In this document: positions 1 to 64,000 of the stretch, piece by piece
Position numbering within the stretch: the stretch's first letter is position 1
How the letters are laid out: each line of letters begins with the position of its first letter
From: Escherichia coli 042
GTDB taxonomy: Bacteria > Pseudomonadota > Gammaproteobacteria > Enterobacterales > Enterobacteriaceae
Length of the DNA stretch: 64,000 bases
Direction: 5' to 3' (one strand)
Assembly (NCBI RefSeq): GCF_000027125.1
Contig: NC_017626.1
Notes under the pieces: model-generated
Seen by the model: the letters and a program-made list of their open reading frames with translations, nothing else
Database searches by the model: none
Told to the model about the DNA's origin: nothing
Made by a program: the position numbers and the translations under genes

Positions 1-339
1 GACACATGTCTGAAAGACATTTTTACGATGATACAAAGCAATAATACTTATATGTTCGATGATTTTAAGCACCGATACCATCCGGTCTTTTACCAAATAA
101 TGAAAAAGAATCCCTCCCTGGAAGATAATTGTAAAAAACAACAGAATAAGAATTAATCTTAGGATAAATATTTATTTACCATGGCCTTTTGAACGCTGAA
201 AAGTAGCGCTCTGCAAAGTAAATCCCGCTATAGTTATGCTATGCATTTGTCTTTAATGATATCTCGTCATTGTATTAACAGGCTGAAATTATCATTAATG
301 CACATTTCAATATTAGCAGGGATACCTGAGGAGTTTAAA

Positions 340-1392
340 GTGAACATATATATCGGGTGGCTTTTCAAATTAATCCCTTTAATTATGGGCTTAATTTGTA
401 TCGCGTTAGGTGGCTTTGTGCTGGAAAGTTCTGGGCAAAGTGAGTATTTCGTCGCGGGTCATGTGCTGATTTCTCTGGCAGCCATATGCCTGGCATTATT
501 CACTACCGCATTTATTATCATTTCGCAGCTCACGCGCGGCGTTAATACGTTTTACAATACATTGTTCCCCATTATTGGCTATGCGGGGTCAATTATCACC
601 ATGATATGGGGTTGGGCACTGTTAGCAGGCAATGATGTGATGGCAGACGAGTTTGTTGCCGGCCATGTTATTTTTGGCGTTGGTATGATTGCCGCCTGTG
701 TATCGACAGTGGCAGCGTCATCCGGTCACTTTCTGCTCATTCCCAAAAACGCAGCAGGGAGCAAGAGCGATGGAACACCGGTACAGGCTTATTCTTCATT
801 AATCGGTAATTGCCTCATTGCCGTTCCCGTTTTACTCACCCTGCTCGGTTTCATTTGGTCTATTACGCTGTTACGTAGTGCCGACATAACTCCGCATTAT
901 GTCGCCGGTCACGTATTGCTTGGGTTAACCGCAATCTGTGCCTGTCTAATTGGCCTTGTTGCCACAATTGTCCATCAAACACGTAATACGTTCTCATCCA
1001 AAGAACACTGGCTGTGGTGTTATTGGGTTATTATTCTCGGCTCAATCACGGTGCTGCAGGGCATATACGTGTTAGTCAGCTCCGATGCAAGCGCCCGACT
1101 GGCTCCCGGCATTATCCTCATTTGCCTCGGAATGATCTGTTACAGCATATTCTCAAAAGTCTGGCTACTGGCACTGGTCTGGAGACGTACCTGTTCGTTA
1201 GCCAACAGAATACCGATGATTCCCGTCTTCACCTGCCTGTTTTGCCTTTTCCTGGCATCGTTTCTTGCAGAAATGGCGCAGACCGACATAGGGTATTTTA
1301 TTCCTTCGCGGGTTCTGGTCGGTTTGGGAGCGGTATGCTTTACGTTGTTCTCAATCGTTTCAATATTAGAAGCAGGTTCTGCTAAAAAATAA
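340..1392 (+). CDS. yhiM: Inner membrane protein YhiM (350 aa, GTG start inside the 241..1392 ORF)
   Basis: Multi-TM hydrophobic protein with three internal copies of an (Y/F)VAGHV motif; GTG at 340 preceded by GAGGAG at 328-333; length and position match K-12 YhiM from memory. Confidence 0.75.
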   Translation: MNIYIGWLFKLIPLIMGLICIALGGFVLESSGQSEYFVAGHVLISLAAICLALFTTAFIIISQLTRGVNTFYNTLFPIIGYAGSIITMIWGWALLAGNDVMADEFVAGHVIFGVGMIAACVSTVAASSGHFLLIPKNAAGSKSDGTPVQAYSSLIGNCLIAVPVLLTLLGFIWSITLLRSADITPHYVAGHVLLGLTAICACLIGLVATIVHQTRNTFSSKEHWLWCYWVIILGSITVLQGIYVLVSSDASARLAPGIILICLGMICYSIFSKVWLLALVWRRTCSLANRIPMIPVFTCLFCLFLASFLAEMAQTDIGYFIPSRVLVGLGAVCFTLFSIVSILEAGSAKK

Positions 1393-1706
1393 TTGCAACG
1401 TACCGGATAAAACCAGCGTTGACCATTTGCGTAACGCTGGTTTTTCTCAGGTATCATGAAATAACGCAGAATTAATGCATAGTGGTTAAGTATAAAAAAA
1501 CAGCAAAGTTGCTGATTTTTTCAACCTGTTCATATTTTATAAAGATCTGGCCACTGGGGGAGTTTTAATCACCTTTCCTTCCACCTTATATTAAGCATGG
1601 AGGGTTTCAGTTCACAGGCTCATTAGAAAATAATCACAAGATAACCACTATCAAAATTAGCTCATTTTTAATGCGACTCTAATAATTTTCATCTTTAGGA
1701 AATAGC

Positions 1707-2909
1707 TCAGGACGACTTCGCTGCAATCAAATCCTGCGCACAAGCCCATGCACTCGACCACGCCCACTGGAAGTTATAGCCCCCCAGCCAGCCGGTGACG
1801 TCCATCACTTCGCCGATGAAGTACAGCCCAGGCACTTTGCGCGCTTCCATCGTCCGTGAAGAGAGTTCGTTGGTGTCCACGCCGCCGAGCGTCACTTCGG
1901 CAGTGCGATAGCCTTCAGTGCCGTTGGGTTGTACGCGCCAGTCGGTCAATGTGCTAATCAGTGCCTGTTGGTCACGCACGTTGAGCTGTTTTAGCGAGAC
2001 ATCCGGGATTTGCCCGAGTTGTTGTAAACGTTCAACCAACCGCTTCGGTAGATGAACCGCCAGAGTGTTTTTCAGGCTCTGATTCGGATGTGCATTACGC
2101 TGCTCATTCAGGAAGGTTTCGAGGTCCACATCCGGTAGCAGATTGATACTGACAAATTCACCCGGTTGCCAGTAGCTGGAAATTTGCAACACCGCCGGTC
2201 CAGATAAGCCGCGGTGGGTGAAGAGTAAGTTCTCACGGAAAACGGTGCCGTTTTCAGCGGTAATCACGGAAGGCACCGCCACGCCCGCCAGCACCTGTAA
2301 CTCTTCGAGCAACGGTTTATGCAGAGTGAATGGCACCAGGCCCGCGCGGGTCGGCAGCACGTTGAGGCCAAATTGTTCGGCAATCTTATAACCAAACGGC
2401 GACGCGCCCAGCCCCGGCATTGACAGTCCACCGGTCGCGATGACCAGCTTTTCGCAACCGACAGTCATGCCGTTCAGTTCAAGCGTGAAGCCTGTTTCAT
2501 CCTTCGCCACACTCAGCACTTCGCTACGCAATCTGAAGGCCACATTGCCCTTCTCGCACTCATCCACCAGCATGTCGACAATCTGCTGCGCGGAGTCATC
2601 GCAGAAGAGTTGCCCTAACGTTTTCTCGTGCCAGGCGATGCCGTGTTTATTGACCAGATCAATGAAATCCCACTGGGTAAAACGCGCGAGTGCAGACTTA
2701 CAAAAATGCGGATTCTGGCTCAGATAAGCGCCCGGTTCGACATAAAGGTTGGTAAAGTTGCAGCGCCCACCGCCAGACATGAGGATTTTGCGCCCTGGTT
2801 TTTTACCATTATCGATCAGCAGAACCCGGCATCCTGCCTGACCTGCCAGCGCAGAACAGAACATACCTGCCGCACCAGCGCCTATAATAATGGCATCAAA
2901 CCTTTCCAC
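1707..2909 (-). CDS. yhiN: FAD-dependent oxidoreductase YhiN (400 aa)
   Basis: N-terminal dinucleotide-binding motif IIGAGAAGMF; full-length ORF; convergent with yhiM as in K-12. Confidence 0.85.
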   Translation of the reverse strand: MERFDAIIIGAGAAGMFCSALAGQAGCRVLLIDNGKKPGRKILMSGGGRCNFTNLYVEPGAYLSQNPHFCKSALARFTQWDFIDLVNKHGIAWHEKTLGQLFCDDSAQQIVDMLVDECEKGNVAFRLRSEVLSVAKDETGFTLELNGMTVGCEKLVIATGGLSMPGLGASPFGYKIAEQFGLNVLPTRAGLVPFTLHKPLLEELQVLAGVAVPSVITAENGTVFRENLLFTHRGLSGPAVLQISSYWQPGEFVSINLLPDVDLETFLNEQRNAHPNQSLKNTLAVHLPKRLVERLQQLGQIPDVSLKQLNVRDQQALISTLTDWRVQPNGTEGYRTAEVTLGGVDTNELSSRTMEARKVPGLYFIGEVMDVTGWLGGYNFQWAWSSAWACAQDLIAAKSS

Positions 2910-3140
2910 GTTGCGCTCCTCTAAGAAAAAACGGGCGTGAATTGTAAAGATTCCTCAGTGGTCGCACCAGCATCAATATTACTAAAAGGAAGTATTTACC
3001 TGAATTATATAAGATAATTATTTTTTGAGTGAAATCCATACAGGAGGCAAATCAAAAAAAGTCTATATTTCACTTTGCCCGCGCCGCGAAAGTCACTGAT
3101 AATGCGCCGCGTTCATGTCCTCAAAATGGCGTAACGTCCT

Positions 3141-4640
3141 ATGCTACATTTGTTTGCTGGCCTGGATTTGCATACCGGGCTGTTATTATTGCTTGCACTG
3201 GCTTTTGTGCTGTTCTACGAAGCCATCAATGGTTTCCATGACACAGCCAACGCCGTGGCAACCGTTATCTATACCCGCGCGATGCGTTCTCAGCTCGCCG
3301 TGGTTATGGCGGCGGTGTTCAACTTTTTGGGTGTTTTGCTGGGTGGTCTGAGTGTTGCCTATGCCATTGTGCATATGCTGCCGACGGATCTGCTGCTTAA
3401 TATGGGATCGTCTCATGGCCTTGCCATGGTGTTCTCTATGTTGCTGGCGGCGATTATCTGGAACCTGGGTACCTGGTACTTTGGTTTACCTGCATCCAGC
3501 TCTCATACGCTGATTGGCGCGATCATCGGGATTGGTTTAACCAATGCGTTGATGACCGGGACGTCAGTGGTGGATGCACTCAATATCCCGAAAGTATTAA
3601 GTATTTTCGGTTCTCTGATCGTTTCCCCTATTGTCGGCCTGGTGTTTGCTGGCGGTCTGATTTTCTTGCTGCGTCGCTACTGGAGCGGCACCAAGAAACG
3701 CGCCCGTATCCACCTGACCCCAGCGGAGCGTGAAAAGAAAGACGGCAAGAAAAAGCCGCCGTTCTGGACGCGTATTGCGCTGATCCTTTCCGCTATCGGC
3801 GTGGCGTTTTCGCACGGCGCGAACGATGGTCAGAAAGGCATTGGTCTGGTTATGTTGGTATTGATTGGTGTCGCACCAGCAGGCTTCGTGGTGAACATGA
3901 ATGCCACTGGCTACGAAATCACCCGTACCCGTGATGCCATCAACAACGTGGAAGCTTACTTTGAGCAGCACCCTGCGCTGCTGAAACAGGCTACCGGTGC
4001 TGATCAGTTAGTACCGGCTCCGGAAGCTGGCGCAACGCAACCTGCGGAGTTCCATTGCCATCCGTCGAATACCATTAACGCGCTCAACCGCCTGAAAGGC
4101 ATGTTGACTACCGATGTGGAAAGCTACGACAAGCTGTCGCTTGATCAACGTAGCCAGATGCGCCGCATTATGCTGTGCGTTTCTGACACTATCGACAAAG
4201 TGGTGAAGATGCCTGGTGTGAGTGCTGACGATCAGCGCCTGTTGAAGAAACTGAAGTCCGACATGCTTAGCACCATCGAGTATGCACCGGTGTGGATCAT
4301 CATGGCGGTCGCGCTGGCGTTAGGTATCGGTACGATGATTGGCTGGCGTCGTGTGGCAACGACTATCGGTGAGAAAATCGGTAAGAAAGGCATGACCTAC
4401 GCTCAGGGGATGTCTGCCCAGATGACGGCGGCAGTGTCCATCGGCCTGGCGAGTTATACCGGGATGCCGGTTTCCACCACTCACGTACTCTCCTCTTCTG
4501 TCGCGGGGACGATGGTGGTAGATGGCGGCGGCTTACAGCGTAAAACCGTGACCAGTATTCTGATGGCCTGGGTGTTTACCCTTCCGGCTGCGGTACTGCT
4601 TTCCGGCGGGCTGTACTGGCTCTCCTTGCAGTTCCTGTAA
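3141..4640 (+). CDS. pitA: Low-affinity inorganic phosphate transporter PitA (499 aa)
   Basis: Polytopic membrane protein, PiT family, with a charged central loop; length matches PitA. Confidence 0.9.
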
Positions 4641-4658
4641 TCGCACGCACCAAAACGA

Positions 4659-4688
4659 GCGGGTCAGTTTACTGGCCCGCTTTTTTTA
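4659..4688. terminator. Probable bidirectional rho-independent terminator between pitA and uspB
   Basis: GC-rich hairpin agcgggtcagtttactggcccgct followed by a T7 run, 19 nt after the pitA stop. Confidence 0.6.
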
Positions 4689-4710
4689 TGCGTTATTTTT
4701 GCTGAAGTGC

Positions 4711-5046
4711 TTAATGCCAAATCATCAATGCAATCAGACTGACCACCACCAGACCACACAATGCGCTGGTCAGAATAAACTGCCGACGCACCCGCTCACA
4801 GCGGCGAATAAACTCATCATCGTGATGATCGCGATAACGTTGGGCATAGATATACCAAACGAGACGCACCTGTTTGTTGGGTTGGCCATGTGAGGTAAAA
4901 AAGCCCCCTCCATCAACATATTGATAGAGCAATGGATCGCAGTTACGCAGTACCACTAACAACGCGCGTAGTGATGAGAAATAGCGCGCCATGTTAACAA
5001 TGCAAACGACACATAAAGCCCAAAATAATGCGACGGTGCTTATCAT
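4711..5046 (-). CDS. uspB: Universal stress protein B (111 aa, membrane)
   Basis: Small two-TM protein of the expected length, divergent from uspA. Confidence 0.85.
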
Positions 5047-5273
5047 ACCTCCTCCCCGGCGACCTGCCCGCGGAGTTCCACCCCGGGGCTACCGCTCCCG
5101 ATACGCTGCCAATCAGTTAACACCAGGTCCTGGAGAAACCGCTTTTGTGGTGACCAACATCCGAGCGGCTCTATAGATAGTGTAGGAGATCAGGTTGTTT
5201 TTTTTCCAGAAGGTTAACCACTATCAATATATTCATGTCGAAAATTTGTTTATCTAACGGGTAAGCAAGGCGG

Positions 5274-5301
5274 ATTGACGGATCATCCGGGTCGCTATAA
5301 G
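5274..5301 (+). promoter_or_regulatory. Candidate sigma-70 promoter of uspA (-35 ATTGAC / TTGACG, -10 TATAAG)
   Basis: Hexamers at 5274-5280 and 5296-5301 with a 15-16 bp spacer, about 135 bp upstream of the uspA ATG. Confidence 0.5.
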
Positions 5302-5436
5302 GTAAGGATGGTCTTAACACTGAATCTTTACGGCTGGGTTAGCCCCGCGCACGTAGTTCGCAGGACGCGGGTGACGTAACGGCACAAGAAACGCTAGCTG
5401 GCCAGTCATCGACAACTTTATGGAAGGAGTAACACT

Positions 5437-5871
5437 ATGGCTTATAAACACATTCTCATCGCGGTCGATCTCTCCCCGGAAAGCAAAGTTCTGGTAGAGA
5501 AAGCAGTCTCTATGGCTCGCCCCTACAATGCGAAAGTTTCTCTGATCCACGTAGATGTAAACTACTCTGACCTATACACCGGGCTTATTGATGTGAATCT
5601 GGGTGATATGCAGAAACGCATCTCTGAAGAGACACATCATGCGCTGACCGAGCTTTCCACTAATGCAGGCTACCCAATCACTGAAACCCTGAGCGGCAGC
5701 GGCGACCTGGGCCAGGTTCTGGTCGATGCAATCAAGAAATACGATATGGATTTGGTGGTTTGTGGTCACCACCAGGACTTCTGGAGCAAACTGATGTCTT
5801 CCGCACGTCAGCTGATCAACACCGTTCACGTTGATATGCTGATTGTTCCGCTGCGCGACGAAGAAGAATAA
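5437..5871 (+). CDS. uspA: Universal stress protein A (144 aa)
   Basis: Usp-family sequence [17 protein letters not shown]; RBS GGAGTAAC upstream; length matches UspA. Confidence 0.9.
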
Positions 5872-5897
5872 TCTTCCCTCTACGACGTGTTCCTGAA

Positions 5898-5926
5898 CGC
5901 CCGCATATGCGGGCGTATTGCTTTTT
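5898..5926 (+). terminator. Rho-independent terminator after uspA
   Basis: Perfect hairpin cgcccgcatatgcgggcg followed by tattgcttttt. Confidence 0.6.
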
Positions 5927-6186
5927 GGCGCGCCTTGTTAACTTGCAGCGTAAACACCTTATCTGGCCTACGGTCTGCGTACGCAATCAAAATCCCCTGC
6001 CAATACAACATTTAACACCATCATATTTTCCATCATTAGTGTGATCAGCTGGTTATTTTCTGTTGTAATAGTGTATTAATCTATTCACCGCATCAATATT
6101 AAGAATCTCTGACAGATGTAAACTTTTTCGCGCGTTATCCCTTACGCGTTCATACTTTTCAGGATGGTATTGGAAGGTTAATAAAT

Positions 6187-7656
6187 ATGAATACAACAAC
6201 ACCCATGGGGATGCTGCAGCAACCTCGCCCATTTTTCATGATCTTTTTTGTCGAGTTATGGGAGCGATTCGGCTACTACGGCGTGCAGGGCGTACTGGCG
6301 GTTTTCTTCGTTAAGCAGCTTGGATTCTCGCAAGAACAGGCTTTTGTCACTTTTGGTGCTTTTGCTGCGCTGGTCTATGGCCTCATTTCCATTGGCGGCT
6401 ATGTCGGCGACCACCTGCTGGGGACCAAACGCACCATTGTTCTCGGAGCACTTGTGCTGGCGATTGGCTACTTCATGACCGGCATGTCGCTACTTAAGCC
6501 TGACCTGATTTTCATCGCCCTGGGGACTATCGCTGTCGGTAACGGCCTGTTTAAAGCTAACCCAGCCAGCTTGCTTTCGAAGTGCTATCCACCGAAAGAT
6601 CCGCGGCTTGATGGCGCATTCACCCTGTTCTATATGTCGATCAACATCGGCTCGTTGATAGCGTTATCGCTGGCCCCTGTGATCGCTGATAGATTCGGCT
6701 ATTCAGTCACCTACAACCTGTGCGGTGCGGGATTAATTATCGCGCTATTGGTTTACATCGCCTGTCGCGGAATGGTGAAAGACATTGGTTCTGACCCCGA
6801 CTTCCGGCCGATGAGCTTCAGCAAACTGTTGTACGTGTTACTTGGCAGCGTGGTGATGATCTTCGTCTGTGCATGGCTGATGCACAACGTAGAAGTCGCC
6901 AATCTGGTGCTGATTGTTCTCTCCATCGTCGTCACCATCATTTTCTTTCGTCAGGCATTCAAGCTGGATAAAACCGGGCGCAATAAAATGTTTGTCGCCT
7001 TTGTCCTGATGCTCGAAGCGGTGGTGTTTTACATTCTCTACGCCCAGATGCCAACGTCACTGAACTTCTTTGCCATCAACAACGTGCATCATGAAATTCT
7101 CGGCTTTTCCATCAACCCGGTCAGCTTCCAGGCGCTTAACCCTTTCTGGGTGGTACTCGCCAGTCCAATACTGGCAGGCATTTACACGCATCTGGGTAAC
7201 AAAGGCAAAGACCTCTCGATGCCGATGAAATTTACTCTCGGCATGTTTATGTGCTCGCTGGGCTTTCTTACAGCCGCCGCTGCGGGAATGTGGTTTGCTG
7301 ATGCACAAGGACTGACATCGCCGTGGTTTATTGTGCTGGTTTACTTATTCCAGAGCCTGGGTGAACTGTTTATTAGCGCCCTTGGCCTGGCGATGATTGC
7401 TGCCCTGGTGCCGCAGCATTTGATGGGCTTTATTCTCGGGATGTGGTTCCTGACGCAGGCTGCCGCGTTCTTGCTGGGCGGCTATGTGGCAACATTTACC
7501 GCAGTACCAGACAACATTACCGATCCGCTTGAGACGTTGCCCGTCTATACCAACGTGTTTGGTAAGATTGGCCTGGTTACGCTGGGCGTTGCGGTGGTGA
7601 TGCTGCTGATGGTGCCGTGGCTGAAACGAATGATTGCGACGCCCGAAAGCCATTAA
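6187..7656 (+). CDS. dtpB: Proton-dependent di/tripeptide permease DtpB (POT family, 489 aa)
   Basis: POT/PTR2 N-terminal region [22 protein letters not shown]; about 12-14 TM segments. Confidence 0.9.
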
Positions 7657-7669
7657 TTATTCTTGCAGA

Positions 7670-7706
7670 AAGCAGGGTAGCGATAACGCTACCCTGCTTT
7701 ACTTTT
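7670..7706. terminator. Probable bidirectional terminator between dtpB and rsmJ
   Basis: Hairpin aagcagggtagcgataacgctaccctgctt followed by tactttt; lies between two convergent genes. Confidence 0.55.
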
Positions 7707-8457
7707 ACACCGGCGTTCCGGCATAAATATCAAAGCGATGCCCTTTGGTCACTACCGCGTTTGGCGTGGCGACATTCGCCAGCGGCGGCGCGTAGTCCGG
7801 GCGCTTTACCACCACGCGTTTGGTCGCCAGCAAGCGTGCAGGCTCCAGCAATCCATCAGCGTCGAGATCCGGCCCCACCAGCGACTGGAACACGCGCATC
7901 TCTTTTTTCACCAGCGCGCTTTTCTGCTTATGCGGGAACATCGGGTCGAGATAGACCACCTGCGGGCGTGGGGTAATATCGGTCAGCGCCGTCAGGCTGG
8001 AGGCGTGAATTAACTGCAACCGCTCCTGCAACCAGCCGCCGATTTCCGCATCCGCATAACCACGCGCCAGGCCGTCGTCGAGCAATGCAGCAACCACCGG
8101 ATTACGCTCCAGCATCCGCACGCGGCAGCCGACTGAAGCCAGCACAAAGGCATCGCGCCCCAGCCCTGCGGTGGCGTCCACCACGTCCGGGAGATAATCG
8201 CCTTTAATGCCCACCGCTTTTGCCACCGCCTCACCGCGACCACCGCCGAATTTGCGACGGTGCGCCATCGCTCCGCCAACAAAATCAACAAAGATGCCAC
8301 CAAGCTTCGGCTCATCACGCTTGCGCAGTTCCAGATGCTCCGGTGTTAACACCAGCGCCATCAGGTTGTCTTCATCATGTTCCAGCCCCCAGCGAGCCGC
8401 CAGAACAGATAAGGCACCGTCTCCGGTGCCTGTTTCATCAATTAAGCAGATTTTCAC
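7705..8457 (-). CDS. rsmJ: 16S rRNA m2G1516 methyltransferase RsmJ (250 aa, GTG start)
   Basis: SAM-methyltransferase fold; the 285-aa ORF is trimmed to an internal GTG to give the K-12 length; gene order matches. Confidence 0.75.
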
Positions 8458-8464
8458 TGAATGA

Positions 8465-10507
8465 TCAGCCCTTAATGCCGTAATGCTCCAGCATCGCATC
8501 CAGTTGCGGTTCACGACCACGGAAGCGTTTGAACAGATCCATCGGCTCTTCTGAACCGCCACGGCTCAGAATGTTGTCGAGGAACGACTGTCCGGTTTCA
8601 CGATTGAAAATGCCCTCTTCCTCAAAACGCGAGAAGGCATCTGCCGCCAGCACGTCGGCCCACAGGTAACTGTAGTAACCTGCGGCATAACCACCGGCGA
8701 AAATATGGCTGAAAGCGTGCGGGAAACGGCCCCATGACGGAGAAGGTACCACGGCAACCAGTTTCTTGATTTCTGCCAGAGTTTCGAGGATTTTCGCTCC
8801 CTGATCCGGGCGGAACTCGGCATGGAGGCGGAAATCGAACAGGCCGAACTCCAGCTGGCGCAGAATAAACAGTGCCGCCTGGTAGTTTTTCGCTGCCAGC
8901 ATTTTATCCAGCAGCTCCTTCGGCAGCGGTTCGCCGGTTTCATAGTGACCGGAGATAAACGCCAGCGCCTCAGGCTCCCAGCACCAGTTTTCCATAAACT
9001 GACTCGGCAGTTCGACCGCATCCCACGGCACCCCGCTGATCCCGGAAACACCAGCGGTTTCAATGCGGGTCAGCATATGGTGCAGACCATGACCGAACTC
9101 GTGGAACAGGGTGATCACTTCGTCGTGAGTAAACAGTGCCGGTTTACCATTTACCGGGCGGTTGAAGTTACAGGTCAGATACGCGACCGGTTTTTGCAGC
9201 GAACCGTCGGCTTTACGCATCTGGCCTACGCAGTCATCCATCCACGCCCCGCCGCGCTTGTTTTCACGGGCATACAGGTCGAGGTAGAAGCTGCCGCGCA
9301 GTTCGTTGTTCTCGTCATACAGTTCGAAGAAACGTACATCCGGATGCCAGACATCAACATCTTTACGCTCTTTAGCGGTGATGCCGTAAATACGTTTCAC
9401 CACTTCAAACAAGCCGTTAACCGCTTTGTTTTCCGGGAAGTACGGACGCAGTTGTTCGTCACTGATGCTGTAGAGGTGCTGTTTTTGTTTTTCACTGTAG
9501 TACGCGATATCCCACGGCTGCAACTCATCCACGCCAAATTCGGCTTTAGCGAAGGCACGCAGTTGCGCCAGCTCTTTTTCACCTTGCGGACGCGCGCGTT
9601 TTGCCAGATCGGTTAAGAAATCAAGCACCTGCTGCGGATTTTCTGCCATTTTAGTGGCAAGGGATTTAAAGGCGTAGTTTTCAAAACCCAGCAGTTGCGC
9701 CAGTTCGTGACGCAGCGCGAGGATCTCTTCCATCACCTTGCTGTTGTCCCACTTACCGGCGTTCGGACCTTGATCGGAGGCGCGGGTGCTGTAAGCACGA
9801 TACATCTCTTCGCGCAGAGCCTGGTTGTCGCAGTAGGTCATTACCGGCAGGTAGCTTGGGATATCCAGCGTCAGCAGGTAGCCTTCAAGTTCTTTCGCTT
9901 CAGCCTGGGCTTTTGCCGCAGCCAGCGCGCTTTCTGGCATCCCCGCCAGCTCCGCTTCGTCGGTAACGAGTTTGGTCCAGCCCATTGTCGCATCGAGGAC
10001 GTTGTTGCTGTACTGGTTGCCCAGCTCGGAAAGACGAGTGGCAATCTCACCGTAACGCTGCTGTTTCTCTTTTGGCAGACCGATGCCAGAGAGTTCGAAG
10101 TCGCGCAGTGCGTTATCAACCGCTTTCTTCTGCGCCGTGTTCAGCGTGGCGTAATGATCGCCATCGCGCAGGTCGCGATATGCTTTATACAGCCCTTCAT
10201 GTTGTCCTACCCAGGTGCTGTATTCTGACAGCAGCGGCAGGGTTTGTTCGTACGCTTCACGCAGTTCCGGACTATTTTTCACCGAGTTCAGATGGCTGAC
10301 CGGGGAGAAGATACGCCCCAGCACATCGTCCACTTCCGCCAGCGGCTGGCAGAGATTTTCCCAGGTGTACGGTGCCCCCTGCGCTACTACGCGCTCCACA
10401 TTTTCGCGGCAGTCGTTCAGCGCCTTAGTCACGGCTGGAACGACATGTTCCGGGAGAATTTTAGAAAACGGAGGCAATTCAAAGGGAGTCAGTAACGGAT
10501 TCGTCAT
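8465..10507 (-). CDS. prlC: Oligopeptidase A (M3 family zinc metallopeptidase, 680 aa)
   Basis: HEXXH zinc motif (HEFGHGLHH); start set at [14 protein letters not shown] inside the 693-aa ORF. Confidence 0.9.
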
Positions 10508-10709
10508 TAGCGCAGTCCTGGTTAAAGAGGTTAAGGAAGCGCTCAACAGGCGCTTTACATAATGTTTGTAGCATGGGGTTAAGTGTAGTGAATTTCAATG
10601 AGAAACGTTACGCTTTCGCGGCGGCGGCCTCTTTTCGGTATACTGTCCTGATAGGCTTTTGTGCGCCCCGAATACGGGCCGATTTTTACTTACCGGAACA
10701 CCTTTACCC

Positions 10710-11552
10710 ATGCTCAGTTATCGCCACAGCTTTCACGCTGGCAACCACGCCGACGTCCTTAAACATACCGTTCAGAGCCTGATCATCGAGTCGCTGAAAG
10801 AGAAAGATAAACCGTTTCTCTATCTCGATACCCACGCAGGGGCCGGGCGTTATCAGTTAGGCAGCGAACATGCCGAGCGTACCGGCGAATATCTCGAAGG
10901 CATCGCCCGTATCTGGCAGCAAGACGATTTGCCTGCAGAGCTGGAGGCGTACATCAATGTGGTAAAACACTTTAACCGTAGCGGTCAGTTGCGTTACTAC
11001 CCCGGTTCACCGTTGATTGCCCGTCAGTTACTGCGTGAACAGGACAGCCTGCAACTAACCGAACTGCACCCGAGCGATTACCCGTTGCTACGTTCTGAAT
11101 TTCAGAAAGACAGCCGTGCGCGCGTGGAAAAAGCCGACGGTTTCCAGCAGCTTAAGGCCAAGCTGCCGCCGGTTTCCCGCCGTGGTTTAATCCTTATCGA
11201 CCCGCCGTATGAAATGAAAACCGACTATCAGGCGGTGGTCAGCGGGATAGCAGAAGGTTACAAACGTTTCGCCACTGGCACTTACGCACTGTGGTATCCG
11301 GTGGTGCTGCGCCAGCAAATTAAGCGCATGATCCACGACCTGGAAGCGACCGGCATTCGCAAAATTCTGCAAATTGAACTGGCGGTACTGCCAGACAGCG
11401 ATCGCCGTGGCATGACCGCTTCCGGCATGATTGTGATTAATCCGCCGTGGAAGCTGGAACAGCAGATGAATAACGTGCTGCCGTGGCTGCACAGCAAACT
11501 GGTTCCGGCTGGTACCGGGCACGCCACCGTAAGCTGGATCGTGCCGGAGTAA
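10710..11552 (+). CDS. rlmJ: 23S rRNA m6A2030 methyltransferase RlmJ (280 aa)
   Basis: Start set at MLSYRHSFHAGNHADVLKH inside the 297-aa ORF; catalytic DPPY motif present (LILIDPPYEMK). Confidence 0.8.
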   Translation: MLSYRHSFHAGNHADVLKHTVQSLIIESLKEKDKPFLYLDTHAGAGRYQLGSEHAERTGEYLEGIARIWQQDDLPAELEAYINVVKHFNRSGQLRYYPGSPLIARQLLREQDSLQLTELHPSDYPLLRSEFQKDSRARVEKADGFQQLKAKLPPVSRRGLILIDPPYEMKTDYQAVVSGIAEGYKRFATGTYALWYPVVLRQQIKRMIHDLEATGIRKILQIELAVLPDSDRRGMTASGMIVINPPWKLEQQMNNVLPWLHSKLVPAGTGHATVSWIVPE

Positions 11553-11623
11553 TTGCAGCCATTGCTGGCACCTATTACGTCTCGCGCTACAATCGCGGTA
11601 ATCAACGATAAGGACACTCTGTC

Positions 11624-12976
11624 ATGACTAAACACTATGATTACATCGCCATCGGCGGCGGCAGCGGCGGTATCGCCTCCATCAACCGCGCGGCTATGTA
11701 CGGCCAGAAATGCGCGCTGATTGAAGCCAAAGAGCTGGGCGGCACCTGCGTGAACGTCGGCTGCGTACCGAAGAAAGTGATGTGGCACGCGGCGCAAATC
11801 CGTGAAGCGATCCACATGTACGGTCCGGATTATGGTTTCGATACCACTATAAATAAATTCAACTGGGAAACGTTGATCGCCAGCCGTACCGCCTATATCG
11901 ACCGTATTCATACTTCCTATGAAAACGTGCTCGGTAAAAATAACGTTGATGTAATCAAAGGCTTTGCCCGCTTCGTTGATGCCAAAACGCTGGAGGTAAA
12001 CGGCGAAACCATCACGGCCGATCATATTCTGATCGCCACCGGCGGTCGTCCGAGCCACCCGGATATTCCGGGCGTGGAATACGGTATTGATTCTGATGGC
12101 TTCTTCGCCCTTCCTGCTTTGCCAGAGCGCGTGGCGGTTGTTGGCGCGGGTTACATCGCCGTTGAGCTGGCGGGCGTGATTAACGGCCTCGGCGCGAAAA
12201 CGCATCTGTTTGTGCGTAAACATGCGCCGCTGCGCAGCTTCGACCCGATGATCTCTGAAACGCTGGTCGAAGTGATGAACGCCGAAGGCCCGCAGCTGCA
12301 CACCAACGCCATCCCGAAAGCGGTGGTGAAAAATGCTGATGGCAGCCTGACGCTGGAGCTGGAAGATGGTCGCAGTGAAACGGTAGATTGCCTGATTTGG
12401 GCGATTGGTCGCGAGCCTGCCAATGACAACATCAACCTGGAAGCCGCTGGTGTAAAAACCAACGAAAAAGGCTATATCGTCGTCGATAAATATCAAAACA
12501 CCAACGTTGAAGGTATTTACGCGGTGGGCGATAACACGGGTGCAGTGGAACTGACACCGGTGGCAGTTGCAGCGGGTCGCCGTCTCTCTGAACGCCTGTT
12601 TAATAACAAGCCTGATGAGCATCTGGATTACAGCAACATTCCGACCGTGGTCTTCAGCCATCCGCCGATTGGTACTGTTGGTTTAACGGAACCGCAGGCG
12701 CGCGAGCAGTACGGCGACGATCAGGTGAAAGTGTATAAATCCTCTTTCACCGCGATGTATACCGCCGTCACCACTCACCGCCAGCCGTGCCGCATGAAAC
12801 TGGTATGCGTTGGACCGGAAGAGAAGATTGTCGGAATTCACGGCATTGGTTTTGGTATGGATGAAATGTTGCAGGGCTTCGCGGTGGCGCTGAAGATGGG
12901 GGCGACCAAAAAAGACTTCGACAATACCGTCGCCATTCACCCGACGGCGGCAGAAGAGTTCGTGACCATGCGTTAA
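11624..12976 (+). CDS. gor: Glutathione reductase (450 aa)
   Basis: N-terminal FAD-binding GGGSGG; redox-active disulfide [13 protein letters not shown]; C-terminal dimerisation domain. Confidence 0.9.
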
Positions 12977-12982
12977 ATGTTA

Positions 12983-13013
12983 AAGGGCAAAGAGTGGTGT
13001 GCTCTTTGCCCTT
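12983..13013 (+). terminator. Hairpin after gor (candidate terminator)
   Basis: Inverted repeat aagggcaaagag / ctctttgccctt directly after the gor stop; no strong T-run. Confidence 0.45.
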
Positions 13014-13029
13014 AGTTACGTTTCCGCTA

Positions 13030-13113
13030 TCAGTTCAGAAGCTGAAGCAGAAAGCGGATCAGTTCCAGCAGCGCAATTAACGCCCCAAGAACGATGATTG
13101 CTTTATCAATCAC
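13030..13113 (-). CDS. dinQ: DinQ type I toxin peptide (27 aa, GTG start)
   Basis: Reverse-strand translation gives VIDKAIIVLGALIALLELIRFLLQLLN*, matching DinQ from memory; GGAG 8 nt upstream; missed by the ORF track because of its size. Confidence 0.75.
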   Translation of the reverse strand: MIDKAIIVLGALIALLELIRFLLQLLN

Positions 13114-13306
13114 CCGTTTTCTCCATGCGATGGAGTGAGAATGCATCCGCTTACTCATCCACTGCCTGTCACGGCGCATGTCTCATTGTTAGATAAGAAC
13201 TCTCTCACTCCGGCCAGAGCATCAGTTAACGGCACCACCCGTACTTCTGACCAGGACTTTGAAAGCGTTTATGCGCATTACCAGAGTGAAAATGCCTCAG
13301 AGCTAA

Positions 13307-13322
13307 CTGGATAATCATACAG
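13307..13322. promoter_or_regulatory. Candidate LexA box (CTGG-N8-ACAG) in the dinQ upstream region
   Basis: ctggataatcatacag resembles the CTGT-N8-ACAG SOS box; dinQ is damage-inducible. Confidence 0.45.
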
Positions 13323-13384
13323 TACATGCAGGTTATAAAACCAGCACGTCCTTGCAATAGTTTCAGTATGGTATTAGCATTGAT

Positions 13385-13470
13385 GCGTTAGATGATGGCA
13401 TTCTCACTCCAGCCAGAGCCACCAACTCAGGGCTGAAGAGTAAAAAAACCGACGCAAAGTCGGTTTTTTT
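13385..13470 (+). ncRNA. agrA: agrA-like small RNA (approximate ends)
   Basis: First full copy of the repeat ctctcactccagccagagccaccaactcagggctg ending in the terminator aaaaaaaccgacgcaaagtcggttttttt; the 5' end is a guess. Confidence 0.45.
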
Positions 13471-13616
13471 ACATCCGGATTCGGACAAGGCTTAATATGA
13501 CGATGACCCAGTGAAAGTATATAAATCGTCACTGCGATATATACCGAAGTGCTCCCTCCGCCAGCTGAAGAAACCGCTAATTCTTGCAATGTTAGCCACT
13601 GGCTAATAGTATTGAA

Positions 13617-13701
13617 CCGTTAGATAAGAGCTCTCTCACTCCAGCCAGAGCCACCAACTCAGGGCTGGAAAGTAAAAAACCGACGCAAAGTCGGTTTTTT
13701 T
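13617..13701 (+). ncRNA. agrB: agrB-like antisense small RNA, antitoxin for dinQ (approximate ends)
   Basis: Second copy of the same repeat and terminator (13674-13701); complementary to the partial repeat at 13190-13250 that lies inside the dinQ transcript. Confidence 0.45.
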
Positions 13702-13853
13702 ACGTCCTGATTCAGACCTCCTTTCAAATGAATACCCAACGCTTAATTCACACCTATTACCTTCCTCTGCACATACACATTCGTTAAACCATATATGTTT
13801 TTGACTTATCCGCTTCGAAGAGAGACACTACCTGCAACAATCAGGAGCGCAAT

Positions 13854-14207
13854 ATGTCATTTCTCTTACCCATCCAACTGTTCAAAATTCTTGCTGATGA
13901 GACCCGTCTGGGCATCGTTTTACTGCTAAGCGAGCTGGGAGAGTTATGTGTCTGCGATCTCTGTACTGCCCTCGATCAGTCGCAGCCCAAGATATCCCGC
14001 CACCTGGCGCTTCTTCGTGAAAGCGGGCTATTGCTGGATCGCAAGCAGGGTAAGTGGGTTCATTACCGCTTATCGCCGCATATTCCAGCATGGGCAGCGA
14101 AAATTATTGAGCAAACAAGATTAAGCCAACTGGACGACGTGCAGGCTATCGCCCGTAAGCTGGCCGCAGCCAACTGCTCTGCAGACGGTAAAGCAAGCTG
14201 CAGTTAA
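13854..14207 (+). CDS. arsR: Arsenical resistance operon repressor ArsR (117 aa)
   Basis: ArsR/SmtB HTH with the As(III)-binding ELCVCDLC motif. Confidence 0.9.
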   Translation: MSFLLPIQLFKILADETRLGIVLLLSELGELCVCDLCTALDQSQPKISRHLALLRESGLLLDRKQGKWVHYRLSPHIPAWAAKIIEQTRLSQLDDVQAIARKLAAANCSADGKASCS

Positions 14208-14254
14208 AAAATTTGCCTGGATATATATGATTTTCCGAATGTGAGGTGTCGAAG

Positions 14255-14617
14255 ATGAAGACGTTAACGGTGTTTGATCCGGCGATGTGTTGCAGTACCG
14301 GCGTCTGTGGTTCTGATGTTGATCAGGTGCTGGTCGATTTTTCCGCAGATGTGCAATGGCTGAAAAGCCGCGGTGTTCAGGTCGAACGTTACAATCTCGC
14401 GCAGCAACCGATGAGTTTCGTGCAAAACGAAAAAGCGAAAGCGTTTCTTGAGGCTTCCGGGGCGGAAGGATTGCCCTTGATCTTACTGGGAGGCGAAACC
14501 GTGATGGCGGGCCGTTATCCGAAACGCGCCGAGCTAGCCCGCTGGTTTGGGATCCCGCTGGAGAAGGTGGGGCTGGCACCAACACACTGCTGTGGCGGAA
14601 AAACCGACTGTTGTTGA
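14255..14617 (+). CDS. arsD: Arsenic metallochaperone / secondary regulator ArsD (120 aa)
   Basis: MKTLTVFDPAMCCSTGVCG with Cys12-Cys13-Cys18 and a C-terminal cysteine-rich tail; ATG at 14255 preceded by gaggtg. Confidence 0.85.
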   Translation: MKTLTVFDPAMCCSTGVCGSDVDQVLVDFSADVQWLKSRGVQVERYNLAQQPMSFVQNEKAKAFLEASGAEGLPLILLGGETVMAGRYPKRAELARWFGIPLEKVGLAPTHCCGGKTDCC

Positions 14618-14634
14618 GCCGGTCAGGGGGACAT

Positions 14635-16386
14635 ATGAAATTCTTACAGAATATCCCGCCTTATCTGTTTTTTACCGGTAAGGGAGGTGTAGGTAAAACG
14701 TCAATTTCCTGCGCAACTGCTATCCATCTGGCGGAACAGGGAAAACGGGTTCTGCTTGTCAGCACCGACCCCGCGTCGAATGTCGGTCAGGTATTTAATC
14801 AAACTATTGGTAACGCTATTACTCCTGTGACAGCGGTTCCCGATTTGTCAGCGCTGGAAATTGACCCTCAGCAAGCCGCTGAACAGTATCGGGCCAGAAT
14901 CGTTGACCCTATCAAAGGACTTCTCCCTGAGGAGGTTGTAAATAGTATACGCGAACAACTTTCGGGAGCATGTACGACAGAGATCGCGGCGTTCGATGAG
15001 TTCACCGGTTTACTGACCGATGCCTCTCTGCTGGCCCGCTTTGATCACATCATTTTTGATACCGCGCCAACGGGCCATACCATACGACTTCTGCAGCTCC
15101 CCGGTGCCTGGAGCAGTTTTATTGAAAGTAATCCCGATGGTGCCTCCTGTCTTGGCCCGATGGCTGGGCTGGAAAAACAGCGTGAGCAGTACGCTGATGC
15201 GGTAGAAGCATTATCCGATCCTGAGCGTACCCGCCTGGTGCTGGTTGCACGCCTGCAAAAATCAACATTGCAGGAAGTCGCTCGCACTCATGAAGAACTG
15301 GCAGCGATTGGTCTTAAAAATCAGTATCTGGTGATCAACGGCGTATTGCCTGAGTCCGGGCAGCAAAATGACCCACTAGCAATGGCAATAGTTCAGCGTG
15401 AGCAGGAAGCCCTGGTAAATTTACCCGCCGGTTTATCGACCATTCCAGCAGATACCCTCTTTCTTCAACCGGTGAACATGGTTGGCGTGCCTGCATTAAA
15501 AGGTCTTTTTAATACCCGTTTCGAGCCTGCCCCACTCTCTGGCCAGGTGCGCCAGCAATTCTCTGAAAACATGTCATTCTCTGAGTTAGTGAATGATATT
15601 GCCCGCAGTGAACACGGTCTGATCATGCTGATGGGAAAAGGCGGCGTGGGGAAAACCACAATGGCCGCAGCTATCGCCGTCAGGCTGGCAGATATGGGAT
15701 TCGATGTGCATCTTACAACCTCCGATCCTGCTGCCCACATTAACACTACCCTAAACGGCACACTTAACAACCTACAGGTCAGCAGGATCAATCCGCAGGA
15801 AGAGACCGAGCGCTATCGCCAGCATGTCCTTGAGACAAAGGGAAAAGATCTCGATGAAGCGGGGAAACGACTGCTGGAAGAGGATTTACGCTCTCCCTGC
15901 ACCGAAGAGATTGCTGTATTTCAGGCGTTCTCGCGCGTGATCCGTGAGGCGGGTAAACGTTTTGTGGTGATGGATACCGCACCAACCGGTCACACGCTGT
16001 TACTGCTGGATGCCACCGGGGCTTATCACCGTGAAATTGCGAAAAAAATGGGCGAAAAAGGTCACTTTACTACGCCAATGATGCAACTTCAGGATCCGCA
16101 ACGCACCAAAGTGCTGCTGGTTACGCTGCCTGAAACCACACCCGTACTGGAAGCGGCTAATTTGCAGGCCGATCTTAAACGCGCAGGGATTCATCCCTGG
16201 GGCTGGATAATCAATAACTGCCTTTCTATTGCGGAAACTCGTTCGTCGCTACTGTGTCAGCGAGCAACGCAGGAACGACCACAAATTGAGGCGGTGATGG
16301 CCCGACATGCTAAGCGTGTAGCGCTGGTCCCTCTATTCGCACAAGAACCTACGGGTATCGAAAAACTCAGAAAGCTGGCAAGTTAA
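14635..16386 (+). CDS. arsA: Arsenite-stimulated ATPase ArsA (583 aa)
   Basis: Two homologous halves each with a P-loop (GKGGVGKTS, GKGGVGKTT) and DTAPTGHT signature. Confidence 0.9.
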   Translation: MKFLQNIPPYLFFTGKGGVGKTSISCATAIHLAEQGKRVLLVSTDPASNVGQVFNQTIGNAITPVTAVPDLSALEIDPQQAAEQYRARIVDPIKGLLPEEVVNSIREQLSGACTTEIAAFDEFTGLLTDASLLARFDHIIFDTAPTGHTIRLLQLPGAWSSFIESNPDGASCLGPMAGLEKQREQYADAVEALSDPERTRLVLVARLQKSTLQEVARTHEELAAIGLKNQYLVINGVLPESGQQNDPLAMAIVQREQEALVNLPAGLSTIPADTLFLQPVNMVGVPALKGLFNTRFEPAPLSGQVRQQFSENMSFSELVNDIARSEHGLIMLMGKGGVGKTTMAAAIAVRLADMGFDVHLTTSDPAAHINTTLNGTLNNLQVSRINPQEETERYRQHVLETKGKDLDEAGKRLLEEDLRSPCTEEIAVFQAFSRVIREAGKRFVVMDTAPTGHTLLLLDATGAYHREIAKKMGEKGHFTTPMMQLQDPQRTKVLLVTLPETTPVLEAANLQADLKRAGIHPWGWIINNCLSIAETRSSLLCQRATQERPQIEAVMARHAKRVALVPLFAQEPTGIEKLRKLAS

Positions 16387-16428
16387 TTTTTTATACAGGG
16401 CGACCATGTCGCCCTGTCAGGAGGGTGT

Positions 16429-17718
16429 ATGTTACTGGCAGGCGCTATTTTTGTCCTGACCATCGTATTGGTTATCTGGCAGCCGAAAGGTTTAGGCATC
16501 GGCTGGAGTGCAACGCTCGGCGCGGTACTGGCGTTGCTTACGGGCGTGGTTCATCCGGGTGATATTCCGGTGGTGTGGAATATCGTCTGGAACGCGACGG
16601 CGGCGTTTATTGCCGTCATTATCATCAGCCTGCTGCTGGATGAGTCCGGCTTTTTTGAATGGGCGGCGCTGCACGTCTCACGCTGGGGCAATGGACGCGG
16701 TCGCTTGCTGTTCACCTGGATTGTCCTGCTCGGTGCCGCCGTTGCAGCTCTGTTTGCCAATGATGGCGCGGCGCTGATTTTAACGCCAATTGTCATCGCC
16801 ATGCTGCTGGCTTTAGGATTCAGTAAAGGCACTACGCTTGCGTTTGTGATGGCGGCCGGGTTCATTGCCGATACCGCCAGCCTGCCGCTTATTGTCTCCA
16901 ACCTGGTGAATATCGTTTCCGCAGATTTCTTTGGCCTCGGCTTTCGCGAATACGCATCGGTGATGGTGCCGGTGGATATCGCCGCAATTGTTGCCACGCT
17001 GGTGATGTTGCATCTTTATTTCCGCAAAGATATTCCGCAGAACTACGACATGGCGCTGCTGAAATCGCCCGCAGAAGCGATTAAAGATCCTGCTACGTTC
17101 AAAACTGGCTGGTTTGTTTTACTGTTTCTGCTGGTGGGATTTTTCGTCCTGGAACCGCTCGGCATTCCGGTAAGCGCCATTGCGGCAGTGGGCGCGCTGA
17201 TATTATTTGCCGTCGCTAAACGCGGTCATGCAATTAATACGGGTAAAGTCCTGCGCGGTGCGCCCTGGCAGATTGTCATCTTCTCGCTCGGCATGTATCT
17301 GGTGGTTTATGGCCTGCGCAATGCCGGACTAACGGAATATCTTTCTGGCGTACTCAACGTGCTGGCGGAAAACGGCCTGTGGGCCGCGACGCTCGGCACC
17401 GGATTCCTCACCGCCTTCCTCTCTTCTATTATGAACAATATGCCGACGGTACTGGTTGGCGCGTTGTCCATTGATGGCAGCACGGCATCTGGCGTTATCA
17501 AAGAAGCGATGGTTTATGCCAACGTGATTGGCTGCGATTTGGGACCGAAAATTACCCCAATTGGTAGCCTGGCTACGCTACTCTGGCTGCACGTACTTTC
17601 GCAGAAGAATATGACTATCAGCTGGGGATATTACTTCCGTACAGGAATTATCATGACCCTGCCGGTGCTTTTTGTGACGCTGGCTGCGCTGGCGCTACGC
17701 CTCTCTTTCACTTTGTAA
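16429..17718 (+). CDS. arsB: Arsenite efflux pump ArsB (429 aa)
   Basis: 12-TM membrane protein of ArsB length, immediately after arsA. Confidence 0.9.
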
Positions 17719-17730
17719 TGAGATATTGAT

Positions 17731-18156
17731 ATGAGCAACATTACCATTTATCACAACCCGGCCTGCGGTACGTCGCGTAATACGCTGGAGATGATCCGCA
17801 ACAGCGGTACAGAACCGACCATTATCTATTATCTGGAAACACCGCCAACGCGCGATGAGCTGGTCAAACTCATTGCCGATATGGGGATTTCCGTACGCGC
17901 GCTGTTGCGTAAAAACGTCGAGCCGTATGAGGAACTGGGCCTTGCAGAAGATAAATTTACTGACGATCGGCTAATCGACTTTATGCTTCAGCACCCGATT
18001 CTGATTAATCGCCCGATTGTGGTGACGCCGCTGGGAACTCGCCTGTGCCGCCCTTCAGAAGTGGTGCTGGAAATTCTGCCAGATGCGCAACAACGCGCGT
18101 TCACCAAGGAAGATGGCGAGAAAGTGGTTGATGAAGCGGGTAAACGCCTGAAATAA
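17731..18156 (+). CDS. arsC: Arsenate reductase ArsC (glutaredoxin-coupled, 141 aa)
   Basis: Catalytic Cys12 context HNPACGTSRN; length 141 aa. Confidence 0.9.
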   Translation: MSNITIYHNPACGTSRNTLEMIRNSGTEPTIIYYLETPPTRDELVKLIADMGISVRALLRKNVEPYEELGLAEDKFTDDRLIDFMLQHPILINRPIVVTPLGTRLCRPSEVVLEILPDAQQRAFTKEDGEKVVDEAGKRLK

Positions 18157-18201
18157 AGCGGCGATATCCACTGCCGATAGTTGGTAAAGTGCGCTTCGTT
18201 T

Positions 18202-18296
18202 ATGTCGGATGCGACGCTAACGCGTCTTATCCGACCTACAAAACCGTGCAAATTCAATATATGGCATGAAATCTGTAGCGCGTAGCGCATCAGGCA
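18202..18296. repeat. REP-like palindromic units downstream of arsC
   Basis: atgtcggatgcgacgctaacgcgtcttatccgacctac and gtagcgcgtagcgcatcaggc resemble the REP consensus. Confidence 0.5.
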
Positions 18297-18586
18297 ATTT
18301 TGCTATTTACGCAGCACTCCTCGCGTAAGAATTCAATTATCGCTTCCAGCATTGCGTATTGCGAAACACACATCAGCGTCCGACTCTCACGGTTTTGTTT
18401 GACCAGCCCTACCGATACCAGTGCTGAAATATGGTGACTGAGTGTAGAGCCGGGTATCCCAAGCTGCTTTTGCAACTCACCGACCGGCAAACCTTGTTCC
18501 CCCGCTTTGACCAGGTGTTTGAATATGAACAAACGGGTCGGGTGACCTAGCTCTTTCAGCGCTTTAGCAACTTCTTCCAACTGCAT
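18290..18586 (-). CDS. ArsR/SmtB-family metalloregulator (98 aa), divergent from the downstream permease
   Basis: Winged-helix sequence LGHPTRLFIFKHLVKAGEQGLPVGELQKQLGIPGSTLSHHISALVSVGLV; cysteines near the C-terminus (MCVSQ, ECC). Confidence 0.75.
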   Translation of the reverse strand: MQLEEVAKALKELGHPTRLFIFKHLVKAGEQGLPVGELQKQLGIPGSTLSHHISALVSVGLVKQNRESRTLMCVSQYAMLEAIIEFLREECCVNSKIA

Positions 18587-18693
18587 ATGACACCCCCTTT
18601 GTCTGGTTGATATTTCGATAATACCAGAAATATCTTGATCTGAATTTCATTTCGATTATTCTGGAAATATGGATTCATTCAATGAGGTTACGT

Positions 18694-19695
18694 ATGAGTA
18701 GTTGGCTTGCGATGCTGCAAGATGCCGCAGAGATGTTTGTGTTTCTCGCCGTCGAGCTTTCTTTGCTGTTTATAGTGATTAGTGCCGGTGTCAGCCTGAT
18801 AAGACAAAAGGTGCCAGACCATAAAATCCAGCAGATGATGGGGGCCAGAAAAGGGAGAGGCTATCTCCTGGCGGCTCTGTTGGGAGCCGTTACCCCGTTC
18901 TGTAGTTGCTCGACAATCCCCATGTTACGTGGATTGTTGTCAGCGAAAGCCGGGTTCGGTCCGACCCTCACTTTTTTATTTGTTTCACCGTTACTTAATC
19001 CCATTATCGTCGGACTAATGTGGGTAACCTTTGGCTGGAAAGTTACCTTGTTGTACGCGATTATCGCCGCCGGCATCTCCGTACTTGCCAGTATTATCCT
19101 CGATTCTCTGGGGTTTGAACGTCATATCATTGCCAGTAAAAGCTCATCAGCAAATTGTTGTGCTCCAGCCAAAACTTCGCCAGGGACGACATATACGCCC
19201 ATAAAAGTGAGTTGCTGTAGTCCAGCGGCTAAAGTCATTGAGAAACCCGCAGTTAACTGTTGCAGTACCAAAGCAGTGGCAAGTATTAATCCCATAAAAT
19301 TAGCCATCAAAGATGCATTGCAGCAGTTTAAAGACGTACTGCCATATCTTGTGTTAGGGGTATTACTAGGCTCTTTTATTTATGGCTTTATCCCCTCACA
19401 GTGGATTGCCGCTCATGCAGGGGCAGATAATCCCTTCGCCATCCCATTGAGCGCCGTTGTCGGAATTCCGCTGTATATCCGGGCAGAGGCGGTTATCCCT
19501 CTGGCATCTGTTCTGATGACAAAAGGAATGGGTCTGGGAGCATTAATGGCATTAATCATCGGCAGTGCCGGAGCAAGCCTGACGGAAGTGATATTACTTA
19601 AATCAATGTTCAGAATACCGATGATAGTTGCATTCCTGACGGTTATATTAGGTATGGCTATCTTGATGGGCTATTTGACTCAAATGCTATTTTAA
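18694..19695 (+). CDS. Permease with a cysteine-rich central loop (ArsP / DUF318-like, ~333 aa)
   Basis: TM helices including a TPFCSCS motif flank a hydrophilic loop with three CC pairs (ANCCAP, VSCCSP, VNCCST); start set at the second ATG, which has GAGG upstream. Confidence 0.7.
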   Translation: MSSWLAMLQDAAEMFVFLAVELSLLFIVISAGVSLIRQKVPDHKIQQMMGARKGRGYLLAALLGAVTPFCSCSTIPMLRGLLSAKAGFGPTLTFLFVSPLLNPIIVGLMWVTFGWKVTLLYAIIAAGISVLASIILDSLGFERHIIASKSSSANCCAPAKTSPGTTYTPIKVSCCSPAAKVIEKPAVNCCSTKAVASINPIKLAIKDALQQFKDVLPYLVLGVLLGSFIYGFIPSQWIAAHAGADNPFAIPLSAVVGIPLYIRAEAVIPLASVLMTKGMGLGALMALIIGSAGASLTEVILLKSMFRIPMIVAFLTVILGMAILMGYLTQMLF

Positions 19696-20275
19696 ATAGA
19701 TGCCAGCAGTAAACTATAAGGAGCATTGTGAGTGCCTTATCCTTCTGAGTAGAAAATCATAGATAGGATAATCCTTAAAAATCACAAATAACTTAACTAA
19801 TGCTTTGAGAATGATGACGGATCCGTCAGTAAGTCATCAATCGACAATCACCACGCAATCATGCTTCTCTGACATTTTATCGGAGAAGCAATGTCTCTTT
19901 GTTTCAGTGCTATCCCCCCTTTTAAAGGGCAGATTTCAGTCGCCAATACAACACATTTTTAAATACACTTTAACCTGGTTCATTATTACACATCTAAAAC
20001 ATCACAAAAATATCACTTCACACACTATCGGTGAACATCATAACTTTTTAAAATGAGCGCTTTTTGATAGTTGTTAACGTTTTCCTTTACGATACTATCA
20101 CTGCCCTTTTTTTATACACAAATATTACCGGGTGGAGATAAAAGGGAAATCAAAGGTAATTATATCAGGAAGAGATAACGCATTACATTTATTGTGTGTA
20201 GAAGAAAATCCATTCCTGTTCTAATTATCCAATTTAAACATCTTAGCATAAAACAAATGATGAATAAGGAATTTT

Positions 20276-21499
20276 ATGTCAATTGACTTTACCCCAGGTA
20301 TGATAAATACATATCACGGCGATATTTATAACCGCACAACAGATACCGACAATGTTAAAACACCAGACACACCGATGTGGCCTTGTGATAATCAGGAAGA
20401 ACAGCAGCCCATTAATTTTTCATTGTCTGAAGAAGGATATAACGCTGAACAATTTGATTTAGCGCAACAACAACTCCAACAAATTAATGCGTACCACACG
20501 AACACCACATATACAAATGCAGACTACTCAAAAATTGTGGCTCAAATTGTAAGTCTTATTAATAACATTGAAACGATAAGTTCGACACCACTTACGCAAC
20601 AGACACAATCAATACTTAATCAGATTAATAACATTAGATACGAAAAGAATAAAAATTCTGAATGTCGAATCATTGTTGTCGCTAATCCTAAACCCGACAA
20701 GGCAATCATAACTAAAATTAGCGTAGAAGAGGGAATACCAGTAAGATTCAGTGTCCAAACCATGTTTTCAGATACTAATTTTATTACTGAACAACGAGCT
20801 GACTTACCGACTAATATAAAAGATATTCAAAGCCTGTATCAAAAAATGACGAAGTTATATATTGAGCACAGTGAAAATAAAAACAGGATGAAAGTCTTTG
20901 CCGGAACCAACTTTATTGATTTCAATATGACAGGACAGAACCTGTCCGGGTTCGTTCTAACCTTGTCAAGGTTTTATTTCGAAGATCTACTTAATATAAA
21001 TTTCACTGACGCAAATTTAGGTGACGCTATTTTTTCACATAAAGAACACCCTACCCCAAAATTATATAAAGACGAACAATACCTTGACAAACAAATCGAA
21101 GGTTTATTTTCAACATTATTAACCATTAATGACAACTTTTTACGAGCAAAAGCGGAAATTGCTTCGACAATAATTAAATTCTTAGAGGCCAGGATAACCA
21201 ATATTTCATACAATGACATATTAAAATATCAGAAAGAATTCCAAAAGCAATGTTATAAGCAAGTTAAAGCCTTTACGACACTCTCCCGATACAATAAAAT
21301 TCAAACATGGGCAGAAATGTCTGAATATCAATTCGAAGTATTTCAATACGAGATGCTTAACCCCAAAAAAATGTCATACGCACCTTATTTAAAGAGATCG
21401 CTACCTGATGAAAAAACTATAAATTATGGGGTGGAAATAGAAACACCAACTGGCAAAAGAATTCGCTTATCAAATCATTACCAGAATATAATCCCATAA
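20276..21499 (+). CDS. yhiS: Pentapeptide-repeat protein, intact YhiS-like (407 aa)
   Basis: AT-rich ORF with about 10 consecutive period-5 repeats ([45 protein letters not shown]); position matches yhiS. Confidence 0.7.
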
Positions 21500-21743
21500 T
21501 ATGAACATTAGCACTTTATAATCATTGAATAAAAATAGATTTTATGTACCTTTAAAAAAAGGCTATTTTATGGGGCGATGGATACTCATGTCACGCCCCA
21601 AAATTAACAGAATTAAACTAAACAGAAGGGATATAAACATCAGACAGGTTTACGTTACTATCAGGCATATCGCCTCAGAATCAGATGAAAACTATAAAGA
21701 AATATCTATTATGGTTTTAATATTTGTTGATAAGGATAGTAAC

Positions 21744-22310
21744 ATGAACATGACAAAAGGTGCACTCATCCTCAGCCTTTCATTTTTGCTTGCCGCATGT
21801 AGTTCAATTCCGCAAAATATCAAAGGCAATAACCAACCTGATATTCAAAAAAGTTTTGTTGCTGTTCATAACCAGCCGGGGTTATATGTTGGTCAACAAG
21901 CGCGCTTTGGCGGGAAGGTTATCAACGTTATCAATGGCAAAACGGATACGTTGTTAGAAATCGCTGTATTACCGTTGGATAGCTATGCGAAGCCTGATAT
22001 TGAAGCCAACTATCAGGGCCGACTGCTCGCCAGACAAAGCGGCTTCCTTGATCCAGTGAACTATCGTAATCACTTTGTTACCATCCTCGGTACCATTCAG
22101 GGTGAACAACCTGGCTTTATCAATAAAGTCCCGTATAACTTCCTCGAAGTGAATATGCAGGGCATCCAGGTGTGGCATTTGAGAGAAGTGGTTAATACCA
22201 CCTATAACCTGTGGGATTACGGCTATGGTGCATTCTGGCCGGAACCGGGCTGGGGTGCGCCTTACTACACCAACGCGGTGAGTCAGGTAACACCTGAGCT
22301 GGTCAAATAA
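21744..22310 (+). CDS. slp: Starvation-inducible outer membrane lipoprotein Slp (188 aa)
   Basis: Signal peptide with lipobox LLAACSS; start at the internal ATG of ORF 21525..22310, which has AAGGA upstream. Confidence 0.85.
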   Translation: MNMTKGALILSLSFLLAACSSIPQNIKGNNQPDIQKSFVAVHNQPGLYVGQQARFGGKVINVINGKTDTLLEIAVLPLDSYAKPDIEANYQGRLLARQSGFLDPVNYRNHFVTILGTIQGEQPGFINKVPYNFLEVNMQGIQVWHLREVVNTTYNLWDYGYGAFWPEPGWGAPYYTNAVSQVTPELVK

Positions 22311-22462
22311 CACCACCGAAAGATGCAGATGCTTTCTCAGCATCTGCATCATGCATTACATCAAATTAATACACAGCCAGCTAACTATTATTATAAGCCC
22401 TGTCCTGTTAATTACCTTTGGCAAACTGATTATAAAGTTAATGTCCGCACCAGGAGTCGGTT

Positions 22463-22993
22463 ATGTTTCTTATAATTACCAGGGATACGATGTTCTTCAC
22501 TGCGATGAAAAACATTCTGAGTAAAGGTAATGTCGTTCATATACAGAACGAAGAAGAGATCGACGTAATGTTGCATCAGCATGCCTTCGTCATTATTGAT
22601 ACATTAATGAATAATGTATTTCATTCTAATTTGCTCACTCAAATTGAACGATTAAAACCTGTCCATGTGATTATTTTCTCCCCCTTTAATATTAAACGCT
22701 GCCTGGGGAAAGTACCGGTGACCTTTGTTCCGCGAACTATCACCATCATCGACTTTGTCGCACTCATCAATGGCAGTTACTGCTCTGTGCCTGAAGCGGA
22801 TGTGTCCCTTTCGCGCAAGCAGCATCAGGTTCTGAGCTGCATTGCGAATCAAATGACAACGGAAGATATTCTGGAGAAACTGAAAATATCGCTAAAAACG
22901 TTCTACTGCCATAAACACAATATCATGATGATCCTCAATCTTAAGCGGATCAATGAGTTGGTACGCCATCAGCATATTGATTATCTGGTGTGA
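22463..22993 (+). CDS. dctR: LuxR-family regulator DctR/YhiF (176 aa)
   Basis: C-terminal LuxR-type HTH; length and position match dctR. Confidence 0.8.
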   Translation: MFLIITRDTMFFTAMKNILSKGNVVHIQNEEEIDVMLHQHAFVIIDTLMNNVFHSNLLTQIERLKPVHVIIFSPFNIKRCLGKVPVTFVPRTITIIDFVALINGSYCSVPEADVSLSRKQHQVLSCIANQMTTEDILEKLKISLKTFYCHKHNIMMILNLKRINELVRHQHIDYLV

Positions 22994-23053
22994 TCGATTG
23001 ATTAATATAAAGAGGCCCAGCAATAAATAGCCAGACCTCCCGTTAATTATACG

Positions 23054-24082
23054 TTATGCAGTAACGACTTCCGGTATCAGCGAAGCAATTTGCTTACGCC
23101 ATTGCGCTTGCTCCTGTTCGCCTTCTGTACGTTGACCATAAAGTTGCGCTATCTGCGTACCATCATGGGCAAACAATTCCAGACTGGTCACATAACCGTC
23201 ACTAGCAGGCTTACGGGTTACCCAGGTTTCAGCAATGCTCTCTTCTAATAGATGAAGAGTAAACGTCGGGTTAAAAATATTCAGCCAACCTTTCAGTGGC
23301 ACCACTTTTTCTACCACGCCAGTGAAAATCTGTACGCAGCCACGGTTGCCAACAAACACCATGATTTCATTACCATCCTGCTGTGCAGATTCAAGAATTT
23401 GCGCCAACGCACTGTTGGATACTTTGCAGGCCAAATCGTCTGCCACCAGATTGAACGCCTGTTGGCGCGTCAGGTTGTGGCGCTTGAGCAACGTAAAAAA
23501 CTGATGAACGTCGGTCATCGCCCGCCACTCTTGCTCGACCACACTGGCATCGGCTCGCATTTGAACGACTGGCGCATCAACGGCTTTTAACTCAAGCGGC
23601 GTATTCTCATCGGTGATAAACCGTGCCAGAAGCTCACTCCATGCCGCCATATCGGTATTGTCGGTGGCATAAACTTTTAGTAATGCATCGCCCTGATGAT
23701 CAAAGAACTGAATACTCTGGCGTTCGCCACGAGTCGTATTTTCTTTAATGTGAAAAACACTGGCCCATTGATTGAGAAACAGACGCAAATCCAGCGCGCG
23801 TGGATTGAGGATCAATCCGGCATGTCCGTTCAAATGCTGGTTTGTGAACGCACCAACTTGCTCATGGACTGCATATTCATTACGGCAAATACATTTGGTC
23901 TCGCCAACACTTTCGAGCGCCGCCAGAATGTCACGGATATCGCCGCACATCCGCCACGCATCGTGCGTGACGCGCGCAAATGCCAGTTCTGCTTCGCTAA
24001 TATTCATTAAACCTGCGATGTCACGCGCGTACTTTCCGGGATTTTGTTCTTTTAACTCAAGCCAGCGTGTGTAGTGGTTCAT
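23054..24082 (-). CDS. chuS: Haem oxygenase / haem utilisation protein ChuS (342 aa)
   Basis: HemS/ChuS-family two-domain protein; start set at MNHYTRWLELKEQ. Confidence 0.85.
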   Translation of the reverse strand: MNHYTRWLELKEQNPGKYARDIAGLMNISEAELAFARVTHDAWRMCGDIRDILAALESVGETKCICRNEYAVHEQVGAFTNQHLNGHAGLILNPRALDLRLFLNQWASVFHIKENTTRGERQSIQFFDHQGDALLKVYATDNTDMAAWSELLARFITDENTPLELKAVDAPVVQMRADASVVEQEWRAMTDVHQFFTLLKRHNLTRQQAFNLVADDLACKVSNSALAQILESAQQDGNEIMVFVGNRGCVQIFTGVVEKVVPLKGWLNIFNPTFTLHLLEESIAETWVTRKPASDGYVTSLELFAHDGTQIAQLYGQRTEGEQEQAQWRKQIASLIPEVVTA

Positions 24083-24130
24083 TGTCTCTCTTCCTTCCAT
24101 ATAAATGCCCCGAAATATCGGGGCAGATGA

Positions 24131-26113
24131 TTACCATTGATAACTCACGAAAATTTTTCCATTACGACCATCCTGTGGGATGCCTTGTGGCGACCAGTAC
24201 TCTTTGTCGAAAGCGTTACCCAACACCAAAGTAGTGGTCATACCTTTGAGCGCCTGCTGCCCTTGATAACTGACGTAGAAATCATTCACGCCATAGCCTG
24301 GTTGTTTGCTGTAACTGCTGCTGATATGTGTTGAGCGATCGGCAAACGTACCAACCCACCCAACAGAGAAGCCACTGTGAGCGATCGGAATATTCAGGGT
24401 GCTGGTAACGGTATCCGGGTTAATACTGGAGATATATTCGCCGGTATCGGTGTCTTTGCCGCGGGTACGGTTATAGGCCACATCAAGGCTAAACAGATCA
24501 GTGGTATATTTCGTCATCACATCCCAACCCCAGATTTTGGCGTTCGGGACGTTATACGACATAGTTGTCGCCGCCGCGAAATCGACGGTCGTGGAGATGT
24601 AATCCTTCGCTTTGGTATCAAAGTAGCTGGCTTTAAATTCCAGAGCATCATTGGACAACATCAGATCATCAAAACGCAGCCCAAAACCGTACTCCTGAGT
24701 TTCGTTAGTTTCCGGACGTAAGTTCGGGTTTGGCACCCAATAGTTGGTATAGAAGCGACCAATCGAGAAGTGCTTAGAATCGTTATACATTTCGCCCATC
24801 GTCGGGGCGCGGAATGCCTGGGCATATGAGCCAAATAACATCAGCCAGTTAGCCGGGTTGATAGTCATCCCCGCGCGAGATGACCATTTGTCGGCATCAA
24901 CATCTTTGTAGCCGTCGCTGCTACCGCGATAACTGTCATAGCGGGTTCCGCCAAGCAGGGTAATCGGCAGATCGCGTAAGGTGATCTCATCCTGTAGCCA
25001 GCCGGAGCTAAAATCGATTTTTGCTTGCGGGAAGCCCGTCGTCGCGCCGCCCGGATGTTGTTCCTGACGATAATACTCACCGCCATATGTCAGTAAGTGA
25101 GAAGCGAAACTGTCGGCAAATAGAGTGGAACGGTTCTCCAGTTTGGCTCCTTTTGTTATCTGTTCACGATACTCGCCGGAACTCCCCGTGTTTTGCGCAT
25201 TAATACGGACTTCCGACCAGTAAATTTTTGCATCTGCATTTAACCAGTCGTTGCCCTGCGGGGCGAGTTTATAAGAAAGCTGCGCATCGCGTTGAATTGT
25301 TGAACGATCAACCATCGGGTTGCTGCTATCAGAAGCTTCAACGGTCTGCGGATTTTTTGGTTCACGCGCGTCGTTGTTGTAGTAACGCACTAAACCGCTC
25401 AGAGACTGGGCTGAATCAATTTGCCAGGTCCCTTTCGCCAGCATGTTATTAATGGACTCGTCATTCGGCGCGGTTTCACCATTGCTCTGGCGTAAATCAC
25501 CCCGATCGCGACTGGACCAGGCCACAATACCATCCAGATTTTCAGTTCGCCCAAACGCGCTCGCGCCTAATCCCAGGCTATGGTCCCCCGTGCCGCCAGT
25601 ACCAAAGACACGAAAACCACTACTTTGTCCTTCCTGCAATAAATCTTTTGCATCGACCGTATCGTAGGAGATCACCCCACCCAGCGCGCCACTGCCATAC
25701 AGTAATGCTGAAGGTCCGCGAACAATCTCAACACGCTTGATCAGCGCCGGATCAAGAAAAGTACCATTCAGGTGTCCGGTATCCGTTCCCTGGCGAACAC
25801 CATCGACAAGAACCAGCACGCCGCGATGATCATAGCCACGCATATTTACATCCTGACCGTTGGTTCGTCCGGTACCATCAAGAGTAATTCCAGGAACATG
25901 ACGCAGCAGATCGGTGGCTGAAGTAGCCGTTTGATTTTCAGGAGCGGAAGTGTCGATGACGCTGACCATCATAGGCGCTTCGAAGGAACTACGGGCATTC
26001 CCCGTTGCCGTAACGGTCATGGTTTCAGTAGCAAAAGCAAACGTTGGCAAGGTGGCAGAAACAGCCAAAGCCAACAAACTCAAACGCAACGAGGTAAATT
26101 GCGGACGTGACAT
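24131..26113 (-). CDS. chuA: TonB-dependent outer membrane haem/haemoglobin receptor ChuA (660 aa)
   Basis: Signal peptide, TonB-box region, plug and beta-barrel, C-terminal aromatic residue. Confidence 0.9.
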   Translation of the reverse strand: MSRPQFTSLRLSLLALAVSATLPTFAFATETMTVTATGNARSSFEAPMMVSVIDTSAPENQTATSATDLLRHVPGITLDGTGRTNGQDVNMRGYDHRGVLVLVDGVRQGTDTGHLNGTFLDPALIKRVEIVRGPSALLYGSGALGGVISYDTVDAKDLLQEGQSSGFRVFGTGGTGDHSLGLGASAFGRTENLDGIVAWSSRDRGDLRQSNGETAPNDESINNMLAKGTWQIDSAQSLSGLVRYYNNDAREPKNPQTVEASDSSNPMVDRSTIQRDAQLSYKLAPQGNDWLNADAKIYWSEVRINAQNTGSSGEYREQITKGAKLENRSTLFADSFASHLLTYGGEYYRQEQHPGGATTGFPQAKIDFSSGWLQDEITLRDLPITLLGGTRYDSYRGSSDGYKDVDADKWSSRAGMTINPANWLMLFGSYAQAFRAPTMGEMYNDSKHFSIGRFYTNYWVPNPNLRPETNETQEYGFGLRFDDLMLSNDALEFKASYFDTKAKDYISTTVDFAAATTMSYNVPNAKIWGWDVMTKYTTDLFSLDVAYNRTRGKDTDTGEYISSINPDTVTSTLNIPIAHSGFSVGWVGTFADRSTHISSSYSKQPGYGVNDFYVSYQGQQALKGMTTTLVLGNAFDKEYWSPQGIPQDGRNGKIFVSYQW

Positions 26114-26118
26114 AGCGA

Positions 26119-26134
26119 TTCTCCATGAGGAAAA
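26119..26134 (-). promoter_or_regulatory. FourU-type RNA thermometer hairpin masking the chuA Shine-Dalgarno
   Basis: In chuA orientation 5'-UUUUCC-UCAU-GGAGAA-3' forms a 6-bp stem over the SD, 5 nt before the ATG; such a thermometer has been described for shuA/chuA. Confidence 0.5.
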
Positions 26135-26402
26135 TAAAAAATGCTGGCTGCCTGGGTTAATACCGGGGTGGCTGGCGAAAAATAAATTTATTTAAAATTC
26201 AGAGCGATAATATTCGCCGGGTGAGTTTACAGGCGTTTATATCCCATGAAATTGCCTGGTATCTCGGCAAATACGCAAAAGCACGCCCTCTTTGTCAGGC
26301 AAAACGATATGCCCCATCAGGAGTGAAGAGCGCTGTGCGTTACCCCTTGTAAATGATATGGCTTTGTTATCCATATGGCCGTATTTTGTTAAATGCAAAC
26401 GT

Positions 26403-26421
26403 GATAATGAGAATTATTATC
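26403..26421. promoter_or_regulatory. Fur box (17/19 match) in the chuA-chuT divergent region
   Basis: gataatgagaattattatc against consensus GATAATGATAATCATTATC. Confidence 0.55.
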
Positions 26422-26754
26422 GATCAATTTTTTATGATCAAGCTTTTTTTTAACCGCCATTAACACAATAAACAGAGGGTTATGAAACTTATCCTGCGCC
26501 CTGGAAACCACTTTATTTTTATGGTTATTCCCCCATGACCTCATCACTAAACTTTGTCGTTAACAGTGATAATTTTCTCTTCGCTTTGCTCTGCAAGCCT
26601 CGATATCTCTGGGTTCTCAGCTTTTTCCCGCGCTGAAATTTAGTCGGTAACAAGAACGTTAGCTGACGAAGCATCTTGATAAAAATCAAAAATAAATACG
26701 CTTGTAACGCCTTGCGTATTGAATCGACGGTTGTATTTCATATATAACTCAAAT

Positions 26755-26773
26755 GATAATCATGATCATTCTC
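26755..26773. promoter_or_regulatory. Fur box (16/19 match) just upstream of chuT
   Basis: gataatcatgatcattctc, 24 bp before the chuT ATG. Confidence 0.5.
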
Positions 26774-26796
26774 AATTTGATAAGAGTTCTCATATT

Positions 26797-27711
26797 ATGC
26801 CAAGGATCATCACCAGGCCGTTTCTTTTTTCCCCACTGACGTTATGTATTTCAGCCGTGGCCTCTGCTGCGAAGACCGCGGTAAAACGAAAAAAATTGTT
26901 TACGGCAGTACTGGCTCTTAGCTGGGCTTTTAGCGTAACGGCTGCCGAACGTATCGTGGTCGCAGGAGGATCGCTGACGGAGCTAATCTACGCGATGGGC
27001 GCTGGCGAACGCGTGGTTGGTGTCGATGAAACGACATCTTATCCACCAGAAACCGCCAAACTGCCGCATATTGGCTACTGGAAACAACTCAGCAGCGAAG
27101 GCATTTTGTCACTTCGCCCGGATAGCGTAATTACCTGGCAGGATGCCGGGCCACAAATTGTGCTCGACCAACTACGAGCGCAGAAAGTCAACGTCGTCAC
27201 CCTGCCGCGTGTGCCTGCCACCCTTGAGCAGATGTACGCCAACATTCGCCAACTGGCAAAAACGTTACAGGTTCCTGAACAAGGGGACGCGCTGGTGACA
27301 CAAATCAGCCAACGCCTGGAGCGAGTACAGCAAAACGTGGCGGCCAAAAAAGCCCCGGTTAAAGCCATGTTTATTCTCTCCGCAGGCGGAAGTGCGCCAC
27401 AGGTTGCCGGTAAAGGCAGCGTCGCGGACGCCATTCTTTCGCTTGCCGGAGCAGAAAACGTCGCTACCCACCAGCAGTACAAAAGCTACAGCGCGGAATC
27501 GCTGATTGCGGCTAACCCTGAAGTGATTGTCGTAACCTCACAAATGGTCGATGGCGATATTAATCGGCTACGTTCTATTGCCGGAATTACCCACACTGCC
27601 GCATGGAAAAACCAGCGCATTGTCACCGTTGATCAAAACCTGATTCTGGGAATGGGTCCGCGTATTGCTGATGTCGTTGAGTCTTTACACCAGCAGCTTT
27701 GGCCGCAATAA
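26797..27711 (+). CDS. chuT: Periplasmic haem-binding protein ChuT (~304 aa)
   Basis: Signal peptide and class III periplasmic binding-protein fold; start chosen at the ATG after the Fur box, alternative starts are possible. Confidence 0.75.
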   Translation: MPRIITRPFLFSPLTLCISAVASAAKTAVKRKKLFTAVLALSWAFSVTAAERIVVAGGSLTELIYAMGAGERVVGVDETTSYPPETAKLPHIGYWKQLSSEGILSLRPDSVITWQDAGPQIVLDQLRAQKVNVVTLPRVPATLEQMYANIRQLAKTLQVPEQGDALVTQISQRLERVQQNVAAKKAPVKAMFILSAGGSAPQVAGKGSVADAILSLAGAENVATHQQYKSYSAESLIAANPEVIVVTSQMVDGDINRLRSIAGITHTAAWKNQRIVTVDQNLILGMGPRIADVVESLHQQLWPQ

Positions 27712-27730
27712 ATGGATTTAAATCAGACGA

Positions 27731-29068
27731 ATGAACACAAATAACACCCTGGATCTCACGCCACATTTTGCTTTAGACGGTGATCAGCCATTTAAAGACA
27801 GGCGCGCCATGATGCCGTTTCGTGGGGCCATTCCAGTTGCCAAAGAGCAACTGGCACAGACCTGGCAAGAGATGCTCAATCAAACGGTATCACCACGTAA
27901 GCGACTGGTTTATCTACACATTCCTTTTTGTGCAACACACTGCACGTTTTGTGGTTTTTATCAGAACCGTTTTAATGAAGATGCGTGTGCTCATTATACC
28001 GACGCCCTGATTCGTGAAATAGAAATGGAAGCGGACAGCGTATTGCATCAGTCAGCCCCCATCCACGCGGTCTATTTCGGTGGCGGCACGCCTTCCGCGC
28101 TTTCGGCACACGATTTGGCCAGAATTATCACCACATTACGAGAAAAGCTGCCACTGGCCCCTGATTGTGAAATCACTATCGAAGGCCGGGTACTGAATTT
28201 TGACGCTGAGCGAATCGATGCTTGCCTTGATGCAGGAGCAAACCGCTTCTCAATTGGTATTCAGTCGTTTAACAGCAAAATCCGCAAGAAAATGGCCCGC
28301 ACCTCGGATGGCCCAACCGCCATTGCGTTTATGGAAAGCCTGGTCAAACGCGACCGTGCAGCGGTGGTCTGTGACCTGCTGTTTGGCCTGCCGGGTCAGG
28401 ATGCGCAAACCTGGGGAGAAGATCTGACTATTGCCCGCGATATCGGTCTCGACGGCGTCGATCTCTATGCGCTCAATGTCCTGCCCAATACACCGCTGGG
28501 CAAAGCCGTGGAAAATGGGCGCACTACCGTGCCCTCTCCGGCAGAACGTCGCGATCTTTATCTGCAAGGGTGTGATTTTATGGACGATGCCGGTTGGCGC
28601 TGCATCAGTAACAGCCACTGGGGCCGTACCACACGCGAACGCAATCTCTATAACCTGCTGATAAAACAAGGTGCCGATTGTCTGGCCTTTGGTTCCGGAG
28701 CCGGCGGTTCGATTAATGGTTACTCCTGGATGAACGAACGCAATCTGCAGACCTGGCATGAATCCGTCGCGGCAGGCAAAAAACCGCTGATGATGATCAT
28801 GCGTAACGCCGAACGTAATGCGCAATGGCGTCATACCTTGCAGTCAGGTGTTGAAACAGCGCGTGTACCGCTGGATGAACTTACGCCACATGCCGAAAAA
28901 CTCGCGCCGTTACTGGCTCAATGGCACCAAAAAGGCTTAAGCCGCGATGCGTCAACTTGCCTGCGGCTGACTAATGAAGGTCGTTTCTGGGCAAGCAATA
29001 TTTTGCAGTCTCTTAATGAACTAATTCAGGTACTTAATGCGCCAGCGATTGTGCGTGAAAAACCATAA
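27731..29068 (+). CDS. chuW: Radical SAM haem-degrading enzyme ChuW (445 aa)
   Basis: Radical-SAM cluster motif C-x3-C-x2-C (CATHCTFCGF). Confidence 0.85.
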   Translation: MNTNNTLDLTPHFALDGDQPFKDRRAMMPFRGAIPVAKEQLAQTWQEMLNQTVSPRKRLVYLHIPFCATHCTFCGFYQNRFNEDACAHYTDALIREIEMEADSVLHQSAPIHAVYFGGGTPSALSAHDLARIITTLREKLPLAPDCEITIEGRVLNFDAERIDACLDAGANRFSIGIQSFNSKIRKKMARTSDGPTAIAFMESLVKRDRAAVVCDLLFGLPGQDAQTWGEDLTIARDIGLDGVDLYALNVLPNTPLGKAVENGRTTVPSPAERRDLYLQGCDFMDDAGWRCISNSHWGRTTRERNLYNLLIKQGADCLAFGSGAGGSINGYSWMNERNLQTWHESVAAGKKPLMMIMRNAERNAQWRHTLQSGVETARVPLDELTPHAEKLAPLLAQWHQKGLSRDASTCLRLTNEGRFWASNILQSLNELIQVLNAPAIVREKP

Positions 29069-29080
29069 CAGGAGTGATTT

Positions 29081-29575
29081 ATGAGCCATGTCTCGTTACA
29101 AGAATTTTTGAAAACGGAGCCGGACGGTACGCTGGAGGTGGTAGCCGAACAATACAACACCACACTGCTGGAAGTAGTGAAAAATCTGCCCTCCTCTACC
29201 ATAGTGTCAGGCGATAAATTCGATACTGTCTGGGATACCGTCTGCGAATGGGGCAACGTCACCACGTTAGTACATACTGCCGATGTCATCCTCGAATTTA
29301 GCGGCGAACTGCCTTCGGGTTTCCACCGCCACGGCTATTTCAACCTACGCGGAAAGCACGGCATGTCCGGGCATATCAAAGCAGAAAACTGCACACATAT
29401 TGCCTTGATCGGACGTAAATTTATGGGCATGGACACCGCATCCATTCTCTTTTTCAACAAAGAAGGCAGCGCAATGCTGAAAATCTTCCTCGGCAGGGAT
29501 GACCATCGTCAGCTCCTGAGCGAACAAGTCAGCGCCTTCCATGCTCTGGCAGCATCGTTAAAGGAACACGCCTGA
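29081..29575 (+). CDS. chuX: Haem-binding / haem utilisation protein ChuX (164 aa)
   Basis: Position between chuW and chuY; size matches ChuX. Confidence 0.8.
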   Translation: MSHVSLQEFLKTEPDGTLEVVAEQYNTTLLEVVKNLPSSTIVSGDKFDTVWDTVCEWGNVTTLVHTADVILEFSGELPSGFHRHGYFNLRGKHGMSGHIKAENCTHIALIGRKFMGMDTASILFFNKEGSAMLKIFLGRDDHRQLLSEQVSAFHALAASLKEHA

Positions 29576-30198
29576 TGACGCCGTGGCTACTCTTTGGCGC
29601 AGGCGGAAAAGGTATGGGTGCCAGAACGCTTGAACTGGCGCTGGCGGAACAACGTCCGGTCGTTGCTGTCGTTCGTCATGCCGATGCCGCTACGAAACTG
29701 GCGCAACAAGGCGTACAGGTTTTTACAGGCGACGCCTGTGATGCCAGCGTAGTCGCGAATGCTTGCCGCGCAGCTGGCCCGGATGCGCTTATCATCTCAA
29801 CAATGGGCGGAGCTCAGGATTATCTGGCGCACAGAACAGTGATTGATGAGGCCGAAAAGGCCGGCATCAGTCGCATGATTCTGGTGACCTCTTTGGGATG
29901 CGGCGATAGCTGGCCGTTTTTATCGGAGCGGGCAAAGGCTGCGTTTGGTCAGGCGGTACGGGAAAAAACGCTGGCGGAAAGCTGGTTGCAAACCAGCCAG
30001 CTTGATTACGCCATTCTCCGCCCTGGCGGTCTGCTTGATGGGGCGGCAACGGGCAAAGCACAACGGATACAAAATCAGGAGTGTCATGGTTTTGTTCACC
30101 GTGCCGATGTCGCCGCACATATCCATGAACTGGCAAATGCGCCAGCACTTAACCAGCAGGTCTACAGTCTGATTGAACCGGACCTGAAACCGGCGTGA
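29575..30198 (+). CDS. chuY: NAD(P)-binding reductase ChuY (207 aa)
   Basis: N-terminal Rossmann motif LLFGAGGKGMGA; start overlaps the chuX stop. Confidence 0.8.
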   Translation: MTPWLLFGAGGKGMGARTLELALAEQRPVVAVVRHADAATKLAQQGVQVFTGDACDASVVANACRAAGPDALIISTMGGAQDYLAHRTVIDEAEKAGISRMILVTSLGCGDSWPFLSERAKAAFGQAVREKTLAESWLQTSQLDYAILRPGGLLDGAATGKAQRIQNQECHGFVHRADVAAHIHELANAPALNQQVYSLIEPDLKPA

Positions 30199-30246
30199 TA
30201 CCCCGGCGCGGCATGTCCGCGCCGTAATGTCGTAACGGAGTTTTGC

Positions 30247-31239
30247 GTGCTCAAGGATTCACTCTCTTCCGCCAGGGTCTTTATGGGGCTATCACTATTA
30301 TTGCTAGCTCTGGTGCTGTTCGGTGCCAGTCAGGGAGCGTTAAAGATCAGTTTTGATGCCCTTTTTGATGAGGAATACCGCGATATTTGGCTCAATATTC
30401 GTCTACCACGGGTTTTGTTGGCGGTGCTGGTAGGTGCAGCGTTGGCAACCGCAGGGGTAATTATGCAGGGGCTTTTTCGCAACCCAATGGCTGACCCTGG
30501 ATTACTCGGCGTCAGTAGCGGTTCTGCATTAATGGTTGGCGTTGCTATTGTACTGCCCTTTTCGTTCCCCGTGGTGCTGGTGCTTTATGAACAAATGGTG
30601 TTTGCCATCGCCGGAAGTTTAGTGGTCTGCACCATCATTTTTCTCATCACGCAGCGCCATCGCGATGGCAGCATGATGCAATTGTTACTCGCCGGTATCG
30701 CCATCAATGCCCTGTGCGGCGCAGCGATCGGCATCCTGAGCTATATCGGCGATGAGCAACAGCTACGACAACTCACGTTGTGGATGATGGGCAATCTCGG
30801 TCAGGCGCAATGGCCAACGTTATTGGTTGCCAGTTCCTTCATTCTGCCCGCCATTATGGCAACAACGTGTCTCGCCGGAACGCTGAATTTGCTGCAGCTC
30901 GGTGATGAAGAAGCCCATTACCTCGGCGTGAACGTAAAGCGTAAACGCCAGCAATTACTGTTAGTGAGCTCACTGCTCGTTGGTGCCGCCGTATCGGTAA
31001 GCGGCATTATCGGCTTTATTGGCCTGGTGATCCCGCATCTGATTCGTATGACTACCGGGGCAAATCACCGCTGGCTAATCCCTTGCTCCGCCCTCGCCGG
31101 AGCCTGTTTATTGCTGATGGCAGACACGCTTGCCCGCACGCTGGTACAGCCAGCAGAAATGCCCGTGGGATTATTAACCAGCCTGCTTGGCGGTCCTTAT
31201 TTTATGTGGTTGATTCTGCGCAACCGGAGGATCACATGA
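30247..31239 (+). CDS. chuU: Haem ABC transporter permease ChuU (FecCD family, 330 aa)
   Basis: FecCD-type permease with about 9-10 TM segments. Confidence 0.85.
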
Positions 31240-32006
31240 TCAGCGCCCAGAATCTGGTTTATAGCCTTCAGGGGCGGCGTCTGACTGACAATGTCTCGCT
31301 GACTTTTCCCGGTGGGGAAATTGTTGCCATTCTCGGCCCTAATGGTGCGGGAAAATCTACGCTGCTTCGCCAGTTAACCGGCTATCTTCAACCTGATAGC
31401 GGCGAATGTCGGTTGTTTAATAAGCCATTAAATGAATGGTCGATTACTGAACTGGCGAAACACCGGGCCGTGATGCGTCAAAATAGCCACATGGCGTTTC
31501 CATTCAGCGTACAAGAAGTTATCCAGATGGGGCGGCATCCGCATCGTACTGGTAATCAGGATAATGAAACAGCACAAATAATGGCGTTATGTGACTGTCA
31601 GGCGTTAGCAAACCGCGACTATCGGCAATTATCCGGTGGTGAACAACAGCGCGTGCAATTAGCGCGCCTGCTGGTGCAACTCTGGGAACCTACTCCCTCA
31701 CCGAAATGGTTATTTCTTGATGAGCCAACTTCGGCGCTGGATATTCACCATCAGCAGCACTTGTTCCGTTTATTACGCCAGTTAGTTCACGAACGGCAGT
31801 TCAATGTTTGCTGCGTATTGCACGATCTAAATCTTGCCGCGCGTTATGCAGACCGTGTTGTATTAATGCAAAAAGGAAAGGTTATCGCAAATGGTAAACC
31901 TCAGGACGTATTGACACAGCAGGCGCTGACAATGCTCTACGGCGCGGATATTACCGTACTTAAAGATCCTGCCAACCATTCACCACTGATCGTCCTCGAT
32001 CATTAA
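31236..32006 (+). CDS. chuV: Haem ABC transporter ATP-binding protein ChuV/HmuV (256 aa)
   Basis: Walker [13 protein letters not shown] signature LSGGEQQR, Walker B LFLDEP; ATGA start/stop overlap with chuU. Confidence 0.85.
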
Positions 32007-32012
32007 AAGCAA

Positions 32013-32037
32013 CAGGAGTACCGCACTGGTACTCCTG
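32013..32037 (+). terminator. Hairpin after chuV (candidate terminator)
   Basis: caggagtaccgcactggtactcctg, 6 nt after the chuV stop. Confidence 0.45.
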
Positions 32038-32057
32038 CGAATAAATAACTATACAGA

Positions 32058-32705
32058 TTAGCTAATTGAAACGCCTTTCACCCCTGCCATACCTTTTAAT
32101 AATCGCAACAGATCTTCTATCGACGTTGTGGCATGAAGCTGGATATCAATGGCGACCACTTCATGATCTTCATTTTCCTGCAACGAAACTAAATCAGTTT
32201 TTATTTTTTGCTGCTTAAACCAGTCGAGCATTGACACCGTATTACCGTTCACTAATGTCAGCTGTAAATGGTAATTTTTGTTCATCAGGCGGAAGGTTAA
32301 TTGATGGAAGACTTCCAGCACCAGTAAGGTCATCACTGAACCATAAATGCCCAGTTCGTACATACCGCTACCAATAACCATACCAATGGCGGCGGTCACC
32401 CAGATATCCGCTGCCGTCGTCAGACCTACAATATTTTGGTTACGAACGAGAATGTTACCTGCACCGATAAACCCGACGCCCGTCACCACCTGAGCAGCAA
32501 TACGGCTGGGGTCCAGTCCGACGTGATCTAAAGACAGCACGTCAGCAAAACCATATTTCGAAACAATCATAAACAGGGCGCTTCCCATGCCAATTAATAC
32601 ATGTGTGCGTAACCCTGCTCCTTTGCCGCGCATTTGCCTTTCCATGCCAATAGCGCCACAGGCAATTGCTGCGAGTATAAGACGTATAATAAATTCTGCT
32701 GTCAT
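32058..32705 (-). CDS. yhiD: MgtC-family inner membrane protein YhiD (215 aa)
   Basis: MgtC/SapB-type TM domain; start set at MTAEFIIRLILAAIACGAIGMERQ. Confidence 0.8.
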   Translation of the reverse strand: MTAEFIIRLILAAIACGAIGMERQMRGKGAGLRTHVLIGMGSALFMIVSKYGFADVLSLDHVGLDPSRIAAQVVTGVGFIGAGNILVRNQNIVGLTTAADIWVTAAIGMVIGSGMYELGIYGSVMTLLVLEVFHQLTFRLMNKNYHLQLTLVNGNTVSMLDWFKQQKIKTDLVSLQENEDHEVVAIDIQLHATTSIEDLLRLLKGMAGVKGVSIS

Positions 32706-32768
32706 ATAAAAATGCAAAAAGGAGCAGCAAGATGGCTCAACTTGCTACTCCTTTTTACTTGTACCTCA

Positions 32769-33095
32769 TTAATTCGGCAAGTCATTAGATGCTTGATTTT
32801 TGAAGGTATACAAATTTTTCTGCGGGTTTTTCTTGCAGTATTCGATCACTTTAGGAATTTGAGTGAGATCGGTTTCATTTAAAGTAACGGTATCGCCACC
32901 TTTATATACTGTTTCTTCATGCAGCATCCACCATGCAACCGGTGTCATGGCTTTTGGATTCAGATCAATAAATTCCTGGCAGGTCATATCTTTAGCGGAT
33001 TCATTGGCTGCCAGCGCAGATTGTGCGTTCACCAGTGACAAAGCCGCTACAGCGCCCATAAAAATAAACGCTTTACGGAGAGATGAAATATTCAT
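32769..33095 (-). CDS. hdeB: Periplasmic acid-stress chaperone HdeB (108 aa)
   Basis: Signal peptide and HdeB sequence (MNISSLRKAFIFMGAVAALSLVNAQSALA...). Confidence 0.85.
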   Translation of the reverse strand: MNISSLRKAFIFMGAVAALSLVNAQSALAANESAKDMTCQEFIDLNPKAMTPVAWWMLHEETVYKGGDTVTLNETDLTQIPKVIEYCKKNPQKNLYTFKNQASNDLPN

Positions 33096-33210
33096 TTTGT
33101 AACCCATTCAATATAGAGATTATATATGAACAGGAGGAATAGCTGCTTTTAAAGAAGATATTCCGGCCTGTTCAATATGCAAGGAAGTACGATGTAACGC
33201 ATTCCCGGAA

Positions 33211-33543
33211 TTACATATCTTTCTTAATTTTGTCCCATTCGCCTTTAACTTTATCTTTAAAGTTGGCTTGTTTATCCTGAGTACAAGCCTGAACGATAGC
33301 TGGGGTTACGGTTGCAATACCCTGAACATCTAAAACCGCATCTTCTGGTTTATCTTTGTTGTTCAGCGCTTCAGCAAAACCAACTGCAGTTGGCTGGAAG
33401 GATTCGTCCACAGCCAGGAAATCTTCACAGGTCCAGGAGTTGACCGGTTTTTTGTTATCAGCTGCTTTTTGCGCATCCGCTGCATTGCTCACAACTGGCA
33501 GAAGAAGCAGACCACCAAGAATAACGCCTAATACTTTTTTCAT
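33211..33543 (-). CDS. hdeA: Periplasmic acid-stress chaperone HdeA (110 aa)
   Basis: Signal peptide MKKVLGVILGGLLLLPVVSNA and the conserved Cys pair. Confidence 0.9.
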   Translation of the reverse strand: MKKVLGVILGGLLLLPVVSNAADAQKAADNKKPVNSWTCEDFLAVDESFQPTAVGFAEALNNKDKPEDAVLDVQGIATVTPAIVQACTQDKQANFKDKVKGEWDKIKKDM

Positions 33544-33797
33544 CGTAATATCCTCAACTATAAAGTGAAAGAGCCGTCACGAATCAATTTCGACACTGAG
33601 GTTATAACCTGGTTTTCTGTATATGTCATGTTGATGGAAAATATCAAAATCAGATATTTTTATTTCAATACAATGAGTTACAGATGCATCAGATACTGTA
33701 ATTAGGAAATTTTTATTAAATCGACTGCATTCTTAGACGCGTTTTTGGCATAGATTGATAGCAGGGGATTTTCTTCTTAATTTTATAGGGTGGTTCT

Positions 33798-34370
33798 ATG
33801 TTATATATAGATAAGGCAACAATTTTGAAGTTTGATCTGGAGATGCTGAAAAAGCATCGCAGAGCAATCCAGTTTATTGCCGTGTTGCTGTTTATCGTCG
33901 GGTTGCTGTGTATCAGTTTCCCGTTCGTCTCTGGCGATATTTTAAGCACGGTAGTGGGTGCATTATTAATATGCTCGGGCGTTGCGCTTATTGTTGGATT
34001 ATTCAGCAACCGCAGTCATAATTTCTGGCCGGTATTATCCGGTTTCCTCGTCGCAGTCGCCTATTTATTGATCGGCTATTTCTTCATCCGCGCACCGGAG
34101 CTGGGCATTTTTGCCATTGCGGCATTTATTGCCGGTTTGTTCTGTGTTGCAGGGGTTATTCGCCTGATGAGTTGGTATCGTCAGCGTTCAATGAAAGGCA
34201 GCTGGCTACAGCTCGTTATTGGTGTGCTGGATATCGTCATTGCCTGGATATTCCTTGGTGCAACGCCGATGGTGTCTGTAACTTTGGTTTCCACACTGGT
34301 GGGTATTGAACTGATATTTAGCGCCGCCAGCCTGTTCAGCTTCGCCAGTTTGTTCGTTAAGCAGCAATAA
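33798..34370 (+). CDS. hdeD: Acid-resistance membrane protein HdeD (190 aa)
   Basis: Six-TM small membrane protein, divergent from hdeAB. Confidence 0.85.
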   Translation: MLYIDKATILKFDLEMLKKHRRAIQFIAVLLFIVGLLCISFPFVSGDILSTVVGALLICSGVALIVGLFSNRSHNFWPVLSGFLVAVAYLLIGYFFIRAPELGIFAIAAFIAGLFCVAGVIRLMSWYRQRSMKGSWLQLVIGVLDIVIAWIFLGATPMVSVTLVSTLVGIELIFSAASLFSFASLFVKQQ

Positions 34371-35166
34371 TTATCCCAGTTGTCACCCGGATCATAGTCA
34401 CTTGATGTGACTATGATCCGATTAATACTCTCTCCGCTACACAGCGTTGTAGATCAATTGCGCACTATCATTGAAATAATTACCTGCTGATGATTATTTC
34501 AACCTACTGAATTTCATCTGATTTTTTCATTCCATGGCAAATTAGCCATTTCAAACATTATCATGGCTGATATTTTCCGTAGTCAGGTTTAATGTTTTAA
34601 AAGTGCTGTGGGAAAGTGAACAAAGAGTTCCGTAAGCGTTGATGCTATGGGCGGTTAAATAAGTAATCCGGGTTCATTTTTTGCAACAGGCGTTGATTAC
34701 ATTGCATAAATATCCGTGTCTCCAGACGCTATATAAAAACCTGAAGACATGAATGAGTTATTTACTCAGGTAATTTCAATGCGTTAAAAGAAAGCTGGCA
34801 ATCCAATTGCCAGCTTAAGTCGAAACAAGGAGACTCGATATTTAAATCGGATTACATTTTAACTTTAGTAATATTCTTCAGAGATCACAAACTGGTTATT
34901 GATAACTTATTCTTGGGCAGTAATCCGCAAACGTTAACTTTTTGTTTACTATTTACAAACTGTTAACAACCAGGAATCTTACTTAGGATCAATATATGGA
35001 GTGCGTGATGGATAAATCTGAAGTATTGATTAGTGTTAATAAACGTATTAGTTCACGAAGGGCAAAGTTCTTATAGGCGTTTACTATATTGAACAACGAT
35101 TCGGACAAGGATGTAAATAATGAAAAGGATGACATGTGCGAAACGATAACGGCTAAGGAGCAAGTT

Positions 35167-35694
35167 ATGATTTTTCTCATGACGAAAGATTCTTTTCTTT
35201 TACAGGGCTTTTGGCAGTTGAAAGATAATCACGAAATGATAAAAATCAATTCCCTGTCAGAGATCAAAAAAGTAGGCAATAAACCCTTCAAGGTTATCAT
35301 TGATACCTATCACAATCATATCCTTGATGAAGAAGCGATTAAATTTCTGGAGAAATTAGATGCCGAGAGAATTATTGTTTTGGCACCTTATCACATCAGT
35401 AAACTAAAAGCTAAAGCGCCTATTTATTTTGTCAGCCGCAAAGAAAGTATCAAAAATCTTCTTGAGATTACTTATGGTAAACACTTGCCCCATAAGAATT
35501 CACAATTATGTTTTTCACATAATCAGTTCAAAATTATGCAACTGATTCTGAAAAATAAAAATGAAAGCAATATCACGTCGACGCTCAATATTTCGCAACA
35601 AACATTAAAGATTCAGAAATTCAACATTATGTACAAGCTGAAACTAAGACGTATGAGCGACATCGTCACCCTGGGTATCACATCTTATTTTTAG
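35167..35694 (+). CDS. gadE: LuxR-family acid-resistance activator GadE (175 aa)
   Basis: Sequence MIFLMTKDSFLLQGFWQL... with C-terminal LuxR HTH; preceded by the ~800 bp regulatory region typical of gadE. Confidence 0.85.
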   Translation: MIFLMTKDSFLLQGFWQLKDNHEMIKINSLSEIKKVGNKPFKVIIDTYHNHILDEEAIKFLEKLDAERIIVLAPYHISKLKAKAPIYFVSRKESIKNLLEITYGKHLPHKNSQLCFSHNQFKIMQLILKNKNESNITSTLNISQQTLKIQKFNIMYKLKLRRMSDIVTLGITSYF

Positions 35695-36032
35695 TCAGGA
35701 CATAAGCAACTGAAATTGATGGCTGGCATGACGAGGGATGCAGATGCTGATTTCATTACCCCCGGTGATTACTAAAGGAGAGGCGAAAACGACTTTATTC
35801 CCCTGGTATGTGTATCCACCAGTAGAACCCTTCGTTGCCCGAATGCTGGCAGGAACTGTTGGCAGAACGGCAACATTTTTTTTGTCGTTGACCTCACCAT
35901 GTCGATCACTATGCCTGTATCCCACCTTACTGGCTGACAACCCCACTATGCCGCTGGTCTGTAAATCCCTCATATCTCTCCTCGCGCGCAATTTAAAGAA
36001 CCGTTATTTCTCAAGAATTTTCAGGGACTAAA

Positions 36033-37190
36033 ATGAACAGAAGAAGAAAGCTGTTAATACCGTTGTTATTCTGCGGCGCGATGCTCACCGCCTGCGATGA
36101 CAAATCGGCGGAAAACGCCGCCGCCATGACGCCTGAGGTCGGTGTCGTCACGCTCTCCCCCGGTTCGGTCAATGTGTTGAGCGAATTACCCGGTAGAACC
36201 GTTCCTTATGAAGTTGCCGAGATACGTCCCCAGGTGGGCGGTATTATCATTAAACGCAACTTTATCGAAGGCGATAAAGTGAACCAGGGCGATTCGCTGT
36301 ATCAGATTGATCCTGCACCTTTACAGGCCGAGCTGAACTCCGCCAAAGGCACGCTGGCGAAAGCGCTCTCTACCGCCAGCAATGCCCGCATCACCTTTAA
36401 CCGCCAGGCATCGTTGCTGAAGACCAACTACGTTAGCCGTCAGGATTACGACACCGCGCGCACCCAGTTGAATGAAGCAGAAGCCAATGTCACCGTCGCC
36501 AAAGCGGCTGTTGAACAGGCGACTATCAACCTGCAATACGCAAATGTCACCTCGCCGATTACGGGCGTCAGCGGGAAATCGTCGGTGACCGTCGGCGCAC
36601 TCGTTACCGCTAATCAGGCAGATTCGCTGGTTACCGTACAACGTCTGGACCCGATTTATGTCGATCTCACGCAGTCGGTGCAGGATTTCTTGCGTATGAA
36701 AGAAGAGGTCGCCAGTGGGCAAATCAAACAGGTTCAGGGCAGTACGCCAGTACAGCTCAATCTGGAAAATGGTAAACGTTACAGCCAGACCGGCACGCTG
36801 AAATTCTCCGACCCGACGGTGGATGAAACCACGGGCTCCGTGACGTTACGGGCGATTTTCCCCAACCCAAATGGTGACTTGCTGCCTGGCATGTATGTCA
36901 CGGCATTAGTGGATGAAGGTAGCCGCCAGAATGTATTACTGGTGCCGCAGGAAGGTGTCACCCACAACGCCCAGGGTAAAGCAACGGCGCTCATTCTGGA
37001 TAAAGACGATGTTGTGCAGCTACGCGAAATTGAAGCCAGCAAAGCCATCGGCGACCAGTGGGTCGTCACCTCTGGCTTACAGGCTGGCGATCGGGTGATT
37101 GTTTCCGGTTTGCAACGCATTCGTCCGGGTATCAAAGCACGAGCAATTTCCTCCAGCCAGGAAAACGCCAGCACCGAATCGAAACAATAA
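36033..37190 (+). CDS. mdtE: RND efflux membrane fusion lipoprotein MdtE (385 aa)
   Basis: Lipobox MLTAC; HlyD/AcrA-like coiled-coil and barrel domains. Confidence 0.9.
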   Translation: MNRRRKLLIPLLFCGAMLTACDDKSAENAAAMTPEVGVVTLSPGSVNVLSELPGRTVPYEVAEIRPQVGGIIIKRNFIEGDKVNQGDSLYQIDPAPLQAELNSAKGTLAKALSTASNARITFNRQASLLKTNYVSRQDYDTARTQLNEAEANVTVAKAAVEQATINLQYANVTSPITGVSGKSSVTVGALVTANQADSLVTVQRLDPIYVDLTQSVQDFLRMKEEVASGQIKQVQGSTPVQLNLENGKRYSQTGTLKFSDPTVDETTGSVTLRAIFPNPNGDLLPGMYVTALVDEGSRQNVLLVPQEGVTHNAQGKATALILDKDDVVQLREIEASKAIGDQWVVTSGLQAGDRVIVSGLQRIRPGIKARAISSSQENASTESKQ

Positions 37191-37214
37191 CGTTGCAGGC
37201 TTAAGGGGACTTTC

Positions 37215-40200
37215 ATGGCTAACTATTTTATTGATCGCCCGGTTTTTGCCTGGGTACTTGCCATTATTATGATGCTTGCAGGCGGTCTGGCGATCATGAA
37301 CTTACCGGTTGCGCAGTATCCGCAGATTGCGCCACCGACCATTACCATCAGCGCTACCTATCCAGGTGCCGATGCGCAAACGGTAGAAGACTCGGTCACT
37401 CAGGTGATTGAGCAAAATATGAATGGGCTTGATGGCCTGATGTACATGTCTTCAACCAGTGATGCGGCGGGTAATGCCTCTATTACTCTGACCTTCGAGA
37501 CTGGGACATCTCCTGATATCGCACAGGTTCAGGTGCAAAATAAACTGCAGCTCGCTATGCCTTCATTACCTGAAGCGGTGCAGCAGCAGGGGATTAGCGT
37601 CGATAAGTCGAGCAGTAATATCCTGATGGTAGCGGCGTTTATTTCTGATAACGGCAGCCTCAACCAGTACGATATCGCGGACTATGTAGCGTCTAATATC
37701 AAAGACCCGCTAAGCCGTACCGCGGGCGTTGGTAGCGTACAGCTCTTTGGTTCCGAGTACGCCATGCGTATCTGGCTGGACCCGCAAAAACTCAATAAAT
37801 ACAATCTGGTACCTTCCGATGTTATTTCCCAGATTAAGGTGCAGAACAACCAGATTTCTGGTGGGCAATTGGGTGGCATGCCACAGGCGGCAGACCAGCA
37901 GCTAAACGCCTCGATCATTGTGCAGACGCGTCTGCAAACGCCGGAAGAATTTGGCAAAATCCTGTTGAAAGTTCAGCAAGATGGTTCGCAAGTGCTGCTG
38001 CGTGATGTCGCCCGCGTCGAACTTGGAGCGGAAGATTATTCCACCGTGGCGCGCTATAACGGCAAACCTGCTGCCGGGATCGCCATCAAACTGGCTACCG
38101 GAGCAAACGCCCTGGATACCTCGCGGGCAGTCAAAGAGGAGCTGAACCGCTTATCAGCCTATTTCCCCGCAAGTCTGAAGACGGTTTATCCTTACGACAC
38201 CACGCCGTTTATCGAAATTTCTATTCAGGAAGTTTTTAAAACACTGGTTGAGGCTATCATCCTCGTCTTCCTGGTCATGTATCTGTTTTTGCAGAATTTC
38301 CGTGCCACAATCATCCCGACGATTGCCGTACCGGTGGTTATTCTCGGGACGTTTGCGATCTTGTCGGCGGTCGGTTTCACCATCAACACGTTAACTATGT
38401 TCGGGATGGTGCTGGCGATAGGGTTACTGGTGGATGACGCCATCGTGGTGGTGGAGAACGTCGAGCGTGTCATTGCGGAAGATAAGCTACCGCCGAAGGA
38501 AGCAACGCATAAATCGATGGGGCAGATCCAACGTGCGCTGGTCGGGATTGCCGTTGTTCTTTCCGCAGTGTTTATGCCGATGGCCTTTATGAGCGGTGCA
38601 ACCGGGGAGATCTACCGCCAGTTCTCCATCACGCTGATCTCCTCCATGCTGCTTTCAGTATTTGTGGCAATGAGCCTGACCCCTGCCCTGTGCGCCACCA
38701 TTCTGAAAGCCGCGCCGGAAGGCGGTCATAAACCTAACGCCCTGTTCGCACGCTTCAACACGCTGTTTGAAAAATCAACTCAGCACTATACCAATAGCAC
38801 CCGCTCGCTGTTGCGTTGTACCGGTCGCTACATGGTGGTCTACCTGCTGATTTGCGCCGGGATGGCGGTGCTGTTCCTGCGTACGCCGACCTCTTTCTTA
38901 CCAGAAGAGGATCAGGGGGTATTTATGACCACCGCGCAGTTACCTTCCGGTGCCACCATGGTTAACACCACGAAAGTGCTGCAACAGGTGACGGATTATT
39001 ATCTGACTAAAGAGAAAGATAATGTTCAGTCGGTGTTTACCGTTGGCGGCTTTGGCTTCAGCGGCCAGGGGCAAAACAACGGTCTGGCGTTTATCAGCCT
39101 CAAACCGTGGTCTGAACGTGTCGGTGAGGAAAACTCGGTTACCGCGATCATTCAGCGGGCAATGATTGCGTTAAGCAGTATCAATAAAGCCGTCGTCTTC
39201 CCGTTCAACTTACCCGCGGTGGCTGAACTGGGTACCGCGTCAGGTTTTGATATGGAACTGCTGGACAACGGCAACCTGGGGCACGAAAAACTGACCCAGG
39301 CGCGAAACGAGCTATTATCACTGGCAGCGCAATCACCGAATCAAGTCACCGGGGTACGTCCGAACGGACTGGAAGATACGCCGATGTTCAAAGTGAACGT
39401 CAACGCCGCGAAAGCTGAGGCAATGGGTGTGGCGCTGTCTGATATCAACCAGACAATTTCCACCGCCTTCGGCAGCAGCTACGTGAACGACTTCCTCAAC
39501 CAGGGGCGGGTGAAAAAAGTGTATGTCCAGGCAGGCACGCCGTTCCGTATGTTGCCGGATAACATCAACCAATGGTATGTACGCAACGCCTCTGGCACGA
39601 TGGCACCGCTTTCGGCCTATTCGTCTACCGAATGGACCTATGGTTCACCGCGACTGGAACGCTACAACGGCATCCCGTCAATGGAGATTTTAGGTGAAGC
39701 GGCGGCCGGGAAAAGTACCGGTGACGCCATGAAATTTATGGCAGACCTGGTCGCTAAACTTCCGGCAGGCGTCGGCTACTCATGGACCGGACTGTCGTAT
39801 CAGGAAGCGTTATCCTCAAATCAGGCTCCCGCGCTGTATGCCATTTCACTGGTCGTGGTGTTCCTCGCCCTCGCCGCACTTTATGAGAGCTGGTCAATTC
39901 CGTTCTCGGTGATGTTGGTTGTACCGTTAGGCGTCGTTGGCGCATTACTGGCCACCGATCTACGCGGCTTAAGTAATGACGTCTACTTCCAGGTTGGTTT
40001 GCTGACCACCATCGGGCTTTCCGCCAAAAACGCCATCCTGATTGTCGAATTTGCCGTTGAGATGATGCAGAAAGAAGGGAAAACGCCGATAGAGGCGATC
40101 ATCGAAGCGGCGCGAATGCGTTTACGCCCAATCCTGATGACCTCTCTGGCCTTTATTCTCGGCCTGCTGCCGCTGGTTATCAGTCATGGTGCCGGTTCTG

Positions 40201-40328
40201 GCGCGCAAAACGCGGTAGGTACCGGCGTGATGGGCGGGATGTTTGCCGCAACAGTGCTGGCAATTTACTTCGTTCCGGTCTTTTTCGTTGTAGTGGAACA
40301 TCTCTTTGCCCGCTTTAAAAAAGCGTAA
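37215..40328 (+). CDS. mdtF: RND multidrug efflux transporter MdtF (1037 aa)
   Basis: AcrB-family 12-TM protein with two large periplasmic loops. Confidence 0.9.
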
Positions 40329-40338
40329 CGTGTAAATG

Positions 40339-40379
40339 AGAGTAAGGTTGAACGTGAGGGTTCAGCCTTACTCTTTCCT
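40339..40379 (+). terminator. Hairpin after mdtF (candidate terminator)
   Basis: gagtaaggttgaac / gttcagccttactc inverted repeat followed by tttcc. Confidence 0.45.
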
Positions 40380-40690
40380 GCCAACCATTCACCACTCAAC
40401 AACCAGCTAACCGTCAGGAATACCAGGCTTAGTACACAGCACTGAAAGTAGAAACCACTCCAGCCATTCGTCATCAATTTGAATAACACAATAGTGACCC
40501 ACATTCCCGTAATCGTATGAATTGTCAGCTTAATAATCCCAAACATGCCGAGTCTTTTCCTCCTGAAAATACCTATACCGCCTGGCAAACTGCGAAAGAG
40601 AACTAGCCGGTAGCCCGGCAGAAATCATCAGGGAAGAGTTTCACATGAAGCAGGTGTGAGATCCTGACCAATATTCAAATGCAAAATATG

Positions 40691-41419
40691 TCAGGAAAAG
40701 GTACCTGGCGAATGTTGCGCAAACTGATGTGGCGTTACACCATAATATTGTCGAAATGTGTTTATAAAGTACGATGTACTGCTATAGCCACATTTTTCCG
40801 CAATAGTATGCAGAGGAATTTGACGTAACTCGAGTAATCGTCTGGCCATCGACATCCTGGAGGCGAGTAATATTTTACTGAAACAGGTATTTTCATCCTG
40901 CAACTTTTTTTTGATTAGACTCTCGCTGGTATACATTCTTTCCGCGATATCGCGCAGATACCAACGTTTAGCGATATCAAAGCTAATAAGGCGTTCAACT
41001 TTTCCTGAAACAGTACTGATACTATTGAAAAGTAAGGGGATCAGTTCTTTCTTATGAGAAAACATCGATAAACAGGAAAGATAGAGCATTTTGCTCAGTA
41101 TCGGCGAATTTACCCCGGAGTCATTGAAACTATCAAAAATCGCCGTCACCAGCGGCATGGGGGGTGACTGGTTAATTAACAGACGGTCTTTGCTATGTAA
41201 CCCTAAATTGCGTGGTATCTGACGAATATTTTGTAAGTAATGGCAAACTGTCAGCTCATCGATATCCAGTCGTCGCGTATCCGGTGAACAAAACGCAAAA
41301 TCGTCTGCCAAATTTTTATCCAGTAACAGGATACTCTCGTTGTGCAACGATATTTTTTGCTGTTCATGATAAATATCGAATGAACGACGAACGAGGATCA
41401 CCGAGCAGACATGAGTCAT
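40691..41419 (-). CDS. gadW: AraC-family regulator GadW (242 aa)
   Basis: C-terminal AraC-type double HTH. Confidence 0.85.
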   Translation of the reverse strand: MTHVCSVILVRRSFDIYHEQQKISLHNESILLLDKNLADDFAFCSPDTRRLDIDELTVCHYLQNIRQIPRNLGLHSKDRLLINQSPPMPLVTAIFDSFNDSGVNSPILSKMLYLSCLSMFSHKKELIPLLFNSISTVSGKVERLISFDIAKRWYLRDIAERMYTSESLIKKKLQDENTCFSKILLASRMSMARRLLELRQIPLHTIAEKCGYSSTSYFINTFRQYYGVTPHQFAQHSPGTFS

Positions 41420-41665
41420 GACTATCCCTTATATTTCATTACTGCGATTATTTCAATTTCAGTATACTAATGAAATGATGCCAGACTGTTTCTTAGCGCA
41501 AAAACTGCCAGATTTGGTAGGACCAAAATTTATCCACAAAGTAGTTTTGCATAACAGTTAATTGATAATAAGTAAATGCAACACGAATATATTTTCGCAC
41601 AGCGTATAGCTTATGTTTATAAAAAAATGGCTGATCTTATTTCCAGTAAAAGTTATATTTAACTT

Positions 41666-41771
41666 ACTGAGAGCACAAAGTTTCCCGTGCCAACAGGGAG
41701 TGTTATAACGGTTTATTAGTCTGGAGACGGCAGACTATCCTCTTCCCGGTCCCCTATGCCGGGTTTTTTTT
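41666..41771 (+). ncRNA. gadY: GadY small RNA, antisense to the gadX 3' UTR
   Basis: Plus-strand segment starting actgagagcacaaag and ending in the terminator ccggtcccctatgccggg plus T8, between gadW and gadX. Confidence 0.65.
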
Positions 41772-41787
41772 ATGTCTGAGTAAAACT

Positions 41788-42612
41788 CTATAATCTTATT
41801 CCTTCCGCAGAACAGTCAGTGCCGTAAAAATTCCCTTGCGCAACAATACTTGCCGCCGAGTCACGGTTCGACAATCCCTGCGCCGATCGCTCCTGATACT
41901 CTGTGGGCGTCATCCCATAATAATTTCGAAAGACGTAAATGAAATACGACACGCTGTGATATCCACAGGACACTGCGACTCGCTTAATTGAAAAGCCATG
42001 TATAACAATAAGTTGCAAAGCATGTTGCATTCTACACTCAGTAAGCAACTGTGAATATGAAGTCTCTTCTTCGCGCAATTTTTTCTTTAACAGGCTTGGA
42101 CTCATCAACAGCTCGCTGGCGATTCGGGCTAGTGTCCACTCATGGGCGATATTATTATTGATAACCGTACAAACTCGTGTTCGCATGTTCGGTTGCAAAA
42201 CGTTCAGAAGTAGCGGTATAAACTGCTCATCCTCCAGAAAAACAGATAACAGCGCAAAGATTAATGCTCTTTTACGTAGCGTTTCTGCATAGCGAAGATT
42301 CTTATTCTGCGATAGTTGCGCAACTTCCTGAAAAACAGGAATATCTCTGGTACAGTGATGAACGAGTAATGAAGGAACTTTTTTATGTGCATGAAGTTTT
42401 AATGCCTCCTCCTTGAGCATCGGGAGAAATAATGAAAGCGTATCCCTTGAAACTAATATGAAATGTTCACCACACTTATCTACTCGAATTTGGCTTGCAT
42501 CCGCAAAAACCAGGTCACCGCCATTAAAATAGCGATATTCACCATTAACCATGGTGAGAATATATTTATGTCTTGCGTACGCAATTAGACAATTCCCATG
42601 TAGTGATTGCAT
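41788..42612 (-). CDS. gadX: AraC-family regulator GadX (274 aa)
   Basis: C-terminal AraC-type HTH; position upstream of gadA on the same strand. Confidence 0.85.
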   Translation of the reverse strand: MQSLHGNCLIAYARHKYILTMVNGEYRYFNGGDLVFADASQIRVDKCGEHFILVSRDTLSLFLPMLKEEALKLHAHKKVPSLLVHHCTRDIPVFQEVAQLSQNKNLRYAETLRKRALIFALLSVFLEDEQFIPLLLNVLQPNMRTRVCTVINNNIAHEWTLARIASELLMSPSLLKKKLREEETSYSQLLTECRMQHALQLIVIHGFSIKRVAVSCGYHSVSYFIYVFRNYYGMTPTEYQERSAQGLSNRDSAASIVAQGNFYGTDCSAEGIRL

Positions 42613-42971
42613 AGTTGGCTTAATATTACATAAACATATTACTGTTTATTAATGTAGCACGCCGCCCTCTTAAGTCAAATTGATTGATAAATAAATTTTA
42701 ACGAAGCGGGAAAACAGGATGATAATCTACGGGCAGGATGACTGGATTTATAATACAAAAGGCGCGCTTAAGAACGCAGTGAAATTAATAATAAGCAAAT
42801 AATACCTTGTAGTGACATGAAAAATATCCGTTACATTGAATAAACATTCATATAACATATATCTTATCAACACGATGAATAGACAGCCAATATATTATTG
42901 CGATTAATAAGCAACCGAATGCCCAACTGTTTTTTAAAGGTTGGGCATTCGGTTTTTACAACGTTATGTTA

Positions 42972-44372
42972 TCAGGTGTGTTTAAAGCTGTTCTGCTGGG
43001 CAATACCCTGCAGTTTCGGGTGATCGCTGAGATATTTCAGGGAGGCTTTGTAGTCTTCCAGCAACAGTTCAGCAAAGTCCATTTCGAAGCCGCGACGACA
43101 CATAATGCGCATCACCACGATGTCGGTGGCTTCACCGCCGAGAGTGAAGGCCGGAACCTGCCAGCCGCGCAGACGCAGACGTTCAGAGAGGTCGTACAGG
43201 GTGTATCCCGGATCTTCACCATCTTTCAGTTTGAAGCAAACCGCCGGGATGCCTTCGTCCGGGCGACCGGTACAGATGAACTCATACGGCCCCAGTTTGG
43301 CGATTTCATCCGCCAGATAGGCAGCGACCTGGTAGGAAGCATTCTGTACTTTGGTATAGCCTTCACGACCGAGGCGCAGGAATTCATAGTACTGTGCAAT
43401 TACCTGACCCGCCGGGCGGGAGAAGTTGATGGCGAAAGTCCCAATCTGACCACCGAGATAGTCAACGTTGAACACCAGTTCCTGCGGCAGCGCTTCTTCA
43501 TCACGCCAGATAACCCAGCCGCAGCCCAGCGGAGCCAGACCGAATTTATGGCCTGAAGCACTGATCGATTTCACACGCGGCAGGCGGAAGTCCCAGACGA
43601 TATCCGGGGCGACGAACGGTGCCAGGAAGCCACCGCTGGCGGCGTCGATGTGCATGTCGATGTCGATGCCGGTGTCGGCCTGGAATTTATCCAGCGCATC
43701 GTGCAGCGGCTGCGGGAACTCATAGTTACCGGTGTAGGTCACGCCGAAAGTCGGCACCACGCCGATGGTGTTTTCGTCGCAGGCTTCAATCATGCGTTTC
43801 GGGTCCATAAACAACTGACCGGGGCGCATAGGGATCTCACGCAGCTCCACATCCCAGTAGCGGGCAAATTTATGCCAGCAGATTTGTACCGGACCGCACA
43901 CCAGGTTTGGTTTGTTGGTCGGCTTACCTGCGGCTTCCATACGCTTGCGCCAACGCCATTTCATCGCCATCCCGCCGAGCATACAGGCCTCGGAAGAACC
44001 AATGGTGTTGGTGCCAACGGCCTGACCATTTTTCGGCGCAGGCGCATGCCACAGATCGGCAACCATGTTTACGCAACGCAGGTCGATGGCTGCAGATTGC
44101 GGATATTCTTCTTTGTCGATCCAGTTTTTATTGATCGACAAATCCATCAATTTATGGACGTTTTCGTCGTCCCAGGTCTGGCAGAAAGTGGCCAGGTTCT
44201 GACGAGCGTTGCCATCAAGATATAATTCATCATTGATAATCTGGAATGCGACATCATCGCGCATTTCGTGCAGCGGAAATCGTTTTGACTCCGCGATAGT
44301 AGAAATGGCCTTTGCGCCAAAACGTGAATCGAGTAGTTCTGAGCGGAAATCCGTTAACAGCTTCTGGTCCAT
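42972..44372 (-). CDS. gadA: Glutamate decarboxylase GadA (PLP-dependent, 466 aa)
   Basis: Start at [19 protein letters not shown]; PLP-lysine motif [10 protein letters not shown]; called gadA rather than gadB from its genomic context. Confidence 0.9.
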
Positions 44373-44451
44373 TTCGAACTCCTTAAATTTATTTGAAGGC
44401 AATAAAAAAGTAGGATTTATCCGCAATGGAAGCAAGGCATTACAGGCTTAA

Positions 44452-44471
44452 TTTAAATAACAAAATCCTAA
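44452..44471 (-). promoter_or_regulatory. GAD box (GadE/GadX binding site) upstream of gadA
   Basis: Reverse complement reads ttaggattttgttatttaaa, an exact match to the 20-bp GAD box, about 80 bp before the gadA start. Confidence 0.7.
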
Positions 44472-44582
44472 GCAGAAAAACGACTTTTTATAATATAAAC
44501 ATTTAACATGATAATATTAAAAACAGACTTTATTATCGTAATGAAAATCGCCCAAACATTCCTGTTCGGGCGATTAAATTAA

Positions 44583-45980
44583 TTATTGTTTATCCTGCAT
44601 ATACGGCGTGTAAACCCCGTTCAGACTGTGCAGGAAAGCTACGATATCATCCACATCCTCCTGCGGCAGCTCTTTGCCTACCTGATAGCGCAACATCAGT
44701 TTCACCGCCCCGTCCAGCGTCGGCACATCACCGCGATGGAAGTACGGTGCCGTTAGTGCAACGTTACGTAAACCGGGTACTTTCTGACGCAATTTATCGC
44801 GCTCTTCTTTAGTAACATTCATACGACCAATATCCGCCGCCGTAATTTCACCAAAGTTAAAGTCTTTTTTCAGCCCCAACGGTTCGAAGGAACGTCCGCC
44901 GAGAATAATACCACCATGACAAGTTGCACATTTATTATCTTTAAATAATTGATAGCCTTTTTTCTGTTGTGCCGTCAGCGCATTCTCATCTCCACGCAAC
45001 CATTTATCAAATGGGGAATCCGGCGTAATTAATGTTTTCTCAAATTCAGCAATGGCATCAGTAATATTTTCGCCACTGAAACCTTGCGGATAGACTTCGA
45101 GGAACTGCGCTTTAAGCTGCGGATCTTTTTCCAGCTTAGCAATAATTTCGTCCCAGGATTTCGACGCCATTTCAATCGGATTCAACGGCGGTCCACCAGC
45201 CTGATCCTGCAATGTTGCCGCACGACCATCCCAGAACTGCTCAACGTTAAATACTGAGTTAAATACCGTCGGCGCGTTAATCGGGCCCACTGCGCCACCA
45301 ACACCAATCGATGTTTTTCTGCCATCGACGCCCCCCGCATTCAACGCATGGCAATGAGCGCATGAAATGGTGCTATCAGCCGATAAACGGGGATCGTGAT
45401 ACAGCGCAAAACCCAACTCCACTTTTTGCGCATCGGTAGGCAGTTTTTGCGGGATGGGCTGCACCGGTTCATTGCGATGCTCCGGAGCAGTATCATTGCT
45501 GGCGTAATATTCCGCGCGCTGTTTTGCAATCCAGGCCAGTATTTCCGCCCGCTCTTCATCACTCACCTTACCCGCCCAGTGTAGCGCGGTATAACGCGTT
45601 GGCGGCATAGTTTCATACTGCATCACCCATTCAATCTTATTCAGATCGCTTTGCGAAACGGGTTTATCAGCCAACAGAGCCGCACGCACGGCCTCGAGGT
45701 TAAAAGATTTATATCCAAGCTTTATGTCGTAATCCATCAACTGTTTCGCGCCGGGAATATAATAATAGGCAGGTAATTCTGCCGAAGGCGTATGGCAATA
45801 ATCGCATCCTTTTTCGCGGAGAAAGCCTAAAACCTGATTATTTTCACTGACAGCAGATGCCTGAACATCGGCCTGTTTACTGCGTTTATTATCGTGGTAC
45901 CACACATAACCAGATAACCCTAAATAGCAAATCGCGACGCCAGCCAGGCCGATCGCGGTAATACGTGAGACCATTTTCAT
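44583..45980 (-). CDS. yhjA: Cytochrome c peroxidase YhjA/Ccp (465 aa)
   Basis: Three CxxCH haem-binding motifs (CDYCH, CAHCH, CATCH); N-terminal membrane anchor. Confidence 0.85.
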   Translation of the reverse strand: MKMVSRITAIGLAGVAICYLGLSGYVWYHDNKRSKQADVQASAVSENNQVLGFLREKGCDYCHTPSAELPAYYYIPGAKQLMDYDIKLGYKSFNLEAVRAALLADKPVSQSDLNKIEWVMQYETMPPTRYTALHWAGKVSDEERAEILAWIAKQRAEYYASNDTAPEHRNEPVQPIPQKLPTDAQKVELGFALYHDPRLSADSTISCAHCHALNAGGVDGRKTSIGVGGAVGPINAPTVFNSVFNVEQFWDGRAATLQDQAGGPPLNPIEMASKSWDEIIAKLEKDPQLKAQFLEVYPQGFSGENITDAIAEFEKTLITPDSPFDKWLRGDENALTAQQKKGYQLFKDNKCATCHGGIILGGRSFEPLGLKKDFNFGEITAADIGRMNVTKEERDKLRQKVPGLRNVALTAPYFHRGDVPTLDGAVKLMLRYQVGKELPQEDVDDIVAFLHSLNGVYTPYMQDKQ

Positions 45981-46354
45981 TATTCTTCCCTCACGGTGGT
46001 GAGTTATTGTGACCCAGAAAATTTTCCAGAATGCTGCAAACGTCTCTGCGAGACAAAGCCATCATAAAAAACAGGGAGATACGCTTTTTGATAGGAATCA
46101 ATCAATTACATGAATATAAACTATCAATAAGATAGCCTGTGCCTATTACCCAGATCAGAAATGGCATATCATGATTGCGGCGAGAGCAGGATTGAATGTT
46201 CTGAAAATGAAAAACAAAACCAAATCCGTATTTTTATAAATTCCATTGATATTAGTGCGTTATATTTTTTGACAAGTTAATAAACGTGATCTACCGCACG
46301 CTTTGTCGCCCACCAGGCGGAGCGAATGACTACCCTTAAAGAAAAGCCCGATAA

Positions 46355-48034
<1,680 letters not shown>

Positions 48035-48037
48035 TAT

Positions 48038-48074
48038 TTTTACAGCCAGCCGCTAACTTCCTGCTGGCTGTAAA
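48038..48074. terminator. Probable bidirectional terminator between treF and yhjB
   Basis: tttacagccagc / gctggctgtaaa inverted repeat flanked by T/A runs. Confidence 0.5.
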
Positions 48075-48084
48075 ATTATCCTCT

Positions 48085-48687
48085 TCAGGAGGAGATATTT
48101 AACATCATTGCCGCCTGGGTGCGATTTTTCACTTCCAGACGGCGATACAGGGATTCCAGATGCGCTTTTACCGTTCCGGTACTGATATTCAGCGCCCTGC
48201 CGATCTCTTTATTTGATTCGCCCGCCGCTAACATGGTTAAAATCTCCCGCTGGCGGGCGCTTAACGATTTGAGATCTTTAATGTCCTTTTCCGGCGTCGT
48301 CCGCCAGTCTCCAGGCAGAAACATCATCCCCATCGCCGCACTATTTACCGCCAACGCAAATGTCTCGACGGTTGAATCACGAGGCACAATGGCCAGCACA
48401 TTAAAATGGATAACTTCCTGTAACCACCGTTTATTACAATCCGTCGCCGTAATTAACACCTTAACCTCAGGAAATTGCACCACGGTTTTTTGCAGCAACC
48501 AGTAGCAAAACTCACCATCCTGATCGCCATCGAGCATCACTAAGGCTTCAGGGTAACTTTCCAGCTTTTGCCATAACTCGTCTGCCTGACCGGCCCCCTG
48601 AATACTCACTCCTGGAATACGCTGCTGTAAACTGATTTTCATTCCATGAATAAATATTGACTGCCTGTCAAACATGACTATTTGCAT
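48085..48687 (-). CDS. yhjB: LuxR-family response-regulator-like protein YhjB (200 aa)
   Basis: Receiver-like N-terminus and C-terminal LuxR HTH (LSARQREILTMLAAGESNKEIGRALNIS). Confidence 0.8.
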   Translation of the reverse strand: MQIVMFDRQSIFIHGMKISLQQRIPGVSIQGAGQADELWQKLESYPEALVMLDGDQDGEFCYWLLQKTVVQFPEVKVLITATDCNKRWLQEVIHFNVLAIVPRDSTVETFALAVNSAAMGMMFLPGDWRTTPEKDIKDLKSLSARQREILTMLAAGESNKEIGRALNISTGTVKAHLESLYRRLEVKNRTQAAMMLNISS

Positions 48688-49206
48688 AACTGAATCTCCA
48701 CCTGAATACGTTAAAAAGACTTAAGTAGTGGAAGGGTATTACCCGCGAGAAAAAATAAGAATTCGCCATTTGGCGGTGGCCATTCTACAGAGATGACGCG
48801 TAGAAAATAGTTACCGATATAAATAGTTACAGCTAAACGCCTGAAATTACATGTCGAGGGCACTATTTAAAACAATTTTGAGGATTTCCTTATATTGATG
48901 GTTAGTACGCATGCAATTAAAAATGAAACTCCGCGACCACAAGCAAAAATAACAAACGGCAATGAGACAAAAATAAGCACAAATAGCCAACACGTCCTCT
49001 GTTCACTTTAAAGGGAATCGCTGAAAAAAACGCTCTGTTTAGGGAAATTCACCTTTCTCATAAAGCTATTCCGCCCTTTTCCTGCTGAGAAATCGCCACA
49101 TTCGTCATGACAACATTGTGAAACCCGGCATAAGATGTTAGAAAAAACAATAAACAATGCGATATGCGCGCTACTGTTTCGCTGTGAACAACAATCGGTC
49201 AAAGAA

Positions 49207-50106
49207 ATGGATAAAATTCACGCAATGCAGTTGTTCATCAAAGTCGCTGAGCTGGAAAGTTTTTCCCGCGCAGCGGATTTCTTTGCTTTGCCAAAGGGAA
49301 GTGTTTCGCGCCAGATACAGGCACTGGAACATCAACTTGGCACCCAGCTTCTCCAGCGCACCACGCGGCGGGTCAAACTCACGCCAGAAGGCATGACCTA
49401 TTATCAACGGGCAAAAGATGTGTTGAGTAATCTCAACGAACTGGACGGTCTGTTTCAACAGGATGCCACCAGTATCAGCGGTAAATTACGCATCGACATC
49501 CCGCCAGGAATCGCGAAAAGCCTGTTACTGCCGCGTCTGTCGGAATTTCTCTATCTGCATCCGGGAATTGAGCTGGAGCTGAGTAGCCATGACCGTCCGG
49601 TAGATATTCTTCACGATGGTTTTGATTGCGTGATACGCACTGGCGCGTCACCGGAAGATGGCGTTATCGCCCGTCCCCTCGGCAAACTGACCGTGGTCAA
49701 TTGTGCCAGTCCACACTATCTGACGCGCTTTGGTTATCCTCAAAGCCCCGACGATCTGACTTCGCACGCAATAGTGCGTTACACACCGCACCTGGGTGTA
49801 CATCCGTTAGGTTTTGAGGTTGCCAGCGTTAATGGCGTCCAGTGGTTTAAGTCTGGCGGCATGTTGACGGTAAACAGTCGCGAAAACTATCTCGCCGCCG
49901 GTCTTGCCGGTCTGGGGATTATTCAGATCCCGCGCATTGCCGTGCGCGAAGCCCTGCGTGCCGGGCGGCTTATTGAAGTGTTGCCTGGCTACCGTGCCGA
50001 GCCGCTCTCCCTTTCGCTGATTTATCCGCAGCGTCGGGAGCTTTCCCGGCGTGTAAACCTGTTTATGCAGTGGCTGGCTGGCGTAATGAAAGAGTACCTG
50101 GACTGA
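49207..50106 (+). CDS. yhjC: LysR-family transcriptional regulator YhjC (299 aa)
   Basis: N-terminal LysR HTH (MQLFIKVAELESFSRAADFFALPKGSVSRQIQALE); start set at MDKIHAMQLF. Confidence 0.8.
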   Translation: MDKIHAMQLFIKVAELESFSRAADFFALPKGSVSRQIQALEHQLGTQLLQRTTRRVKLTPEGMTYYQRAKDVLSNLNELDGLFQQDATSISGKLRIDIPPGIAKSLLLPRLSEFLYLHPGIELELSSHDRPVDILHDGFDCVIRTGASPEDGVIARPLGKLTVVNCASPHYLTRFGYPQSPDDLTSHAIVRYTPHLGVHPLGFEVASVNGVQWFKSGGMLTVNSRENYLAAGLAGLGIIQIPRIAVREALRAGRLIEVLPGYRAEPLSLSLIYPQRRELSRRVNLFMQWLAGVMKEYLD

Positions 50107-50154
50107 CCGACTATACTTTTTAAGAATGACCACGACAGAAGGACAAAAGAGCGG

Positions 50155-51168
50155 ATGACGCAGGAAAACGAGATCAAACGTCCCACCCAGGATCTGGAGC
50201 ACGAGCCGATTAAGCAGTTGGATAATAGCGAGAAAGGCGGCAAAGTTAGCCAGGCGCTGGAAACCGTCACCACCACTGCCGAAAAAGTCCAACGCCAACC
50301 GGTTATTGCGCACCTGATTCGCGCAACAGAACGCTTTAACGATCGGCTGGGTAACCAGTTTGGTGCGGCTATCACCTATTTCTCATTTTTATCGATGATC
50401 CCGATTTTGATGGTGTCGTTTGCCGCAGGGGGCTTTGTGCTGGCCTCCCATCCGATGTTGCTACAGGATATCTTCGACAAAATTCTGCAAAACATCAGCG
50501 ATCCGACGCTAGCCGCCACGTTGAAAAACACCATCAACACCGCCGTTCAGCAGCGTACTACCGTAGGGCTTGTCGGCCTGGCGGTGGCGCTTTATTCCGG
50601 CATCAACTGGATGGGTAACCTGCGTGAAGCGATTCGCGCCCAGTCGCGCGATGTCTGGGAACGCTCGCCGCAAGATCAGGAGAAGTTCTGGGTAAAATAT
50701 CTGCGTGATTTTATTTCGCTGATTGGTTTGTTGATTGCACTGATTGTGACGCTTTCGATCACCTCGGTTGCCGGTTCGGCGCAGCAAATGATTATTAGCG
50801 CCCTGCACCTGAACAGCATTGAGTGGCTGAAACCGACGTGGCGGTTGATTGGCCTGGCGATTTCCATCTTCGCCAACTATCTGCTTTTCTTCTGGATCTT
50901 CTGGCGCTTGCCGCGCCACCGTCCGCGCAAAAAAGCCCTGATTCGCGGAACATTTCTGGCTGCGATTGGTTTTGAAGTGATTAAAATCGTGATGACCTAC
51001 ACCCTGCCATCGCTGATGAAATCCCCCTCTGGCGCAGCATTTGGTTCCGTGCTGGGACTGATGGCGTTTTTCTACTTCTTCGCCCGTTTGACGCTGTTTT
51101 GCGCGGCGTGGATTGCCACCGCCGAATATAAAGATGACCCGCGAATGCCGGGGAAAACGCAGCGGTAA
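50155..51168 (+). CDS. yhjD: YihY/BrkB-family inner membrane protein YhjD (337 aa)
   Basis: Six-TM protein with hydrophilic N-terminus. Confidence 0.8.
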   Translation: MTQENEIKRPTQDLEHEPIKQLDNSEKGGKVSQALETVTTTAEKVQRQPVIAHLIRATERFNDRLGNQFGAAITYFSFLSMIPILMVSFAAGGFVLASHPMLLQDIFDKILQNISDPTLAATLKNTINTAVQQRTTVGLVGLAVALYSGINWMGNLREAIRAQSRDVWERSPQDQEKFWVKYLRDFISLIGLLIALIVTLSITSVAGSAQQMIISALHLNSIEWLKPTWRLIGLAISIFANYLLFFWIFWRLPRHRPRKKALIRGTFLAAIGFEVIKIVMTYTLPSLMKSPSGAAFGSVLGLMAFFYFFARLTLFCAAWIATAEYKDDPRMPGKTQR

Positions 51169-51559
51169 TTCAATGGTTTATAATGCCTGATAAACGCACG
51201 GTCGATCCCCTCGCCCCTTCGGGGAGAGGATTAGGGTGAGGGGGTACAAGCCAGCCAGAGACCAGGCAATGACATGCACATAACCACCTGAAACTACATT
51301 TCTTCAGGAGCAAACAATTTCATACCAACTCATAACCCCAGCATATAAATCCAGTTGGTAACTTTTATTTAACCTGAAACCAGTTTTATCCACTATTTAT
51401 AAAATTATGTGAAGCATTTCATAGAAGAAAAATCACTGGCCTAAACATTATCCCCTTTTTGCCTGGTTTTTGACCATTTCCGCGATTTGTTACACATTGA
51501 AATATCACTTTTGCTGTGCGTAATATGGCTATTCGTTAGCCAAAAAATAAGAAAAGATT

Positions 51560-52882
51560 ATGCAAGCAACAGCCACAACACTCGACCACGAGCAAGAATA
51601 CACGCCGATCAACTCGCGTAATAAAGTCCTTGTCGCCTCTCTCATTGGCACGGCCATTGAGTTTTTCGACTTTTACATTTACGCCACTGCGGCCGTTATT
51701 GTGTTTCCGCATATCTTCTTCCCGCAGGGCGATCCTACGGCAGCAACGCTCCAGTCGCTCGCCACCTTCGCCATCGCCTTCGTCGCGCGCCCCATTGGCT
51801 CTGCCGTTTTTGGTCATTTTGGCGATCGCGTTGGGCGTAAAGCGACGCTGGTCGCCTCGTTGCTAACGATGGGGATTTCGACCGTGGTGATTGGTCTGCT
51901 GCCGGGCTATGCCACGATTGGTATTTTCGCCCCGCTGCTGCTGGCGCTGGCTCGATTTGGTCAGGGTCTGGGCTTAGGCGGTGAATGGGGCGGCGCGGCG
52001 CTGCTGGCGACTGAAAACGCCCCACCGCGCAAACGTGCACTGTATGGCTCCTTCCCGCAGCTGGGCGCACCGATTGGCTTCTTCTTTGCCAACGGCACTT
52101 TCTTGCTGCTTTCCTGGCTACTGACCGACGAGCAGTTTATGAGCTGGGGCTGGCGTGTGCCATTTATCTTCTCAGCGGTGCTGGTCATTATCGGCCTGTA
52201 TGTTCGCGTGTCGCTGCATGAGTCGCCGGTGTTTGAGAAAGTCGCTAAAGCGAAAAAGCAGGTGAAGATCCCGCTGGGTACGCTGCTGACCAAACACGTA
52301 CGCGTCACGGTGCTCGGTACCTTCATCATGCTGGCAACCTATACGCTGTTTTACATCATGACGGTCTACTCTATGACCTTTAGTACCGCCGCCGCGCCAG
52401 TTGGGCTTGGCCTGCCGCGTAACGAAGTGTTGTGGATGCTGATGATGGCAGTTATTGGTTTTGGCGTGATGGTGCCAGTCGCCGGATTACTGGCTGATGC
52501 CTTTGGTCGCCGTAAAAGCATGGTAATCATCACCACGCTGATCATCCTGTTCGCGCTGTTCGCCTTTAACCCGCTGCTCGGTTCTGGCAACCCGATTCTG
52601 GTTTTTGCCTTCCTGCTGCTGGGGTTAAGTCTGATGGGACTGACCTTCGGGCCGATGGGCGCGCTGTTACCAGAGCTGTTCCCGACAGAAGTGCGTTACA
52701 CCGGAGCATCGTTCTCTTACAACGTAGCGTCGATTCTCGGGGCTTCCGTTGCGCCGTATATCGCAGCCTGGTTGCAGACTAACTACGGGTTAGGTGCGGT
52801 GGGGTTATATCTGGCGGCGATGGCTGGCTTGACCTTAATCGCCCTACTGCTGACCCATGAGACGCGACATCAATCGTTGTAA
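51560..52882 (+). CDS. yhjE: MFS transporter YhjE (440 aa)
   Basis: 12-TM MFS with motif GHFGDRVGRK. Confidence 0.85.
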   Translation: MQATATTLDHEQEYTPINSRNKVLVASLIGTAIEFFDFYIYATAAVIVFPHIFFPQGDPTAATLQSLATFAIAFVARPIGSAVFGHFGDRVGRKATLVASLLTMGISTVVIGLLPGYATIGIFAPLLLALARFGQGLGLGGEWGGAALLATENAPPRKRALYGSFPQLGAPIGFFFANGTFLLLSWLLTDEQFMSWGWRVPFIFSAVLVIIGLYVRVSLHESPVFEKVAKAKKQVKIPLGTLLTKHVRVTVLGTFIMLATYTLFYIMTVYSMTFSTAAAPVGLGLPRNEVLWMLMMAVIGFGVMVPVAGLLADAFGRRKSMVIITTLIILFALFAFNPLLGSGNPILVFAFLLLGLSLMGLTFGPMGALLPELFPTEVRYTGASFSYNVASILGASVAPYIAAWLQTNYGLGAVGLYLAAMAGLTLIALLLTHETRHQSL

Positions 52883-52894
52883 TAAGAGTGAAAA

Positions 52895-52991
52895 GCCTGA
52901 TGCGCTACGCTTATCAGGCCTGAATTTCCATACAATATATTGAATTCGCAAAGATTTGTAGGACGGATAAGGCGTTCACGCCGCATCCGGC
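52895..52991. repeat. REP/BIME-like palindromic units between yhjE and yhjG
   Basis: gcctgatgcgctacgcttatcaggcc and gtaggacggataaggcgttcacgccgcatccggca match the REP consensus; a further hairpin gccggatgtcagacatccggc lies at 53034-53054. Confidence 0.55.
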
Positions 52992-53063
52992 ATGAACAAA
53001 GCACACTTTGCCAACACTCTAAATCTGTTTAATTGCCGGATGTCAGACATCCGGCAATTATCA

Positions 53064-55124
53064 TCACTTCTTCATCTGCGACAATATCGTCCGACACTGA
53101 TTAGCCTCCCCTTCGGAAGGTGAGATCAGCGCCAGTAACGCCGCCGCTGGCGTAACCAGCGTTGCCAGTGCCGCCGCAACGGCTCCGCGAGCAATCAACG
53201 GCCCGGCTTTCACCCCAGCCTGCGGATTTTTAAACGTCCCACGCACATACAGCGGCGAACGCAGTGTGATAATCCGAATTCCTTTACTCTCCGGATCAAT
53301 AGTCAAATCCAGCTGTTCCGAAGCAAAACTTGCCGTGCCGGTAATGTTAATCAACGCGTTCTCAGTATCGAAAGCAAAAATCTGCGGACGCGCCACGCCG
53401 TTGGCAATATCCAGATTCGCCGCCGCACAGTTCACCCGCACCTCATCGTCACCAAATATCGCACCGACAATGTAGTTACCGACATTCAGCCCGACAATCT
53501 CCATCAGGTTGCGGCTCACCAGCCCGTCATTCATCAGCAGTTTCAGGTTGCCGTTACTGTTGCCTAAAAGCGCCGCCACCGAGTTACCGCTACCGCGTAG
53601 TTCCGCGTCACCGTTCATTTCCCCCAGCGTCTTCTGCATCAGTTCTACATCGGGCATCAGTTCTTTCAGTTTCAGCCGACGAGCCTGAATATCCGCCCGC
53701 CCCTGCATCGGTTTTTTATCGCCCTCCAGATGAATATTCGCCGCAATGCTGCCGCCCGCCATGCCAAATTTCAGCGGTTGCAGGCGCAGGTCAGCATTTT
53801 TGAGGATGATATGAGTAGAAAGATCGCTAATCGGCAGGCTACTGCCATGCTCAATGCGCCGCCCTTTGAAGCGAACATCGGCATCCATAACGTCCCATTT
53901 ATCGGTTTCGAAGCGGTCATAAGGCAGCACTTTGCCCGCAGGCTGAATGCTTTTTTCACCCTTCTTCTGTTCAGACCGTTTCGACTTTTCAGCTCCTTTC
54001 CCGGAATCAACGCCAATCAACGGTCCCAGGTCCACCAGCCGCAATTGCCGCGACTCGACATCACCTTCTAGTTTTGGTCGTGGCTTGCCGGTGGTGTAGA
54101 CCAGAGAACCGTGGATATCGCTATCGCCAATGCGCCCATTAAAACCGCGATAATCAAAGACCGACGATTTTTCAGTGTCGATTTTCGCTACCAGCCGACC
54201 ATCCGTTTCAAACGGCGGGGTATCGGGCAGCAGAACGCCCGTCAGTTCATAGAGATCACCCAGCGAATCGCCAGAAAATTTAAGCCGTAAATCGACACCA
54301 CCCATCTTCATTGGGTCATTCACAACGCCATCAAAAGCAACACGGGTGTTACCAGAGCGGAAATCAGCCTGTACCGGAAACGGCGTCCCTTCGCCACGCA
54401 GCGCCAGCATACCGCCAATTTTCCCCTTACCCGCGAGCGGCTCTCCGTTATAACGTCCCTGCGCCTTCAGGCCAAAAACGTAATCGCCCACCTTTTCTTT
54501 ATCCGCTTTACCTTTCGATCCAGTAACTTCGCTGAACGGCAGCGGCTTGCCTAACGGATCGACAAAAATTTCCAGATCCGCTTTGCTTACTTTGTCATCA
54601 ATGGCGATCCGCCCTTGATCGAACAGAATATTATCCAGCCGAAACGACCATGCCGACGGCTTTGCATTCGTGTCTTTGTTGTCATCGTTGGCGAGATTAA
54701 AGGTCCAGTTATTGTTCTTTTCAGAGAGGCGAATCAGGCGTGCGTCGGGCTTTTCCAGTTTGATCCACGGTAGCCAGACCGTTTTGGTCAGCAGCGCCAA
54801 CGGTGCCAGCGTTGCCTCTACGCGTGGCAAATGCACCATCGTGACTTCGGGAATATCCGGTGGATTGCCAAGAATGATGTCTTCCGCGTGTACATGGGGC
54901 CACGGCACCCAGCTGCGCCAGCCAGTTTCTTGTTTTTGTCGCTCCCACTCCACGCCCAGATCGCCACGGATAGCGAACGGACGATTCAGTTCAGTAGAGA
55001 CTTTCTGGTTGATGGTCGGTTTAAGGCGATTCCAGTCAAAAGTTGCAATCAAAATGATCGCCACGACAATCAACAACAAGAAAGCCCCTGAAATCGCAGC
55101 GGTTATTTTGCCTGCCTTGCTCAT
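53064..55124 (-). CDS. yhjG: AsmA-family protein YhjG (686 aa)
   Basis: N-terminal TM anchor then large periplasmic AsmA-like domain; start set at MSKAGKITAAISGAF. Confidence 0.8.
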   Translation of the reverse strand: MSKAGKITAAISGAFLLLIVVAIILIATFDWNRLKPTINQKVSTELNRPFAIRGDLGVEWERQKQETGWRSWVPWPHVHAEDIILGNPPDIPEVTMVHLPRVEATLAPLALLTKTVWLPWIKLEKPDARLIRLSEKNNNWTFNLANDDNKDTNAKPSAWSFRLDNILFDQGRIAIDDKVSKADLEIFVDPLGKPLPFSEVTGSKGKADKEKVGDYVFGLKAQGRYNGEPLAGKGKIGGMLALRGEGTPFPVQADFRSGNTRVAFDGVVNDPMKMGGVDLRLKFSGDSLGDLYELTGVLLPDTPPFETDGRLVAKIDTEKSSVFDYRGFNGRIGDSDIHGSLVYTTGKPRPKLEGDVESRQLRLVDLGPLIGVDSGKGAEKSKRSEQKKGEKSIQPAGKVLPYDRFETDKWDVMDADVRFKGRRIEHGSSLPISDLSTHIILKNADLRLQPLKFGMAGGSIAANIHLEGDKKPMQGRADIQARRLKLKELMPDVELMQKTLGEMNGDAELRGSGNSVAALLGNSNGNLKLLMNDGLVSRNLMEIVGLNVGNYIVGAIFGDDEVRVNCAAANLDIANGVARPQIFAFDTENALINITGTASFASEQLDLTIDPESKGIRIITLRSPLYVRGTFKNPQAGVKAGPLIARGAVAAALATLVTPAAALLALISPSEGEANQCRTILSQMKK

Positions 55125-55193
55125 CGTTCGCTTCCTCATATTCTTCCTGTGCCAGTCCTAAAGATAGTCCAGCCAGGCGGAAAATGAGGCAGC

Positions 55194-55961
55194 TTATAGC
55201 GCCAGAACCGCCGTATTCAGCGTTTCTATCGGTGCCGGGCGTGAAAGAAACCAGCCTTGTGCGGCGAATGCGGGCGAGTTCTGAACATCACGCCACTCTT
55301 CCGGCGTTTCTACGCCCTCGACGATCACCCCGCGACAATAGCGATTCATGAGATGTAAAAGCTGAGAAAAGAGTGTGCGTCCTTCCGGCGACTGACGCAG
55401 CATCACAAACAGCTCTCGCGCGATTTTGATGTAGTCATAACGCACTTCACTTAGCGCAGAGAAATTTGCCATCCCGGTGCCAAAATCATCCAGCCACAGC
55501 GGGCCAAATTCACACATCGAGGCAAAGGTTGAATCTTTCGGCAGACGGATGTGTTCCACCAGTTCGAAACGCAGCCAGGGAAGACGCTCAATCTGGCGCA
55601 GGATTTTTGGTTGCTGACGCAGGGCGATGAGCGTAGGGCCATCAATATTGACCGATGCCAGCAGGTCGTGCTCTACAAAGAAGTCGGCTTTTTGCGCCAG
55701 CAAATCAATCTGCTCTTTCACAACCTCCATCCGATAGCTGACGGTGATTTCAGTAAAATAGCGATCCGGCGGCAGGCGTTGCGAAGGGTTCAAGGGATGC
55801 GTGACCACCGTTAATAGCTCCACGGCCATTAACCGCCCGCATGTTTGATAGATCGGCTGCCAGGTGTAAGCACGCTCACACTGCAACCAAAAACGCCGTT
55901 CCTGCAAGCTCTCGATGCTTGCTTCAGGGTTGCTTATTCGCTGGATAACCTGCCTTATCAT
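55194..55961 (-). CDS. pdeH: c-di-GMP phosphodiesterase PdeH/YhjH (EAL domain, 255 aa)
   Basis: Stand-alone EAL domain; start set at MIRQVIQRISNPEAS. Confidence 0.85.
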   Translation of the reverse strand: MIRQVIQRISNPEASIESLQERRFWLQCERAYTWQPIYQTCGRLMAVELLTVVTHPLNPSQRLPPDRYFTEITVSYRMEVVKEQIDLLAQKADFFVEHDLLASVNIDGPTLIALRQQPKILRQIERLPWLRFELVEHIRLPKDSTFASMCEFGPLWLDDFGTGMANFSALSEVRYDYIKIARELFVMLRQSPEGRTLFSQLLHLMNRYCRGVIVEGVETPEEWRDVQNSPAFAAQGWFLSRPAPIETLNTAVLAL

Positions 55962-56192
55962 CAAAGATGTCCTGTGTTTAAAAGTGATGCTGCCCGGACT
56001 CGACAAAGATTATCGGCGCGCAAGGGCAGAACTTTACCGCCTGGCCGGGTTAAATTTCCCCACTCCACAACGGAATCTTTCAGGAATACGTTCTGGCTCA
56101 AAAAAATAATGGAACACTGTTTTAATATGGTTGACCAGCAAACCACCACAGCGCAAACTAACGCTAATTTTTTACAGATCAGGTTCACGACT

Positions 56193-57122
56193 ATGTCCAA
56201 AAAGATTGCCGTGATTGGCGAATGCATGATTGAGCTTTCCGAGAAAGGCGCGGACGTTAAGCGCGGTTTCGGCGGCGATACCCTGAACACCTCCGTCTAT
56301 ATCGCCCGTCAGGTCGATCCTGCGGCATTAACCGTTCATTACGTAACGGCGCTGGGAACGGACAGTTTTAGCCAGCAAATGCTGGACGCCTGGCACGGCG
56401 AGAACGTTGATACTTCCCTGACCCAACGGATGGAAAACCGTCTTCCGGGCCTTTACTACATTGAAACCGACAGCACCGGCGAACGTACGTTCTACTACTG
56501 GCGTAACGAAGCCGCCGCCAAATTCTGGCTGGAGAGCGAGCAGTCTGCGGCGATTTGCGAAGAGCTGGCGAATTTCGATTATCTCTACCTGAGCGGGATT
56601 AGCCTGGCGATCTTAAGCCCGACCAGCCGCGAGAAACTGCTTTCTTTGTTGCGCGAATGCCGCGCCAACGGCGGAAAAGTAATTTTCGACAATAACTATC
56701 GTCCGCGCCTGTGGGCCAGCAAAGAAGAGACACAGCAGGTGTACCAGCAAATGCTGGAATGCACGGATATCGCCTTCCTGACGCTGGACGACGAAGACGC
56801 GCTATGGGGTCAACAGCCGGTGGAAGACGTCATTGCGCGCACCCATAACGCGGGCGTGAAAGAAGTGGTGGTGAAACGCGGGGCGGATTCTTGCCTGGTG
56901 TCCATTGCTGGCGAAGGGTTAGTGGATGTTCCGGCGGTGAAACTGCCGAAAGAAAAAGTGATCGATACCACCGCAGCTGGCGACTCTTTCAGTGCCGGTT
57001 ATCTGGCGGTACGTTTGACGGGCGGCAGTGCGGAAAACGCGGCGAAACGCGGGCACCTGACCGCAAGTACCGTTATTCAGTATCGCGGCGCGATTATCCC
57101 GCGTGAGGCAATGCCGGAATAA
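56193..57122 (+). CDS. kdgK: 2-dehydro-3-deoxygluconokinase KdgK (309 aa)
   Basis: pfkB-family sugar kinase with C-terminal TAAGDSFSAGY motif; start set at MSKKIAVIGECMIEL. Confidence 0.9.
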   Translation: MSKKIAVIGECMIELSEKGADVKRGFGGDTLNTSVYIARQVDPAALTVHYVTALGTDSFSQQMLDAWHGENVDTSLTQRMENRLPGLYYIETDSTGERTFYYWRNEAAAKFWLESEQSAAICEELANFDYLYLSGISLAILSPTSREKLLSLLRECRANGGKVIFDNNYRPRLWASKEETQQVYQQMLECTDIAFLTLDDEDALWGQQPVEDVIARTHNAGVKEVVVKRGADSCLVSIAGEGLVDVPAVKLPKEKVIDTTAAGDSFSAGYLAVRLTGGSAENAAKRGHLTASTVIQYRGAIIPREAMPE

Positions 57123-57678
57123 TGGTTTTTGACGGAGAACGGGTAGATATTCGTTCTCCGTTAATCGCCTTGCAGGGGTGAACCGAACTATGCTGATAAT
57201 TTGAAGTAAACTGCTGACGCATATCATTCAAACTACGCGTAAATTTAAGCGGGTTCTCACCTTTAATTTCGACCGTGACGAAGACATTCCCATTGTTGTT
57301 AAAGAAGCCAAAATAATAGTCATGTTGATGACGACGATTGGTTTTAAATTGACGAAATGATAAATAGCAGCGGTTATCGTAGGTAATTAAAAAATCATTT
57401 TCTCCGTATTCGTTTATCATCTTATTTTTCAGGCTACCATCGAAGAGCACTGCATACTTATCTTTGTCAGCAAATAATTCGGCATCAGTTTCTCGGTTGA
57501 TCGTGTTGACGCTGATACCGAATTCTATTTTTACCTTGTCTTTATCGATATTATTTCTTGTGCTGACATACATATTATTGGCATCCCAGAGTAAGAGAAA
57601 GTTTTTGTTGCAGGAATAAAGACCTGTTAAGCAAAGAATGACTGTTAGCAAGAATAGTATGCGTTTTTTGTTACGCAT
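57094..57678 (-). CDS. Hypothetical secreted or lipoprotein-like protein (194 aa), islet gene 5
   Basis: N-terminal signal peptide MRNKKRILFLLTVILCLTGLYSC with RBS caggag; Asn/Lys/Asp-rich and AT-rich; the 3' end reads through the kdgK terminator and 29 bp into kdgK. Confidence 0.55.
   Translation of the reverse strand: MRNKKRILFLLTVILCLTGLYSCNKNFLLLWDANNMYVSTRNNIDKDKVKIEFGISVNTINRETDAELFADKDKYAVLFDGSLKNKMINEYGENDFLITYDNRCYLSFRQFKTNRRHQHDYYFGFFNNNGNVFVTVEIKGENPLKFTRSLNDMRQQFTSNYQHSSVHPCKAINGERISTRSPSKTIIPALPHAG
57132..57161 (+). terminator. Hairpin after kdgK (candidate terminator)
   Basis: acggagaacg ggtagatatt cgttctccgt, 10 nt after the kdgK stop. Confidence 0.5.
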
Positions 57679-57739
57679 TTATACTCCTGAAAATGCGTTG
57701 AGGTCGCAAATATAATTAAATAGTCTGACATAAATAAAA

Positions 57740-58060
57740 TTAATTCCCTATCAATAATACATCTGCGACTTTTCTTGGTCCTTCGTAGATCTCAAATGCC
57801 TCGTACTTAGTCATCCATTGTTCAGGGGCGGTATCGAAAAGGAACTGAACGCACCCCATTGAAACGATACGTCCATCGGTTACATTAGGTTTTTCCAATT
57901 CAAAAACAACGCTCCATGCATTATTTTGCCAGTCAGTTTTCTCCTCTGGAAACCTGGAGACGGGATAATATCTACCGATAGGAGGTGCGCTCCTTCTGCC
58001 ACCTTCATTTTCTGTAAGCCAAACAACCTTTACACGATACATATGTTTCCATTCATTCAT
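57740..58060 (-). CDS. Hypothetical protein resembling EF-Tu domain III (106 aa), islet gene 4
   Basis: VVWLTENEGGRRSAPPIGRYYP and C-terminal FEIYEGPRKVADVLL align with EF-Tu domain III ([36 protein letters not shown]); starts 3 nt after the gene 3 stop. Confidence 0.6.
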   Translation of the reverse strand: MNEWKHMYRVKVVWLTENEGGRRSAPPIGRYYPVSRFPEEKTDWQNNAWSVVFELEKPNVTDGRIVSMGCVQFLFDTAPEQWMTKYEAFEIYEGPRKVADVLLIGN

Positions 58061-58063
58061 TAA

Positions 58064-58543
58064 TTAAATTAAGTGTGAATTATATAATATTGCCACCCCA
58101 TGCGATCTTTCCCATTTTAGTCCATCAACTAATAATGATAGAAAAGAATACTGGAAGCTTATATTTTTAATCACTTCTATTTTTTCATCATCTAATGACA
58201 AGATTACCCACCCCCCGTAATTTTTGCTAACCAGGTTGTTAATAAATTTAATTATAGGATTGGTTGAAATATCCTTTCCTTTATTCACAGCCATTTCCAG
58301 GTCATCGACTAAAGAACCATTGAAGTTGTAAACATGATATTCATTAAAGTCTATGTGCTCATCTAAAGGTGGGCCATAAGTAATCGGTAGATTGCATCTC
58401 TGCAAAAGATGATGATTACACCAGGCGTATACCGGAGGGTCGCGATGAAAGGTTTCCCCACCCCAGTGAACCATAACCTCTTGTAGATCTAGTTCCTCTG
58501 GAGCGAATCGTGTAGGGAGTAAAATATCCAAGTGAAAATCCAT
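58064..58543 (-). CDS. Hypothetical protein (159 aa), islet gene 3
   Basis: AT-rich ORF with no motif I recognise; translationally coupled to gene 4. Confidence 0.55.
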   Translation of the reverse strand: MDFHLDILLPTRFAPEELDLQEVMVHWGGETFHRDPPVYAWCNHHLLQRCNLPITYGPPLDEHIDFNEYHVYNFNGSLVDDLEMAVNKGKDISTNPIIKFINNLVSKNYGGWVILSLDDEKIEVIKNISFQYSFLSLLVDGLKWERSHGVAILYNSHLI

Positions 58544-58642
58544 AGCCTATCCTAAATTTGGCACCCATAACATAAACTGTGTAAGAATCAACGACTGCCC
58601 CCCCAAAAATGGGAAAATTTACTTATTATGCAAAGTTACTTA

Positions 58643-58897
58643 TTAAGAAGCCCATTCCTCATTTTTTGGCAAATAGCCCTTTCGCCAACAGGTCAGAATC
58701 TTAAAACTCGCTCGCAAATAAAATTTATTAGCCGAATCGTTTTTAACCATTCTGACTAATGTCATCTCACCCGTTCTTTTATCTATCACGAACTCGCCGT
58801 AATCAGATCTACAATAGTCAGAAGATGTAGGTCCAAATTCATATTTTACTACTTTATCAGTTTCTTCAATTTTCAATATTTCTATATGATAGGCCAT
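58643..58897 (-). CDS. Hypothetical small protein (84 aa), islet gene 2
   Basis: Start codon overlaps the stop of gene 1 by one nucleotide (TAATG); no recognised motif. Confidence 0.5.
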   Translation of the reverse strand: MAYHIEILKIEETDKVVKYEFGPTSSDYCRSDYGEFVIDKRTGEMTLVRMVKNDSANKFYLRASFKILTCWRKGYLPKNEEWAS

Positions 58898-59322
58898 TAT
58901 TTAACACCATCTATTGCCTGGCATCGTATACAGCTAAAACCAGTAGCTAAAATCTCAACATAACTATCATAACCTGCTATAATATAATGTTTTAACTTTA
59001 ACCGTTTTTTAGGGTCATATAATCTCTCTTTTTCTTCAAGCGGTACAGAATTCATTACTTGATATATACCGGAGTCCAGATTTTCACCATCAACCTTCTT
59101 AATAACAATATTGTTATAGTTGGCTTCATGAAAATTGACGGTAGCACACTTAACTTCAGCAACTGTAGTGAAGACCAGTTCAATTTGAACATAATCTTTC
59201 TCTGTTGATATTAACTCCAGAGCATCTACTTTAATGTTGACGCCATCAGACTCTGTATATGTTAAAGATAAATAAGTTGTGGAAATCCTGAATCCAATCG
59301 ATTGTGATTTTAACACAAGCAT
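58897..59322 (-). CDS. Hypothetical protein (141 aa), islet gene 1
   Basis: Start at the second ATG (MLVLKSQSIG), which has AAGGAG 7 nt upstream; C-terminal CIRC (CxxC); AT-rich. Confidence 0.55.
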   Translation of the reverse strand: MLVLKSQSIGFRISTTYLSLTYTESDGVNIKVDALELISTEKDYVQIELVFTTVAEVKCATVNFHEANYNNIVIKKVDGENLDSGIYQVMNSVPLEEKERLYDPKKRLKLKHYIIAGYDSYVEILATGFSCIRCQAIDGVK

Positions 59323-59525
59323 AAACTCACTCCTTCCAGTAGGCACAGGTATAATTTATTCAGCTAATAAATAATTAAACCCACTCTACGGTAAGTTTAT
59401 TTTAATAATGAATGGTTATCTGCGCGCTACCGCCGTGCCCGGAAAAATATCTGCGGTTATATCACGGTAACTAATTTATTACCGTTAATCCCGGCAGCGC
59501 AGAAGAAACGCTGCCGGGTTATTTA

Positions 59526-61022
59526 TTACTGTGCGGGGGGAATATCCGTCACTTCAGGATGTACGTCATCCGTGGCGACAGAGGTGGTCGCAGCGGCGGT
59601 AGATGGGGTCATGATTTGATCCCAGGCCGCCTGCAACGCTTTCATGTTAAATTCCGGCTCGCCTTTCGGCTGCAGAAGTATTAACGCCATATCATTCGAC
59701 AACTGCTGACGCAGATCCTGATTTAACATCTCCACCGTCAGGCTGTTAAGGAAGTCCTGGCGCAGTTTCTGATATTGCTCCGGCGCGATATCAACGACCT
59801 GATTTTGCAACGAACGCATCCGCTGACCCATCAGAATATCGGTATCAGCTCGCGCATAGGCGGCAAACAGTTTCTGCAGCTCCAGTTTCTTTTGCGCCAC
59901 TAACGCATTGAACTCTTCTTCCGGCAGACCTTTATCGCGAACCTTCGCCAGTTCACGCGCCACCAGATTAAGGTTGCTGCTCAGCTTGTCGTTTGGTGAT
60001 TCGATGTTAATGGCACACTGCGCACGCAGATACAGCACACGACAGTCAAATCCAAGACCGATATCTTTGCTGTTACTGGCGCTTAACGCTTGCTGAACAT
60101 GCCAGAACAGCGCCTCACGGGCCAGGTCCGCACGCCAGTAGCGCAGCAGTGCGGCTGATTCACGAATCGGCTGCCACGGCGTATCCCACATGATTGATAA
60201 CCGGTCCTGACGCACCGCGTCAGTCATAATACTCACCGCTTCCGCACGCAGCGGAGAAAGCGTCGGCACCGGAGCCGGTGTTTCACGTTTGCCTTTCAGT
60301 TCGCCAAACGTTTTATTGATTTGGTCGACGACCGAGCGCGCATCCACGTTTCCCACCACCAGCAGCGTCATTGCATCCGGGGTATACCATTTCTGATAGA
60401 AATCTTTAATCTTTTCCGCTTCAACGGGTTGTTTCAGCGGATCGGCAGGATCGTGACCTAACAAGGTTGATCCTTTCAGACGATAGCGCCACCAGCCCTC
60501 TTTAGTATCGGCAGGCCAGGTTGCCACCATGTCCTGACTTTGCAGCGCGTGGTTGATGGTTTCTGGCGTGATAGTCAGTTTGCCAGTGGCATTTGCCAGA
60601 TAAGAGAGCGCTTCTTTCAGCAAGTCGTTACGGTTATTGGGCAAACTCAGATTAAACAGCGTGGTGTCATAAGAGACAATTACCGGCGGCATCGGGCGTT
60701 TAGGGTCGATCCCCTGCTGCCACAATGAACGCGCCTGTGCTGCTTCAAGGCCACCGCTTTGCGTTAACGCAATACGAGGGATGGCGTGGCTGTAACCGCT
60801 CTGTTGTGTACTTTCGGCGAGCGAACCGGTATTAACCAGCAGGCGAATTTCAACACGATCGCTGGGACGCTGGGGTGTGGTCAGCACTTGCCACTGTAAA
60901 CCGTTGGAAAGCGTCCCCTGTTGCCATGCTGGATCAGGCTGGAGCGCATCTGCCTGCACATAGCCAGCAGTGGCCATCATCAGCAAACCGCCCGCTAAAA
61001 GTCGAATTTTTGTGCCCTGCAT
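59526..61022 (-). CDS. yhjJ: Periplasmic M16-family peptidase-like protein YhjJ (498 aa)
   Basis: Signal peptide MQGTKIRLLAGGLLMMATAGYVQA; length and position match yhjJ. Confidence 0.85.
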   Translation of the reverse strand: MQGTKIRLLAGGLLMMATAGYVQADALQPDPAWQQGTLSNGLQWQVLTTPQRPSDRVEIRLLVNTGSLAESTQQSGYSHAIPRIALTQSGGLEAAQARSLWQQGIDPKRPMPPVIVSYDTTLFNLSLPNNRNDLLKEALSYLANATGKLTITPETINHALQSQDMVATWPADTKEGWWRYRLKGSTLLGHDPADPLKQPVEAEKIKDFYQKWYTPDAMTLLVVGNVDARSVVDQINKTFGELKGKRETPAPVPTLSPLRAEAVSIMTDAVRQDRLSIMWDTPWQPIRESAALLRYWRADLAREALFWHVQQALSASNSKDIGLGFDCRVLYLRAQCAINIESPNDKLSSNLNLVARELAKVRDKGLPEEEFNALVAQKKLELQKLFAAYARADTDILMGQRMRSLQNQVVDIAPEQYQKLRQDFLNSLTVEMLNQDLRQQLSNDMALILLQPKGEPEFNMKALQAAWDQIMTPSTAAATTSVATDDVHPEVTDIPPAQ

Positions 61023-61241
61023 GTGAACCCCTGATCAACTATCCTGGTAATAAAAAACTGCCCGTTGTCGGTCAGTCTAAATGACGTTAAAAACACTTCG
61101 TGTTAGACCGCAAGAACATGAAAATGTCACGGAAGAAGTGAAATAAACCTGAACTCACCCAGGTGGTAAGTTCAGGCACAGGGGTCAATTATGCGCAAAC
61201 ACCCGCACTCGGGGAAGGGAGTGCGGGCATAAGTGATGAGA

Positions 61242-62564
<1,323 letters not shown>

Positions 62565-62710
62565 TTATGGGGTACCTGCGGCCTTAAAATAACACCCAGA
62601 CAACATCACAGAAATGTACCTGGATCATAATTGAAACAAAAAGGTTAAAAAGTTTGAGCTGGCTCGCACAAACCAGCACTTTTTAAAGTTTTGTAATCAG
62701 TTTGGGGTAG

Positions 62711-64000
62711 CTACTTTTCTTCCAGGTAACTCTCTTCGAAGATTTCAATAGGGAGTGGGCGAGCAAAAAGGAAGCCCTGGGCAATACCAACGCCCGCTTT
62801 TGCCAGCCAGTCGCGTTGTGCTTCAGTCTCCACGCCTTCGGCAATCATTTGTAAGTTCAGGCTTTGCGCCAACATGATAATTGCAGCAATCATGCTGCTA
62901 TCTTCCGGCAAGCCTTCAACAAACATTTTGTCGATTTTTAACACGTCGATTGGCAACGATTTCATATGCTGCAGCTGACGCAGCCCTGCGTAGCCCATGC
63001 CGAAATCATCCAGCGCCACCCGAACTCCGGCATTGCGCAGCGGACGGAGGATTGCCACCGCAGCATGAGGGTCGTCAATACGTCGGCTTTCTGTCACTTC
63101 CAGAATCAGTGTTCCCGGCTGAATGCGATAGCGGGTTAACAGTTCCAGCATATCCGCCACCATATTCGGGTGCATCAGTTGCAGCGCAGAGAGGTTTACC
63201 GACAAGGGCAGCATAATGCCGCGCTCTTGCCAGGCTGCAAGCAATCGACAGGACTCTTCCAGCACCCAGTGACCGACGGTAACCATCAGCCCACAGCACT
63301 CAATGCGATCGATTAAGCCATCCGGCAGATCCCAACTGCCATCCGGTTGCTGGATACGCAGTAACACTTCCGCACTGACCAGTTTACCGCTGTTCATCTC
63401 GACCTGTGGCTGTAACCAAATCGCAAACTGATGATTTTCCAGCGCATTAAGGATATCGCTCTCTTCCGTCAACCGCTGCTGGGCGGCTTCCATCTGCTGC
63501 GGATCAAAGAACTGAATCTGATTCTTGCCTTTATGGCGAGCGGTAAATGCCGCAGAAATAGCGCGACTGTAAAGCTGTTCGGCGGTGAGATCGCCGTAGA
63601 ACATCGCCACGCCAATGCTACAGTGCGGACGGAGTTGAATACGTTCAATCGGCAGGCGCTCGCTCATGATAGTGAGCACTTGCTGACCTAAAGTGATTGC
63701 GTGCCACGGTTCCTGTACACCATTGGCAATGACAGCAAAGTCATAACCACTAATCTGCGCGAGGATCATACGTGGCGACAGTACCGATTTGAGTTTTTCC
63801 ACCAGCGTCAGCAGCAGAATTTCTCGTTGCGCCTCTTTCAGCACGCCCGCAGTATCACGCAGGGTTTCACAGGTGATGATCATCAGCGCGGTGGTTTGTT
63901 TACGCGCGACAACCTGCTCCAGCATCTCCATCAGCAAGGCTTTGTTCGGCAAATCCGACACCGGGAAGCGCATCGCGTTTTCGTTCTGTTCTTCATAATG
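62711..64000 (-). CDS. pdeK: c-di-GMP phosphodiesterase PdeK/YhjK, 3' part only (N-terminus lies beyond the window)
   Basis: C-terminal EAL domain preceded by a degenerate GGDEF-like region; the reading frame stays open to position 64000. Confidence 0.8.

Follow-up and report, generated by a model that had tools for sequence, protein, structure and literature searches.

Between dctR and yhiD, in the 64,000-nucleotide stretch of DNA that was analysed (hereafter the window), there is a complete and seemingly functional Chu (Shu) haem uptake locus of the canonical type, at its standard site and with alleles of the 042 lineage; we give a probability of about 0.93 to this reading, in which the locus is ancestral and was later lost in the K-12-like groups. 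The sequence-only reading had named eight haem acquisition genes here (chuS, chuA and chuTWXYUV), and this was borne out by NCBIfam and Pfam models together with near-identical solved structures. The locus found here is already known and ordinary. The haem transport, the Fur repression and the thermoregulation described below are attributed to it on the strength of sequence identity to studied orthologues.

The chu locus and its site

The genes of the locus, with the acid fitness island genes on either side, are as follows.

22463-22993, plus strand, dctR (yhiF), left flank, acid fitness island gene by the RefSeq annotation of relatives, 100% identical to ECA64
23054-24082, minus strand, chuS, 342 aa, cytoplasmic haem-degrading and haem-binding protein
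24131-26113, minus strand, chuA, 660 aa, TonB-dependent outer-membrane haem/haemoglobin receptor
26797-27711, plus strand, chuT, 304 aa, periplasmic haem-binding protein of the ABC importer
27731-29068, plus strand, chuW, 445 aa, radical-SAM methyltransferase, anaerobic haem ring opening
29081-29575, plus strand, chuX, 164 aa, cytosolic haem carrier
29575-30198, plus strand, chuY, 207 aa, NAD(P)H-dependent anaerobilin reductase
30247-31239, plus strand, chuU, 330 aa, GTG start, inner-membrane permease of the ABC importer
31236-32006, plus strand, chuV, 256 aa, ATPase of the ABC importer
32058-32705, minus strand, yhiD, right flank, acid fitness island gene (NF007431 at 402 bits, cut-off 214, and the annotation of relatives)

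The ORFs, the annotated relatives and the whole-locus alignments all give the same arrangement, in which a minus-strand pair, chuS and chuA, diverges from a plus-strand series of chuT, chuW, chuX, chuY, chuU and chuV. The limits given in the sequence-only reading proved sound: 23054 is the exact end of chuS, and 32037 falls 31 bp beyond the stop codon of chuV, where a hairpin between chuV and yhiD ends. Junction alignment against the empty site of K-12 MG1655 delimits 9,064 bp of extra DNA between dctR and yhiD (22994-32057), the K-12 counterpart of which is a 41-bp dctR-yhiD spacer, and this alignment, with the annotation, upholds the placement of chu inside the slp-gadA acid fitness island. 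The rest of the island extends from slp (21744-22310) through hdeB, hdeA, hdeD, gadE, mdtEF, gadW and gadX to gadA (42972-44372), all twelve K-12 island genes (slp, dctR, yhiD, hdeB, hdeA, hdeD, gadE, mdtE, mdtF, gadW, gadX and gadA) being present in the K-12 order and 97.5-100% identical to K-12. Two further elements belong to the acid genes.

41663-41776, GadY sRNA
44452-44471, perfect GAD box upstream of gadA

A GAD box, to which GadE binds, would hint at coupled regulation if it lay near chu; none was found there within 3 mismatches, the sole site being the one at gadA.

Ancestry of the chu segment

The sequence-only reading had described the locus as embedded in the acid fitness island and splitting it; this holds for its position, but the implied insertion into a pre-existing island is probably not what happened, given the same layout and flank-like divergence in non-coli Escherichia. 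The order slp-dctR-chuSA-chuTWXYUV-(yhiD)-hdeBA is also found in E. albertii and in two other non-coli Escherichia, where the identity is 87-95% for the chu genes and 84-95% for the flanking island genes. At the segment ends no shared repeats of at least 9 bp were detected, and neither its ORF list nor its annotations contain an integrase, a transposase or a tRNA. Its GC content (50.4%) is equal to that of the flanks outside the acid fitness island, whereas the neighbouring acid genes have 40-43%. Mobile genomic islands are recognised by mobility genes, by a tRNA or att site, by direct repeats on either side and by a composition that deviates, and the segment shows none of these features.

Given a layout that non-coli Escherichia share with flank-like divergence, and a segment free of mobility genes, end repeats and anomalous GC content, the form of the island with chu is probably the ancestral one. 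Most probably E. coli, E. albertii and the other sampled Escherichia descend from an ancestor that already had chu in this region; the K-12-like groups would go back to a lineage that then lost it, the K-12 form of the island being a later loss. No deletion scar was seen in K-12, where the 41-bp spacer has no similarity above the shuffle level to either segment end, and a clean simple deletion is thus not demonstrated by the spacer. Ancestral chu followed by loss in K-12 was already proposed in PMC5799925, which also describes in E. fergusonii an island without chu at another site, a case that complicates a single-loss story.

We consider it unlikely that chu is instead a horizontally acquired islet of the O-island 140 type, taken up by the ancestor of the pathogenic lineages into a K-12-like island that it already had. 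The locus is indeed polymorphic within E. coli, with chu at this same site in 2,234 of the 5,426 complete genomes, but the chu-lacking groups A, B1 and C form a derived clade, so that a single loss is a simpler account than repeated gains at the very same site. The difference in GC content between the segment and the acid genes might also suggest foreign DNA, but the segment has the composition of the genome-like flanks, so the acid genes are the compositionally odd ones. An insertion would fit a K-12 spacer that has no relation to the ends of the segment, since K-12 would then have kept the original spacer, and horizontal transfer is the view of the older literature (Wyckoff 1998 as cited in PMC5799925; PMC9002310). 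Against these points, E. albertii and two other Escherichia share the site and the gene order, chu having diverged there about as much as its flanks, and mobility genes, tRNA and end repeats are lacking.

A more speculative scenario, which we regard as unlikely, is that the Escherichia ancestor acquired the haem module and the acid genes at once, as a composite island for host passage, the K-12 island being a derived remnant in which 9 kb were replaced by an unrelated 41-bp spacer, and the locus still being exchanged between lineages by homologous recombination, as the 2.1%-divergent chuT-yhiD tract described below suggests. Co-acquisition of haem and acid genes has already been floated in PMC5799925, and what would be new is a demonstrated mechanism of the K-12 replacement or a functional regulatory link between acid and haem.

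Regulatory elements

The elements that are predicted to control the expression of chu are listed below.

26403-26421, unstranded, Fur box of the chuA promoter, GATAATGAGAATTATTATC, 2 mismatches to the consensus
26755-26773, unstranded, Fur box of the chuT transcript, at +1 to +19, 3 mismatches to the consensus, conserved across species
26114-26404, minus strand, chuA 5' UTR of about 291 nt, EHEC/Shigella type, from a predicted transcription start
26111-26142, minus strand, putative FourU RNA thermometer masking the chuA Shine-Dalgarno sequence, Rfam RF02597 shuA_thermo
24106-24125, minus strand, hairpin between chuA and chuS, GC-rich and followed by a T-rich tail, from a terminator-like scan, consensus match only
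32012-32038, unstranded, hairpin between the convergent chuV and yhiD, 11-pair stem

In the whole 64 kb, where 0.01 would be expected by chance, there are only two Fur-box matches, both in the 683-bp chuA-chuT spacer. No variation was seen in the box of the chuA promoter among four Escherichia species, wherever it could be aligned, and a predicted chuA -10 element at 26413-26418 overlaps it. The box of chuT begins exactly 42 nt before the ATG of that gene (26797), in agreement with the shuT transcription start and Fur site mapped in PMC5458455, and the promoter positions mapped in PMC5458455 and PMC9002310 are where both Fur boxes sit. It is reasonable to suppose that the divergent chuA and chuT promoters are Fur-repressed.

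The length of 291 nt for the chuA leader is taken from PMC9002310. At the end of this leader the shuA_thermo model reaches 60.1 bits (gathering score 58), and in the fold UUUUCC is paired with GGAGAA, that is, the U-run with the Shine-Dalgarno sequence. Function of the shuA/chuA thermometer has been demonstrated in PMC3660397, and chuA in the window is presumably thermoregulated as well. The 42-nt chuT/shuT leader, in which a second RNA thermometer may lie, is also present and conserved, its fold being no stabler than shuffles (z = +0.25) and having no Rfam model. Folding energies did not separate the thermometer regions of chuA (z = -1.6) and chuT from shuffled sequence, as is expected for deliberately weak hairpins, and this lack of signal is not positive evidence either.

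The hairpin between chuA and chuS could possibly act as an attenuator inside a chuAS transcript. The one between chuV and yhiD is likely a two-way terminator, and it is retained in Escherichia sp. E2562 with compensatory changes. An 18-codon ORF in the chuA-chuT spacer (26483-26539) was rejected, its ATG being ATA in two of the four aligned species.

Gene products and proposed haem pathway

The outer-membrane receptor ChuA scores 588 bits with the TonB-hemin model TIGR01785 (cut-off 317), matches the structures of ChuA (PDB 9DHE) and ShuA (3FHH) with E=0, and carries His86 and His420 (mature-protein numbering), which we take to be the two haem-binding histidines of mature ShuA. The set of an ABC importer, consisting of a periplasmic haem binder, a FecCD-type permease and an ABC ATPase, is complete. 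ChuT has the Pfam domain Peripla_BP_2, matches ShuT (PDB 2R7A and 2RG7) with E=3e-162 and has Tyr94; ChuU is a FecCD/BtuC-type permease, annotated as ShuU/ChuU; and ChuV scores 397 bits with NF010068, the haem ABC ATP-binding protein (cut-off 261), both the Walker A motif GPNGAGKS and the signature LSGGE being present.

The haem-processing set is complete as well. ChuS consists of two HemS/ChuX domains (Pfam), matches PDB 1U9T and 4CDP with E=3e-225, contains His193 and Arg100, and is annotated as chuS in RefSeq relatives. The radical SAM protein ChuW scores 570 bits with the HutW/ChuW equivalog TIGR04107 (cut-off 400), has the motif CATHCTFC (CxxxCxxC) at residue 67 and has HemN (1OLT) as its closest solved relative. 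ChuX scores 207 bits with TIGR04108 HutX (cut-off 110) and matches PDB 2OVI with E=1e-106, and ChuY has the Pfam domain NAD_binding_10 and matches PDB 5FFQ and 5GUY with E=5e-133.

It is very improbable that what remains in the window is a pseudogenised remnant that has lost haem uptake. Decay of the locus does happen in the genus, as in some E. albertii, where chuA has an indel and is uncalled or split. Here, by contrast, all eight ORFs are intact and full length, each with the length of its RefSeq counterpart and 0 internal stops, and their substitutions relative to relatives are mainly synonymous, mostly at third codon positions. Nor is there damage to the key residues, to either Fur box or to the thermometer, and the Shu transporter is listed among the iron-uptake systems of strain 042 (PMC2808357). 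That the genes are unrelated iron-siderophore transport genes resembling chu, the case by which the sequence-only reading would have fallen, is almost certainly wrong: ChuA, ChuT, ChuU and ChuV do weakly match siderophore or vitamin B12 transporter families, as do all members of these superfamilies, but the haem models score far higher and above their cut-offs (for ChuA the siderophore receptor model gives only 113 bits), ChuS, ChuW, ChuX and ChuY have no siderophore counterpart, and the proteins are nearly identical to the solved ChuA/ShuA, ShuT, ChuS, ChuX and ChuY.

By analogy with the studied orthologues, ChuA would take haem from host haemoproteins and move it across the outer membrane with energy from TonB, ChuT would carry it through the periplasm and ChuUV would import it across the inner membrane at the expense of ATP. 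In the cytoplasm haem would be bound and degraded by ChuS when oxygen is available; without oxygen, radical SAM ring opening by ChuW would release iron and yield anaerobilin, which ChuY would reduce, and ChuX may serve as a haem carrier or buffer. Expression would be driven by the two divergent Fur-repressed promoters, with chuA translation gated in addition by the FourU element at the end of the leader of about 291 nt, so that chu would be switched on at 37 degrees C when iron is scarce, as in a host. It is probable that the strain can draw iron from host haem, an ability recognised as a trait of fitness and virulence.

Alleles and phylogroup

ChuS, ChuA, ChuT, ChuW, ChuX, ChuY and ChuU are exact matches to the proteins of EAEC 042, the accessions of which are consecutive (CBG36619-CBG36625); ChuV is an exact match as well, but its sequence is widespread. 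EAEC strain 042 (O44:H18) belongs to group D and has the Shu transporter among its iron-uptake systems (PMC2808357), and from the exact protein identity to this strain we infer that the window comes from phylogroup D.

The chuA phylotyping PCR, run in silico, gave a 288-bp product (25591-25878) with perfect matches to both primers, chuA.1b (25859-25878, minus strand) and chuA.2 (25591-25610, plus strand), whose sequences we take to be those of Clermont 2013. The presence of chuA by itself excludes groups A, B1 and C and does not tell which chuA-positive group is concerned; the loci that would single out the group (arpA, yjaA and TspE4.C2) are situated beyond the window. The claim that the strain lies outside the K-12-like phylogroup A is upheld by this amplicon, by the lack of the locus in K-12 and by the alleles of EAEC 042 (group D).

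From chuT to yhiD there is a 5.3-kb tract that is 2.1% divergent, its best match among complete E. coli genomes being at most 98.7%, whereas its flanks have matches of 99.8-99.9% in the same collection. A unique divergent allele was considered and rejected, since a look-up of exact proteins showed that these are the EAEC 042 alleles and occur in dozens of assemblies, and since one assembly, the draft GCA_048604725.1, has 100% DNA identity over 20,993 bp. A donor outside E. coli was likewise rejected, E. albertii and other Escherichia being only 88-95% identical. The apparent rarity of the tract reflects the make-up of the complete-genome collection, and the tract is an ordinary recombination mosaic.

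The significance of the locus is limited to annotation and typing, and no new question is opened by it. The K-12 definition of the acid fitness island probably describes the reduced form of a larger ancestral region, a point that has already been made in print.

Comparison with known chu and shu loci

In K-12 the slp-gadA island is 13.6 kb, with 41 bp in the dctR-yhiD gap that here holds 9,064 bp; with chu included, the island of the window is about 22.6 kb (21744-44372), near the 22,676 bp of EDL933 (PMC9144400).

That the arrangement is known from O157:H7 and from extraintestinal lineages is confirmed by its presence in Sakai and CFT073 and by published descriptions (PMC2241611, PMC9144400), both of which state the dctR-yhiD placement of the O157:H7 locus. 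The chu locus of O157:H7 Sakai (ECs_4379-ECs_4387, between yhiF and yhiD) shares genes, order, orientation and junctions with that of the window, with 97.5% identity over 9,063 bp; it differs by alleles only (about 2.5%), chuU being the most divergent (95.5%), and the chuA leader is 96.2% identical. In the uropathogenic strain CFT073 (ExPEC, phylogroup B2) the genes and the site are also shared and the segment is 96.4% identical, but the chuA-chuT spacer is far more divergent (88.3%), as is the chuA leader (81.9%), which fits the difference between EHEC and UPEC leaders described in PMC9002310. Because the whole segment is colinear with both Sakai and CFT073, the gene identities are not a chance match.

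The founding description of the locus is that of shu in Shigella dysenteriae (shuS, shuA and shuTWXYUV). The structures of ShuA (3FHH, E=0) and ShuT (2R7A, E=3e-162) from that species are matched by the proteins of the window, and the likeness rests on these proteins, on the Rfam model and on published coordinates for the thermometer, the shuT start and the Fur geometry (PMC3660397, PMC5458455).

The chu locus between dctR and yhiD

Eight intact open reading frames (ORFs) lie between dctR and yhiD, where the sequence-only reading had placed eight haem acquisition genes. All eight have an ATG or GTG start, a terminal stop and zero internal stops, and their lengths equal those annotated in RefSeq for close relatives.

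The chu genes and their flanking genes
22463-22993, dctR, left flank of chu
23054-24082, minus strand, chuS, intact ORF
24131-26113, minus strand, chuA, intact ORF
26797-27711, plus strand, chuT, intact ORF
27731-29068, plus strand, chuW, intact ORF
29081-29575, plus strand, chuX, intact ORF
29575-30198, plus strand, chuY, intact ORF
30247-31239, plus strand, chuU, intact ORF
31236-32006, plus strand, chuV, intact ORF
32058-32705, minus strand, yhiD, right flank of chu

The start assigned to the locus by that reading (23054) was exact, and its end (32037) lies 31 bp past the last base of chuV, where an 11-pair hairpin (32012-32038) separating the convergent chuV and yhiD ends. In Escherichia sp. 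E2562 this hairpin is preserved through compensatory changes (CAGGAGTAC/GTACTCCTG to CGGGAGTAC/GTACTCCCG), which suggests that it is a two-way terminator under selection.

Alignment of both junctions showed that 9,064 bp (22994-32057) replace the 41-bp dctR-yhiD spacer of K-12 MG1655. The gene set of the acid fitness island is complete around chu, from slp (21744) to gadA (end 44372), so that the island spans about 22.6 kb in the window; published sizes are 13.6 kb in K-12 and 22,676 bp in EDL933 (PMC9144400).

Elsewhere in the island, Rfam models identified the sRNAs ES205 (105 bits, 35812-35883, just 3' of gadE) and GadY (150 bits, 41663-41776, between gadW and gadX), and a perfect 20-bp GAD box is present upstream of gadA at 44452-44471. 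Immediately after gadE there is also an antisense 98-aa ORF (35695-35991, minus strand), annotated in relatives as a 92-aa hypothetical protein (RefSeq) and with no Pfam match on record; since it overlaps the ES205 region, it may be a spurious call.

Identity and proposed function of the Chu proteins

Four proteins, ChuA, ChuW, ChuX and ChuV, passed the curated cut-offs of NCBIfam haem models and scored far lower against siderophore/B12 transporter models, and five are nearly identical to proteins of solved structure.

Model and structure matches
ChuS, structures 1U9T and 4CDP, E=3e-225
ChuA, TonB-dependent haem/haemoglobin receptor model, 588 bits (cut-off 317); structures 9DHE (ChuA) and 3FHH (ShuA), E=0
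ChuT, structure 2R7A (ShuT), E=3e-162
ChuW, HutW/ChuW radical SAM model, 570 bits (cut-off 400)
ChuX, HutX model, 207 bits (cut-off 110); structure 2OVI, E=1e-106
ChuY, structures 5FFQ and 5GUY, E=5e-133
ChuV, haem ABC ATPase model, 397 bits (cut-off 261)

Pfam assigned two HemS/ChuX domains to ChuS, Peripla_BP_2 to ChuT and an NAD(P)H-binding domain to ChuY. No solved orthologue of ChuW was found, its closest solved relative being HemN (1OLT). The residues and motifs that we take to be functionally important are all present in the window proteins, namely His86 and His420 of mature ChuA, His193 and Arg100 of ChuS, Tyr94 of ChuT, the CxxxCxxC cluster of ChuW, and the Walker A and signature motifs of ChuV. 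Unrelated iron-siderophore genes, the alternative that the sequence-only reading had itself raised, are excluded by the haem-model scores and the solved structures, and the chu identity is upheld. All eight translated proteins have verbatim copies in public data, with ChuS, ChuA, ChuT, ChuW, ChuX, ChuY and ChuU under consecutive accessions (CBG36619-CBG36625), and the entry that the ChuS of the window matches is named as that of EAEC 042 (E. coli O44:H18).

In ChuT, annotated with 304 aa, two signal-peptide-like hydrophobic stretches (26797-26943, residues 1-49) lie ahead of the mature part, and the ShuT crystal structure (2R7A) begins at residue 49. The annotated start is tentative, since the called length varies among genomes (304, 307, 308 or 330 aa); published mapping of shuT favours the ATG at 26797 (PMC5458455).

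From identity to the studied system, we infer that ChuA would use TonB energy to move the haem of host proteins through the outer membrane, and that ChuT and ChuUV would carry it to the cytoplasm. There, ChuS would handle haem aerobically, ChuX would act as a haem buffer or carrier and, anaerobically, ChuW would open the ring to yield iron and anaerobilin, which ChuY would reduce; this anaerobic branch is treated in PMC10114669 and PMC10404700. Low iron would release Fur and allow chu transcription, and translation of chuA would require 37 degrees C or the help of the small RNA CyaR (PMC3660397, PMC9002310).

Regulatory elements in the chuA-chuT spacer

The Fur consensus occurs twice in the whole 64-kb window, against 0.01 sites expected by chance, and both predicted sites fall within the 683-bp chuA-chuT spacer.

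Predicted regulatory elements
26111-26142, minus strand, shuA/chuA thermoregulator, 60.1 bits against a gathering score of 58 (Rfam)
26403-26421, Fur site overlapping a minus-strand promoter-like site, about 291 nt upstream of the chuA ATG
26755-26773, Fur site with 3 consensus differences, beginning exactly 42 nt upstream of the chuT ATG

The position of the first Fur site agrees with the published chuA leader of 291 nt (PMC9002310), and the geometry at chuT agrees precisely with that of shuT, where transcription starts 42 nt upstream and the Fur site covers +1 to +19 (PMC5458455). In the predicted thermometer fold of chuA, a U-run base-pairs with the Shine-Dalgarno sequence; folding energies of the chuA leader and of the chuT leader, a candidate second thermometer, did not separate from those of shuffled sequence. 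With 96.2% identity to Sakai and 81.9% to CFT073, the chuA leader belongs to the EHEC/Shigella type, which fits the difference described between EHEC and UPEC leaders (PMC9002310).

Both promoter regions are near-invariant across four Escherichia species, whereas the middle of the spacer is variable. Upstream of the chuT promoter, a block at about 26657-26700 containing the palindrome TTGATAAAAATCAA is likewise near-invariant in the four species amid variable spacer, and may represent a site for an additional regulator or a Fur-like site.

Phylogroup and recombination

In silico PCR with the Clermont chuA primers gave perfect matches and a 288-bp product at 25591-25878. This product and the absence of the locus from K-12 bear out the earlier placement of the strain outside phylogroup A. 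By itself, chuA cannot discriminate among groups B2, D, E, F and G, and the assignment to group D is drawn from the match to 042, which has been placed in that group with the "Shu transporter" listed for it (PMC2808357).

Comparison with ECA64, which among complete genomes is nearest at the flanks, revealed three levels of divergence.

Divergence from ECA64
21000-23295, 0 mismatches, no divergence
23296-26868 (chuS, chuA and spacer), 12 mismatches, 0.3%
27226-32538 (chuT through yhiD), 111 mismatches in 5,313 bp, 2.1%
32539-42000, 2 mismatches, about 0.02%

Within the tract of highest divergence, most differences affect third codon positions, and no genome in the complete-genome collection matches it above 98.7%, as the 042 lineage is absent from that collection. 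The chuT-yhiD tract is the product of ordinary homologous recombination.

Upstream of the island, the five-gene arsenic operon arsR-arsD-arsA-arsB-arsC occupies 13854-18156, a site at which K-12 and O157 Sakai carry just arsRBC. Between arsC and a yhiS-like gene there is a divergent pair (18290-19695) that K-12 lacks and that relatives and Escherichia sp. E2562 share.

Divergent pair
18290-18586, minus strand, ArsR/SmtB-type regulator
18682-19695, plus strand, ArsP_1 family permease

The yhiS-like ORF (407 aa, 20276-21499), in which no Pfam domain was found, is intact in the window; in K-12 an IS5 element interrupts it, and annotations of the closest complete genomes flag it as frameshifted. 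The sequence before it and its 5' end make up a hypervariable patch (about 20130-20500, within a noted region of 20130-21499) that is 94% identical to ECA64 amid surroundings at 100%, the best match among 5,426 genomes being 98.8%.

The chu-bearing island as the probable ancestral form

A context look-up of the chu proteins recovered the order slp-dctR-chuS-chuA-chuTWXYUV-(yhiD)-hdeB-hdeA-hdeD-gadE-mdtEF in three sets of non-coli loci.

Non-coli loci with chu within the island
E. albertii (L006-L008), yhiD missing, chuA with an indel
Escherichia sp. E2562 (L009, L010)
Escherichia sp. 93.0816 (L011, L012)

Owing to its indel, chuA of E. albertii has no gene call at two loci and is broken into pieces of 514 and 164 aa at the third; dctR, too, is uncalled or truncated in two of the three. 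Across these relatives, identity to the window is 87-95% for the chu genes and 84-95% for the flanking island genes, a similarity expected under vertical co-inheritance. Integrase and transposase genes, tRNAs and end repeats of at least 9 bp are all absent from the chu segment, and at 50.4% its GC content is the same as in the non-island part of the window, the neighbouring acid genes (40-43%) being the AT-rich part.

The sequence-only reading had described chu as embedded in, and splitting, the acid fitness island. The location between island genes stands, but the implied insertion is opposed by the layout in other Escherichia and by the lack of mobility genes. The chu-lacking E. coli groups (A, B1 and C) form a derived clade, so that ancestral presence followed by a single later loss is the economical reading, and the island with chu probably represents the original state. 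The 41-bp K-12 spacer (5215-5255 of L002, the MG1655 site) resembles neither the ends nor the interior of the chu segment above shuffle level; the K-12 arrangement therefore probably did not arise by clean deletion alone.

Comparison with known loci

At the dctR-yhiD site, chu is present (at least 80% of the query) in 2,234 of 5,426 complete E. coli genomes, the remainder matching the flanks only, and the window matches a draft assembly, GCA_048604725.1, at 100% identity over 20,993 bp. Whole-locus alignment over the 9,064-bp segment gave 97.5% identity to O157:H7 Sakai and 96.4% to the uropathogenic CFT073, each in one colinear piece with identical junctions. The arrangement was thus rightly described as known from O157:H7 and extraintestinal lineages, in agreement with the literature, which states outright that chu lies between dctR and yhiD (PMC2241611, PMC9144400). 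The observation is confirmed and its interpretation supported, the sole amendment being that the island is probably ancestral rather than split. All of these findings were already known, the amendment included: a xenoGI study had reported as much for O157:H7 and E. albertii, and proposed that both gene sets may have arrived together (PMC5799925).

Follow-up and report, generated by a model that had tools for sequence, protein, structure and literature searches.

The divergent chuA–chuT control region of Escherichia coli 042: published iron and temperature control, and a chuA leader that may hold a hemP relic

Introduction

In the Salmonella agsA-type FourU element, four uridines reportedly pair with purines of the Shine-Dalgarno (SD) sequence, in a short hairpin expected to melt at about 37 °C (Rfam RF01795). 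The hairpin upstream of chuA shares the four consecutive uridines paired with SD purines. It differs in that the agsA-type leader is short and contains two hairpins, whereas the chuA hairpin ends a 291-nt leader and has one U.G wobble among the four U pairs.

The closest described system is the shuA/chuA thermometer itself. Kouse et al. (2013, PMC3660397) reported that shuA and chuA leaders in translational fusions express more at 37 than at 25 °C, that the mutation U-19C lowers and U-19A raises expression, and proposed a model that combines Fur (iron) with the thermometer. In EHEC, the thermometer mutation was repeated as U273A by Sy & Tree (2022, PMC9002310), who used dRNA-seq to place the 5' end of the chuA transcript 291 nt ahead of its ATG. 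According to the same study, CyaR activates chuA by pairing about 15 nt 5' of the SD, RyhB and Esr41 repress it, ChiX represses it indirectly, and Rho-dependent termination occurs at +271 and requires the stretch from +177 to +217. The leader was treated there as an unusually long UTR and the mechanism of CyaR was left open; hemP and repeats are unmentioned.

On the other arm of the locus, the Shigella shuT transcription start was mapped 42 nt before the start codon, with a three-mismatch Fur site at +1 to +19 that confers Fur-dependent iron regulation on a reporter, Fur binding being assayed by gel shift (Wei et al., 2017, PMC5458455). The 42-nt shuT leader was described as an RNA thermometer of a different class (Wei et al., 2017). 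Fur ChIP-exo and expression data place chuASTUVWXY within the Fur regulon of pathogenic strains (PMC10164565).

Also related are the Yersinia-type hemPRSTUV operons with HemP/HmuP. These operons have in common with the Escherichia locus a Fur-box promoter followed by the slot of a small gene, then GCCAGCC/CAGCCAGC direct repeats about 30 nt before the receptor ATG, the receptor gene and hemS. The Escherichia locus differs in that the slot no longer encodes HemP and a divergent chuTWXYUV module stands in place of hemT. HmuP-responsive elements (HPREs) have been described in this setting, for example CCCGCAAGCCAGCCGACAGCCAGCCAGCG, located 26 nt before the ATG of Chromobacterium violaceum chuR (de Lima 2022, PMC9131926). 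Such sites have to date been described only in alpha- and betaproteobacteria, and according to PMC9241770, which cites Amarelle 2019, gammaproteobacteria have none.

Here we describe the region between chuA and chuT in a 64-kb stretch of the Escherichia coli 042 chromosome, hereafter the window.

Results

Layout and distribution of the region

The 680-bp intergenic region of a preliminary description is, by the ORF list and the RefSeq annotation of a relative, 683 bp long (26114-26796) and separates the divergent genes chuA and chuT. Gene calls and coordinates (Table 1) agree with the RefSeq annotation of the 99.9% identical E. coli 118UI, in which the flanking genes are named chuS, chuA, shuT, hutW, hutX, chuY and shuU, and in which the chu locus forms part of the acid-fitness island, flanked by dctR and yhiD. 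The region is present in 2236 of 5426 complete E. coli genomes and comes in two allele classes, one of about 1000 genomes at an identity of at least 95%, the other of 1229 genomes at 80-90% (B2 type, e.g., ST131). Between D/E and B2 alleles, promoters, repeat block and thermometer are 100% identical; identity is 79% in the putative relic ORF and 67% in its tail.

Table 1. Features of the chuA–chuT region, in window coordinates
Feature	Position	Strand	Basis and remarks
chuA CDS, TonB-dependent haem receptor	24131..26113	-	ORF list and RefSeq annotation of 99.9% identical genome; chuS is next
Rfam RF02597, 'shuA/chuA 5' UTR thermoregulator' (U-tract, FourU hairpin, SD, AUG)	26111..26142	-	60.1 bits, gathering score 58
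FourU hairpin AUUUUCC-UCAU-GGAGAAU; SD at 26119-26124	26118..26135	-	Minimum-free-energy fold
Predicted CyaR site, leader -43..-25, overlapping the second repeat	26138..26156	-	Best duplex with CyaR nt 20-39, about -18 kcal/mol
HPRE-type direct repeats GCCAGCCACCCCGG (26163-26176) and CCCAGGCAGCCAGC (26143-26156)	26143..26176	-	Motif search and conservation
Repressive stretch +177..+217, approximate (+/-2 nt)	26188..26228	-	Mapped from the 291-nt numbering of PMC9002310; +271 is about 26134
45-codon ORF MDNKAISFTRGNAQRSSLLMGHIVLPDKEGVLLRICRDTRQFHGI, putative hemP remnant; ATG 26374-26372	26237..26374	-	Slot position
Fur box at chuA promoter, 17/19	26403..26421		Covers -10 hexamer and transcription start (about 26404-26405)
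chuA promoter, TTGATC, 17-nt spacer, AATAAT	26441-26436 and 26418-26413	-	Fits the start of the published 291-nt leader
Inter-promoter spacer, no feature found	26442..26718		91% identity D/E vs B2, about 70% to E. albertii; no Rfam match
Putative chuT promoter, TTGAAT, 18-nt spacer, TATAAC	26719-26724 and 26743-26748	+	Sequence relative to published start
chuT Fur operator, 16/19 box 26755-26773 (+1..+19) and overlapping 15/19 box	26749..26773		Scan; Wei 2017
chuT 42-nt leader, second (non-FourU) RNA thermometer; SD AAGAG 26782-26786	26755..26799	+	Fold and Wei 2017
chuT/shuT CDS, first gene of chuTWXYUV	26797..27711	+	ORF list and RefSeq annotation of 99.9% identical genome

Some observations were made on annotation and neighbourhood. 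In one genome (NZ_CP032515.1), RefSeq locus tags skip from RS20795 to RS20805 in the chuA-shuT gap, so that an intergenic feature once called there has apparently been withdrawn, and the thermometer of this genome is annotated without any RNA feature. Two E. coli hits at this region were atypical (NZ_AP022044.1 and NZ_CP172818.1): in one strain the intergenic region was matched at two separate places, the best of which covers 61%, suggesting an insertion; in the other, the stretch from -75 to +18 is just 90% identical and chuA is annotated as a plug-domain fragment. Elsewhere in the window, Rfam matches above the gathering score were found on the plus strand for AgrB (twice, 13388-13472 and 13620-13703, adjoining dinQ), ES205 (35812-35883, near gadE) and GadY (41663-41776, between gadW and gadX), all of them expected residents of this chromosomal region. 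Positions 13854-18156 carry a five-gene ars cluster (arsR-like, arsD, arsA, arsB, arsC), followed by a second ArsR/SmtB regulator and a permease; the K-12 cluster presumably consists of arsRBC only, without arsD and arsA.

Promoters and Fur boxes

Scanning the 64-kb window with the Fur consensus GATAATGATAATCATTATC and a cut-off of at most three mismatches recovered both Fur boxes of the preliminary description, with the same scores, and no other site, against a shuffle expectation of 0.01. The second box is overlapped by a further match with 15 of 19 positions, shifted by 6 bp (26749-26767). Both boxes agree with the consensus at 16 or more of the 19 positions and lie over a promoter or transcription start, as is typical of Fur operators. 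The second box is exactly the Fur site mapped in Shigella, and the published shuT start corresponds to G26755 (Wei et al., 2017); in start, three-mismatch Fur site and single-hairpin leader, we saw no difference between Shigella shuT and the window. The Fur boxes and thermometer of this allele are identical to those of experimentally tested strains.

The slot between promoter and receptor gene

A protein-anchored scan with one genome per species gave 80 loci in Enterobacteriaceae and Budviciaceae with ChuA relatives of 57-98% identity, and their leaders were aligned over the 450 nt that precede the start codon. In 70 of the 73 loci outside Escherichia, the slot of the chuA "5'UTR" is filled by an intact hemP. 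These ORFs have 54-62 codons, end in ...GQHYLLRQTxAGKLILTK and lie between a Fur-box promoter and the receptor gene. Six of them, from six neighbouring genera, were compared with Pfam PF10636 (hemP), a family characterized by conserved His/Tyr and a C-terminal KLILTK, and scored 57-65 bits; close relatives are named HemP in public sources. A word-indexed protein search with the Enterobacter HemP returned close relatives only. The related loci have the order hemP-hemR-hemS-hemT on one strand, and a divergent chuT is found only in Escherichia among the 80 loci. Three Buttiauxella loci (L039, L043, L070) are without an intact hemP, and the ORF in L043 shares its ending, ...RERIPMSLHK, with the ORF of an insertion described below.

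The promoter is retained in all seven Escherichia leaders, and ATGGATAAC in most of them. Their slot ORFs end after 45, 53, 45, 48, 40, 34 or 27 codons, in differing frames, and the four that were compared with Pfam had no match even at E ≤ 10. No intact chu-linked hemP was found when Kluyvera hemP DNA was compared by blastn with the 5426 E. coli genomes; the only matches, in two genomes, were to the stretch from the repeats to the SD.

The position of the slot is conserved nonetheless. It is bounded by the Fur-box promoter with ATGGATAAC on one flank and by the repeats on the other, and the anchored flank-to-flank distance is alike, with 185-187 nt in Escherichia versus 177-187 nt in hemP loci. 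This is what one would expect of a positional homologue of hemP, and we infer that the leader body is probably a hemP that decayed in place.

A live rival, though one we regard as improbable, is that hemP gave way to unrelated sequence, for instance at the joining of the chuAS and chuT-V modules. Replacement would fit the searches made from the hemP side: neither the HemP protein HMM, run against a six-frame translation of the window, nor the hemP coding-DNA profile (nhmmer, against the window) found anything at the leader, so the relic claim cannot rest on these profiles, and the ORF of the B2 allele, the best preserved, matched Kluyvera HemP by BLASTP in the right register at an E-value of 0.21 only. 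It would also fit the rearranged locus, as the divergent Escherichia chuT is only 31-45% identical to HemT of other genera. Against it stand the two homologous flanks and their conserved distance, together with the searches made from the Escherichia side. A profile of the Escherichia leader body (nhmmer) matched Kluyvera hemP colinearly (E = 0.0022, one genus), with three further weak colinear matches and none in the reversed database. In global alignment, the leader reached z = 3.4 with Kluyvera and Citrobacter koseri hemP, a score equalled by 0-1 of 300 shuffles (other genera, z = 0.2-2.3). The similarity of the leader body as such is weak, and we read the whole as probable decay in place.

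We also considered that the ORF at 26237-26374 might be a functional small protein or a regulatory uORF that tunes Rho termination. Most Escherichia alleles can be aligned over its ATG and first ~29 codons, Rho terminates within the leader, and the ORF is closely followed on its 3' side by the repressive stretch. Coupling of a uORF to Rho control is known from other long leaders, mgtA/mgtL and corA/corL. However, ORF ends and frames vary between Escherichia lineages, and an SD is not evident before the ATG. The pN/pS of the slot ORF is 0.55 in frame versus 0.85 and 0.45 out of frame, and 0.18 for intact hemP; the slot ORF thus carries no coding signal. One lineage (Escherichia sp. MOD1-EC7003; L004:1200-1400) has ATT for ATG and a ~125-bp repeat-element insertion inside the putative relic, an insertion that we take to resemble an ERIC/IRU-type repeat. 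A functional ORF is therefore quite improbable, and a dead hemP remains the preferred reading.

Repeats between the slot and the thermometer

A block of two direct repeats sits between the hemP slot and the thermometer. The pattern GCCAGCC-N(5-35)-CAGCCAGC was matched a single time in the window and never in 100 shuffled versions. In related loci possessing it, the pair occurs once per locus, in every case shortly upstream of the receptor gene. The pair can also be written as GCCAGCCACCCAGG-N(6-18)-AGGCAGCCAGC. Unrelated hemP loci, fetched independently from a family-wide search with 5740 representatives, carry this pair between hemP and receptor gene as well. The window repeats also look like the HPRE quoted for C. 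violaceum. As conserved direct repeats in the leader of a haem receptor gene, beside hemP, they resemble HPREs.

In K-12, the sequences preceding the siderophore receptor genes fhuA and fepA yielded no HPRE-type pair. A single exact pair turned up in the 112 kb of K-12 searched; it lies inside dksA, in antisense, and matches by codon composition, which means that a shuffle-based expectation understates chance pairs in coding DNA.

A conserved helix was considered for the repeats and rejected. They fold as a ladder of 2-bp steps split by C.A/A.C mismatches (z = -2.0), a fold that is possible because GCCAGC is nearly self-complementary, without covariation. Spacer length varies, and uncompensated changes turn the second CCAGG into CAAGG or CGAGG, so we treated the repeats as a sequence motif and not as a structure. 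The Chromobacterium repeats are too close together for the ladder fold.

The second repeat overlaps the site that we predict for CyaR. This site was the best duplex in a search of the leader from -75 to +3, using a CyaR sequence whose identity was verified by Rfam RF00112, and it agrees with the published location about 15 nt upstream of the SD (PMC9002310). In the chuA sense, the leader contains no RfaH ops element (GGCGGTAGNNTG, at most two mismatches); a published RfaH effect on chuA is not explained by a recognizable ops site.

The FourU thermometer of chuA

The 3' end of the chuA leader reads ...AUUUUUUAUUUUCCUCAUGGAGAAUCGCUAUG in the sense strand. That the chuA ribosome-binding site sits in a hairpin, as the preliminary description had it, is borne out by the minimum-free-energy fold, in which the SD GGAGAA lies within a 7-bp AUUUUCC/UCAU/GGAGAAU hairpin. 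The FourU pairs are U8-A23, U9-A22, U10.G21 and U11-A20; one A-U pair and two C-G pairs complete the stem. At 37 °C, the hairpin has a folding energy of -6.1 kcal/mol (z = -2.83), and an equally good fold was obtained for 5 of 200 shuffles. An unpaired SD in the minimum-free-energy structure would have spoken against the FourU proposal; instead, the SD was paired in folds of 32, 55 and 90 nt and of the full leader, from 20 to 45 °C.

The comparison of folds at 25 and 37 °C, which had been suggested as a check, confirmed the pairing of the SD and did not discriminate between the temperatures, as the pairing probability was at least 0.98 at both. On warming from 25 to 37 °C, the hairpin energy weakens from -8.4 to -6.1 kcal/mol; taken alone, the hairpin has an in-silico melting point of about 75 °C. 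Folding alone thus shows no switch between 25 and 37 °C, and the thermometer claim rests on published experiments. In this respect, the proposed identity as a FourU RNA thermometer agrees with both the curated family RF02597, whose consensus is matched at 32 of 32 positions, and the reporter and point-mutation work (PMC3660397). The element in the window belongs to this family and agrees in gene, position and hairpin with that of Kouse et al. (2013), without any difference. At E ≤ 10, the agsA-type FourU and the remaining Rfam thermometer models gave no match over positions 26000-26900. Residue U-19 forms the U.G wobble pair in the computed folds, and the published mutations shift the energy at 37 °C in the expected direction (U-19C to -8.7 kcal/mol, U-19A to -2.5 kcal/mol).

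Of 2235 complete E. coli genomes with the chu locus, 2184 show at least 99% identity over the stretch from -75 to +18. Throughout Escherichia the hairpin stays the same, while the adjoining leader drops to 67-79% identity. GGAG is predicted to be paired in all 54 distinct related leaders, at -2 to -7 kcal/mol, with a masking partner that differs among them (proximal UUUCC or UUCUU, or distal GCUUUUC). The probability of a paired SD in these leaders is 0.89 as observed versus 0.75 with upstream bases shuffled, so U-rich composition carries much of the masking. The extreme alternative, a hairpin that arises by chance where a U-rich leader adjoins a purine-rich SD and that senses no temperature, with Fur as sole control, could appeal to this residual pairing and to the equal in-silico pairing at 25 and 37 °C, but is extremely improbable given the invariance and z-score of the hairpin and is already refuted by published mutagenesis, in which stabilizing and destabilizing mutations have the predicted effects on expression at 37 or 25 °C for both shuA and chuA (PMC3660397), with the EHEC mutation as a repeat (PMC9002310).

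The leader of chuT

In the computed fold of the chuT leader, U15 and U16, the residues mutated by Wei et al. (2017), pair with the SD AAGAG. The fold is no stabler than that of shuffled sequences (z = 0.14), so its function as a thermometer rests on the experiments of Wei et al. (2017). The 19 bp at +1 to +19 serve twice, as Fur operator in the DNA and as anti-SD strand of the hairpin in the RNA. The preliminary description had included neither this thermometer nor the controls by CyaR, RyhB, Esr41 and Rho on the chuA leader.

YdiE, an orphan HemP paralogue

A paralogue of HemP is encoded in K-12, which is without the chu locus. The ydiE gene (b1705; L092:7614-7805) carries the annotation 'PF10636 family protein', matches that family with 56.8 bits and is preceded by a Fur-box-like sequence; its product and the C-terminal domain of Kluyvera HemP share 61% identity. 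In a study of nine strains, ydiE belongs to the core Fur regulon, with its function listed as 'unknown' (PMC10164565). Among the publications searched, those that mention both ydiE and chuA draw no link between them, and our literature search found no paper tying the chuA leader to a hemP relic, HPRE repeats or YdiE.

Discussion

The divergent chu control region almost certainly works as published, with a gate of Fur and thermometer on both arms. Two sigma-70 promoters point apart, each under a Fur operator, so that iron-loaded Fur would block transcription of both chuAS and chuTWXYUV. Each mRNA leader would hold its SD in a weak U-rich hairpin that is closed at 25 °C and opens at 37 °C, in chuA the FourU hairpin ending the 291-nt leader, in chuT the single hairpin formed by the whole 42-nt leader. 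With the Fur block and hairpins that open at 37 °C, protein would be made only at low iron and body temperature. On the chuA leader, further layers would be added by CyaR as activator, by RyhB and Esr41 as repressors acting on the ribosome-binding site, and by premature termination through Rho. Sequence features, their positions, the match to a curated family and conservation come from the present analysis; Fur dependence, thermoregulation, CyaR and Rho are taken from the literature. The combined iron and temperature control put forward in the preliminary description is thus correct and already known, as the same model was published by Kouse et al. (2013, PMC3660397), and nothing is added to it here.

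The only part that might be new is the lead concerning hemP, HPREs and YdiE. From comparison of sequences, the 291-nt leader can with reasonable confidence be described as the relic of the hemP of a Yersinia-type hemPRS operon, followed by HPRE-type repeats. The chuA leader would then be long because it was once a gene, and Rho termination within it may be the ordinary polarity of an RNA that is no longer translated. A fuller reading goes further and is doubtful: the HPRE-type sites would still be in use by CyaR, which is predicted to pair at the second repeat, and possibly by YdiE, and this use would be why E. coli keeps the repeats. An action of YdiE in trans on the chuA repeats is speculation.

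If true, this history would give a reason why the chuA leader ranks among the longest in E. coli and why Rho terminates within it, and would suggest the nature of the CyaR activation site. It would also extend HPRE-type elements to the gammaproteobacteria and provide a testable function for YdiE, a member of the core Fur regulon, a comparative lead that may be of relevance to researchers studying haem uptake.

Follow-up and report, generated by a model that had tools for sequence, protein, structure and literature searches.

An inverted repeat upstream of gadE in Escherichia coli 042 is almost certainly the Rho-independent terminator of the antisense small RNA ArrS

The window analyzed here, a stretch of 64,000 nucleotides (64 kb) from Escherichia coli 042 (contig NC_017626.1), includes a part of the acid fitness island in which the gene order is hdeD, arrS (on the minus strand), gadE, and gadF. 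The gadE coding sequence occupies positions 35167 to 35694 on the plus strand, with the ATG at 35167 to 35169, and its translation is 100% identical to GadE of E. coli K-12 MG1655. At the hdeD end of the 796-bp spacer between hdeD and gadE, 18 nt past the hdeD stop codon, a plus-strand terminator-like hairpin with perfect 14-nt arms is found at 34388 to 34420; it has no clear U-tract, and a mapped RNA 3′ end (MG1655 position 3657621) lies just after it. The curated MG1655 record places arrS (b4704, “small regulatory RNA ArrS”) on the minus strand between hdeD and gadE, at NC_000913.3 3657985..3658054, and the 70 nt of the window that run leftward from 34855 to 34786 are identical to this ncRNA at 70/70 nt. 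The arrS gene, encoding a 70-nt antisense small RNA, was accordingly placed at 34786 to 34855 on the minus strand, with its 5′ end at 34855 and its 3′ end at 34786. Downstream of gadE, a plus-strand match to the Rfam family ES205 at 35812 to 35883 (105 bits; E value, 8e−19) corresponds to the GadF small RNA annotated in MG1655, which has a terminator hairpin of its own.

Within the hdeD-gadE spacer, the repeat finder detected an inverted repeat at 34792 to 34816 of the form AAGCTGGCAAT-CCA-ATTGCCAGCTT, with arms that are 100% complementary. An earlier note, made from the sequence of this DNA, had described a perfect palindrome with 10-bp arms about 350 bp upstream of gadE. The perfect repeat stands at these positions, and the distance is acceptable, the repeat spanning −375 to −351 relative to the gadE ATG; the arms, however, are 11 nt long rather than 10, with G-C at 5 of the 11 pairs, and enclose a 3-nt loop rather than a single central nucleotide. 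The repeat is not due to chance: when perfect hairpin-type inverted repeats (arms of at least 11 nt, loops of 0 to 8 nt) were counted in the window and in 30 dinucleotide-preserving shuffles of the 64 kb, 8 distinct repeats were observed, versus a shuffle mean of 0.13 and a maximum of 1. The same control turned up further perfect repeats, with arms of 12 to 15 nt, at 7669 to 7700, 12983 to 13013, 22322 to 22350, and 53030 to 53060. Two copies of another perfect terminator-like hairpin (AAAAAACCGACGCAAAGTCGGTTTTTT) are located about 230 bp apart, at 13440 to 13472 and 13674 to 13700; a Term-seq row containing this hairpin sequence is labeled agrB, and the two copies are probably the terminators of the agrA and agrB small RNAs.

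The inverted repeat upstream of gadE lies entirely inside arrS. Read from its 5′ end, the ArrS RNA is GUAAUCCGAUUUAAAUAUCGAGUCUCCUUGUUUCGACUU-AAGCUGGCAAU-UGG-AUUGCCAGCUU-UCUUUU, where the last U is the end of the RNA. Three parts can be distinguished on the minus strand: a 5′ body (nt 1 to 39; 34817 to 34855) that includes the seed for pairing with cfa mRNA; a stem-loop (nt 40 to 64; 34792 to 34816) with arms at 34806 to 34816 and 34792 to 34802 and a UGG loop at 34803 to 34805, recovered by the repeat finder, the terminator scan, and folding alike; and the U-tract UCUUUU (34786 to 34791), directly 3′ of the stem. In the predicted fold of the complete 70-nt RNA (−20.2 kcal/mol; z, −3.84), this hairpin dominates and is accompanied by two weak 5′ hairpins. 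The assignment of the 5′ end to 34855 rests on the MG1655 annotation and on its consistency with the seed: nt 7 counted from 34855 is a C (C7, at 34849, within GUAAUCC), in agreement with the published C7G seed mutant. Reading the sequence upstream of this end reveals a putative −10 element of the arrS promoter, C-TAAAGT, at 34862 to 34868 on the minus strand (−13 to −7 from the annotated 5′ end). A C at −13 is a recognized feature of sigma-S promoters, and the element is consistent with the reported sigma-S-driven induction of ArrS. Induction by acid and in stationary phase is reportedly mediated by sigma-S and GadE (PMC6755755).

The strand on which the hairpin is followed by a U-tract is that of ArrS. 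The hairpin folds with −15.5 kcal/mol on the minus strand and −16.0 kcal/mol on the plus strand, with z values of about −3.4 to −3.9 against shuffles (−3.4 for the minus strand). On the minus strand, TCTTTT, that is, UCUUUU in RNA with 5/6 U, directly follows the stem, and the terminator scan called the site on this strand only (11 pairs, including 5 G-C; loop of 3 nt; tail, TCTTTTAACG).

Published E. coli Term-seq data (PMC7815308, supplementary file 1; tabs M63, LB OD 2.0, and LB OD 0.4) locate the end of the transcript. A minus-strand 3′ end with 982,952 reads in M63 maps to MG1655 position 3657985, equivalent to window position 34786, and another with 171,112 reads in LB at an OD of 2.0 maps to the adjacent position 3657984, equivalent to 34785; both rows are classed as “primary” for arrS. 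Each row of the table prints a 61-nt string, and the row for sgrS, used as a control, showed that the 3′ end is position 51 of the string, so that 3657985 is the last U of UCUUUU. Neither 3657985 nor 3657984 is listed in the LB OD 0.4 tab, and this distribution over the three conditions fits the reported stress induction. The four supplementary files of PMC7815308, including a table of Rho termination regions, were searched, and arrS and these coordinates occur in file 1 only. Mapping of transcript 3′ ends, which the earlier note had named as a way to check the palindrome, thus yields a dominant end at the minus-strand U-tract, at 34786/34785.

A stable stem-loop, a U-rich tract 3′ of the stem, and an RNA 3′ end at the end of the U-tract, which are among the features of an intrinsic terminator, all occur here, although the U-tract is short and interrupted (UCUUUU) and a loop of 3 nt is tight by the standards of canonical terminators. 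The palindrome therefore almost certainly serves arrS as its Rho-independent terminator; arrS is a cis-antisense small RNA gene of 70 nt, situated between hdeD and gadE in the acid fitness island. Underlying this reading are the sequence identity of arrS, the geometry of the hairpin and U-tract, the mapped 3′ end, and the conservation described below. Among the possibilities raised in the earlier note was that of a terminator of an antisense transcript, and the hairpin with UCUUUU indeed constitutes the 3′ end of the annotated ArrS, where the dominant Term-seq end is found; the earlier reading as a whole is partly supported, because this option alone was right, and ArrS itself went unrecognized in the note. 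Neither ArrS nor its terminator is new: both are annotated in K-12 and have been studied experimentally, including by mutation of this very loop. The hairpin was named the ArrS Rho-independent (intrinsic) terminator in 2024 (PMC11979758), in work which also found that mutation of the terminator loop strongly impairs fepA repression while ArrS accumulates normally and that the effect of the loop on fepA depends on Hfq and RNase E.

Taken together with the published work, these data suggest the following course of events. RNA polymerase would start at 34855, at the arrS promoter, and transcribe leftward for 70 nt; the 11-bp hairpin (ArrS nt 40 to 64) would form in the nascent RNA and, combined with the weak rU:dA hybrid of UCUUUU, would cause release at 34786. 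The hairpin-driven release step at this position is apparent from both the geometry and the Term-seq end. The hairpin and its U-tail would then make up a 3′ module that is expected, from RIL-seq and general knowledge of terminators, to stabilize the small RNA and bind Hfq; in RIL-seq, ArrS was classed as an Hfq-bound trans-acting small RNA. The body of ArrS would pair in cis with the gadE T3 leader and in trans, through the 5′ seed, with cfa, and the terminator loop would, according to the literature, act separately in trans on fepA. Activation of cfa by ArrS through its 5′ seed, with C7G as the seed mutant, has been described (PMC6755755), as has an RNase III cleavage site detected in ArrS (PMC6212723).

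Folded as plus-strand RNA, the hairpin is no less stable (−16.0 kcal/mol), and a weak plus-strand RNA 3′ end maps 4 nt past it, at 34820 (MG1655 3658019; 1,432 reads in M63, classed as antisense to arrS). Both observations would suit a role of the hairpin in the termination or attenuation of plus-strand transcripts, whether these come from hdeD or from the gadE promoter P3, and either as a leader attenuator or as a bidirectional terminator. Such a function is nevertheless improbable in the extreme. The sequence 3′ of the stem on this strand, AAGUCGAAAC (in a longer stretch, AAGTCGAAAC), contains no U-tract, and the scan made no terminator call there; the end at 34820 is about 700-fold weaker than that of ArrS (1,432 versus 982,952 reads); hdeD transcription ends at its own hairpin at 34388 to 34420, with a mapped 3′ end; the T3 transcript must read through the palindrome for gadE to be expressed; and a common T>C allele, considered below, weakens the stem on the plus strand only. 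Bidirectional termination in particular was rejected, the U-tract being confined to the minus strand and the reads being divided 1,432 (plus) to 982,952 (minus). The suggestion in the earlier note that the palindrome might terminate an upstream transcript thus finds no support, given the missing plus-strand U-tract, the ∼700-fold weaker end, and the separate hairpin of hdeD about 370 bp upstream. The plus-strand end at 34820 would delimit a gadE T3 leader fragment of about 220 nt (34601 to 34820) and could originate from a stalled exonuclease, from RNase III processing of an ArrS:T3 duplex, or from weak termination.

Comparison across E. coli genomes was informative with respect to both strands of the hairpin. 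The complete 796-bp hdeD-gadE spacer is 99.9% identical to that of strain 118UI, but at least 99% identity over its length is reached in only 154 of 5,413 E. coli genomes, the typical value being 95 to 99%. By comparison, a 99% threshold over the 100 nt centered on arrS is reached or exceeded in 5,397 of 5,411 genomes. The 40-nt segment containing the hairpin is identical in 4,098 of the 5,411 and has one mismatch in another 1,313. Re-querying with the variant sequence showed that exactly T>C at 34815 is present in 1,301 of the 5,411 genomes (∼24%), so that two hairpin alleles together account for 5,399. Position 34815 is inside the stem, in its second pair. On the ArrS strand, the substitution converts A-U to G·U, preserving 11/11 pairs at almost the same stability (−15.2 versus −15.5 kcal/mol); on the plus strand, conversely, it creates an A·C mismatch at the cost of the two outer pairs, leaving 9 pairs and −13.5 versus −16.0 kcal/mol. 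Counted over eight distinct homologs, 88/88 cells are paired on the minus strand and 84/88 on the plus strand. No pair in these eight homologs changed on both sides and 10 of the 11 pairs are invariant; because these stem pairs never vary, no claim of covariation is made. The T>C substitution may, moreover, be a single event. In one further genome, that of E. coli AH21H052 (NZ_CP196264.1), the sequence beyond the stem has been replaced through a rearrangement adjacent to the ArrS 3′ end, and the U-tract is shortened to UCUUGUG, a change that might impair ArrS termination.

The T>C allele also bears on the idea, likewise raised in the earlier note, that the palindrome is primarily the binding site of a dimeric regulator in the sensory integration region of gadE. 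A perfect dyad with 11-bp arms, positioned 28 to 52 bp upstream of the gadE T2 5′ end in a region reportedly controlled by more than 10 regulators (PMC3708157), has the appearance of an operator. However, because the T>C substitution changes one arm only, it breaks the DNA dyad while the RNA pairing on the ArrS strand is kept. The symmetry is not maintained across homologs: neither in E. albertii nor in the 1,301 of 5,411 E. coli genomes with the allele does the other arm carry a matching change. Judged from these alignments, the allele argues for a structure in the minus-strand RNA and against a symmetric DNA operator, as supporting evidence rather than proof. No footprint or binding site at −375 to −351 was found in the accessible gadE literature, and when tested anaerobically in lacZ fusions, the P2/P4 fragment by itself showed almost no activity (PMC3708157). 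A scan with a consensus for the GadE site (GAD box) remained at chance level, the best match having 7 mismatches, the same as in shuffles, so that no GadE site is proposed. Furthermore, the conservation of the palindrome is fully explained by its role as a terminator. The regulator-binding proposal is therefore unsupported, with no footprint in the accessible literature and a dyad broken by a common allele, and an operator as the primary function is very improbable.

Beyond E. coli, species-representative genomes were scanned with a degenerate pattern derived from the GadE helix-turn-helix, so that retrieval was independent of the hairpin. The scan retrieved E. albertii, E. whittamii, and two further Escherichia species, in all four of which the stem, the loop, and the U-tract are conserved; E. 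albertii carries the G·U allele, and two species have one extra U. In a comparison of E. albertii, E. whittamii, E. sp. E1V33, and E. coli E69, the stretch 34625 to 34785 is deleted or unalignable, with 70 to 80 nt immediately past the ArrS 3′ end either absent or impossible to align, whereas the ArrS unit and the P3 core (34550 to 34625) are 84 to 100% conserved. In the more divergent of the four retrieved species, the alignable sequence stops at the ArrS 3′ end. The combination of a conserved ArrS unit with a boundary at the terminator indicates that ArrS is a discrete conserved module edged by its terminator, and within the 796-bp gadE control region, few segments are as well conserved across Escherichia as the hairpin. 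Two matches to the locus were found in records of other bacteria. A contig titled Flavobacterium paronense (NZ_JAUFQN010000010.1) contains E. coli hdeD-arrS-gadE DNA that is ∼99% identical in the arrS region, with a gadE reading frame that looks degraded by indels, and a 466-bp contig titled Streptomyces sp. DH24 (NZ_JARVKW010000110.1) contains the 3′ part of gadE only, identical at 72/72 amino acids; both very probably reflect contamination of those assemblies.

When the published gadE 5′ ends are placed on the window, the palindrome falls within the leader of the T3 transcript. The T3 mRNA starts at −566, so that its 5′ untranslated region, at 34601 to 35166 on the plus strand, contains both the sequence complementary to ArrS and the plus-strand form of the hairpin (PMC3708157). 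The T2 (−324) and T4 (−317) 5′ ends, at 34843 and 34850 on the plus strand, are inside the segment complementary to ArrS; further 5′ ends were reported for T1 at −124 (window 35043) and at −21 (window 35146) (PMC3708157). The antisense relationship of arrS to the gadE T3 5′ untranslated region is thus evident from the gene order and the position of the T3 start, and complementarity of ArrS to the T3 leader has been described (PMC6755755, PMC6872547). According to PMC6872547, which discusses the Aiso papers, T3 is processed to the more stable T2 when ArrS is overexpressed, with direct evidence of cleavage lacking.

The location of the hairpin relative to T2 allows for an additional role, in which TTGCCA in the right arm (34807 to 34812) would be the −35 hexamer of the gadE promoter P2. 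This hexamer matches TTGACA at 5 of 6 positions, is invariant, and is separated by 17 bp from GAGACT, which is followed after 7 bp by the T2 start, a geometry that fits T2 at −324. Yet the −10 hexamer has only 3 of 6 matches, the promoter scan did not report the site, the P2/P4 fragment alone is almost inactive (PMC3708157), and T2 reportedly arises from T3 by processing and not as a primary transcript (PMC6872547). The hexamer is therefore quite unlikely to serve in this way; if it did, termination of a small RNA and initiation of an mRNA would share the same base pairs. A broader proposal, also unlikely, is that the terminator hairpin is multifunctional, that is, that it would act as an exonuclease barrier or processing determinant in the T3 leader, generating the fragment of about 220 nt and helping to define T2, provide the P2 −35 hexamer TTGCCA, and function in trans through its UGG loop. 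Among these components, sequence-specific control of fepA by the invariant UGG loop is published, whereas the exonuclease barrier and the shared −35 hexamer are roles that we infer.

The palindrome appeared unexplained because of an annotation gap, there being neither a PGAP feature at the site nor an ArrS family in Rfam 15. Searched against Rfam 15 in E-value mode, the region 34000 to 36500 yielded two matches, neither at the palindrome: ES205/GadF, which is downstream of gadE, and CRISPR-DR32 (E value, 0.69), which is attributable to chance. The PGAP-annotated RefSeq records with the arrS sequence, as listed from a collection of 5,411 E. coli genomes, carry no feature at the arrS site. With arrS absent from almost all RefSeq E. 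coli annotations and from Rfam, scans that use sequence alone will keep rediscovering this palindrome. As a discovery it matters little, the arrS terminator having already been described.

The closest known system is ArrS of E. coli K-12, an Hfq-associated, cis-antisense small RNA with the same 70/70 nt, the same position between hdeD and gadE, the same strand, the same terminator hairpin, and the same mapped 3′ end. The locus in the window is arrS itself, carried by a different strain of the species, and it shows no difference from K-12; the G·U allele of the second stem pair is found elsewhere, in ∼24% of E. coli genomes. Like the Rho-independent terminators of other Hfq-dependent small RNAs, such as SgrS, SdsR, and RseX, that of ArrS consists of a G+C-containing stem-loop followed by a run of U at the RNA 3′ end, and the terminator loops of SdsR, RseX, and ArrS all matter for the control of fepA (PMC11979758). 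The ArrS U-tract is short and interrupted (UCUUUU) in comparison with the 8 U of SgrS, and the ArrS loop has 3 nt only. GadY resembles ArrS in being a cis-antisense RNA of the acid fitness island directed at the transcript of an acid resistance regulator, in its link to RNase III-type processing, and in its classification by RIL-seq as an Hfq-bound trans-acting small RNA. GadY overlaps the 3′ untranslated region of gadX and the gadX-gadW spacer; ArrS, unlike GadY, overlaps a 5′ untranslated region.

What the first reader, a model, noticed from the sequence alone, without database searches (positions are those of the whole stretch)
40265..40588. Possible small two-TM protein downstream of gadW
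A minus-strand ORF (up to 107 aa) begins just downstream of gadW and encodes two hydrophobic helices; one internal ATG (MFGIIKL) has a CAGGAGG sequence 12 nt upstream. It could be an unannotated small membrane protein, but it overlaps the mdtF 3' end and terminator so it may be spurious.
Basis: seen in the sequence. Interest (0 to 1): 0.3.

Follow-up and report, generated by a model that had tools for sequence, protein, structure and literature searches.

The report
Known small membrane gene rcpA/sORF15
The ORF downstream of gadW is a real, conserved gene for a 93-residue two-helix membrane protein. It has been published three times (XECs371 in 2017, rcpA in 2018, sORF15 in 2023) but is still missing from the standard E. 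coli annotation, so the finding is correct but not new.

Summary
A minus-strand ORF lies at 40265..40588, and an internal ATG at 40546 sits 12 nt after an AGGAGG.

The real gene is the 93-codon version, 40265..40546. It is intact and free of indels in eight Escherichia lineages, including E. albertii and E. whittamii. Its first 57 codons, which encode the two hydrophobic helices, have dN/dS of 0.06-0.25, similar to gadW. The other five frames all contain stops.

E. fergusonii has a 54-residue ortholog at the same gadW/mdtF junction. It lacks the basic C-terminal tail. The two-helix core is therefore the shared part, and the tail, which runs through the mdtF terminator and antisense to mdtF, is specific to part of the genus.

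The gene is already in the literature:
- XECs371 (Hücker 2017): ribosome profiling in O157:H7 Sakai.
- rcpA (Nhu 2018): overexpression shuts off csgD/csgA and curli.
- sORF15 (Schumacher 2023): ribosome footprints about 18-fold higher at pH 4.4, and a FLAG-tagged product on a Western blot.

RefSeq does not annotate it in K-12, nor under the match in any of the 30 listed E. coli genomes.

The biochemical mechanism is unknown. My best inference is a small inner-membrane regulator that is induced together with gadW.

The parts
40265..40546 (-). rcpA / sORF15 / XECs371 coding sequence: 93 codons plus TAA stop.
   Evidence: The ORF is intact, 93 codons long and free of indels in 8 Escherichia lineages. 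It maps exactly to NC_000913.3:3663464-3663745(-), which is sORF15 in Table S7 of PMC10746267. The rcpA qRT-PCR primers of PMC6106082 match exactly at 40461..40479(-) and 40363..40381(+).
40559..40564 (-). Shine-Dalgarno sequence AGGAGG, 12 nt before the ATG.
   Evidence: GGAGGAAAA is invariant in all 8 lineages, whereas the spacer upstream of it is 20-30% divergent and contains indels.
40376..40546 (-). Codons 1-57: the conserved two-helix transmembrane core, with the invariant motif GWSGF-F-CC at the loop/helix-2 boundary.
   Evidence: Variable sites by codon position are 17/11/35. NG86 dN/dS is 0.06-0.25. This is the only one of the six frames without stops. The core is shared with the 54-aa E. 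fergusonii ortholog.
40268..40375 (-). Codons 58-93: basic C-terminal tail (11 K/R against 1 E over residues 56-93), predicted as a third helix and predicted to be cytoplasmic.
   Evidence: The tail is absent from the E. fergusonii ortholog and is replaced by frameshifted variants in some E. coli assemblies. Its conservation cannot be separated from the constraints imposed by the hairpin and by mdtF.
40340..40373 (+). mdtF terminator hairpin, which lies inside rcpA codons 58-69.
   Evidence: -27.1 kcal/mol on the + strand (z = -5.2). On the minus strand the same hairpin has a C-A mismatch, and the 71-nt minus-strand stretch folds at -23.8 kcal/mol (z = -3.0).
40265..40328 (.). 64-nt antisense overlap of the rcpA 3' end with the last 21 codons and stop of mdtF. 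Third codon positions coincide on the two strands.
   Evidence: One search gives the coordinates. One search shows 0 nonsynonymous and up to 4 synonymous differences per pair in the rcpA frame.
40547..40690 (-). gadW-rcpA spacer (described as the gadW 3' UTR). It contains the non-conserved TTG extension, sORF14 (40603..40644) and a small terminator-like hairpin (40606..40619).
   Evidence: The spacer is 20-30% divergent with 14 gap columns. No sigma-70-like promoter was found on the minus strand.
40691..41419 (-). gadW, the upstream gene. Schumacher 2023 places rcpA in one transcription unit with gadW/gadX.
37215..40328 (+). mdtF, the convergent RND pump gene.

Best explanation
The feature is the gene published as rcpA (also called sORF15 and XECs371). 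It is a genus-restricted, protein-coding gene at the 3' end of the gadX-gadW region of the E. coli acid fitness island.

Shown:
- It starts at the ATG at 40546, behind a conserved AGGAGG.
- It encodes 93 residues: two hydrophobic helices joined by a very short loop (TNGWSG), followed by a basic tail.
- The two-helix core is under purifying selection as strong as that on gadW.

From the literature:
- Its mRNA and ribosome footprints rise about 16-18-fold at pH 4.4, together with gadW.
- A FLAG-tagged product is made.
- Overexpression lowers csgD and csgA mRNA by orders of magnitude, abolishes curli, and attenuates bladder colonisation.

Inferred (about 35% confidence for this step): RcpA sits in the inner membrane with both ends in the cytoplasm. 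It would act like other small membrane regulators, binding a membrane signalling protein upstream of csgD. The result would be that matrix production is switched off while the Gad acid response is on.

Also inferred: the roughly 54-57-residue core is the shared and probably ancestral functional unit. The tail that reads through the mdtF terminator into antisense mdtF is a lineage-specific difference.
For: Identity:
- The offset between window and K-12 coordinates is exact, and the K-12 translation equals the sORF15 sequence.
- The rcpA primers map inside the ORF.
- The XECs371 sequence contains the same protein.

Coding:
- The ORF is intact in 8 lineages.
- Variable sites by codon position are 17/11/35, and dN/dS is 0.06-0.25, against 0.06-0.15 for gadW in the same pairs.
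- Fisher p ranges from 1.7e-9 to 8e-11 for the deepest pairs.
- SD and ATG are nearly invariant next to a variable spacer.
- The region is present at 80% coverage or more in 5408 of 5426 complete E. coli genomes.
- The exact protein occurs on at least 1000 contigs as a 'hypothetical protein'.

Core versus tail:
- The syntenic E. fergusonii ortholog has 54 aa, is 49% identical, and stops before its own terminator.
- Some E. coli assemblies carry frameshifted tails.

Expression and phenotype: PMC10746267 and PMC6106082.

Topology: two hydrophobic peaks and a tail with 11 K/R; AF2 helices.
Against: - All functional data come from overexpression (Tn5 read-in, PcL promoter, plasmids). In the text I read, no start-codon or deletion mutant phenotype and no native-locus tagged protein is reported.
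- Overproducing a hydrophobic protein can repress csgD indirectly through envelope stress.
- No partner protein is known.
- There is no Pfam or NCBIfam match and no homolog outside Escherichia, so nothing can be transferred by homology.
- The AF2 model has only moderate confidence (mean pLDDT 64.8).
- A few assemblies encode products truncated inside helix 2 (46-54 aa).
- A terminator-like hairpin lies between gadW and rcpA, so co-transcription needs read-through.
- RefSeq does not annotate the gene in K-12, nor under the match in any of the 30 E. coli genomes listed.
Confidence: 0.8

Rival explanations
1. The ORF is spurious. It would be a chance open frame in the gadW 3' UTR, kept open only because its end is antisense to mdtF and because the region is conserved as RNA or DNA.
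For: An ORF of this length arises in about 2% of shuffles of the region, and the window holds 108 ORFs of at least 93 aa. The last third overlaps a terminator and mdtF, with third codon positions coinciding, which tends to keep antisense frames open. RefSeq does not annotate it.
Against: - The 171 nt that overlap nothing show third-position-biased variation and dN/dS of 0.06-0.25, and the other five frames all contain stops.
- There are no indels in the ORF across 8 lineages, while the adjacent spacer has 14 gap columns.
- SD and ATG are conserved.
- A 49%-identical ORF sits at the same position in E. fergusonii.
- Ribosome footprints and a tagged product have been published.
Confidence: 0.02
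2. RcpA is an accessory or modulator of a neighbouring acid-island transporter, either the MdtEF-TolC pump (as AcrZ is for AcrB) or the GadC antiporter. On this view, curli repression is a side effect.
For: The gene is convergent with and overlaps mdtF in all E. coli-type lineages, and stays next to mdtF in E. fergusonii. It is induced together with the Gad genes. Schumacher 2023 proposes this association.
Against: There is no sequence similarity to any Pfam family, AcrZ included, at E up to 10. RcpA has two TM helices whereas AcrZ has one. No interaction data exist. The only reported phenotype is transcriptional (csgD mRNA), which a pump accessory does not readily explain.
Confidence: 0.2
3. 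The gene is real, but the curli phenotype is an overexpression artefact. Excess hydrophobic peptide would trigger Cpx, Rcs or sigma-E envelope stress, which represses csgD. The native function would be something else or only marginal.
For: All phenotypes come from strong promoters, with rcpA mRNA up log2 5.5-11.4. The family is young and genus-restricted. Some strains carry truncated or frameshifted alleles.
Against: The original Tn5 mutant raised rcpA mRNA only about 3.2-fold yet lowered csgD about 70-fold. Natural acid induction is larger than that, about 16-fold. Purifying selection on the core argues for a native function.
Confidence: 0.25

Closest known systems
RcpA (MS7163_03831), 'repressor of curli production', Nhu et al. 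2018, mBio 9:e01462-18 (PMC6106082)
   Same: It is the same gene: a 282-bp CDS encoding 93 aa, located downstream of gadW. Two TM helices and a cytoplasmic C-terminus are predicted. The published qRT-PCR primers match the window exactly inside the ORF.
   Different: Nothing differs in kind; this is a strain-level allele. That paper did not report the acid induction, the overlap with mdtF, or any selection analysis.
sORF15, Schumacher et al. 2023, mSystems 8:e01037-23 (PMC10746267)
   Same: It is the same locus in K-12, NC_000913.3:3663464-3663745(-). The window protein differs at 2 of 93 residues (T18S, R65C).
   Different: That paper does not cite rcpA. It reports homologs above 80% identity in Vibrio, Klebsiella, Salmonella and Enterococcus. 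I could not reproduce these: searches of 5.8 and 1.84 billion proteins returned only variants of the same locus, and every hit that carries an organism name is Escherichia.
XECs371, Hücker et al. 2017, PLoS One 12:e0184119 (PMC5597208)
   Same: It is the same ORF in O157:H7 Sakai. It has RIBOseq coverage, is predicted to be in the inner membrane with 2 TM helices, and is classed 'real'.
   Different: It was called with a longer 354-nt frame. That N-terminal extension is not conserved across species.
MgrB / SafA type small inner-membrane regulators of sensor kinases (E. coli)
   Same: These are small hydrophobic inner-membrane proteins encoded within a stress regulon that alter transcription of distant genes. 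SafA also belongs to the acid-resistance network. Nhu et al. draw the MgrB analogy themselves.
   Different: There is no sequence similarity. MgrB and SafA each have one TM helix, whereas RcpA has two plus a basic tail. No kinase partner is known for RcpA. This is an analogy, not family membership.
AcrZ, the small accessory protein of the RND pump AcrB
   Same: It is a small membrane protein associated with an RND pump, and rcpA abuts the AcrB paralog mdtF.
   Different: There is no homology. AcrZ has a single TM helix. It is encoded away from acrB and co-regulated with it, whereas rcpA is convergent with mdtF. No evidence of binding exists.

Membership tests
rcpA / sORF15 / XECs371 (gadW-downstream 93-aa protein of E. 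coli) | Same sequence and genomic coordinates as the published K-12 sORF15 | tested here: met
   The window-to-K-12 offset of +3623199 holds at both flanking genes. The ATG at 40546 corresponds to 3663745 and the stop at 40265 to 3663464, as in Table S7. 91 of 93 residues are identical.
rcpA / sORF15 / XECs371 (gadW-downstream 93-aa protein of E. coli) | The published rcpA qRT-PCR primers lie inside the ORF | tested here: met
   Exact single matches at 40461..40479(-) and 40363..40381(+).
rcpA / sORF15 / XECs371 (gadW-downstream 93-aa protein of E. coli) | Synteny: located between gadW and the convergent mdtF | tested here: met
   The same junction is found in E. fergusonii.
rcpA / sORF15 / XECs371 (gadW-downstream 93-aa protein of E. 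coli) | Overexpression represses csgD/csgA and curli | not testable with these tools
   Known only from the literature (PMC6106082).
Protein-coding gene (as opposed to a chance ORF) | Purifying selection at the codon level in this frame only | tested here: met
   dN/dS is 0.06-0.25 in the ORF frame. The other four non-equivalent frames are near or above 1 and contain stops. The antisense frame that shares third positions also has a low ratio, but it has 3 stops.
Protein-coding gene (as opposed to a chance ORF) | Conserved translation start signals | tested here: met
   GGAGGAAAA and the ATG are kept in 8 lineages, while the flanking spacer is 20-30% divergent and has indels.
Small two-TM inner-membrane protein | Two hydrophobic helices long enough to span the membrane, with positive charge on the cytoplasmic side | tested here: met
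   Kyte-Doolittle peaks of 1.68 and 1.95. AF2 helices at 2-26 and 31-56. The tail has 11 K/R. Published TMHMM and DeepTMHMM predictions agree. Actual localisation has not been tested.
MgrB/SafA-like regulators of sensor kinases | Sequence homology to a described family | tested here: not met
   No Pfam or NCBIfam hit at E up to 10.
MgrB/SafA-like regulators of sensor kinases | Physical interaction with, and modulation of, a sensor kinase | not testable with these tools
   No data are available; this is an analogy only.
AcrZ-like RND pump accessory protein | Homology to AcrZ, or binding to the RND transmembrane domain | tested here: not met
   There is no Pfam match of any kind. Binding cannot be tested here.
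Type I toxin (small hydrophobic toxic peptide with antisense RNA) | Toxicity on overexpression and a dedicated antisense sRNA | not tested
   Published overexpression strains grew, were assayed on plates and infected mice, which argues against strong toxicity. The only antisense partner is the mdtF 3' end. No Rfam family lies in the region apart from GadY, which is farther upstream.

The most novel reading that the evidence does not exclude
RcpA could be the acid fitness island's own membrane 'connector'. Induced with gadXW at low pH, its two-helix core would bind a specific membrane signalling protein (a sensor kinase or a c-di-GMP enzyme) and switch off csgD and curli during acid stress. In addition, its basic tail would have arisen in one branch of Escherichia when the reading frame came to extend past the position of the stop seen in E. 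fergusonii, into the mdtF terminator and antisense mdtF. That would be a datable case of a coding extension written over a terminator and a convergent gene. Ribosomes translating rcpA would then also melt the shared terminator and couple the expression of rcpA and mdtF.
Probability: 0.2. Interest if true: 0.5.

Novelty: already known. Interest (0 to 1): 0.22.

Why it matters
The practical value is curation. A gene with ribosome-profiling support in two strains, a tagged product, an overexpression phenotype in curli formation and bladder colonisation, and (shown here) clear purifying selection across the genus is still absent from the K-12 reference and from the RefSeq annotation of every E. 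coli genome I inspected.

It also circulates under three unconnected names: XECs371, rcpA and sORF15. Linking them joins two observations that had been separate. The gene is induced by acid together with gadW, and its product represses csgD. Together these suggest a testable link between the Gad acid response and biofilm matrix control.

The short E. fergusonii ortholog gives a ready-made test of which part of the protein matters.

Tried and rejected
- **The 107-aa TTG start.** Rejected. The 14-codon extension is not conserved as protein: LPGGIGIF.. in E. coli against LQNSKRIF.. and LQIDKGIF.. in other lineages. The region upstream of it has frame-breaking indels. Published constructs that begin 15 nt before the ATG, or carry a Tn5 at -25, still give product or phenotype.
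- **Pfam and NCBIfam scans at E up to 10.** No hits.
- **Homologs outside Escherichia.** Searches with the single sequence, with a core profile against 1.84 billion representatives, and with a profile including E. fergusonii against 5.8 billion proteins returned only variants of the same locus; every named hit is Escherichia. A tblastn search of 72,556 plasmid records hit only three mis-filed chromosomes.
- **An own promoter for rcpA.** No sigma-70-like site on the minus strand in 40200..41000.
- **A known RNA family in the spacer.** Only GadY at 41663..41776.
- **Independent detection in neutral-pH start-site profiling.** There is no entry in the held supplement of Stringer 2021. The Weaver 2019 and Meydan 2019 supplements are not held.
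- **Selection on the tail.** Inconclusive. Codons 58-73 show too few changes (pN/pS 0-1), and codons 74-93 share third positions with mdtF.
- **Fold search.** Not run. The model has mean pLDDT 64.8 and is a plain helical hairpin, so matches would be meaningless.
- **RcpA-MdtF complex prediction.** Not attempted. The structure tool returns no inter-residue information.
- **Other 'rcpA' papers.** They concern the unrelated Aggregatibacter/Pseudomonas tad gene.

Full report
**Setting.** The window carries the E. coli acid fitness island: mdtF at 37215..40328 (+), gadW at 40691..41419 (-) and gadX at 41788..42612 (-), with GadY at 41663..41776. The 551 nt around the finding are present at 80% coverage or more in 5408 of 5426 complete E. 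coli genomes. In the 30 listed genomes, RefSeq annotates only mdtF and gadW under the match, plus an IS1 transposase in one strain. K-12 MG1655 (NC_000913.3) has nothing annotated between mdtF and gadW.

**Observation.**
- The minus-strand ORF at 40265..40588 (107 aa from TTG) exists.
- The internal ATG has its A at 40546. AGGAGG lies at 40564..40559, with 12 nt between them.
- From the ATG the product has 93 residues. It has two hydrophobic segments, with Kyte-Doolittle 19-residue means peaking at 1.68 and 1.95. The C-terminal 38 residues carry 11 K/R against 1 E.
- AlphaFold2 with a 10-sequence alignment gives helices at 2-26, 31-56 and 64-89, at mean pLDDT 64.8.
- The 3' end overlaps mdtF by 64 nt. 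Codons 58-69 are the mdtF terminator hairpin at 40340..40373.
- ORF length alone is weak evidence: about 2% of shuffles of this stretch give an ATG ORF of at least 93 codons.

**Is it a gene?** A scan of species-representative genomes with GadW returned six Escherichia loci, including E. whittamii and E. albertii.
- The region aligns throughout. The ORF from the ATG is 93 codons long, with no indel and no stop, in all eight sequences.
- The gadW-to-SD spacer is 20-30% divergent with 14 gap columns. By contrast, GGAGGAAAA and the ATG are essentially fixed.
- Codons 1-57 overlap nothing on either strand. There, variable sites fall 17/11/35 by codon position. Nei-Gojobori dN/dS is 0.06-0.25 for all informative pairs, and Fisher p is 1.7e-9 to 8e-11 for the deep pairs.
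- The other frames contain 2-7 stops and have ratios near or above 1. The exception is the antisense frame that shares third positions, which has 3 stops.
- gadW has dN/dS of 0.06-0.15 in the same pairs, so the core is as constrained as a bona fide neighbouring gene.
- The 14-codon TTG extension is not conserved as protein, and the sequence upstream of it has frame-breaking indels. The start is therefore the ATG.

**Distribution, core and tail.**
- Searches of 5.8 billion and 1.84 billion proteins found only variants of this locus; every hit that carries an organism name is Escherichia. There are no Pfam or NCBIfam matches.
- The exact 93-aa protein is on at least 1000 contigs and appears in GenBank submitter annotations as 'hypothetical protein', for example AQV29643.1 and Shigella boydii OOO82246.1.
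- The most distant relative is a 54-aa protein of E. fergusonii ATCC 35469, 49% identical over 41 residues. It starts 19 nt after a GadW ortholog that is 62% identical to GadW. It stops just before a different terminator hairpin, 41 nt from the end of the convergent mdtF.
- That ortholog keeps I5, T13, V17, V20, L21, L24, the GWSGF motif, F34 and C36/C37.
- The two-helix core is therefore the shared part. The 36-residue tail that reads through the terminator into antisense mdtF is found only in the E. coli/E. albertii-type lineages.
- Several E. coli assemblies carry frameshifted tails (76, 82 or 141 aa) with an intact core. A few are truncated inside helix 2.
- Selection on the tail cannot be separated from the constraints of the hairpin and of mdtF.

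**What is already known.** The literature search identified this ORF three times.
1. Hücker et al. 2017 (PMC5597208) list it as XECs371 in O157:H7 Sakai. It has RIBOseq coverage and an inner-membrane, two-TM prediction, and is classed 'real'.
2. Nhu et al. 2018 (PMC6106082) named it rcpA. It is a 282-bp, 93-aa CDS downstream of gadW.
   - Three Tn5 insertions at -23, -25 and -26 read into it and abolish curli.
   - A chromosomal PcL promoter or a plasmid lowers csgD (log2 -8.5 and -6.6) and csgA (log2 -13.9 and -7.3) mRNA, also in UTI89.
   - The PcL strain is outcompeted in mouse bladder.
   - Their qRT-PCR primers match the window inside the ORF.
3. Schumacher et al. 2023 (PMC10746267) found it by inspecting the gadW 3' UTR in Ribo-seq data and called it sORF15.
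   - Its coordinates, NC_000913.3:3663464-3663745(-), are exactly those I derived.
   - Ribosome footprints are up log2 4.2 (padj 1e-38) and RNA up log2 4.0 at pH 4.4.
   - They report two TM helices by DeepTMHMM and a 3xFLAG product from pBAD24.
   - The paper does not cite rcpA.

I found no follow-up under either name.

**How it most likely works.**
- Shown here: it is a translatable, selected gene encoding a two-helix hydrophobic core and a basic tail.
- Shown in the literature: it is induced by acid together with gadW, it is translated, and it strongly represses csgD transcription when overexpressed.
- Inferred: it has an inner-membrane hairpin topology with both termini in the cytoplasm. 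It would act through a membrane signalling partner to shut down curli while the Gad response is on, by analogy with MgrB and SafA. I put this mechanism at about 35%.
- Rivals: a transporter accessory for MdtEF or GadC (about 20%), and a csgD effect that is an envelope-stress artefact of overproduction (about 25%).
- Against the artefact: a 3.2-fold rise in rcpA mRNA already cut csgD about 70-fold, and natural acid induction is larger than that.

**Verdict.** The gene is real, but it is already described, so novelty is 'already known' and interest is low. This analysis adds four things:
- the link between the three published names;
- codon-level evidence of selection across the genus;
- the short syntenic E. 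fergusonii ortholog, which defines the conserved core;
- failure to reproduce the reported homologs outside Escherichia. The published out-of-genus hits at up to 100% identity in Klebsiella and Staphylococcus look like mislabelled records.

Noticed in passing
window 40603..40644 (-): sORF14 (13 aa, GTG start), proposed by Schumacher 2023 in the same gadW 3' UTR, is not kept as an ORF in other Escherichia species. The frame runs 6 to 126 codons, the TAG stop becomes AAG, and indels shift the frame. It has no evolutionary support as a coding sequence.
   Followed up: partly
window 40606..40619 (-), with T-rich tail to about 40596: A small hairpin, GCCGG-GCTA-CCGGC followed by TAGTTCTCTT, scores as terminator-like. 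It lies between gadW and rcpA, inside sORF14. The hairpin can still form in all 8 lineages (some arms differ, including a G-U pair). If it terminates transcription, rcpA expression depends on read-through.
   Followed up: partly
window about 40662..40696 (-): An inverted repeat, TCCTGAC ... GTCAGGA, spans the gadW stop codon. Its arms are kept (one C/T difference) in all 8 Escherichia lineages even though the loop varies. Its function is unknown.
   Followed up: no
window about 40657..40666; L011 (NZ_CP090319.1) 768..1534: Strain EECO1006 is otherwise 99.9-100% identical to the window. It carries an IS1 inserted 25-34 nt downstream of the gadW stop, which separates gadW from rcpA. This is a natural test of whether rcpA needs gadW read-through.
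   Followed up: partly
L010 7979..8210 (E. fergusonii CU928158.2): The E. fergusonii ortholog was called from a GTG 19 nt after the gadW stop and has no AGGAGG, which suggests translational coupling. It ends at TAA immediately before a different hairpin, AAGGCCGG-TTTC-CCGGCCTT.
   Followed up: partly
window 40265..40328: The mdtF segment that overlaps rcpA is less divergent between species (2-6%) than the next 264 nt of mdtF (7-11%). This is consistent with double coding constraint, but it rests on only 64 nt.
   Followed up: no
PLSDB records NZ_CP141089.1, NZ_OL790696.1, NZ_CP134663.1: Three 'plasmid' records of 4.8-4.9 Mb are E. coli chromosomes filed as plasmids.
   Followed up: no
protein P0029 (Logan assembly, 30 contigs): This variant of the protein has many T-to-I/M and similar changes along its whole length. 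The pattern looks like C-to-T damaged or chemically converted reads rather than natural divergence.
   Followed up: no

Follow-up and report, generated by a model that had tools for sequence, protein, structure and literature searches.

What is the GC-rich palindrome that lies between yhjD and yhjE, and how did it come to occupy this spacer? The locus is part of a 64-kb stretch of E. coli DNA, the whole of which is referred to here as the window. The initial annotation described the palindrome as an element at 51205-51245 that contains nested inverted repeats and resembles a dispersed intergenic repeat rather than a simple terminator. The 41-nt string to which this description refers is present, but its true span is 51204-51244, so the coordinates were offset by one base. 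Its placement is borne out by the yhjD stop codon at 51166-51168 and the start of yhjE at 51560, and the gene names agree with the open reading frames and with the RefSeq annotation of genomes that are 100% identical to the window. Nested inverted repeats could also be located, in the form of two pairings within 51207-51243. A 47-aa open reading frame with a TTG start on the minus strand (51170-51313) overlaps the repeat and was regarded as spurious. The features of the locus are as follows.

50155-51168, plus strand: yhjD coding sequence; the element starts 39 nt past its stop codon, in the same orientation.
51164-51275, plus strand: allele-specific spacer segment, non-homologous to the K-12 BIME allele.
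51192-51256, plus strand: whole BoxC repeat unit of ~65 nt, made up of the left flank aaACGCACGGTCGATC, a 36-nt core, and the right flank GTACAAGCCAGCC.
51207-51216 with 51234-51243: outer inverted repeat of the element, CCCCTCGCCC with GGGTGAGGGG.
51208-51217 with 51221-51229: inner inverted repeat of the element, CCCTCGCCCC with GGGGAGAGG.
51208-51216, plus strand: C-rich block CCCTCGCCC, which has G at the variable position (the ‘mm’ variant) and matches CCCTCNCCC of the TMECO consensus.
51217-51221, plus strand: loop 1, CTTCG, whose C and G can lengthen the stem by one pair.
51222-51230, plus strand: first G-rich block GGGAGAGGA, with a point mutation at 51230 (A in place of the canonical G).
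51231-51233, plus strand: loop 2, TTA, which defines ‘type A’.
51234-51242, plus strand: second G-rich block GGGTGAGGG, followed by GG at 51243-51244.
51560-52882, plus strand: yhjE coding sequence; the element ends ~315 nt upstream of its start.

Identity and copy number of the repeat

We consider it close to certain that the element is one slightly mutated copy of BoxC, which has also been published as the PIT element and as TMECO; the initial annotation had recognized a dispersed repeat without giving it this family name. The BoxC repeat of E. coli reportedly goes back to Bachellier et al. in the 1990s, and the TMECO, or PIT, element is said to have been treated by Hoyne and Maher in 2000 and 2002. 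In the published account, BoxC was described in the 1990s, rediscovered as a ‘potential intrastrand triplex’ (PIT) element, and then called TMECO (PMC4666352). It is listed among the known repeat families of E. coli with a length of 56 bp and 32 copies (PMC2267715). The TMECO consensus reads CCCTCNCCC-N3-6-GGGNGAGGG-N3-GGGNGAGGG (Holder et al. 2015, PMC4666352); that paper gives 63 TMECO loci, and strict copy numbers among the strains listed in its supplement range from 1 to 30.

The core and flanks of the window copy align to 15 K-12 type-A BoxC copies, which were taken with 30-nt flanks. The aligned type-A unit measures ~65-70 bp, and conservation extends ~20 nt leftward and ~14 nt rightward of the core. 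The K-12 type-A consensus is GGTC CCCTCGCCCC TYT GGGGAGAGGG TTA GGGTGAGGGG AA (the 43-nt hard core), and the window copy, which reads GATC CCCTCGCCCC TTC GGGGAGAGGA TTA GGGTGAGGGG GT in the same alignment, agrees with it at ~39 of 43 positions. The flank motifs CGCACGG..C and A..GCCAGC are both recognizable in the window copy. A TTA second loop occurs in 15 of the 23 K-12 copies, and the loop between the C block and the first G block begins with C and ends with G in 15 of the 16 K-12 copies that have G at the variable position. All 23 published copies of K-12 MG1655 were found again at their published coordinates, and the window copy, like all 18 K-12 loci, is intergenic. The BoxC family is recognized by similarity in core and flanks, multiple dispersed copies, and intergenic location, all of which were found for the window copy.

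A genome-wide motif search in E. coli and an Rfam scan had been proposed as checks. The first, performed with a 61-nt query, returned 89,965 places in 5,425 of the 5,426 complete E. coli genomes (median, 18 per genome; at most 33); the genome NZ_CP032515.1, which is identical to the window, contains 16, and at least 469 records hold exactly the 61-mer of the window. The element is thus multi-copy in nearly every E. coli genome, and the BoxC family amounts to roughly 10-30 copies per genome. A search for a second copy within the 64-kb window found none. The 38-mer had no matches in 100 shuffles of the window, and for a motif of 23 specified bases simple arithmetic (equal base frequencies assumed) gives a chance expectation of ~6e-7 matches per genome. 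Uniqueness to this site and lack of structure on folding, which the initial annotation had named as grounds against its reading, do not apply, because the element is multi-copy and folds.

The element matches no Rfam family: at the gathering threshold nothing was found at the element in a scan of the whole window, and at a permissive E-value the best match around the site was Antizyme_FSE (18.6 bits versus a gathering score of 40, E 0.53). Elsewhere in the window, gathering-level matches were obtained for GadY, two AgrB copies, ES205, and the chuA/shuA 5′ UTR thermometer (41663-41776, 13388-13703, 35812-35883, and 26111-26142). The presence of the chuA thermometer presumably fits a strain of phylogroup B2, D, E, or F. 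The element itself is an already known one, and nothing found here alters knowledge of the BoxC family.

The base change at 51230 and the folding of the copy

The window copy departs from the strict TMECO pattern by one specified base, with GGGAGAGGA where GGGNGAGGG is needed, and therefore belongs to Holder's ‘TMECO mutated’ class (PMC4666352). Although the search pattern left the position equivalent to 51230 free, all 155 of the other copies that were examined have G there, 23 of them being K-12 copies and 132 coming from other phyla. At the yhjD–yhjE locus itself, strain EC21 carries the intact G and matches the strict TMECO pattern; SMS-3-5 and PCN033 share the A at 51230 at the same locus. 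Because G is present in every other copy examined and EC21 is intact, the A is a later point mutation of a once-canonical copy. The variable positions of the family are nearly always filled by T or G within the C block and by A and T in the first and second G blocks, respectively; one case of C/G compensation was seen.

Canonical copies read GGG AGA GGG TTA GGG TGA GGG. The G-tracts of the window copy are GGGG, GG, GGG, and GGGGG, the second having been cut to GG by the A at 51230, and the canonical G-quadruplex motif (four runs of three or more G, loops of 1-7) is absent from the window copy. Compared with a canonical TMECO, the window copy has one base triplet fewer in the proposed triplex and no longer fits the (G3N3)3G3 quadruplex pattern. 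With one triplet lost and one tract reduced to GG, the window copy would be a weaker triplex or quadruplex candidate than canonical copies. The predicted energy of the RNA hairpin, by contrast, does not differ between the intact and the mutated copy, because in the predicted minimum-energy fold it is the second G block that pairs with the C block, through a G.T or G.U wobble. The RNA fold of the element has a predicted energy of −26.5 to −29.4 kcal/mol (z −2.8 to −3.3), and the DNA fold one of −9.2 kcal/mol (z −1.5), a weak value once G+C content is kept.

In canonical copies, as single-stranded DNA, the C block pairs with the first G block, onto which the second G block docks (PMC4666352). 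The isolated G-rich single strand of such copies forms a stable intrastrand purine-motif triplex in vitro, as seen by CD and NMR, and canonical elements block DNA polymerase in vitro; in vivo DMS footprinting did not detect a stable triplex (PMC4666352). Canonical elements were reported to act neither as promoters nor as terminators and to leave RNA polymerase unaffected (PMC4666352).

A GC-rich stem-loop shortly past a stop codon is also what would be expected of an intrinsic (Rho-independent) terminator of yhjD. However, our scan of 51000-51650 for terminator-like sites (a hairpin plus a T-run) was blank at the element, and no T-run follows the stem on either strand, the next sequence being GTACAAGCC. 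Moreover, published assays were without terminator activity (PMC4666352), and the element belongs to a multi-copy family with conserved flanks that occurs in both orientations, unlike a gene-specific terminator. We therefore regard a terminator as highly improbable, in agreement with the initial annotation, which had preferred a dispersed repeat over a simple terminator. A search for a promoter signature at the element likewise found none.

Alternative alleles of the yhjD–yhjE spacer

At the same place, K-12 has a pair of REP palindromes (a BIME) and no BoxC, which is why the yhjD–yhjE locus is not among the K-12 BoxC copies. The element itself is not a REP, since the REP palindrome GCCGGATG...CATCCGGC is absent from 51192-51256; the test looked for a palindrome of the form GCC(G/T)GATG...CATC(C/A)GGC, ~35 nt long, which is present in the K-12 allele of the site. 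Divergence between the two alleles begins in the last codon of yhjD (CGG in the window, CCT in K-12) and ends before GCACATAACC. At a query coverage of at least 80%, the BoxC allele (211-nt query) was found in 600 of 5,426 E. coli genomes (~11%), and the BIME allele, K-12 included (233-nt query), in 4,802 of 5,426 (88.5%). Carriers of the same BoxC allele include SMS-3-5 and PCN033, which we take to belong to phylogroups F and D, respectively.

Several smaller differences were seen among the spacers. After 51295, K-12 has 20 extra bases, CGTCCCCAGAGCCTCTTCAG, instead of which the window has a small inverted repeat, CCTGAA/TTCAGG, at 51287-51308. In about a thousand genomes, identity to the K-12 allele is only 80-90%, and the spacer of AR_0086 is a variant of the BIME allele with an 18-nt deletion inside the first REP. 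The yhjD–yhjE allele of GCA_900449995 is that of an ordinary K-12-type E. coli; in GCA_900449995.1, yhjE is split into three called genes (93, 109, and 247 aa), pointing to a pseudogene or to sequencing errors.

Outgroups were reached through YhjD homologues, and comparison was made with Salmonella and Citrobacter, E. albertii and E. fergusonii being hidden by clustering at 90% identity. In both Salmonella enterica and Citrobacter amalonaticus, REP-like palindromes follow right after yhjD, which probably makes the REP state the ancestral one and the BoxC allele a derived one. Further downstream, the 220 nt upstream of yhjE (51340-51559) are 87% identical to Salmonella and 84% identical to Citrobacter, a conservation about equal to that of the end of the yhjD coding sequence; this region, which gave no Rfam match and contains a promoter-like TTGAAA-18-TAATAT at 51497-51526, may be a conserved regulatory leader of yhjE.

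A second locus at which BoxC alternates with another sequence was found between adk and hemH (K-12 497,820-498,000), where a cassette consisting of BoxC and a T-run hairpin follows adk in 54% of E. coli genomes, and an unrelated 54-nt hairpin cassette is present in the remaining genomes, including an O157:H7 strain. Here too, the segment with BoxC is a cassette without homology to its alternative, and its start directly follows the stop codon. Neither at yhjD–yhjE nor at adk–hemH could a target-site duplication or a precise empty site be found. A clean insertion was accordingly rejected, since both loci show only non-homologous replacement cassettes. Judged from their sequences, the cassettes of the two loci point to spacer replacement by recombination rather than transposition, and the BoxC allele at yhjD–yhjE probably arrived by replacement of the whole post-stop segment. 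The cassette pattern at both loci agrees with published observations, according to which strains differ unusually often at TMECO loci (PMC4666352).

The spacer also holds TGCCTGAT at 51184-51191 and ACCAGGCA at 51261-51268, which are complementary at 7 of 8 positions, bracket the BoxC unit, and resemble outer REP arms. The two 8-mers may be left over from a REP that was entered or replaced by BoxC, or they could be due to chance.

Insertion of an active mobile element, either MITE-like or moved in trans in the way that REPs are moved by RAYT transposases, would account for several of these properties. The copy number varies strongly, from 1 to 30 strict copies among the strains listed in the supplement of PMC4666352. 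The core varies little from phylum to phylum and is found on many plasmids, and the unit is flanked by the possible REP remnant just described. Against mobility stand the lack of a target-site duplication and of a clean boundary between filled and empty sites at yhjD–yhjE and adk–hemH, as well as the lack of terminal inverted repeats of the element's own beyond its blocks. Moreover, we know of no transposase associated with BoxC, matches among phages are nearly absent (3 of 50,697 records), and the 8-mer inverted repeat on either side of the unit, being weak, could be due to chance. Thus, insertion of an active mobile element appears quite unlikely, and replacement of the post-stop segment is the course of events that we prefer.

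Spread, possible role, and relation to known systems

The spread of the family beyond Enterobacteriaceae has already been reported, in more than 260 genomes (PMC4666352). A relaxed three-block pattern detected at least 120 loci, and among the matches listed all were from non-enterobacterial MAGs; the lineages among the matches listed were Polaromonas, Archangium, Ca. Contendobacter, and an unclassified MAG, some of them with lineage-specific conserved flanks. BLAST matches on plasmids came from Klebsiella, Sinorhizobium, Azospirillum, Aeromonas, and Rhizobium, and phage matches were limited to 3 of 50,697 records. In the unclassified MAG GL140_5 (JANYBJ01...), the core is embedded in a longer repeat, of which at least 25 bases to either side of the core are conserved, and this repeat forms two subfamilies with the left flanks gataaaaagaacgttgttgccccct and cacaataaaaaacaagttgtttgca. 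The Archangium and Polaromonas MAGs each contain dozens of copies that are nearly identical; those of Archangium have the sequence CCCTCTCCCTCGGGGAGAGGGTCAGGGTGAGGG and then agc, and those of Polaromonas often form inverted pairs with 30-60 nt between them, which resemble the A+B pairs of K-12. A 49-nt BoxC-like match with 89.8% identity was found in the Campylobacter phages A18a and A11a (MG065686 and MG065691; 174-kb records), which is unexpected for this host and may reflect contamination or misassembly.

Taken as a whole, the data are, in our opinion, very likely explained best by a slightly decayed BoxC copy, carried as a passive, structure-forming passenger in a spacer prone to swaps. 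The passive role, in the sense of a passenger rather than a regulator, is a default reading that we infer, unlike the identity of the element. The core is near-identical in distant lineages (Polaromonas, Archangium, Ca. Contendobacter, and plasmids of Sinorhizobium and Azospirillum), for which neutral drift does not account; this hints at a sequence-specific constraint and counts against passivity. Accordingly, it may be asked whether BoxC is something other than junk, with a sequence-specific partner (a mobilizing enzyme or a binding protein) keeping the core across phyla, or with cells selecting a structured cassette at certain gene ends. The basis for this is that the core hardly differs between alpha-, beta-, gamma-, and delta-proteobacterial lineages, and that at yhjD–yhjE it is cleanly swapped with a REP pair just past a stop codon. 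We consider such a partner or such selection unlikely.

A related possibility is that the element is a selected RNA structure in the 3′ UTR of yhjD, one that stabilizes the mRNA or shapes read-through into yhjE and is interchangeable with the BIME. The element lies in sense orientation 39 nt past the stop codon and has a stable predicted RNA hairpin (−26.5 kcal/mol, z −3.25), whose energy is unaltered by the G to A change, and the alternative allele is also stable, with −51.9 kcal/mol for the K-12 BIME RNA. Furthermore, 16 of the 18 K-12 BoxC loci are downstream of a stop codon, the 18 comprising 7 between convergent, 9 between tandem, and 2 between divergent genes. This position past stop codons is also what a 3′-end role predicts, and it therefore weighs against a passive reading; replacement of one structured repeat by another could, in addition, reflect selection for some hairpin at this place. 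Orientation relative to the upstream gene, however, is mixed in K-12. Single copies between tandem genes are inconsistent in K-12, being sense after adk and ycjD and antisense after pstA, yihS, and argF. According to the literature, moreover, the elements neither act as terminators nor affect RNA polymerase (PMC4666352), and a third block is superfluous for a simple hairpin. On balance, a selected 3′-end structure seems rather doubtful, and we retain the passive passenger as the preferred reading. If the passenger is co-transcribed with yhjD, its RNA hairpin of predicted ca. −26 kcal/mol would act as a barrier to 3′ exonucleases, much as the BIME that it replaced.

For annotation, the stretch should be labelled as a BoxC repeat (degenerate), and not as a terminator or an RNA gene. 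The yhjD–yhjE spacer is a small, clean example of intergenic cassette switching, with its boundary in the last codon of yhjD, and natural pairs of BoxC and BIME alleles could be used to probe effects on mRNA 3′ ends or on local genome stability. Should a sequence-specific partner or selection of structured cassettes turn out to be real, the BoxC/BIME dimorphism at this locus would be a ready-made test case.

Among known systems, intrinsic terminators are likewise GC-rich stem-loops downstream of genes, but the element is without a U/T tract, and terminator activity was absent in published tests (PMC4666352). REP palindromes and BIMEs are, like the element, short structured intergenic repeats just past stop codons; their sequences are unrelated to it, and the two-arm design of REP differs from the three-block design of BoxC. 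With TMECO, the window copy shares the layout of C9, a loop of 3-6, G9, a loop of 3, and G9, and it corresponds to ‘type A mm’ (TTA second loop, G at the variable position of the C block). It differs from the K-12 type-A BoxC at four places in the hard core, namely, GATC for GGTC, the last loop base, the G to A change at 51230, and GGT for GAA. Like BoxC generally, the window element is an imperfect, GC-rich palindrome that lies between genes and recurs tens of times per genome.

Follow-up and report, generated by a model that had tools for sequence, protein, structure and literature searches.

Probable Orphan Rhs Immunity Genes in an AT-Rich Islet between kdgK and yhjJ of Escherichia coli 042

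The window analyzed here, a stretch of 64,000 nucleotides from Escherichia coli 042, contains between kdgK and yhjJ an AT-rich islet (positions 57123 to 59525) that probably represents a toxin-less array of orphan immunity genes directed against Rhs (T6SS-delivered) polymorphic toxins, located at a variable junction of the core genome. The islet has a size of 2.4 kb and harbors five genes, all on the minus strand, which we named A to E. Since homologs of A, B, and D are encoded elsewhere directly behind Rhs toxin tips, and since the corresponding toxins (termed Z, Y, and X, respectively) are absent from the window, these three genes are most likely orphan Rhs immunity genes, as judged from sequence comparison. 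This is not a new kind of system: orphan Rhs/T6SS immunity genes as well as immunity islets have already been described (PMC10539506, PMC7400221), and the suggestion of an undescribed system made in an earlier note on this DNA is thus not sustained. What is new are the families of A, B, and D themselves, which are unannotated, and the three toxin-immunity pairs X-D, Y-B, and Z-A.

Position, composition, and distribution of the islet

The GC content amounts to 0.32 to 0.42 over positions 57200 to 59450, as compared to 0.50 to 0.58 (about 0.52) in the flanks. In K-12, kdgK and yhjJ are adjacent and convergent and are separated by a spacer of 95 bp. An alignment with the K-12 junction revealed that homology stops at the stop codons of kdgK and yhjJ. 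On the kdgK side, it ends within the last kdgK codons (...MPE versus ...MPA), and the entire K-12 spacer has therefore been replaced. The open reading frames (ORFs), the GC content, and the junction comparison agree with the earlier description of an AT-rich, same-strand five-gene islet and of the K-12 arrangement, but not with the idea of an insertion between the two genes, because the spacer is not split. A comparison of this junction across E. coli, as proposed in the same note, showed that the segment occurs in 169 to 172 of 5,426 complete genomes (about 3%), including that of UMN026, with a coverage of 80% or more in 169 of them, and that the junction is empty in nearly all remaining genomes. 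Because 166 of the approximately 170 carriers are at least 99% identical, the persistence of the islet may be due to clonal descent rather than to selection. In strain M7424, the sequence is 100% identical to that of the window, and the five genes are likewise listed in RefSeq as encoding hypothetical proteins. One carrier genome (H31) has an IS1 within the block. The islet occurs in forms with three, five (in the window), and seven genes, and the version in the window is a deletion derivative of the larger 7-gene islet that has lost a module encoding DUF3142 and TPR proteins.

The annotation of the region includes neither an integrase nor a transposase, and the flanking direct or inverted repeats detected did not exceed matches of chance size. 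An origin from a prophage or another mobile element was rejected given the absence of an integrase, a PHROG match, a tRNA-type target, and flanking repeats, and homologous replacement of the spacer appears to be the route by which the segment moves. None of the Rfam families matches the region; two matches with E values of 0.26 to 0.42 correspond to eukaryotic snoRNA models and are attributed to chance. A simple consensus scan of the minus strand detected no promoter in front of A, and silencing is common in AT-rich DNA of this type. A G+C-rich hairpin (positions 59490 to 59518, minus strand; cccggcagcg-tttcttct-gcgctgccggg, read from the sequence) follows the yhjJ stop codon and is located between yhjJ and gene A, which suggests that the islet is not simply cotranscribed with yhjJ. 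A further hairpin (positions 57129 to 57164; inverted repeat I7 with 13-nt arms that are 92% complementary and 10 nt apart) lies within the extended 3' end of E, immediately behind the stop codon of kdgK, and is a possible candidate for a bidirectional terminator.

Genes A, B, and D and their relatives behind Rhs toxin tips

All five proteins are annotated as hypothetical, and none of them matched Pfam, NCBIfam, or PADLOC, in agreement with the initial statement that no motif could be assigned to them. At an E value of ≤1, PADLOC returned zero matches for A to E, and there were none for the DUF3142 protein, the TPR protein, or the E variants. PHROGs provided nothing significant for A to E (sole matches with E values of at least 0.009), sequence searches of the PDB with the islet proteins were likewise without significant result, and no enzymatic or nucleotide-binding domain was found in A to E. 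The toxins paired with A, B, and D also match no Pfam or NCBIfam model. A, B, and D belong to three unrelated families that form a tandem array on one strand, and direct reading of the sequences of A (141 amino acids [aa]), B (84 aa), and D (100 aa) identified no hydrophobic N-terminal signal. In all three families, members are encoded directly downstream of an Rhs toxin tip, itself preceded by DPxGL, and homologs are also found in arrays with SUKH, Barstar, Colicin_immun, Imm9, Imm43, Imm50, and TriTu genes. The islet genes shuffle independently between loci, and partners do not co-occur outside Escherichia.

The evidence for the individual families is as follows. (i) Gene D (positions 57740 to 58042, minus strand; putative cognate toxin X) encodes 100 aa. 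It had been listed with 106 aa, but its start corresponds to the Met of MYRVKV in every family member as well as in RefSeq; the lengths given for the other four products (141, 84, 159, and 194 aa) were correct. At nine loci from six genera, a D homolog starts 3 to 29 nt after the stop codon of an Rhs tip, which consists of a conserved domain of about 105 aa right after DPxGL. Citrobacter, Morganella, Photorhabdus, and Yersinia harbor Rhs tips with toxin X. In Photorhabdus luminescens, the D homolog follows a full-length Rhs protein of 1,415 aa, Brenneria contains an IS-truncated remnant, and other D homologs are located in Rhs orphan zones. The family spans the Enterobacterales, Burkholderia, and Methylobacterium, and D retains its motifs WQNNAWS and FEIYEGP[KR]. 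(ii) Gene B (positions 58643 to 58897, minus strand; 84 aa; putative cognate toxin Y) has homologs that start 3 nt after an orphan Rhs tip at eight loci, namely, six from Salmonella and two further contigs. The Salmonella tip comprises DPLGL followed by about 128 aa, and the arrays include Imm9 and SymE. On one metagenome contig (L014), more than 20 genes, among them Barstar, Colicin_immun, and SUKH, form an array that includes the B homolog. (iii) Gene A (positions 58897 to 59322, minus strand; putative cognate toxin Z) encodes 141 aa from an ATG or 149 aa from an upstream GTG. Its homologs start 16 to 23 nt after a third Rhs tip at nine metagenomic loci, two of which contain full-length Rhs genes; a SUKH gene adjoins in one locus, and a VgrG-deaminase toxin locus precedes in another. 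The best fold match of A is the immunity protein PIM7, and its AFDB neighbors include an entry named "Immunity protein 50." The metagenome scan for this family was based on nine sequences. Two further candidates were handled separately: P0095 (1,463 aa), with six stretches matching A, is a zinc-finger protein of eukaryotic type that contains low-complexity repeats and was not considered further, and P0058, which consists of an A domain and a C-terminal extension that resembles D by eye (hhalign E value of 0.043, probability of 1%) and for which BLASTP against EF-Tu finds nothing, was left out of the evidence.

No Rhs sequence and no sequence of toxin X, Y, or Z is present in the window. In a DNA search with the two toxins X and Y, their coding parts were undetected in the 5,426 complete E. 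coli genomes, which match the toxX-D and toxY-B modules in their immunity halves only. According to the mechanism that we propose, A, B, and D would be small cytoplasmic proteins that each bind and block one Rhs C-terminal toxin domain (Z, Y, and X, respectively), and the toxins would be injected by competing bacteria, so that the immunity proteins protect a cell that does not make them. We infer that the genes are expressed in E. coli and that their products bind these toxins and confer protection. There is precedent in Serratia, which is protected by an orphan Rhs immunity protein expressed at its native level (PMC10539506), and in Salmonella Typhi, where an immunity islet was defined bioinformatically (PMC7400221). 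Since A, B, and D of E. coli share just 35 to 70% identity with the toxin-adjacent copies, their specificity may have drifted.

D has the beta-barrel fold of EF-Tu domain 3; it differs from this domain in that it is a stand-alone protein of 100 aa without the GTPase domain and domain 2, and in its family-specific WQNNAWS insertion. At the sequence level, the profile of this domain in Pfam (GTP_EFTU_D3) did not match D even at an E value of ≤10, a PDB profile search with D found no EF-Tu, the pairwise similarity to EF-Tu was not significant (shuffle test, z of about 1.8), and hhalign against domain 3 resulted in an E value of 0.03 and a probability below 2%. The EGGR loop is conserved in D. Mimicry of the Doc site by D is unlikely, since T382 of EF-Tu, the Doc phosphorylation site, aligns with a Lys in D. 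The possibility that D mimics the EF-Tu surface bound by known CDI tRNases was set aside, since these toxins bind EF-Tu through domain II, not domain III (PMC5737660, PMC9071432). There are also parallels to TreTu, an Rhs ADP-ribosyltransferase that modifies EF-Tu and for which TriTu is the immunity protein (PMC9825190). Toxin X, like TreTu, is an Rhs tip that begins directly after DPxGL, and its invariant residues R5, E11, and W43-G44 align with R6, E12, and F41-G of TreTu. Of the catalytic residues of TreTu (R6, E12, H31, F41, and W68), H31 and W68 are without counterpart in toxin X, the similarity between both toxins is not significant (hhalign E values of 0.046 and 0.0097, probability of 1 to 4%), the Pfam family TreTu_C does not match toxin X, and TriTu does not resemble D with its EF-Tu domain 3 fold. 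In Citrobacter, the toxX-D module is located directly after an orphan TreTu-TriTu module, and in Yersinia pseudotuberculosis a D homolog is found directly after TriTu. It is conceivable, albeit rather doubtful, that the D family evolved from EF-Tu domain 3 and neutralizes toxin X, as a TreTu-like, EF-Tu-recognizing toxin, by mimicking a part of its target or cofactor. If the fold of D does reflect target mimicry, this would represent a new route for the origin of immunity proteins and would suggest that a new toxin family targets EF-Tu.

Genes C and E and alternative explanations

Gene C (positions 58064 to 58543, minus strand; 159 aa) was found in Escherichia only. Its family comprises just four clusters, each from this islet. 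C had no match in the PDB, and a comparison with the 2,956 ORFs of the fetched loci yielded no relative. An allele with 89% identity has retained an intact ORF, and the dN/dS ratio is 0.49. A relationship of C to SUKH was tested and rejected, as was its identification as an orphan toxin fragment, since it lacks the DPxGL motif and has no relative in any Rhs locus. C may represent a further immunity gene, which would be the fourth, or else a passenger specific to the lineage. For both C and E, no homolog was found behind an Rhs tip and no link to any toxin was detected; the orphan immunity array envisaged in the earlier note is supported for A, B, and D only.

Gene E (positions 57094 to 57678, minus strand; 194 aa) encodes a predicted lipoprotein with a signal peptide that ends in ...LTGLYSC, which corresponds to the secreted or lipoprotein-like product noted initially; its UniProt name is "Lipoprotein" (B7NEH1, UMN026). 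By origin, E probably belongs with the DUF3142/TPR module. Chances are about even that E is not an immunity gene but the survivor of an envelope module, composed of DUF3142, a lipoprotein-like TPR protein, and E, that is located at the same junction as the immunity array. Together with the genes for DUF3142 and a TPR protein of 664 to 680 aa, E is present in the 3-gene and the 7-gene forms: in 29 genomes (e.g., SMS-3-5 and KFu014) it is accompanied by this pair without A to D, and in the 7-gene form by both sets. Both partner proteins have signal-peptide-like N termini, and the sole distant homolog of E, which is 53% identical and was found in Riemerella, is encoded among housekeeping genes and not in a toxin locus. 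On the other hand, E persists with A to D but without the DUF3142/TPR pair in about 170 genomes, DUF3142 is known by structure under that name only, and periplasmic lipoproteins are frequent among T6SS immunity proteins, all of which counts against a role in an envelope module.

It is improbable that the islet as a whole is a decaying, functionless remnant that was acquired horizontally, is now silent, and is inherited clonally without current benefit. The ORF of E no longer ends at its normal stop codon, and the C-terminal ~20 aa are read through the hairpin at 57129 to 57164 into antisense sequence of the 3' end of kdgK; this feature, the origin of the window version by deletion, the near identity of the 166 carriers, the IS1 in H31, and the lack of a predicted promoter upstream of A would all be compatible with decay. 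Arguing against it, the five ORFs are intact in alleles that are 84 to 99% identical (differing by at most 16% in protein) and stem from three Escherichia species, and D has kept its family motifs. Furthermore, allele comparison resulted in dN/dS ratios of 0.16 to 0.68 across the five genes and below 1 for each of them, with 0.16 to 0.22 for B. Counting against the immunity reading, the ratio is 0.6 to 0.7 for A and E, on the basis of few substitutions.

A small anti-phage defense cassette with genes that cooperate as a multigene system, as proposed earlier, is very improbable. The islet is AT-rich and accessory, it occupies a variable junction, and a D homolog of Yersinia is found in an integrase island beside restriction-modification, AAA_15, and SIR2/HerA genes, all of which would be in line with defense. 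However, neither A to E nor the DUF3142/TPR pair matched PADLOC, no significant PHROG match or enzymatic or nucleotide-binding domain was found, the genes occur independently of each other in genomes outside Escherichia, and the partner of each of A, B, and D is an Rhs toxin tip. The least probable option is that A/B and C/D each form a type II toxin-antitoxin pair. The four products are small, A and B overlap by one base (TAATG, with the B start over the A stop), and C and D are separated by 21 nt when the family-supported D start is used, although only A and B are then strictly coupled. Against this option, the A and B families occur without each other, as do those of D and C, the fold of A resembles that of an immunity protein and not of a toxin, the gene that precedes D elsewhere encodes an Rhs toxin and not a C-like protein, the islet contains no toxin, and its proteins match no toxin-antitoxin family in Pfam or NCBIfam.

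Comparison with known immunity genes and islets

The reading of the islet as an array of orphan Rhs immunity genes offers a testable function for genes annotated as hypothetical in an extraintestinal E. coli lineage that is widespread and to which the reference strain UMN026 belongs, and the pairs X-D, Y-B, and Z-A could enter annotation resources. It also implies that immunity genes of E. coli can reside at a housekeeping junction that is remote from any rhs or T6SS locus. The islet resembles orphan RhsI proteins, such as SMDB11_2280 of Serratia marcescens Db10 (PMC10539506) and those of the orphan Rhs-CT/RhsI modules of Salmonella (PMC3967940, PMC9825190), in several aspects: (i) the proteins are small and cytoplasmic, (ii) family members are encoded directly after an Rhs tip and are present here without the toxin, and (iii) by analogy, 1:1 binding would be expected to neutralize the incoming toxin. 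Whereas orphan RhsI genes are located at the 3' end of rhs/T6SS loci, the islet is found at kdgK/yhjJ with no Rhs core fragment nearby.

Like the 14-gene islet of S. Typhi (PMC7400221), the present islet is lineage restricted, consists for the most part of orphan immunity genes without a cognate toxin in the genome, and was recognized by the genomic context of homologs elsewhere. It differs from the S. Typhi islet in its smaller size (five genes, of which three are assigned), its locus, and its protein families; it also contains a lipoprotein gene, and the larger alleles add the DUF3142/TPR module. The acquired interbacterial defense (AID) clusters of the Bacteroidales are reportedly mobile and recombinase associated; the islet differs from them in that no integrase, transposase, or flanking repeats were found. 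The AID arrays (cited in PMC10539506; see also PMC12247911) are similar to the islet in that they assemble heterogeneous orphan immunity genes against the T6SS effectors of other strains.

A variable islet at the kdgK-yhjJ junction

The kdgK/yhjJ junction carries a five-gene islet (window 57123-59525) whose small ORFs, termed A to E, all lie on the minus strand: gene A (58897-59322, 141 aa), gene B (58643-58897, 84 aa), gene C (58064-58543, 159 aa), gene D (57740-58042, 100 aa), and gene E (57094-57678, 194 aa). The GC content is 0.32 to 0.42 in the islet (~57200-59450) versus 0.50 to 0.58 in both flanks, and in K-12 the convergent kdgK and yhjJ genes are separated by 95 bp. The AT-rich, same-strand, five-ORF islet described in the earlier note is borne out, with three amendments. 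(i) The sizes given for A, B, C, and E hold, whereas D comprises 100 aa from the start common to the whole family, and not 106 aa. (ii) Of the two translationally coupled pairs proposed, the A/B overlap is genuine, but there is no second true overlap. (iii) Extra DNA is present between kdgK and yhjJ, but in the alignment of the junctions the K-12 homology stops at the last kdgK codons and the yhjJ stop codon, indicating that the entire spacer was replaced; in addition, the end of E extends into kdgK antisense sequence. KdgK ends in EAMPE in the islet-bearing strain (window 57115-57122) and in EAMPA in K-12 (junction locus L003), which places a recombination breakpoint within the last kdgK codons. 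E. coli M7424 matches the window at 100% identity, and its RefSeq annotation gives each of the five genes as "hypothetical protein."

Among 5,426 complete E. coli genomes, the A-D block was present in 172 (166 at ≥99% identity), gene E in 200, and a convergent pair encoding a DUF3142 protein and a 664- to 680-aa TPR protein in 31. The junction thus has at least four states, namely, empty (~96% of genomes), the 5-gene form of the window, a 7-gene form (A-B-C-D-E plus TPR protein and DUF3142; L016 and L017, two complete genomes), and a 3-gene form (E plus TPR protein and DUF3142; e.g., SMS-3-5 and KFu014 [L002]). The islet of the window derives by deletion from a larger one and is located at a variable core-genome junction. 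The TPR protein of the larger forms has a signal peptide-like N terminus, and a PDB structure of DUF3142 exists (8y6t) under that name only. The islet was also found in E. fergusonii, E. albertii, and the reference strain UMN026 (UniProt B7NEH1 and B7NEH4). Its alleles are mosaic, with protein identities of 84 to 99% that vary by gene; all five ORFs are intact across alleles (dN/dS, 0.16 to 0.68), and nonsynonymous divergence reaches up to ~10 times the kdgK/yhjJ level for A, B, E, and one C allele. In one genome, IS1A sits inside the A-D block (NZ_CM144251.1, H31). A 4.9-Mb E. coli record in the plasmid collection (NZ_CP141089.1, H106) is evidently a chromosome.

Genomic context of A, B, and D homologs

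Searches of the islet proteins against NCBIfam, PADLOC, and Pfam returned no matches, those against PHROGs only noise, and PDB sequence searches nothing; no Rfam family matched the islet region. The decisive evidence for considering A, B, and D putative immunity genes was the context of their homologs.

The first D homologs (Jejubacter, Serratia, Yersinia pseudotuberculosis, Citrobacter, and Kosakonia) were all located either in small-ORF arrays including SUKH or in the orphan zone 3' of a PAAR-Rhs or VgrG-Rhs locus. Scanning a single genome of each species yielded 12 more loci. The stop codon of an Rhs C-terminal tip lies 3 to 29 nt ahead of the D homolog in Citrobacter, Affinibrenneria, Yersinia nurmii, Photorhabdus heterorhabditis, P. 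luminescens, Morganella morganii, and Methylobacterium indicum. These tips share a conserved domain of ~105 aa after DPxGL, toxin X (consensus LYRGMS..EY...MEGKWFAESY..WGNKMGHGG..VVQI.VPD...LDGIGPARY). In P. luminescens, this domain forms the end of a complete, full-length Rhs of 1,415 aa, with DcrB encoded ahead of it; Brenneria retains an IS-truncated remnant of the arrangement. A 2.8-kb contig of a "Collinsella sp." MAG (JAIJJM010000440.1, L027) matches the E. coli D gene region at 100% identity; almost certainly it comes from E. coli and was wrongly binned into this Actinomycetota MAG.

In six Salmonella contigs, within arrays containing Imm9 and SymE, the B homolog begins 3 nt past an orphan Rhs tip, toxin Y (DPLGL followed by ~128 aa), which is frameshifted in two further contigs. 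Another B homolog, on a metagenomic contig (L014; JGI 3300013000, Ga0157360_1000163), is one of more than 20 small same-strand genes that make up a very large array of immunity genes; two Barstar, Colicin_immun, SUKH, and two Cys_rich_CPCC genes are among them, and most members are unannotated. The A family is broader and crosses phyla. In nine metagenomic loci, including two with full-length 1,567-aa Rhs genes, the A homolog begins 16 to 23 nt past a third Rhs tip of ~148 aa, toxin Z; other members have a SUKH gene 4 nt downstream or follow a VgrG/Toxin-deaminase/immunity locus. In the homolog loci compared, A, B, and D never occur together outside Escherichia, which argues for independent immunity modules and not a multigene machine.

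Genes C and E

Relatives of C are confined to Escherichia, every one at this islet, and none was found in any of the fetched loci. A relationship between C and SUKH was tested, and no link was found. E carries a lipoprotein signal peptide and accompanies the DUF3142/TPR pair independently of A-D. In the window it has lost the normal stop codon of the 176- to 177-aa alleles and is ~20 codons longer (57094-57165); the extension crosses a hairpin with 13-bp arms and then runs antisense to the end of kdgK, which it overlaps by 29 nt. A homolog with 53% identity lies among housekeeping genes of Riemerella anatipestifer (NZ_CP081938.1, L079), between a thioredoxin-family gene and rpmA/rplU. That ~102-kb record is typed as a plasmid; its murA, murB, miaA, and ribosomal protein genes suggest a chromid or chromosomal DNA. 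E is more aptly regarded as adjoining the immunity array than as belonging to it, although it may have a periplasmic immunity role.

Comparison with known systems

The D family has a known Rhs toxin/immunity pair, TreTu/TriTu, as a neighbor in some loci. In Y. pseudotuberculosis, an Rhs-TreTu gene is followed by TriTu and directly by D, and in Citrobacter (L019 to L021, 6471-8303) an orphan TreTu tip with TriTu and an orphan toxin X tip with a D homolog lie back to back, in that order. A third Rhs tip at L021 (10945-11610) is weakly TreTu-like (YVEFDV motif). TreTu ADP-ribosylates EF-Tu, with R6, E12, S25, H31, F41, and W68 being essential (PMC9825190). In a profile-to-sequence alignment that was not significant (E values of 0.046 and 0.0097; probability of 1 to 4%), R6, E12, and F41-G aligned with invariant toxin X residues, whereas H31 and W68 had no counterpart. 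The CDI toxins known to depend on EF-Tu bind it at domain II and not at domain III (PMC5737660, PMC9071432). For both reasons, EF-Tu mimicry by D is a hypothesis and not a finding. P0058, a 238-aa A-family member of the representative library, fuses an A-type immunity domain to a C-terminal extension of ~100 aa (…ISIQEGSRIVGYATI…) whose resemblance to another EF-Tu-type barrel is insignificant (hhalign E value, 0.043).

Taken together, the islet appears to combine an orphan Rhs-immunity array, to which three genes are assigned, with C, which has no assignment, and the lipoprotein gene E. The earlier note considered it a candidate undescribed system; its kind is already known, and what is new are the protein families, the three toxins, the siting away from any rhs locus, and the predicted EF-Tu domain-3 fold of D. 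The islet is similar to the immunity islet of S. Typhi (PMC7400221), and it would act in the manner of the orphan RhsI genes for which protection of Serratia has been shown (PMC10539506).
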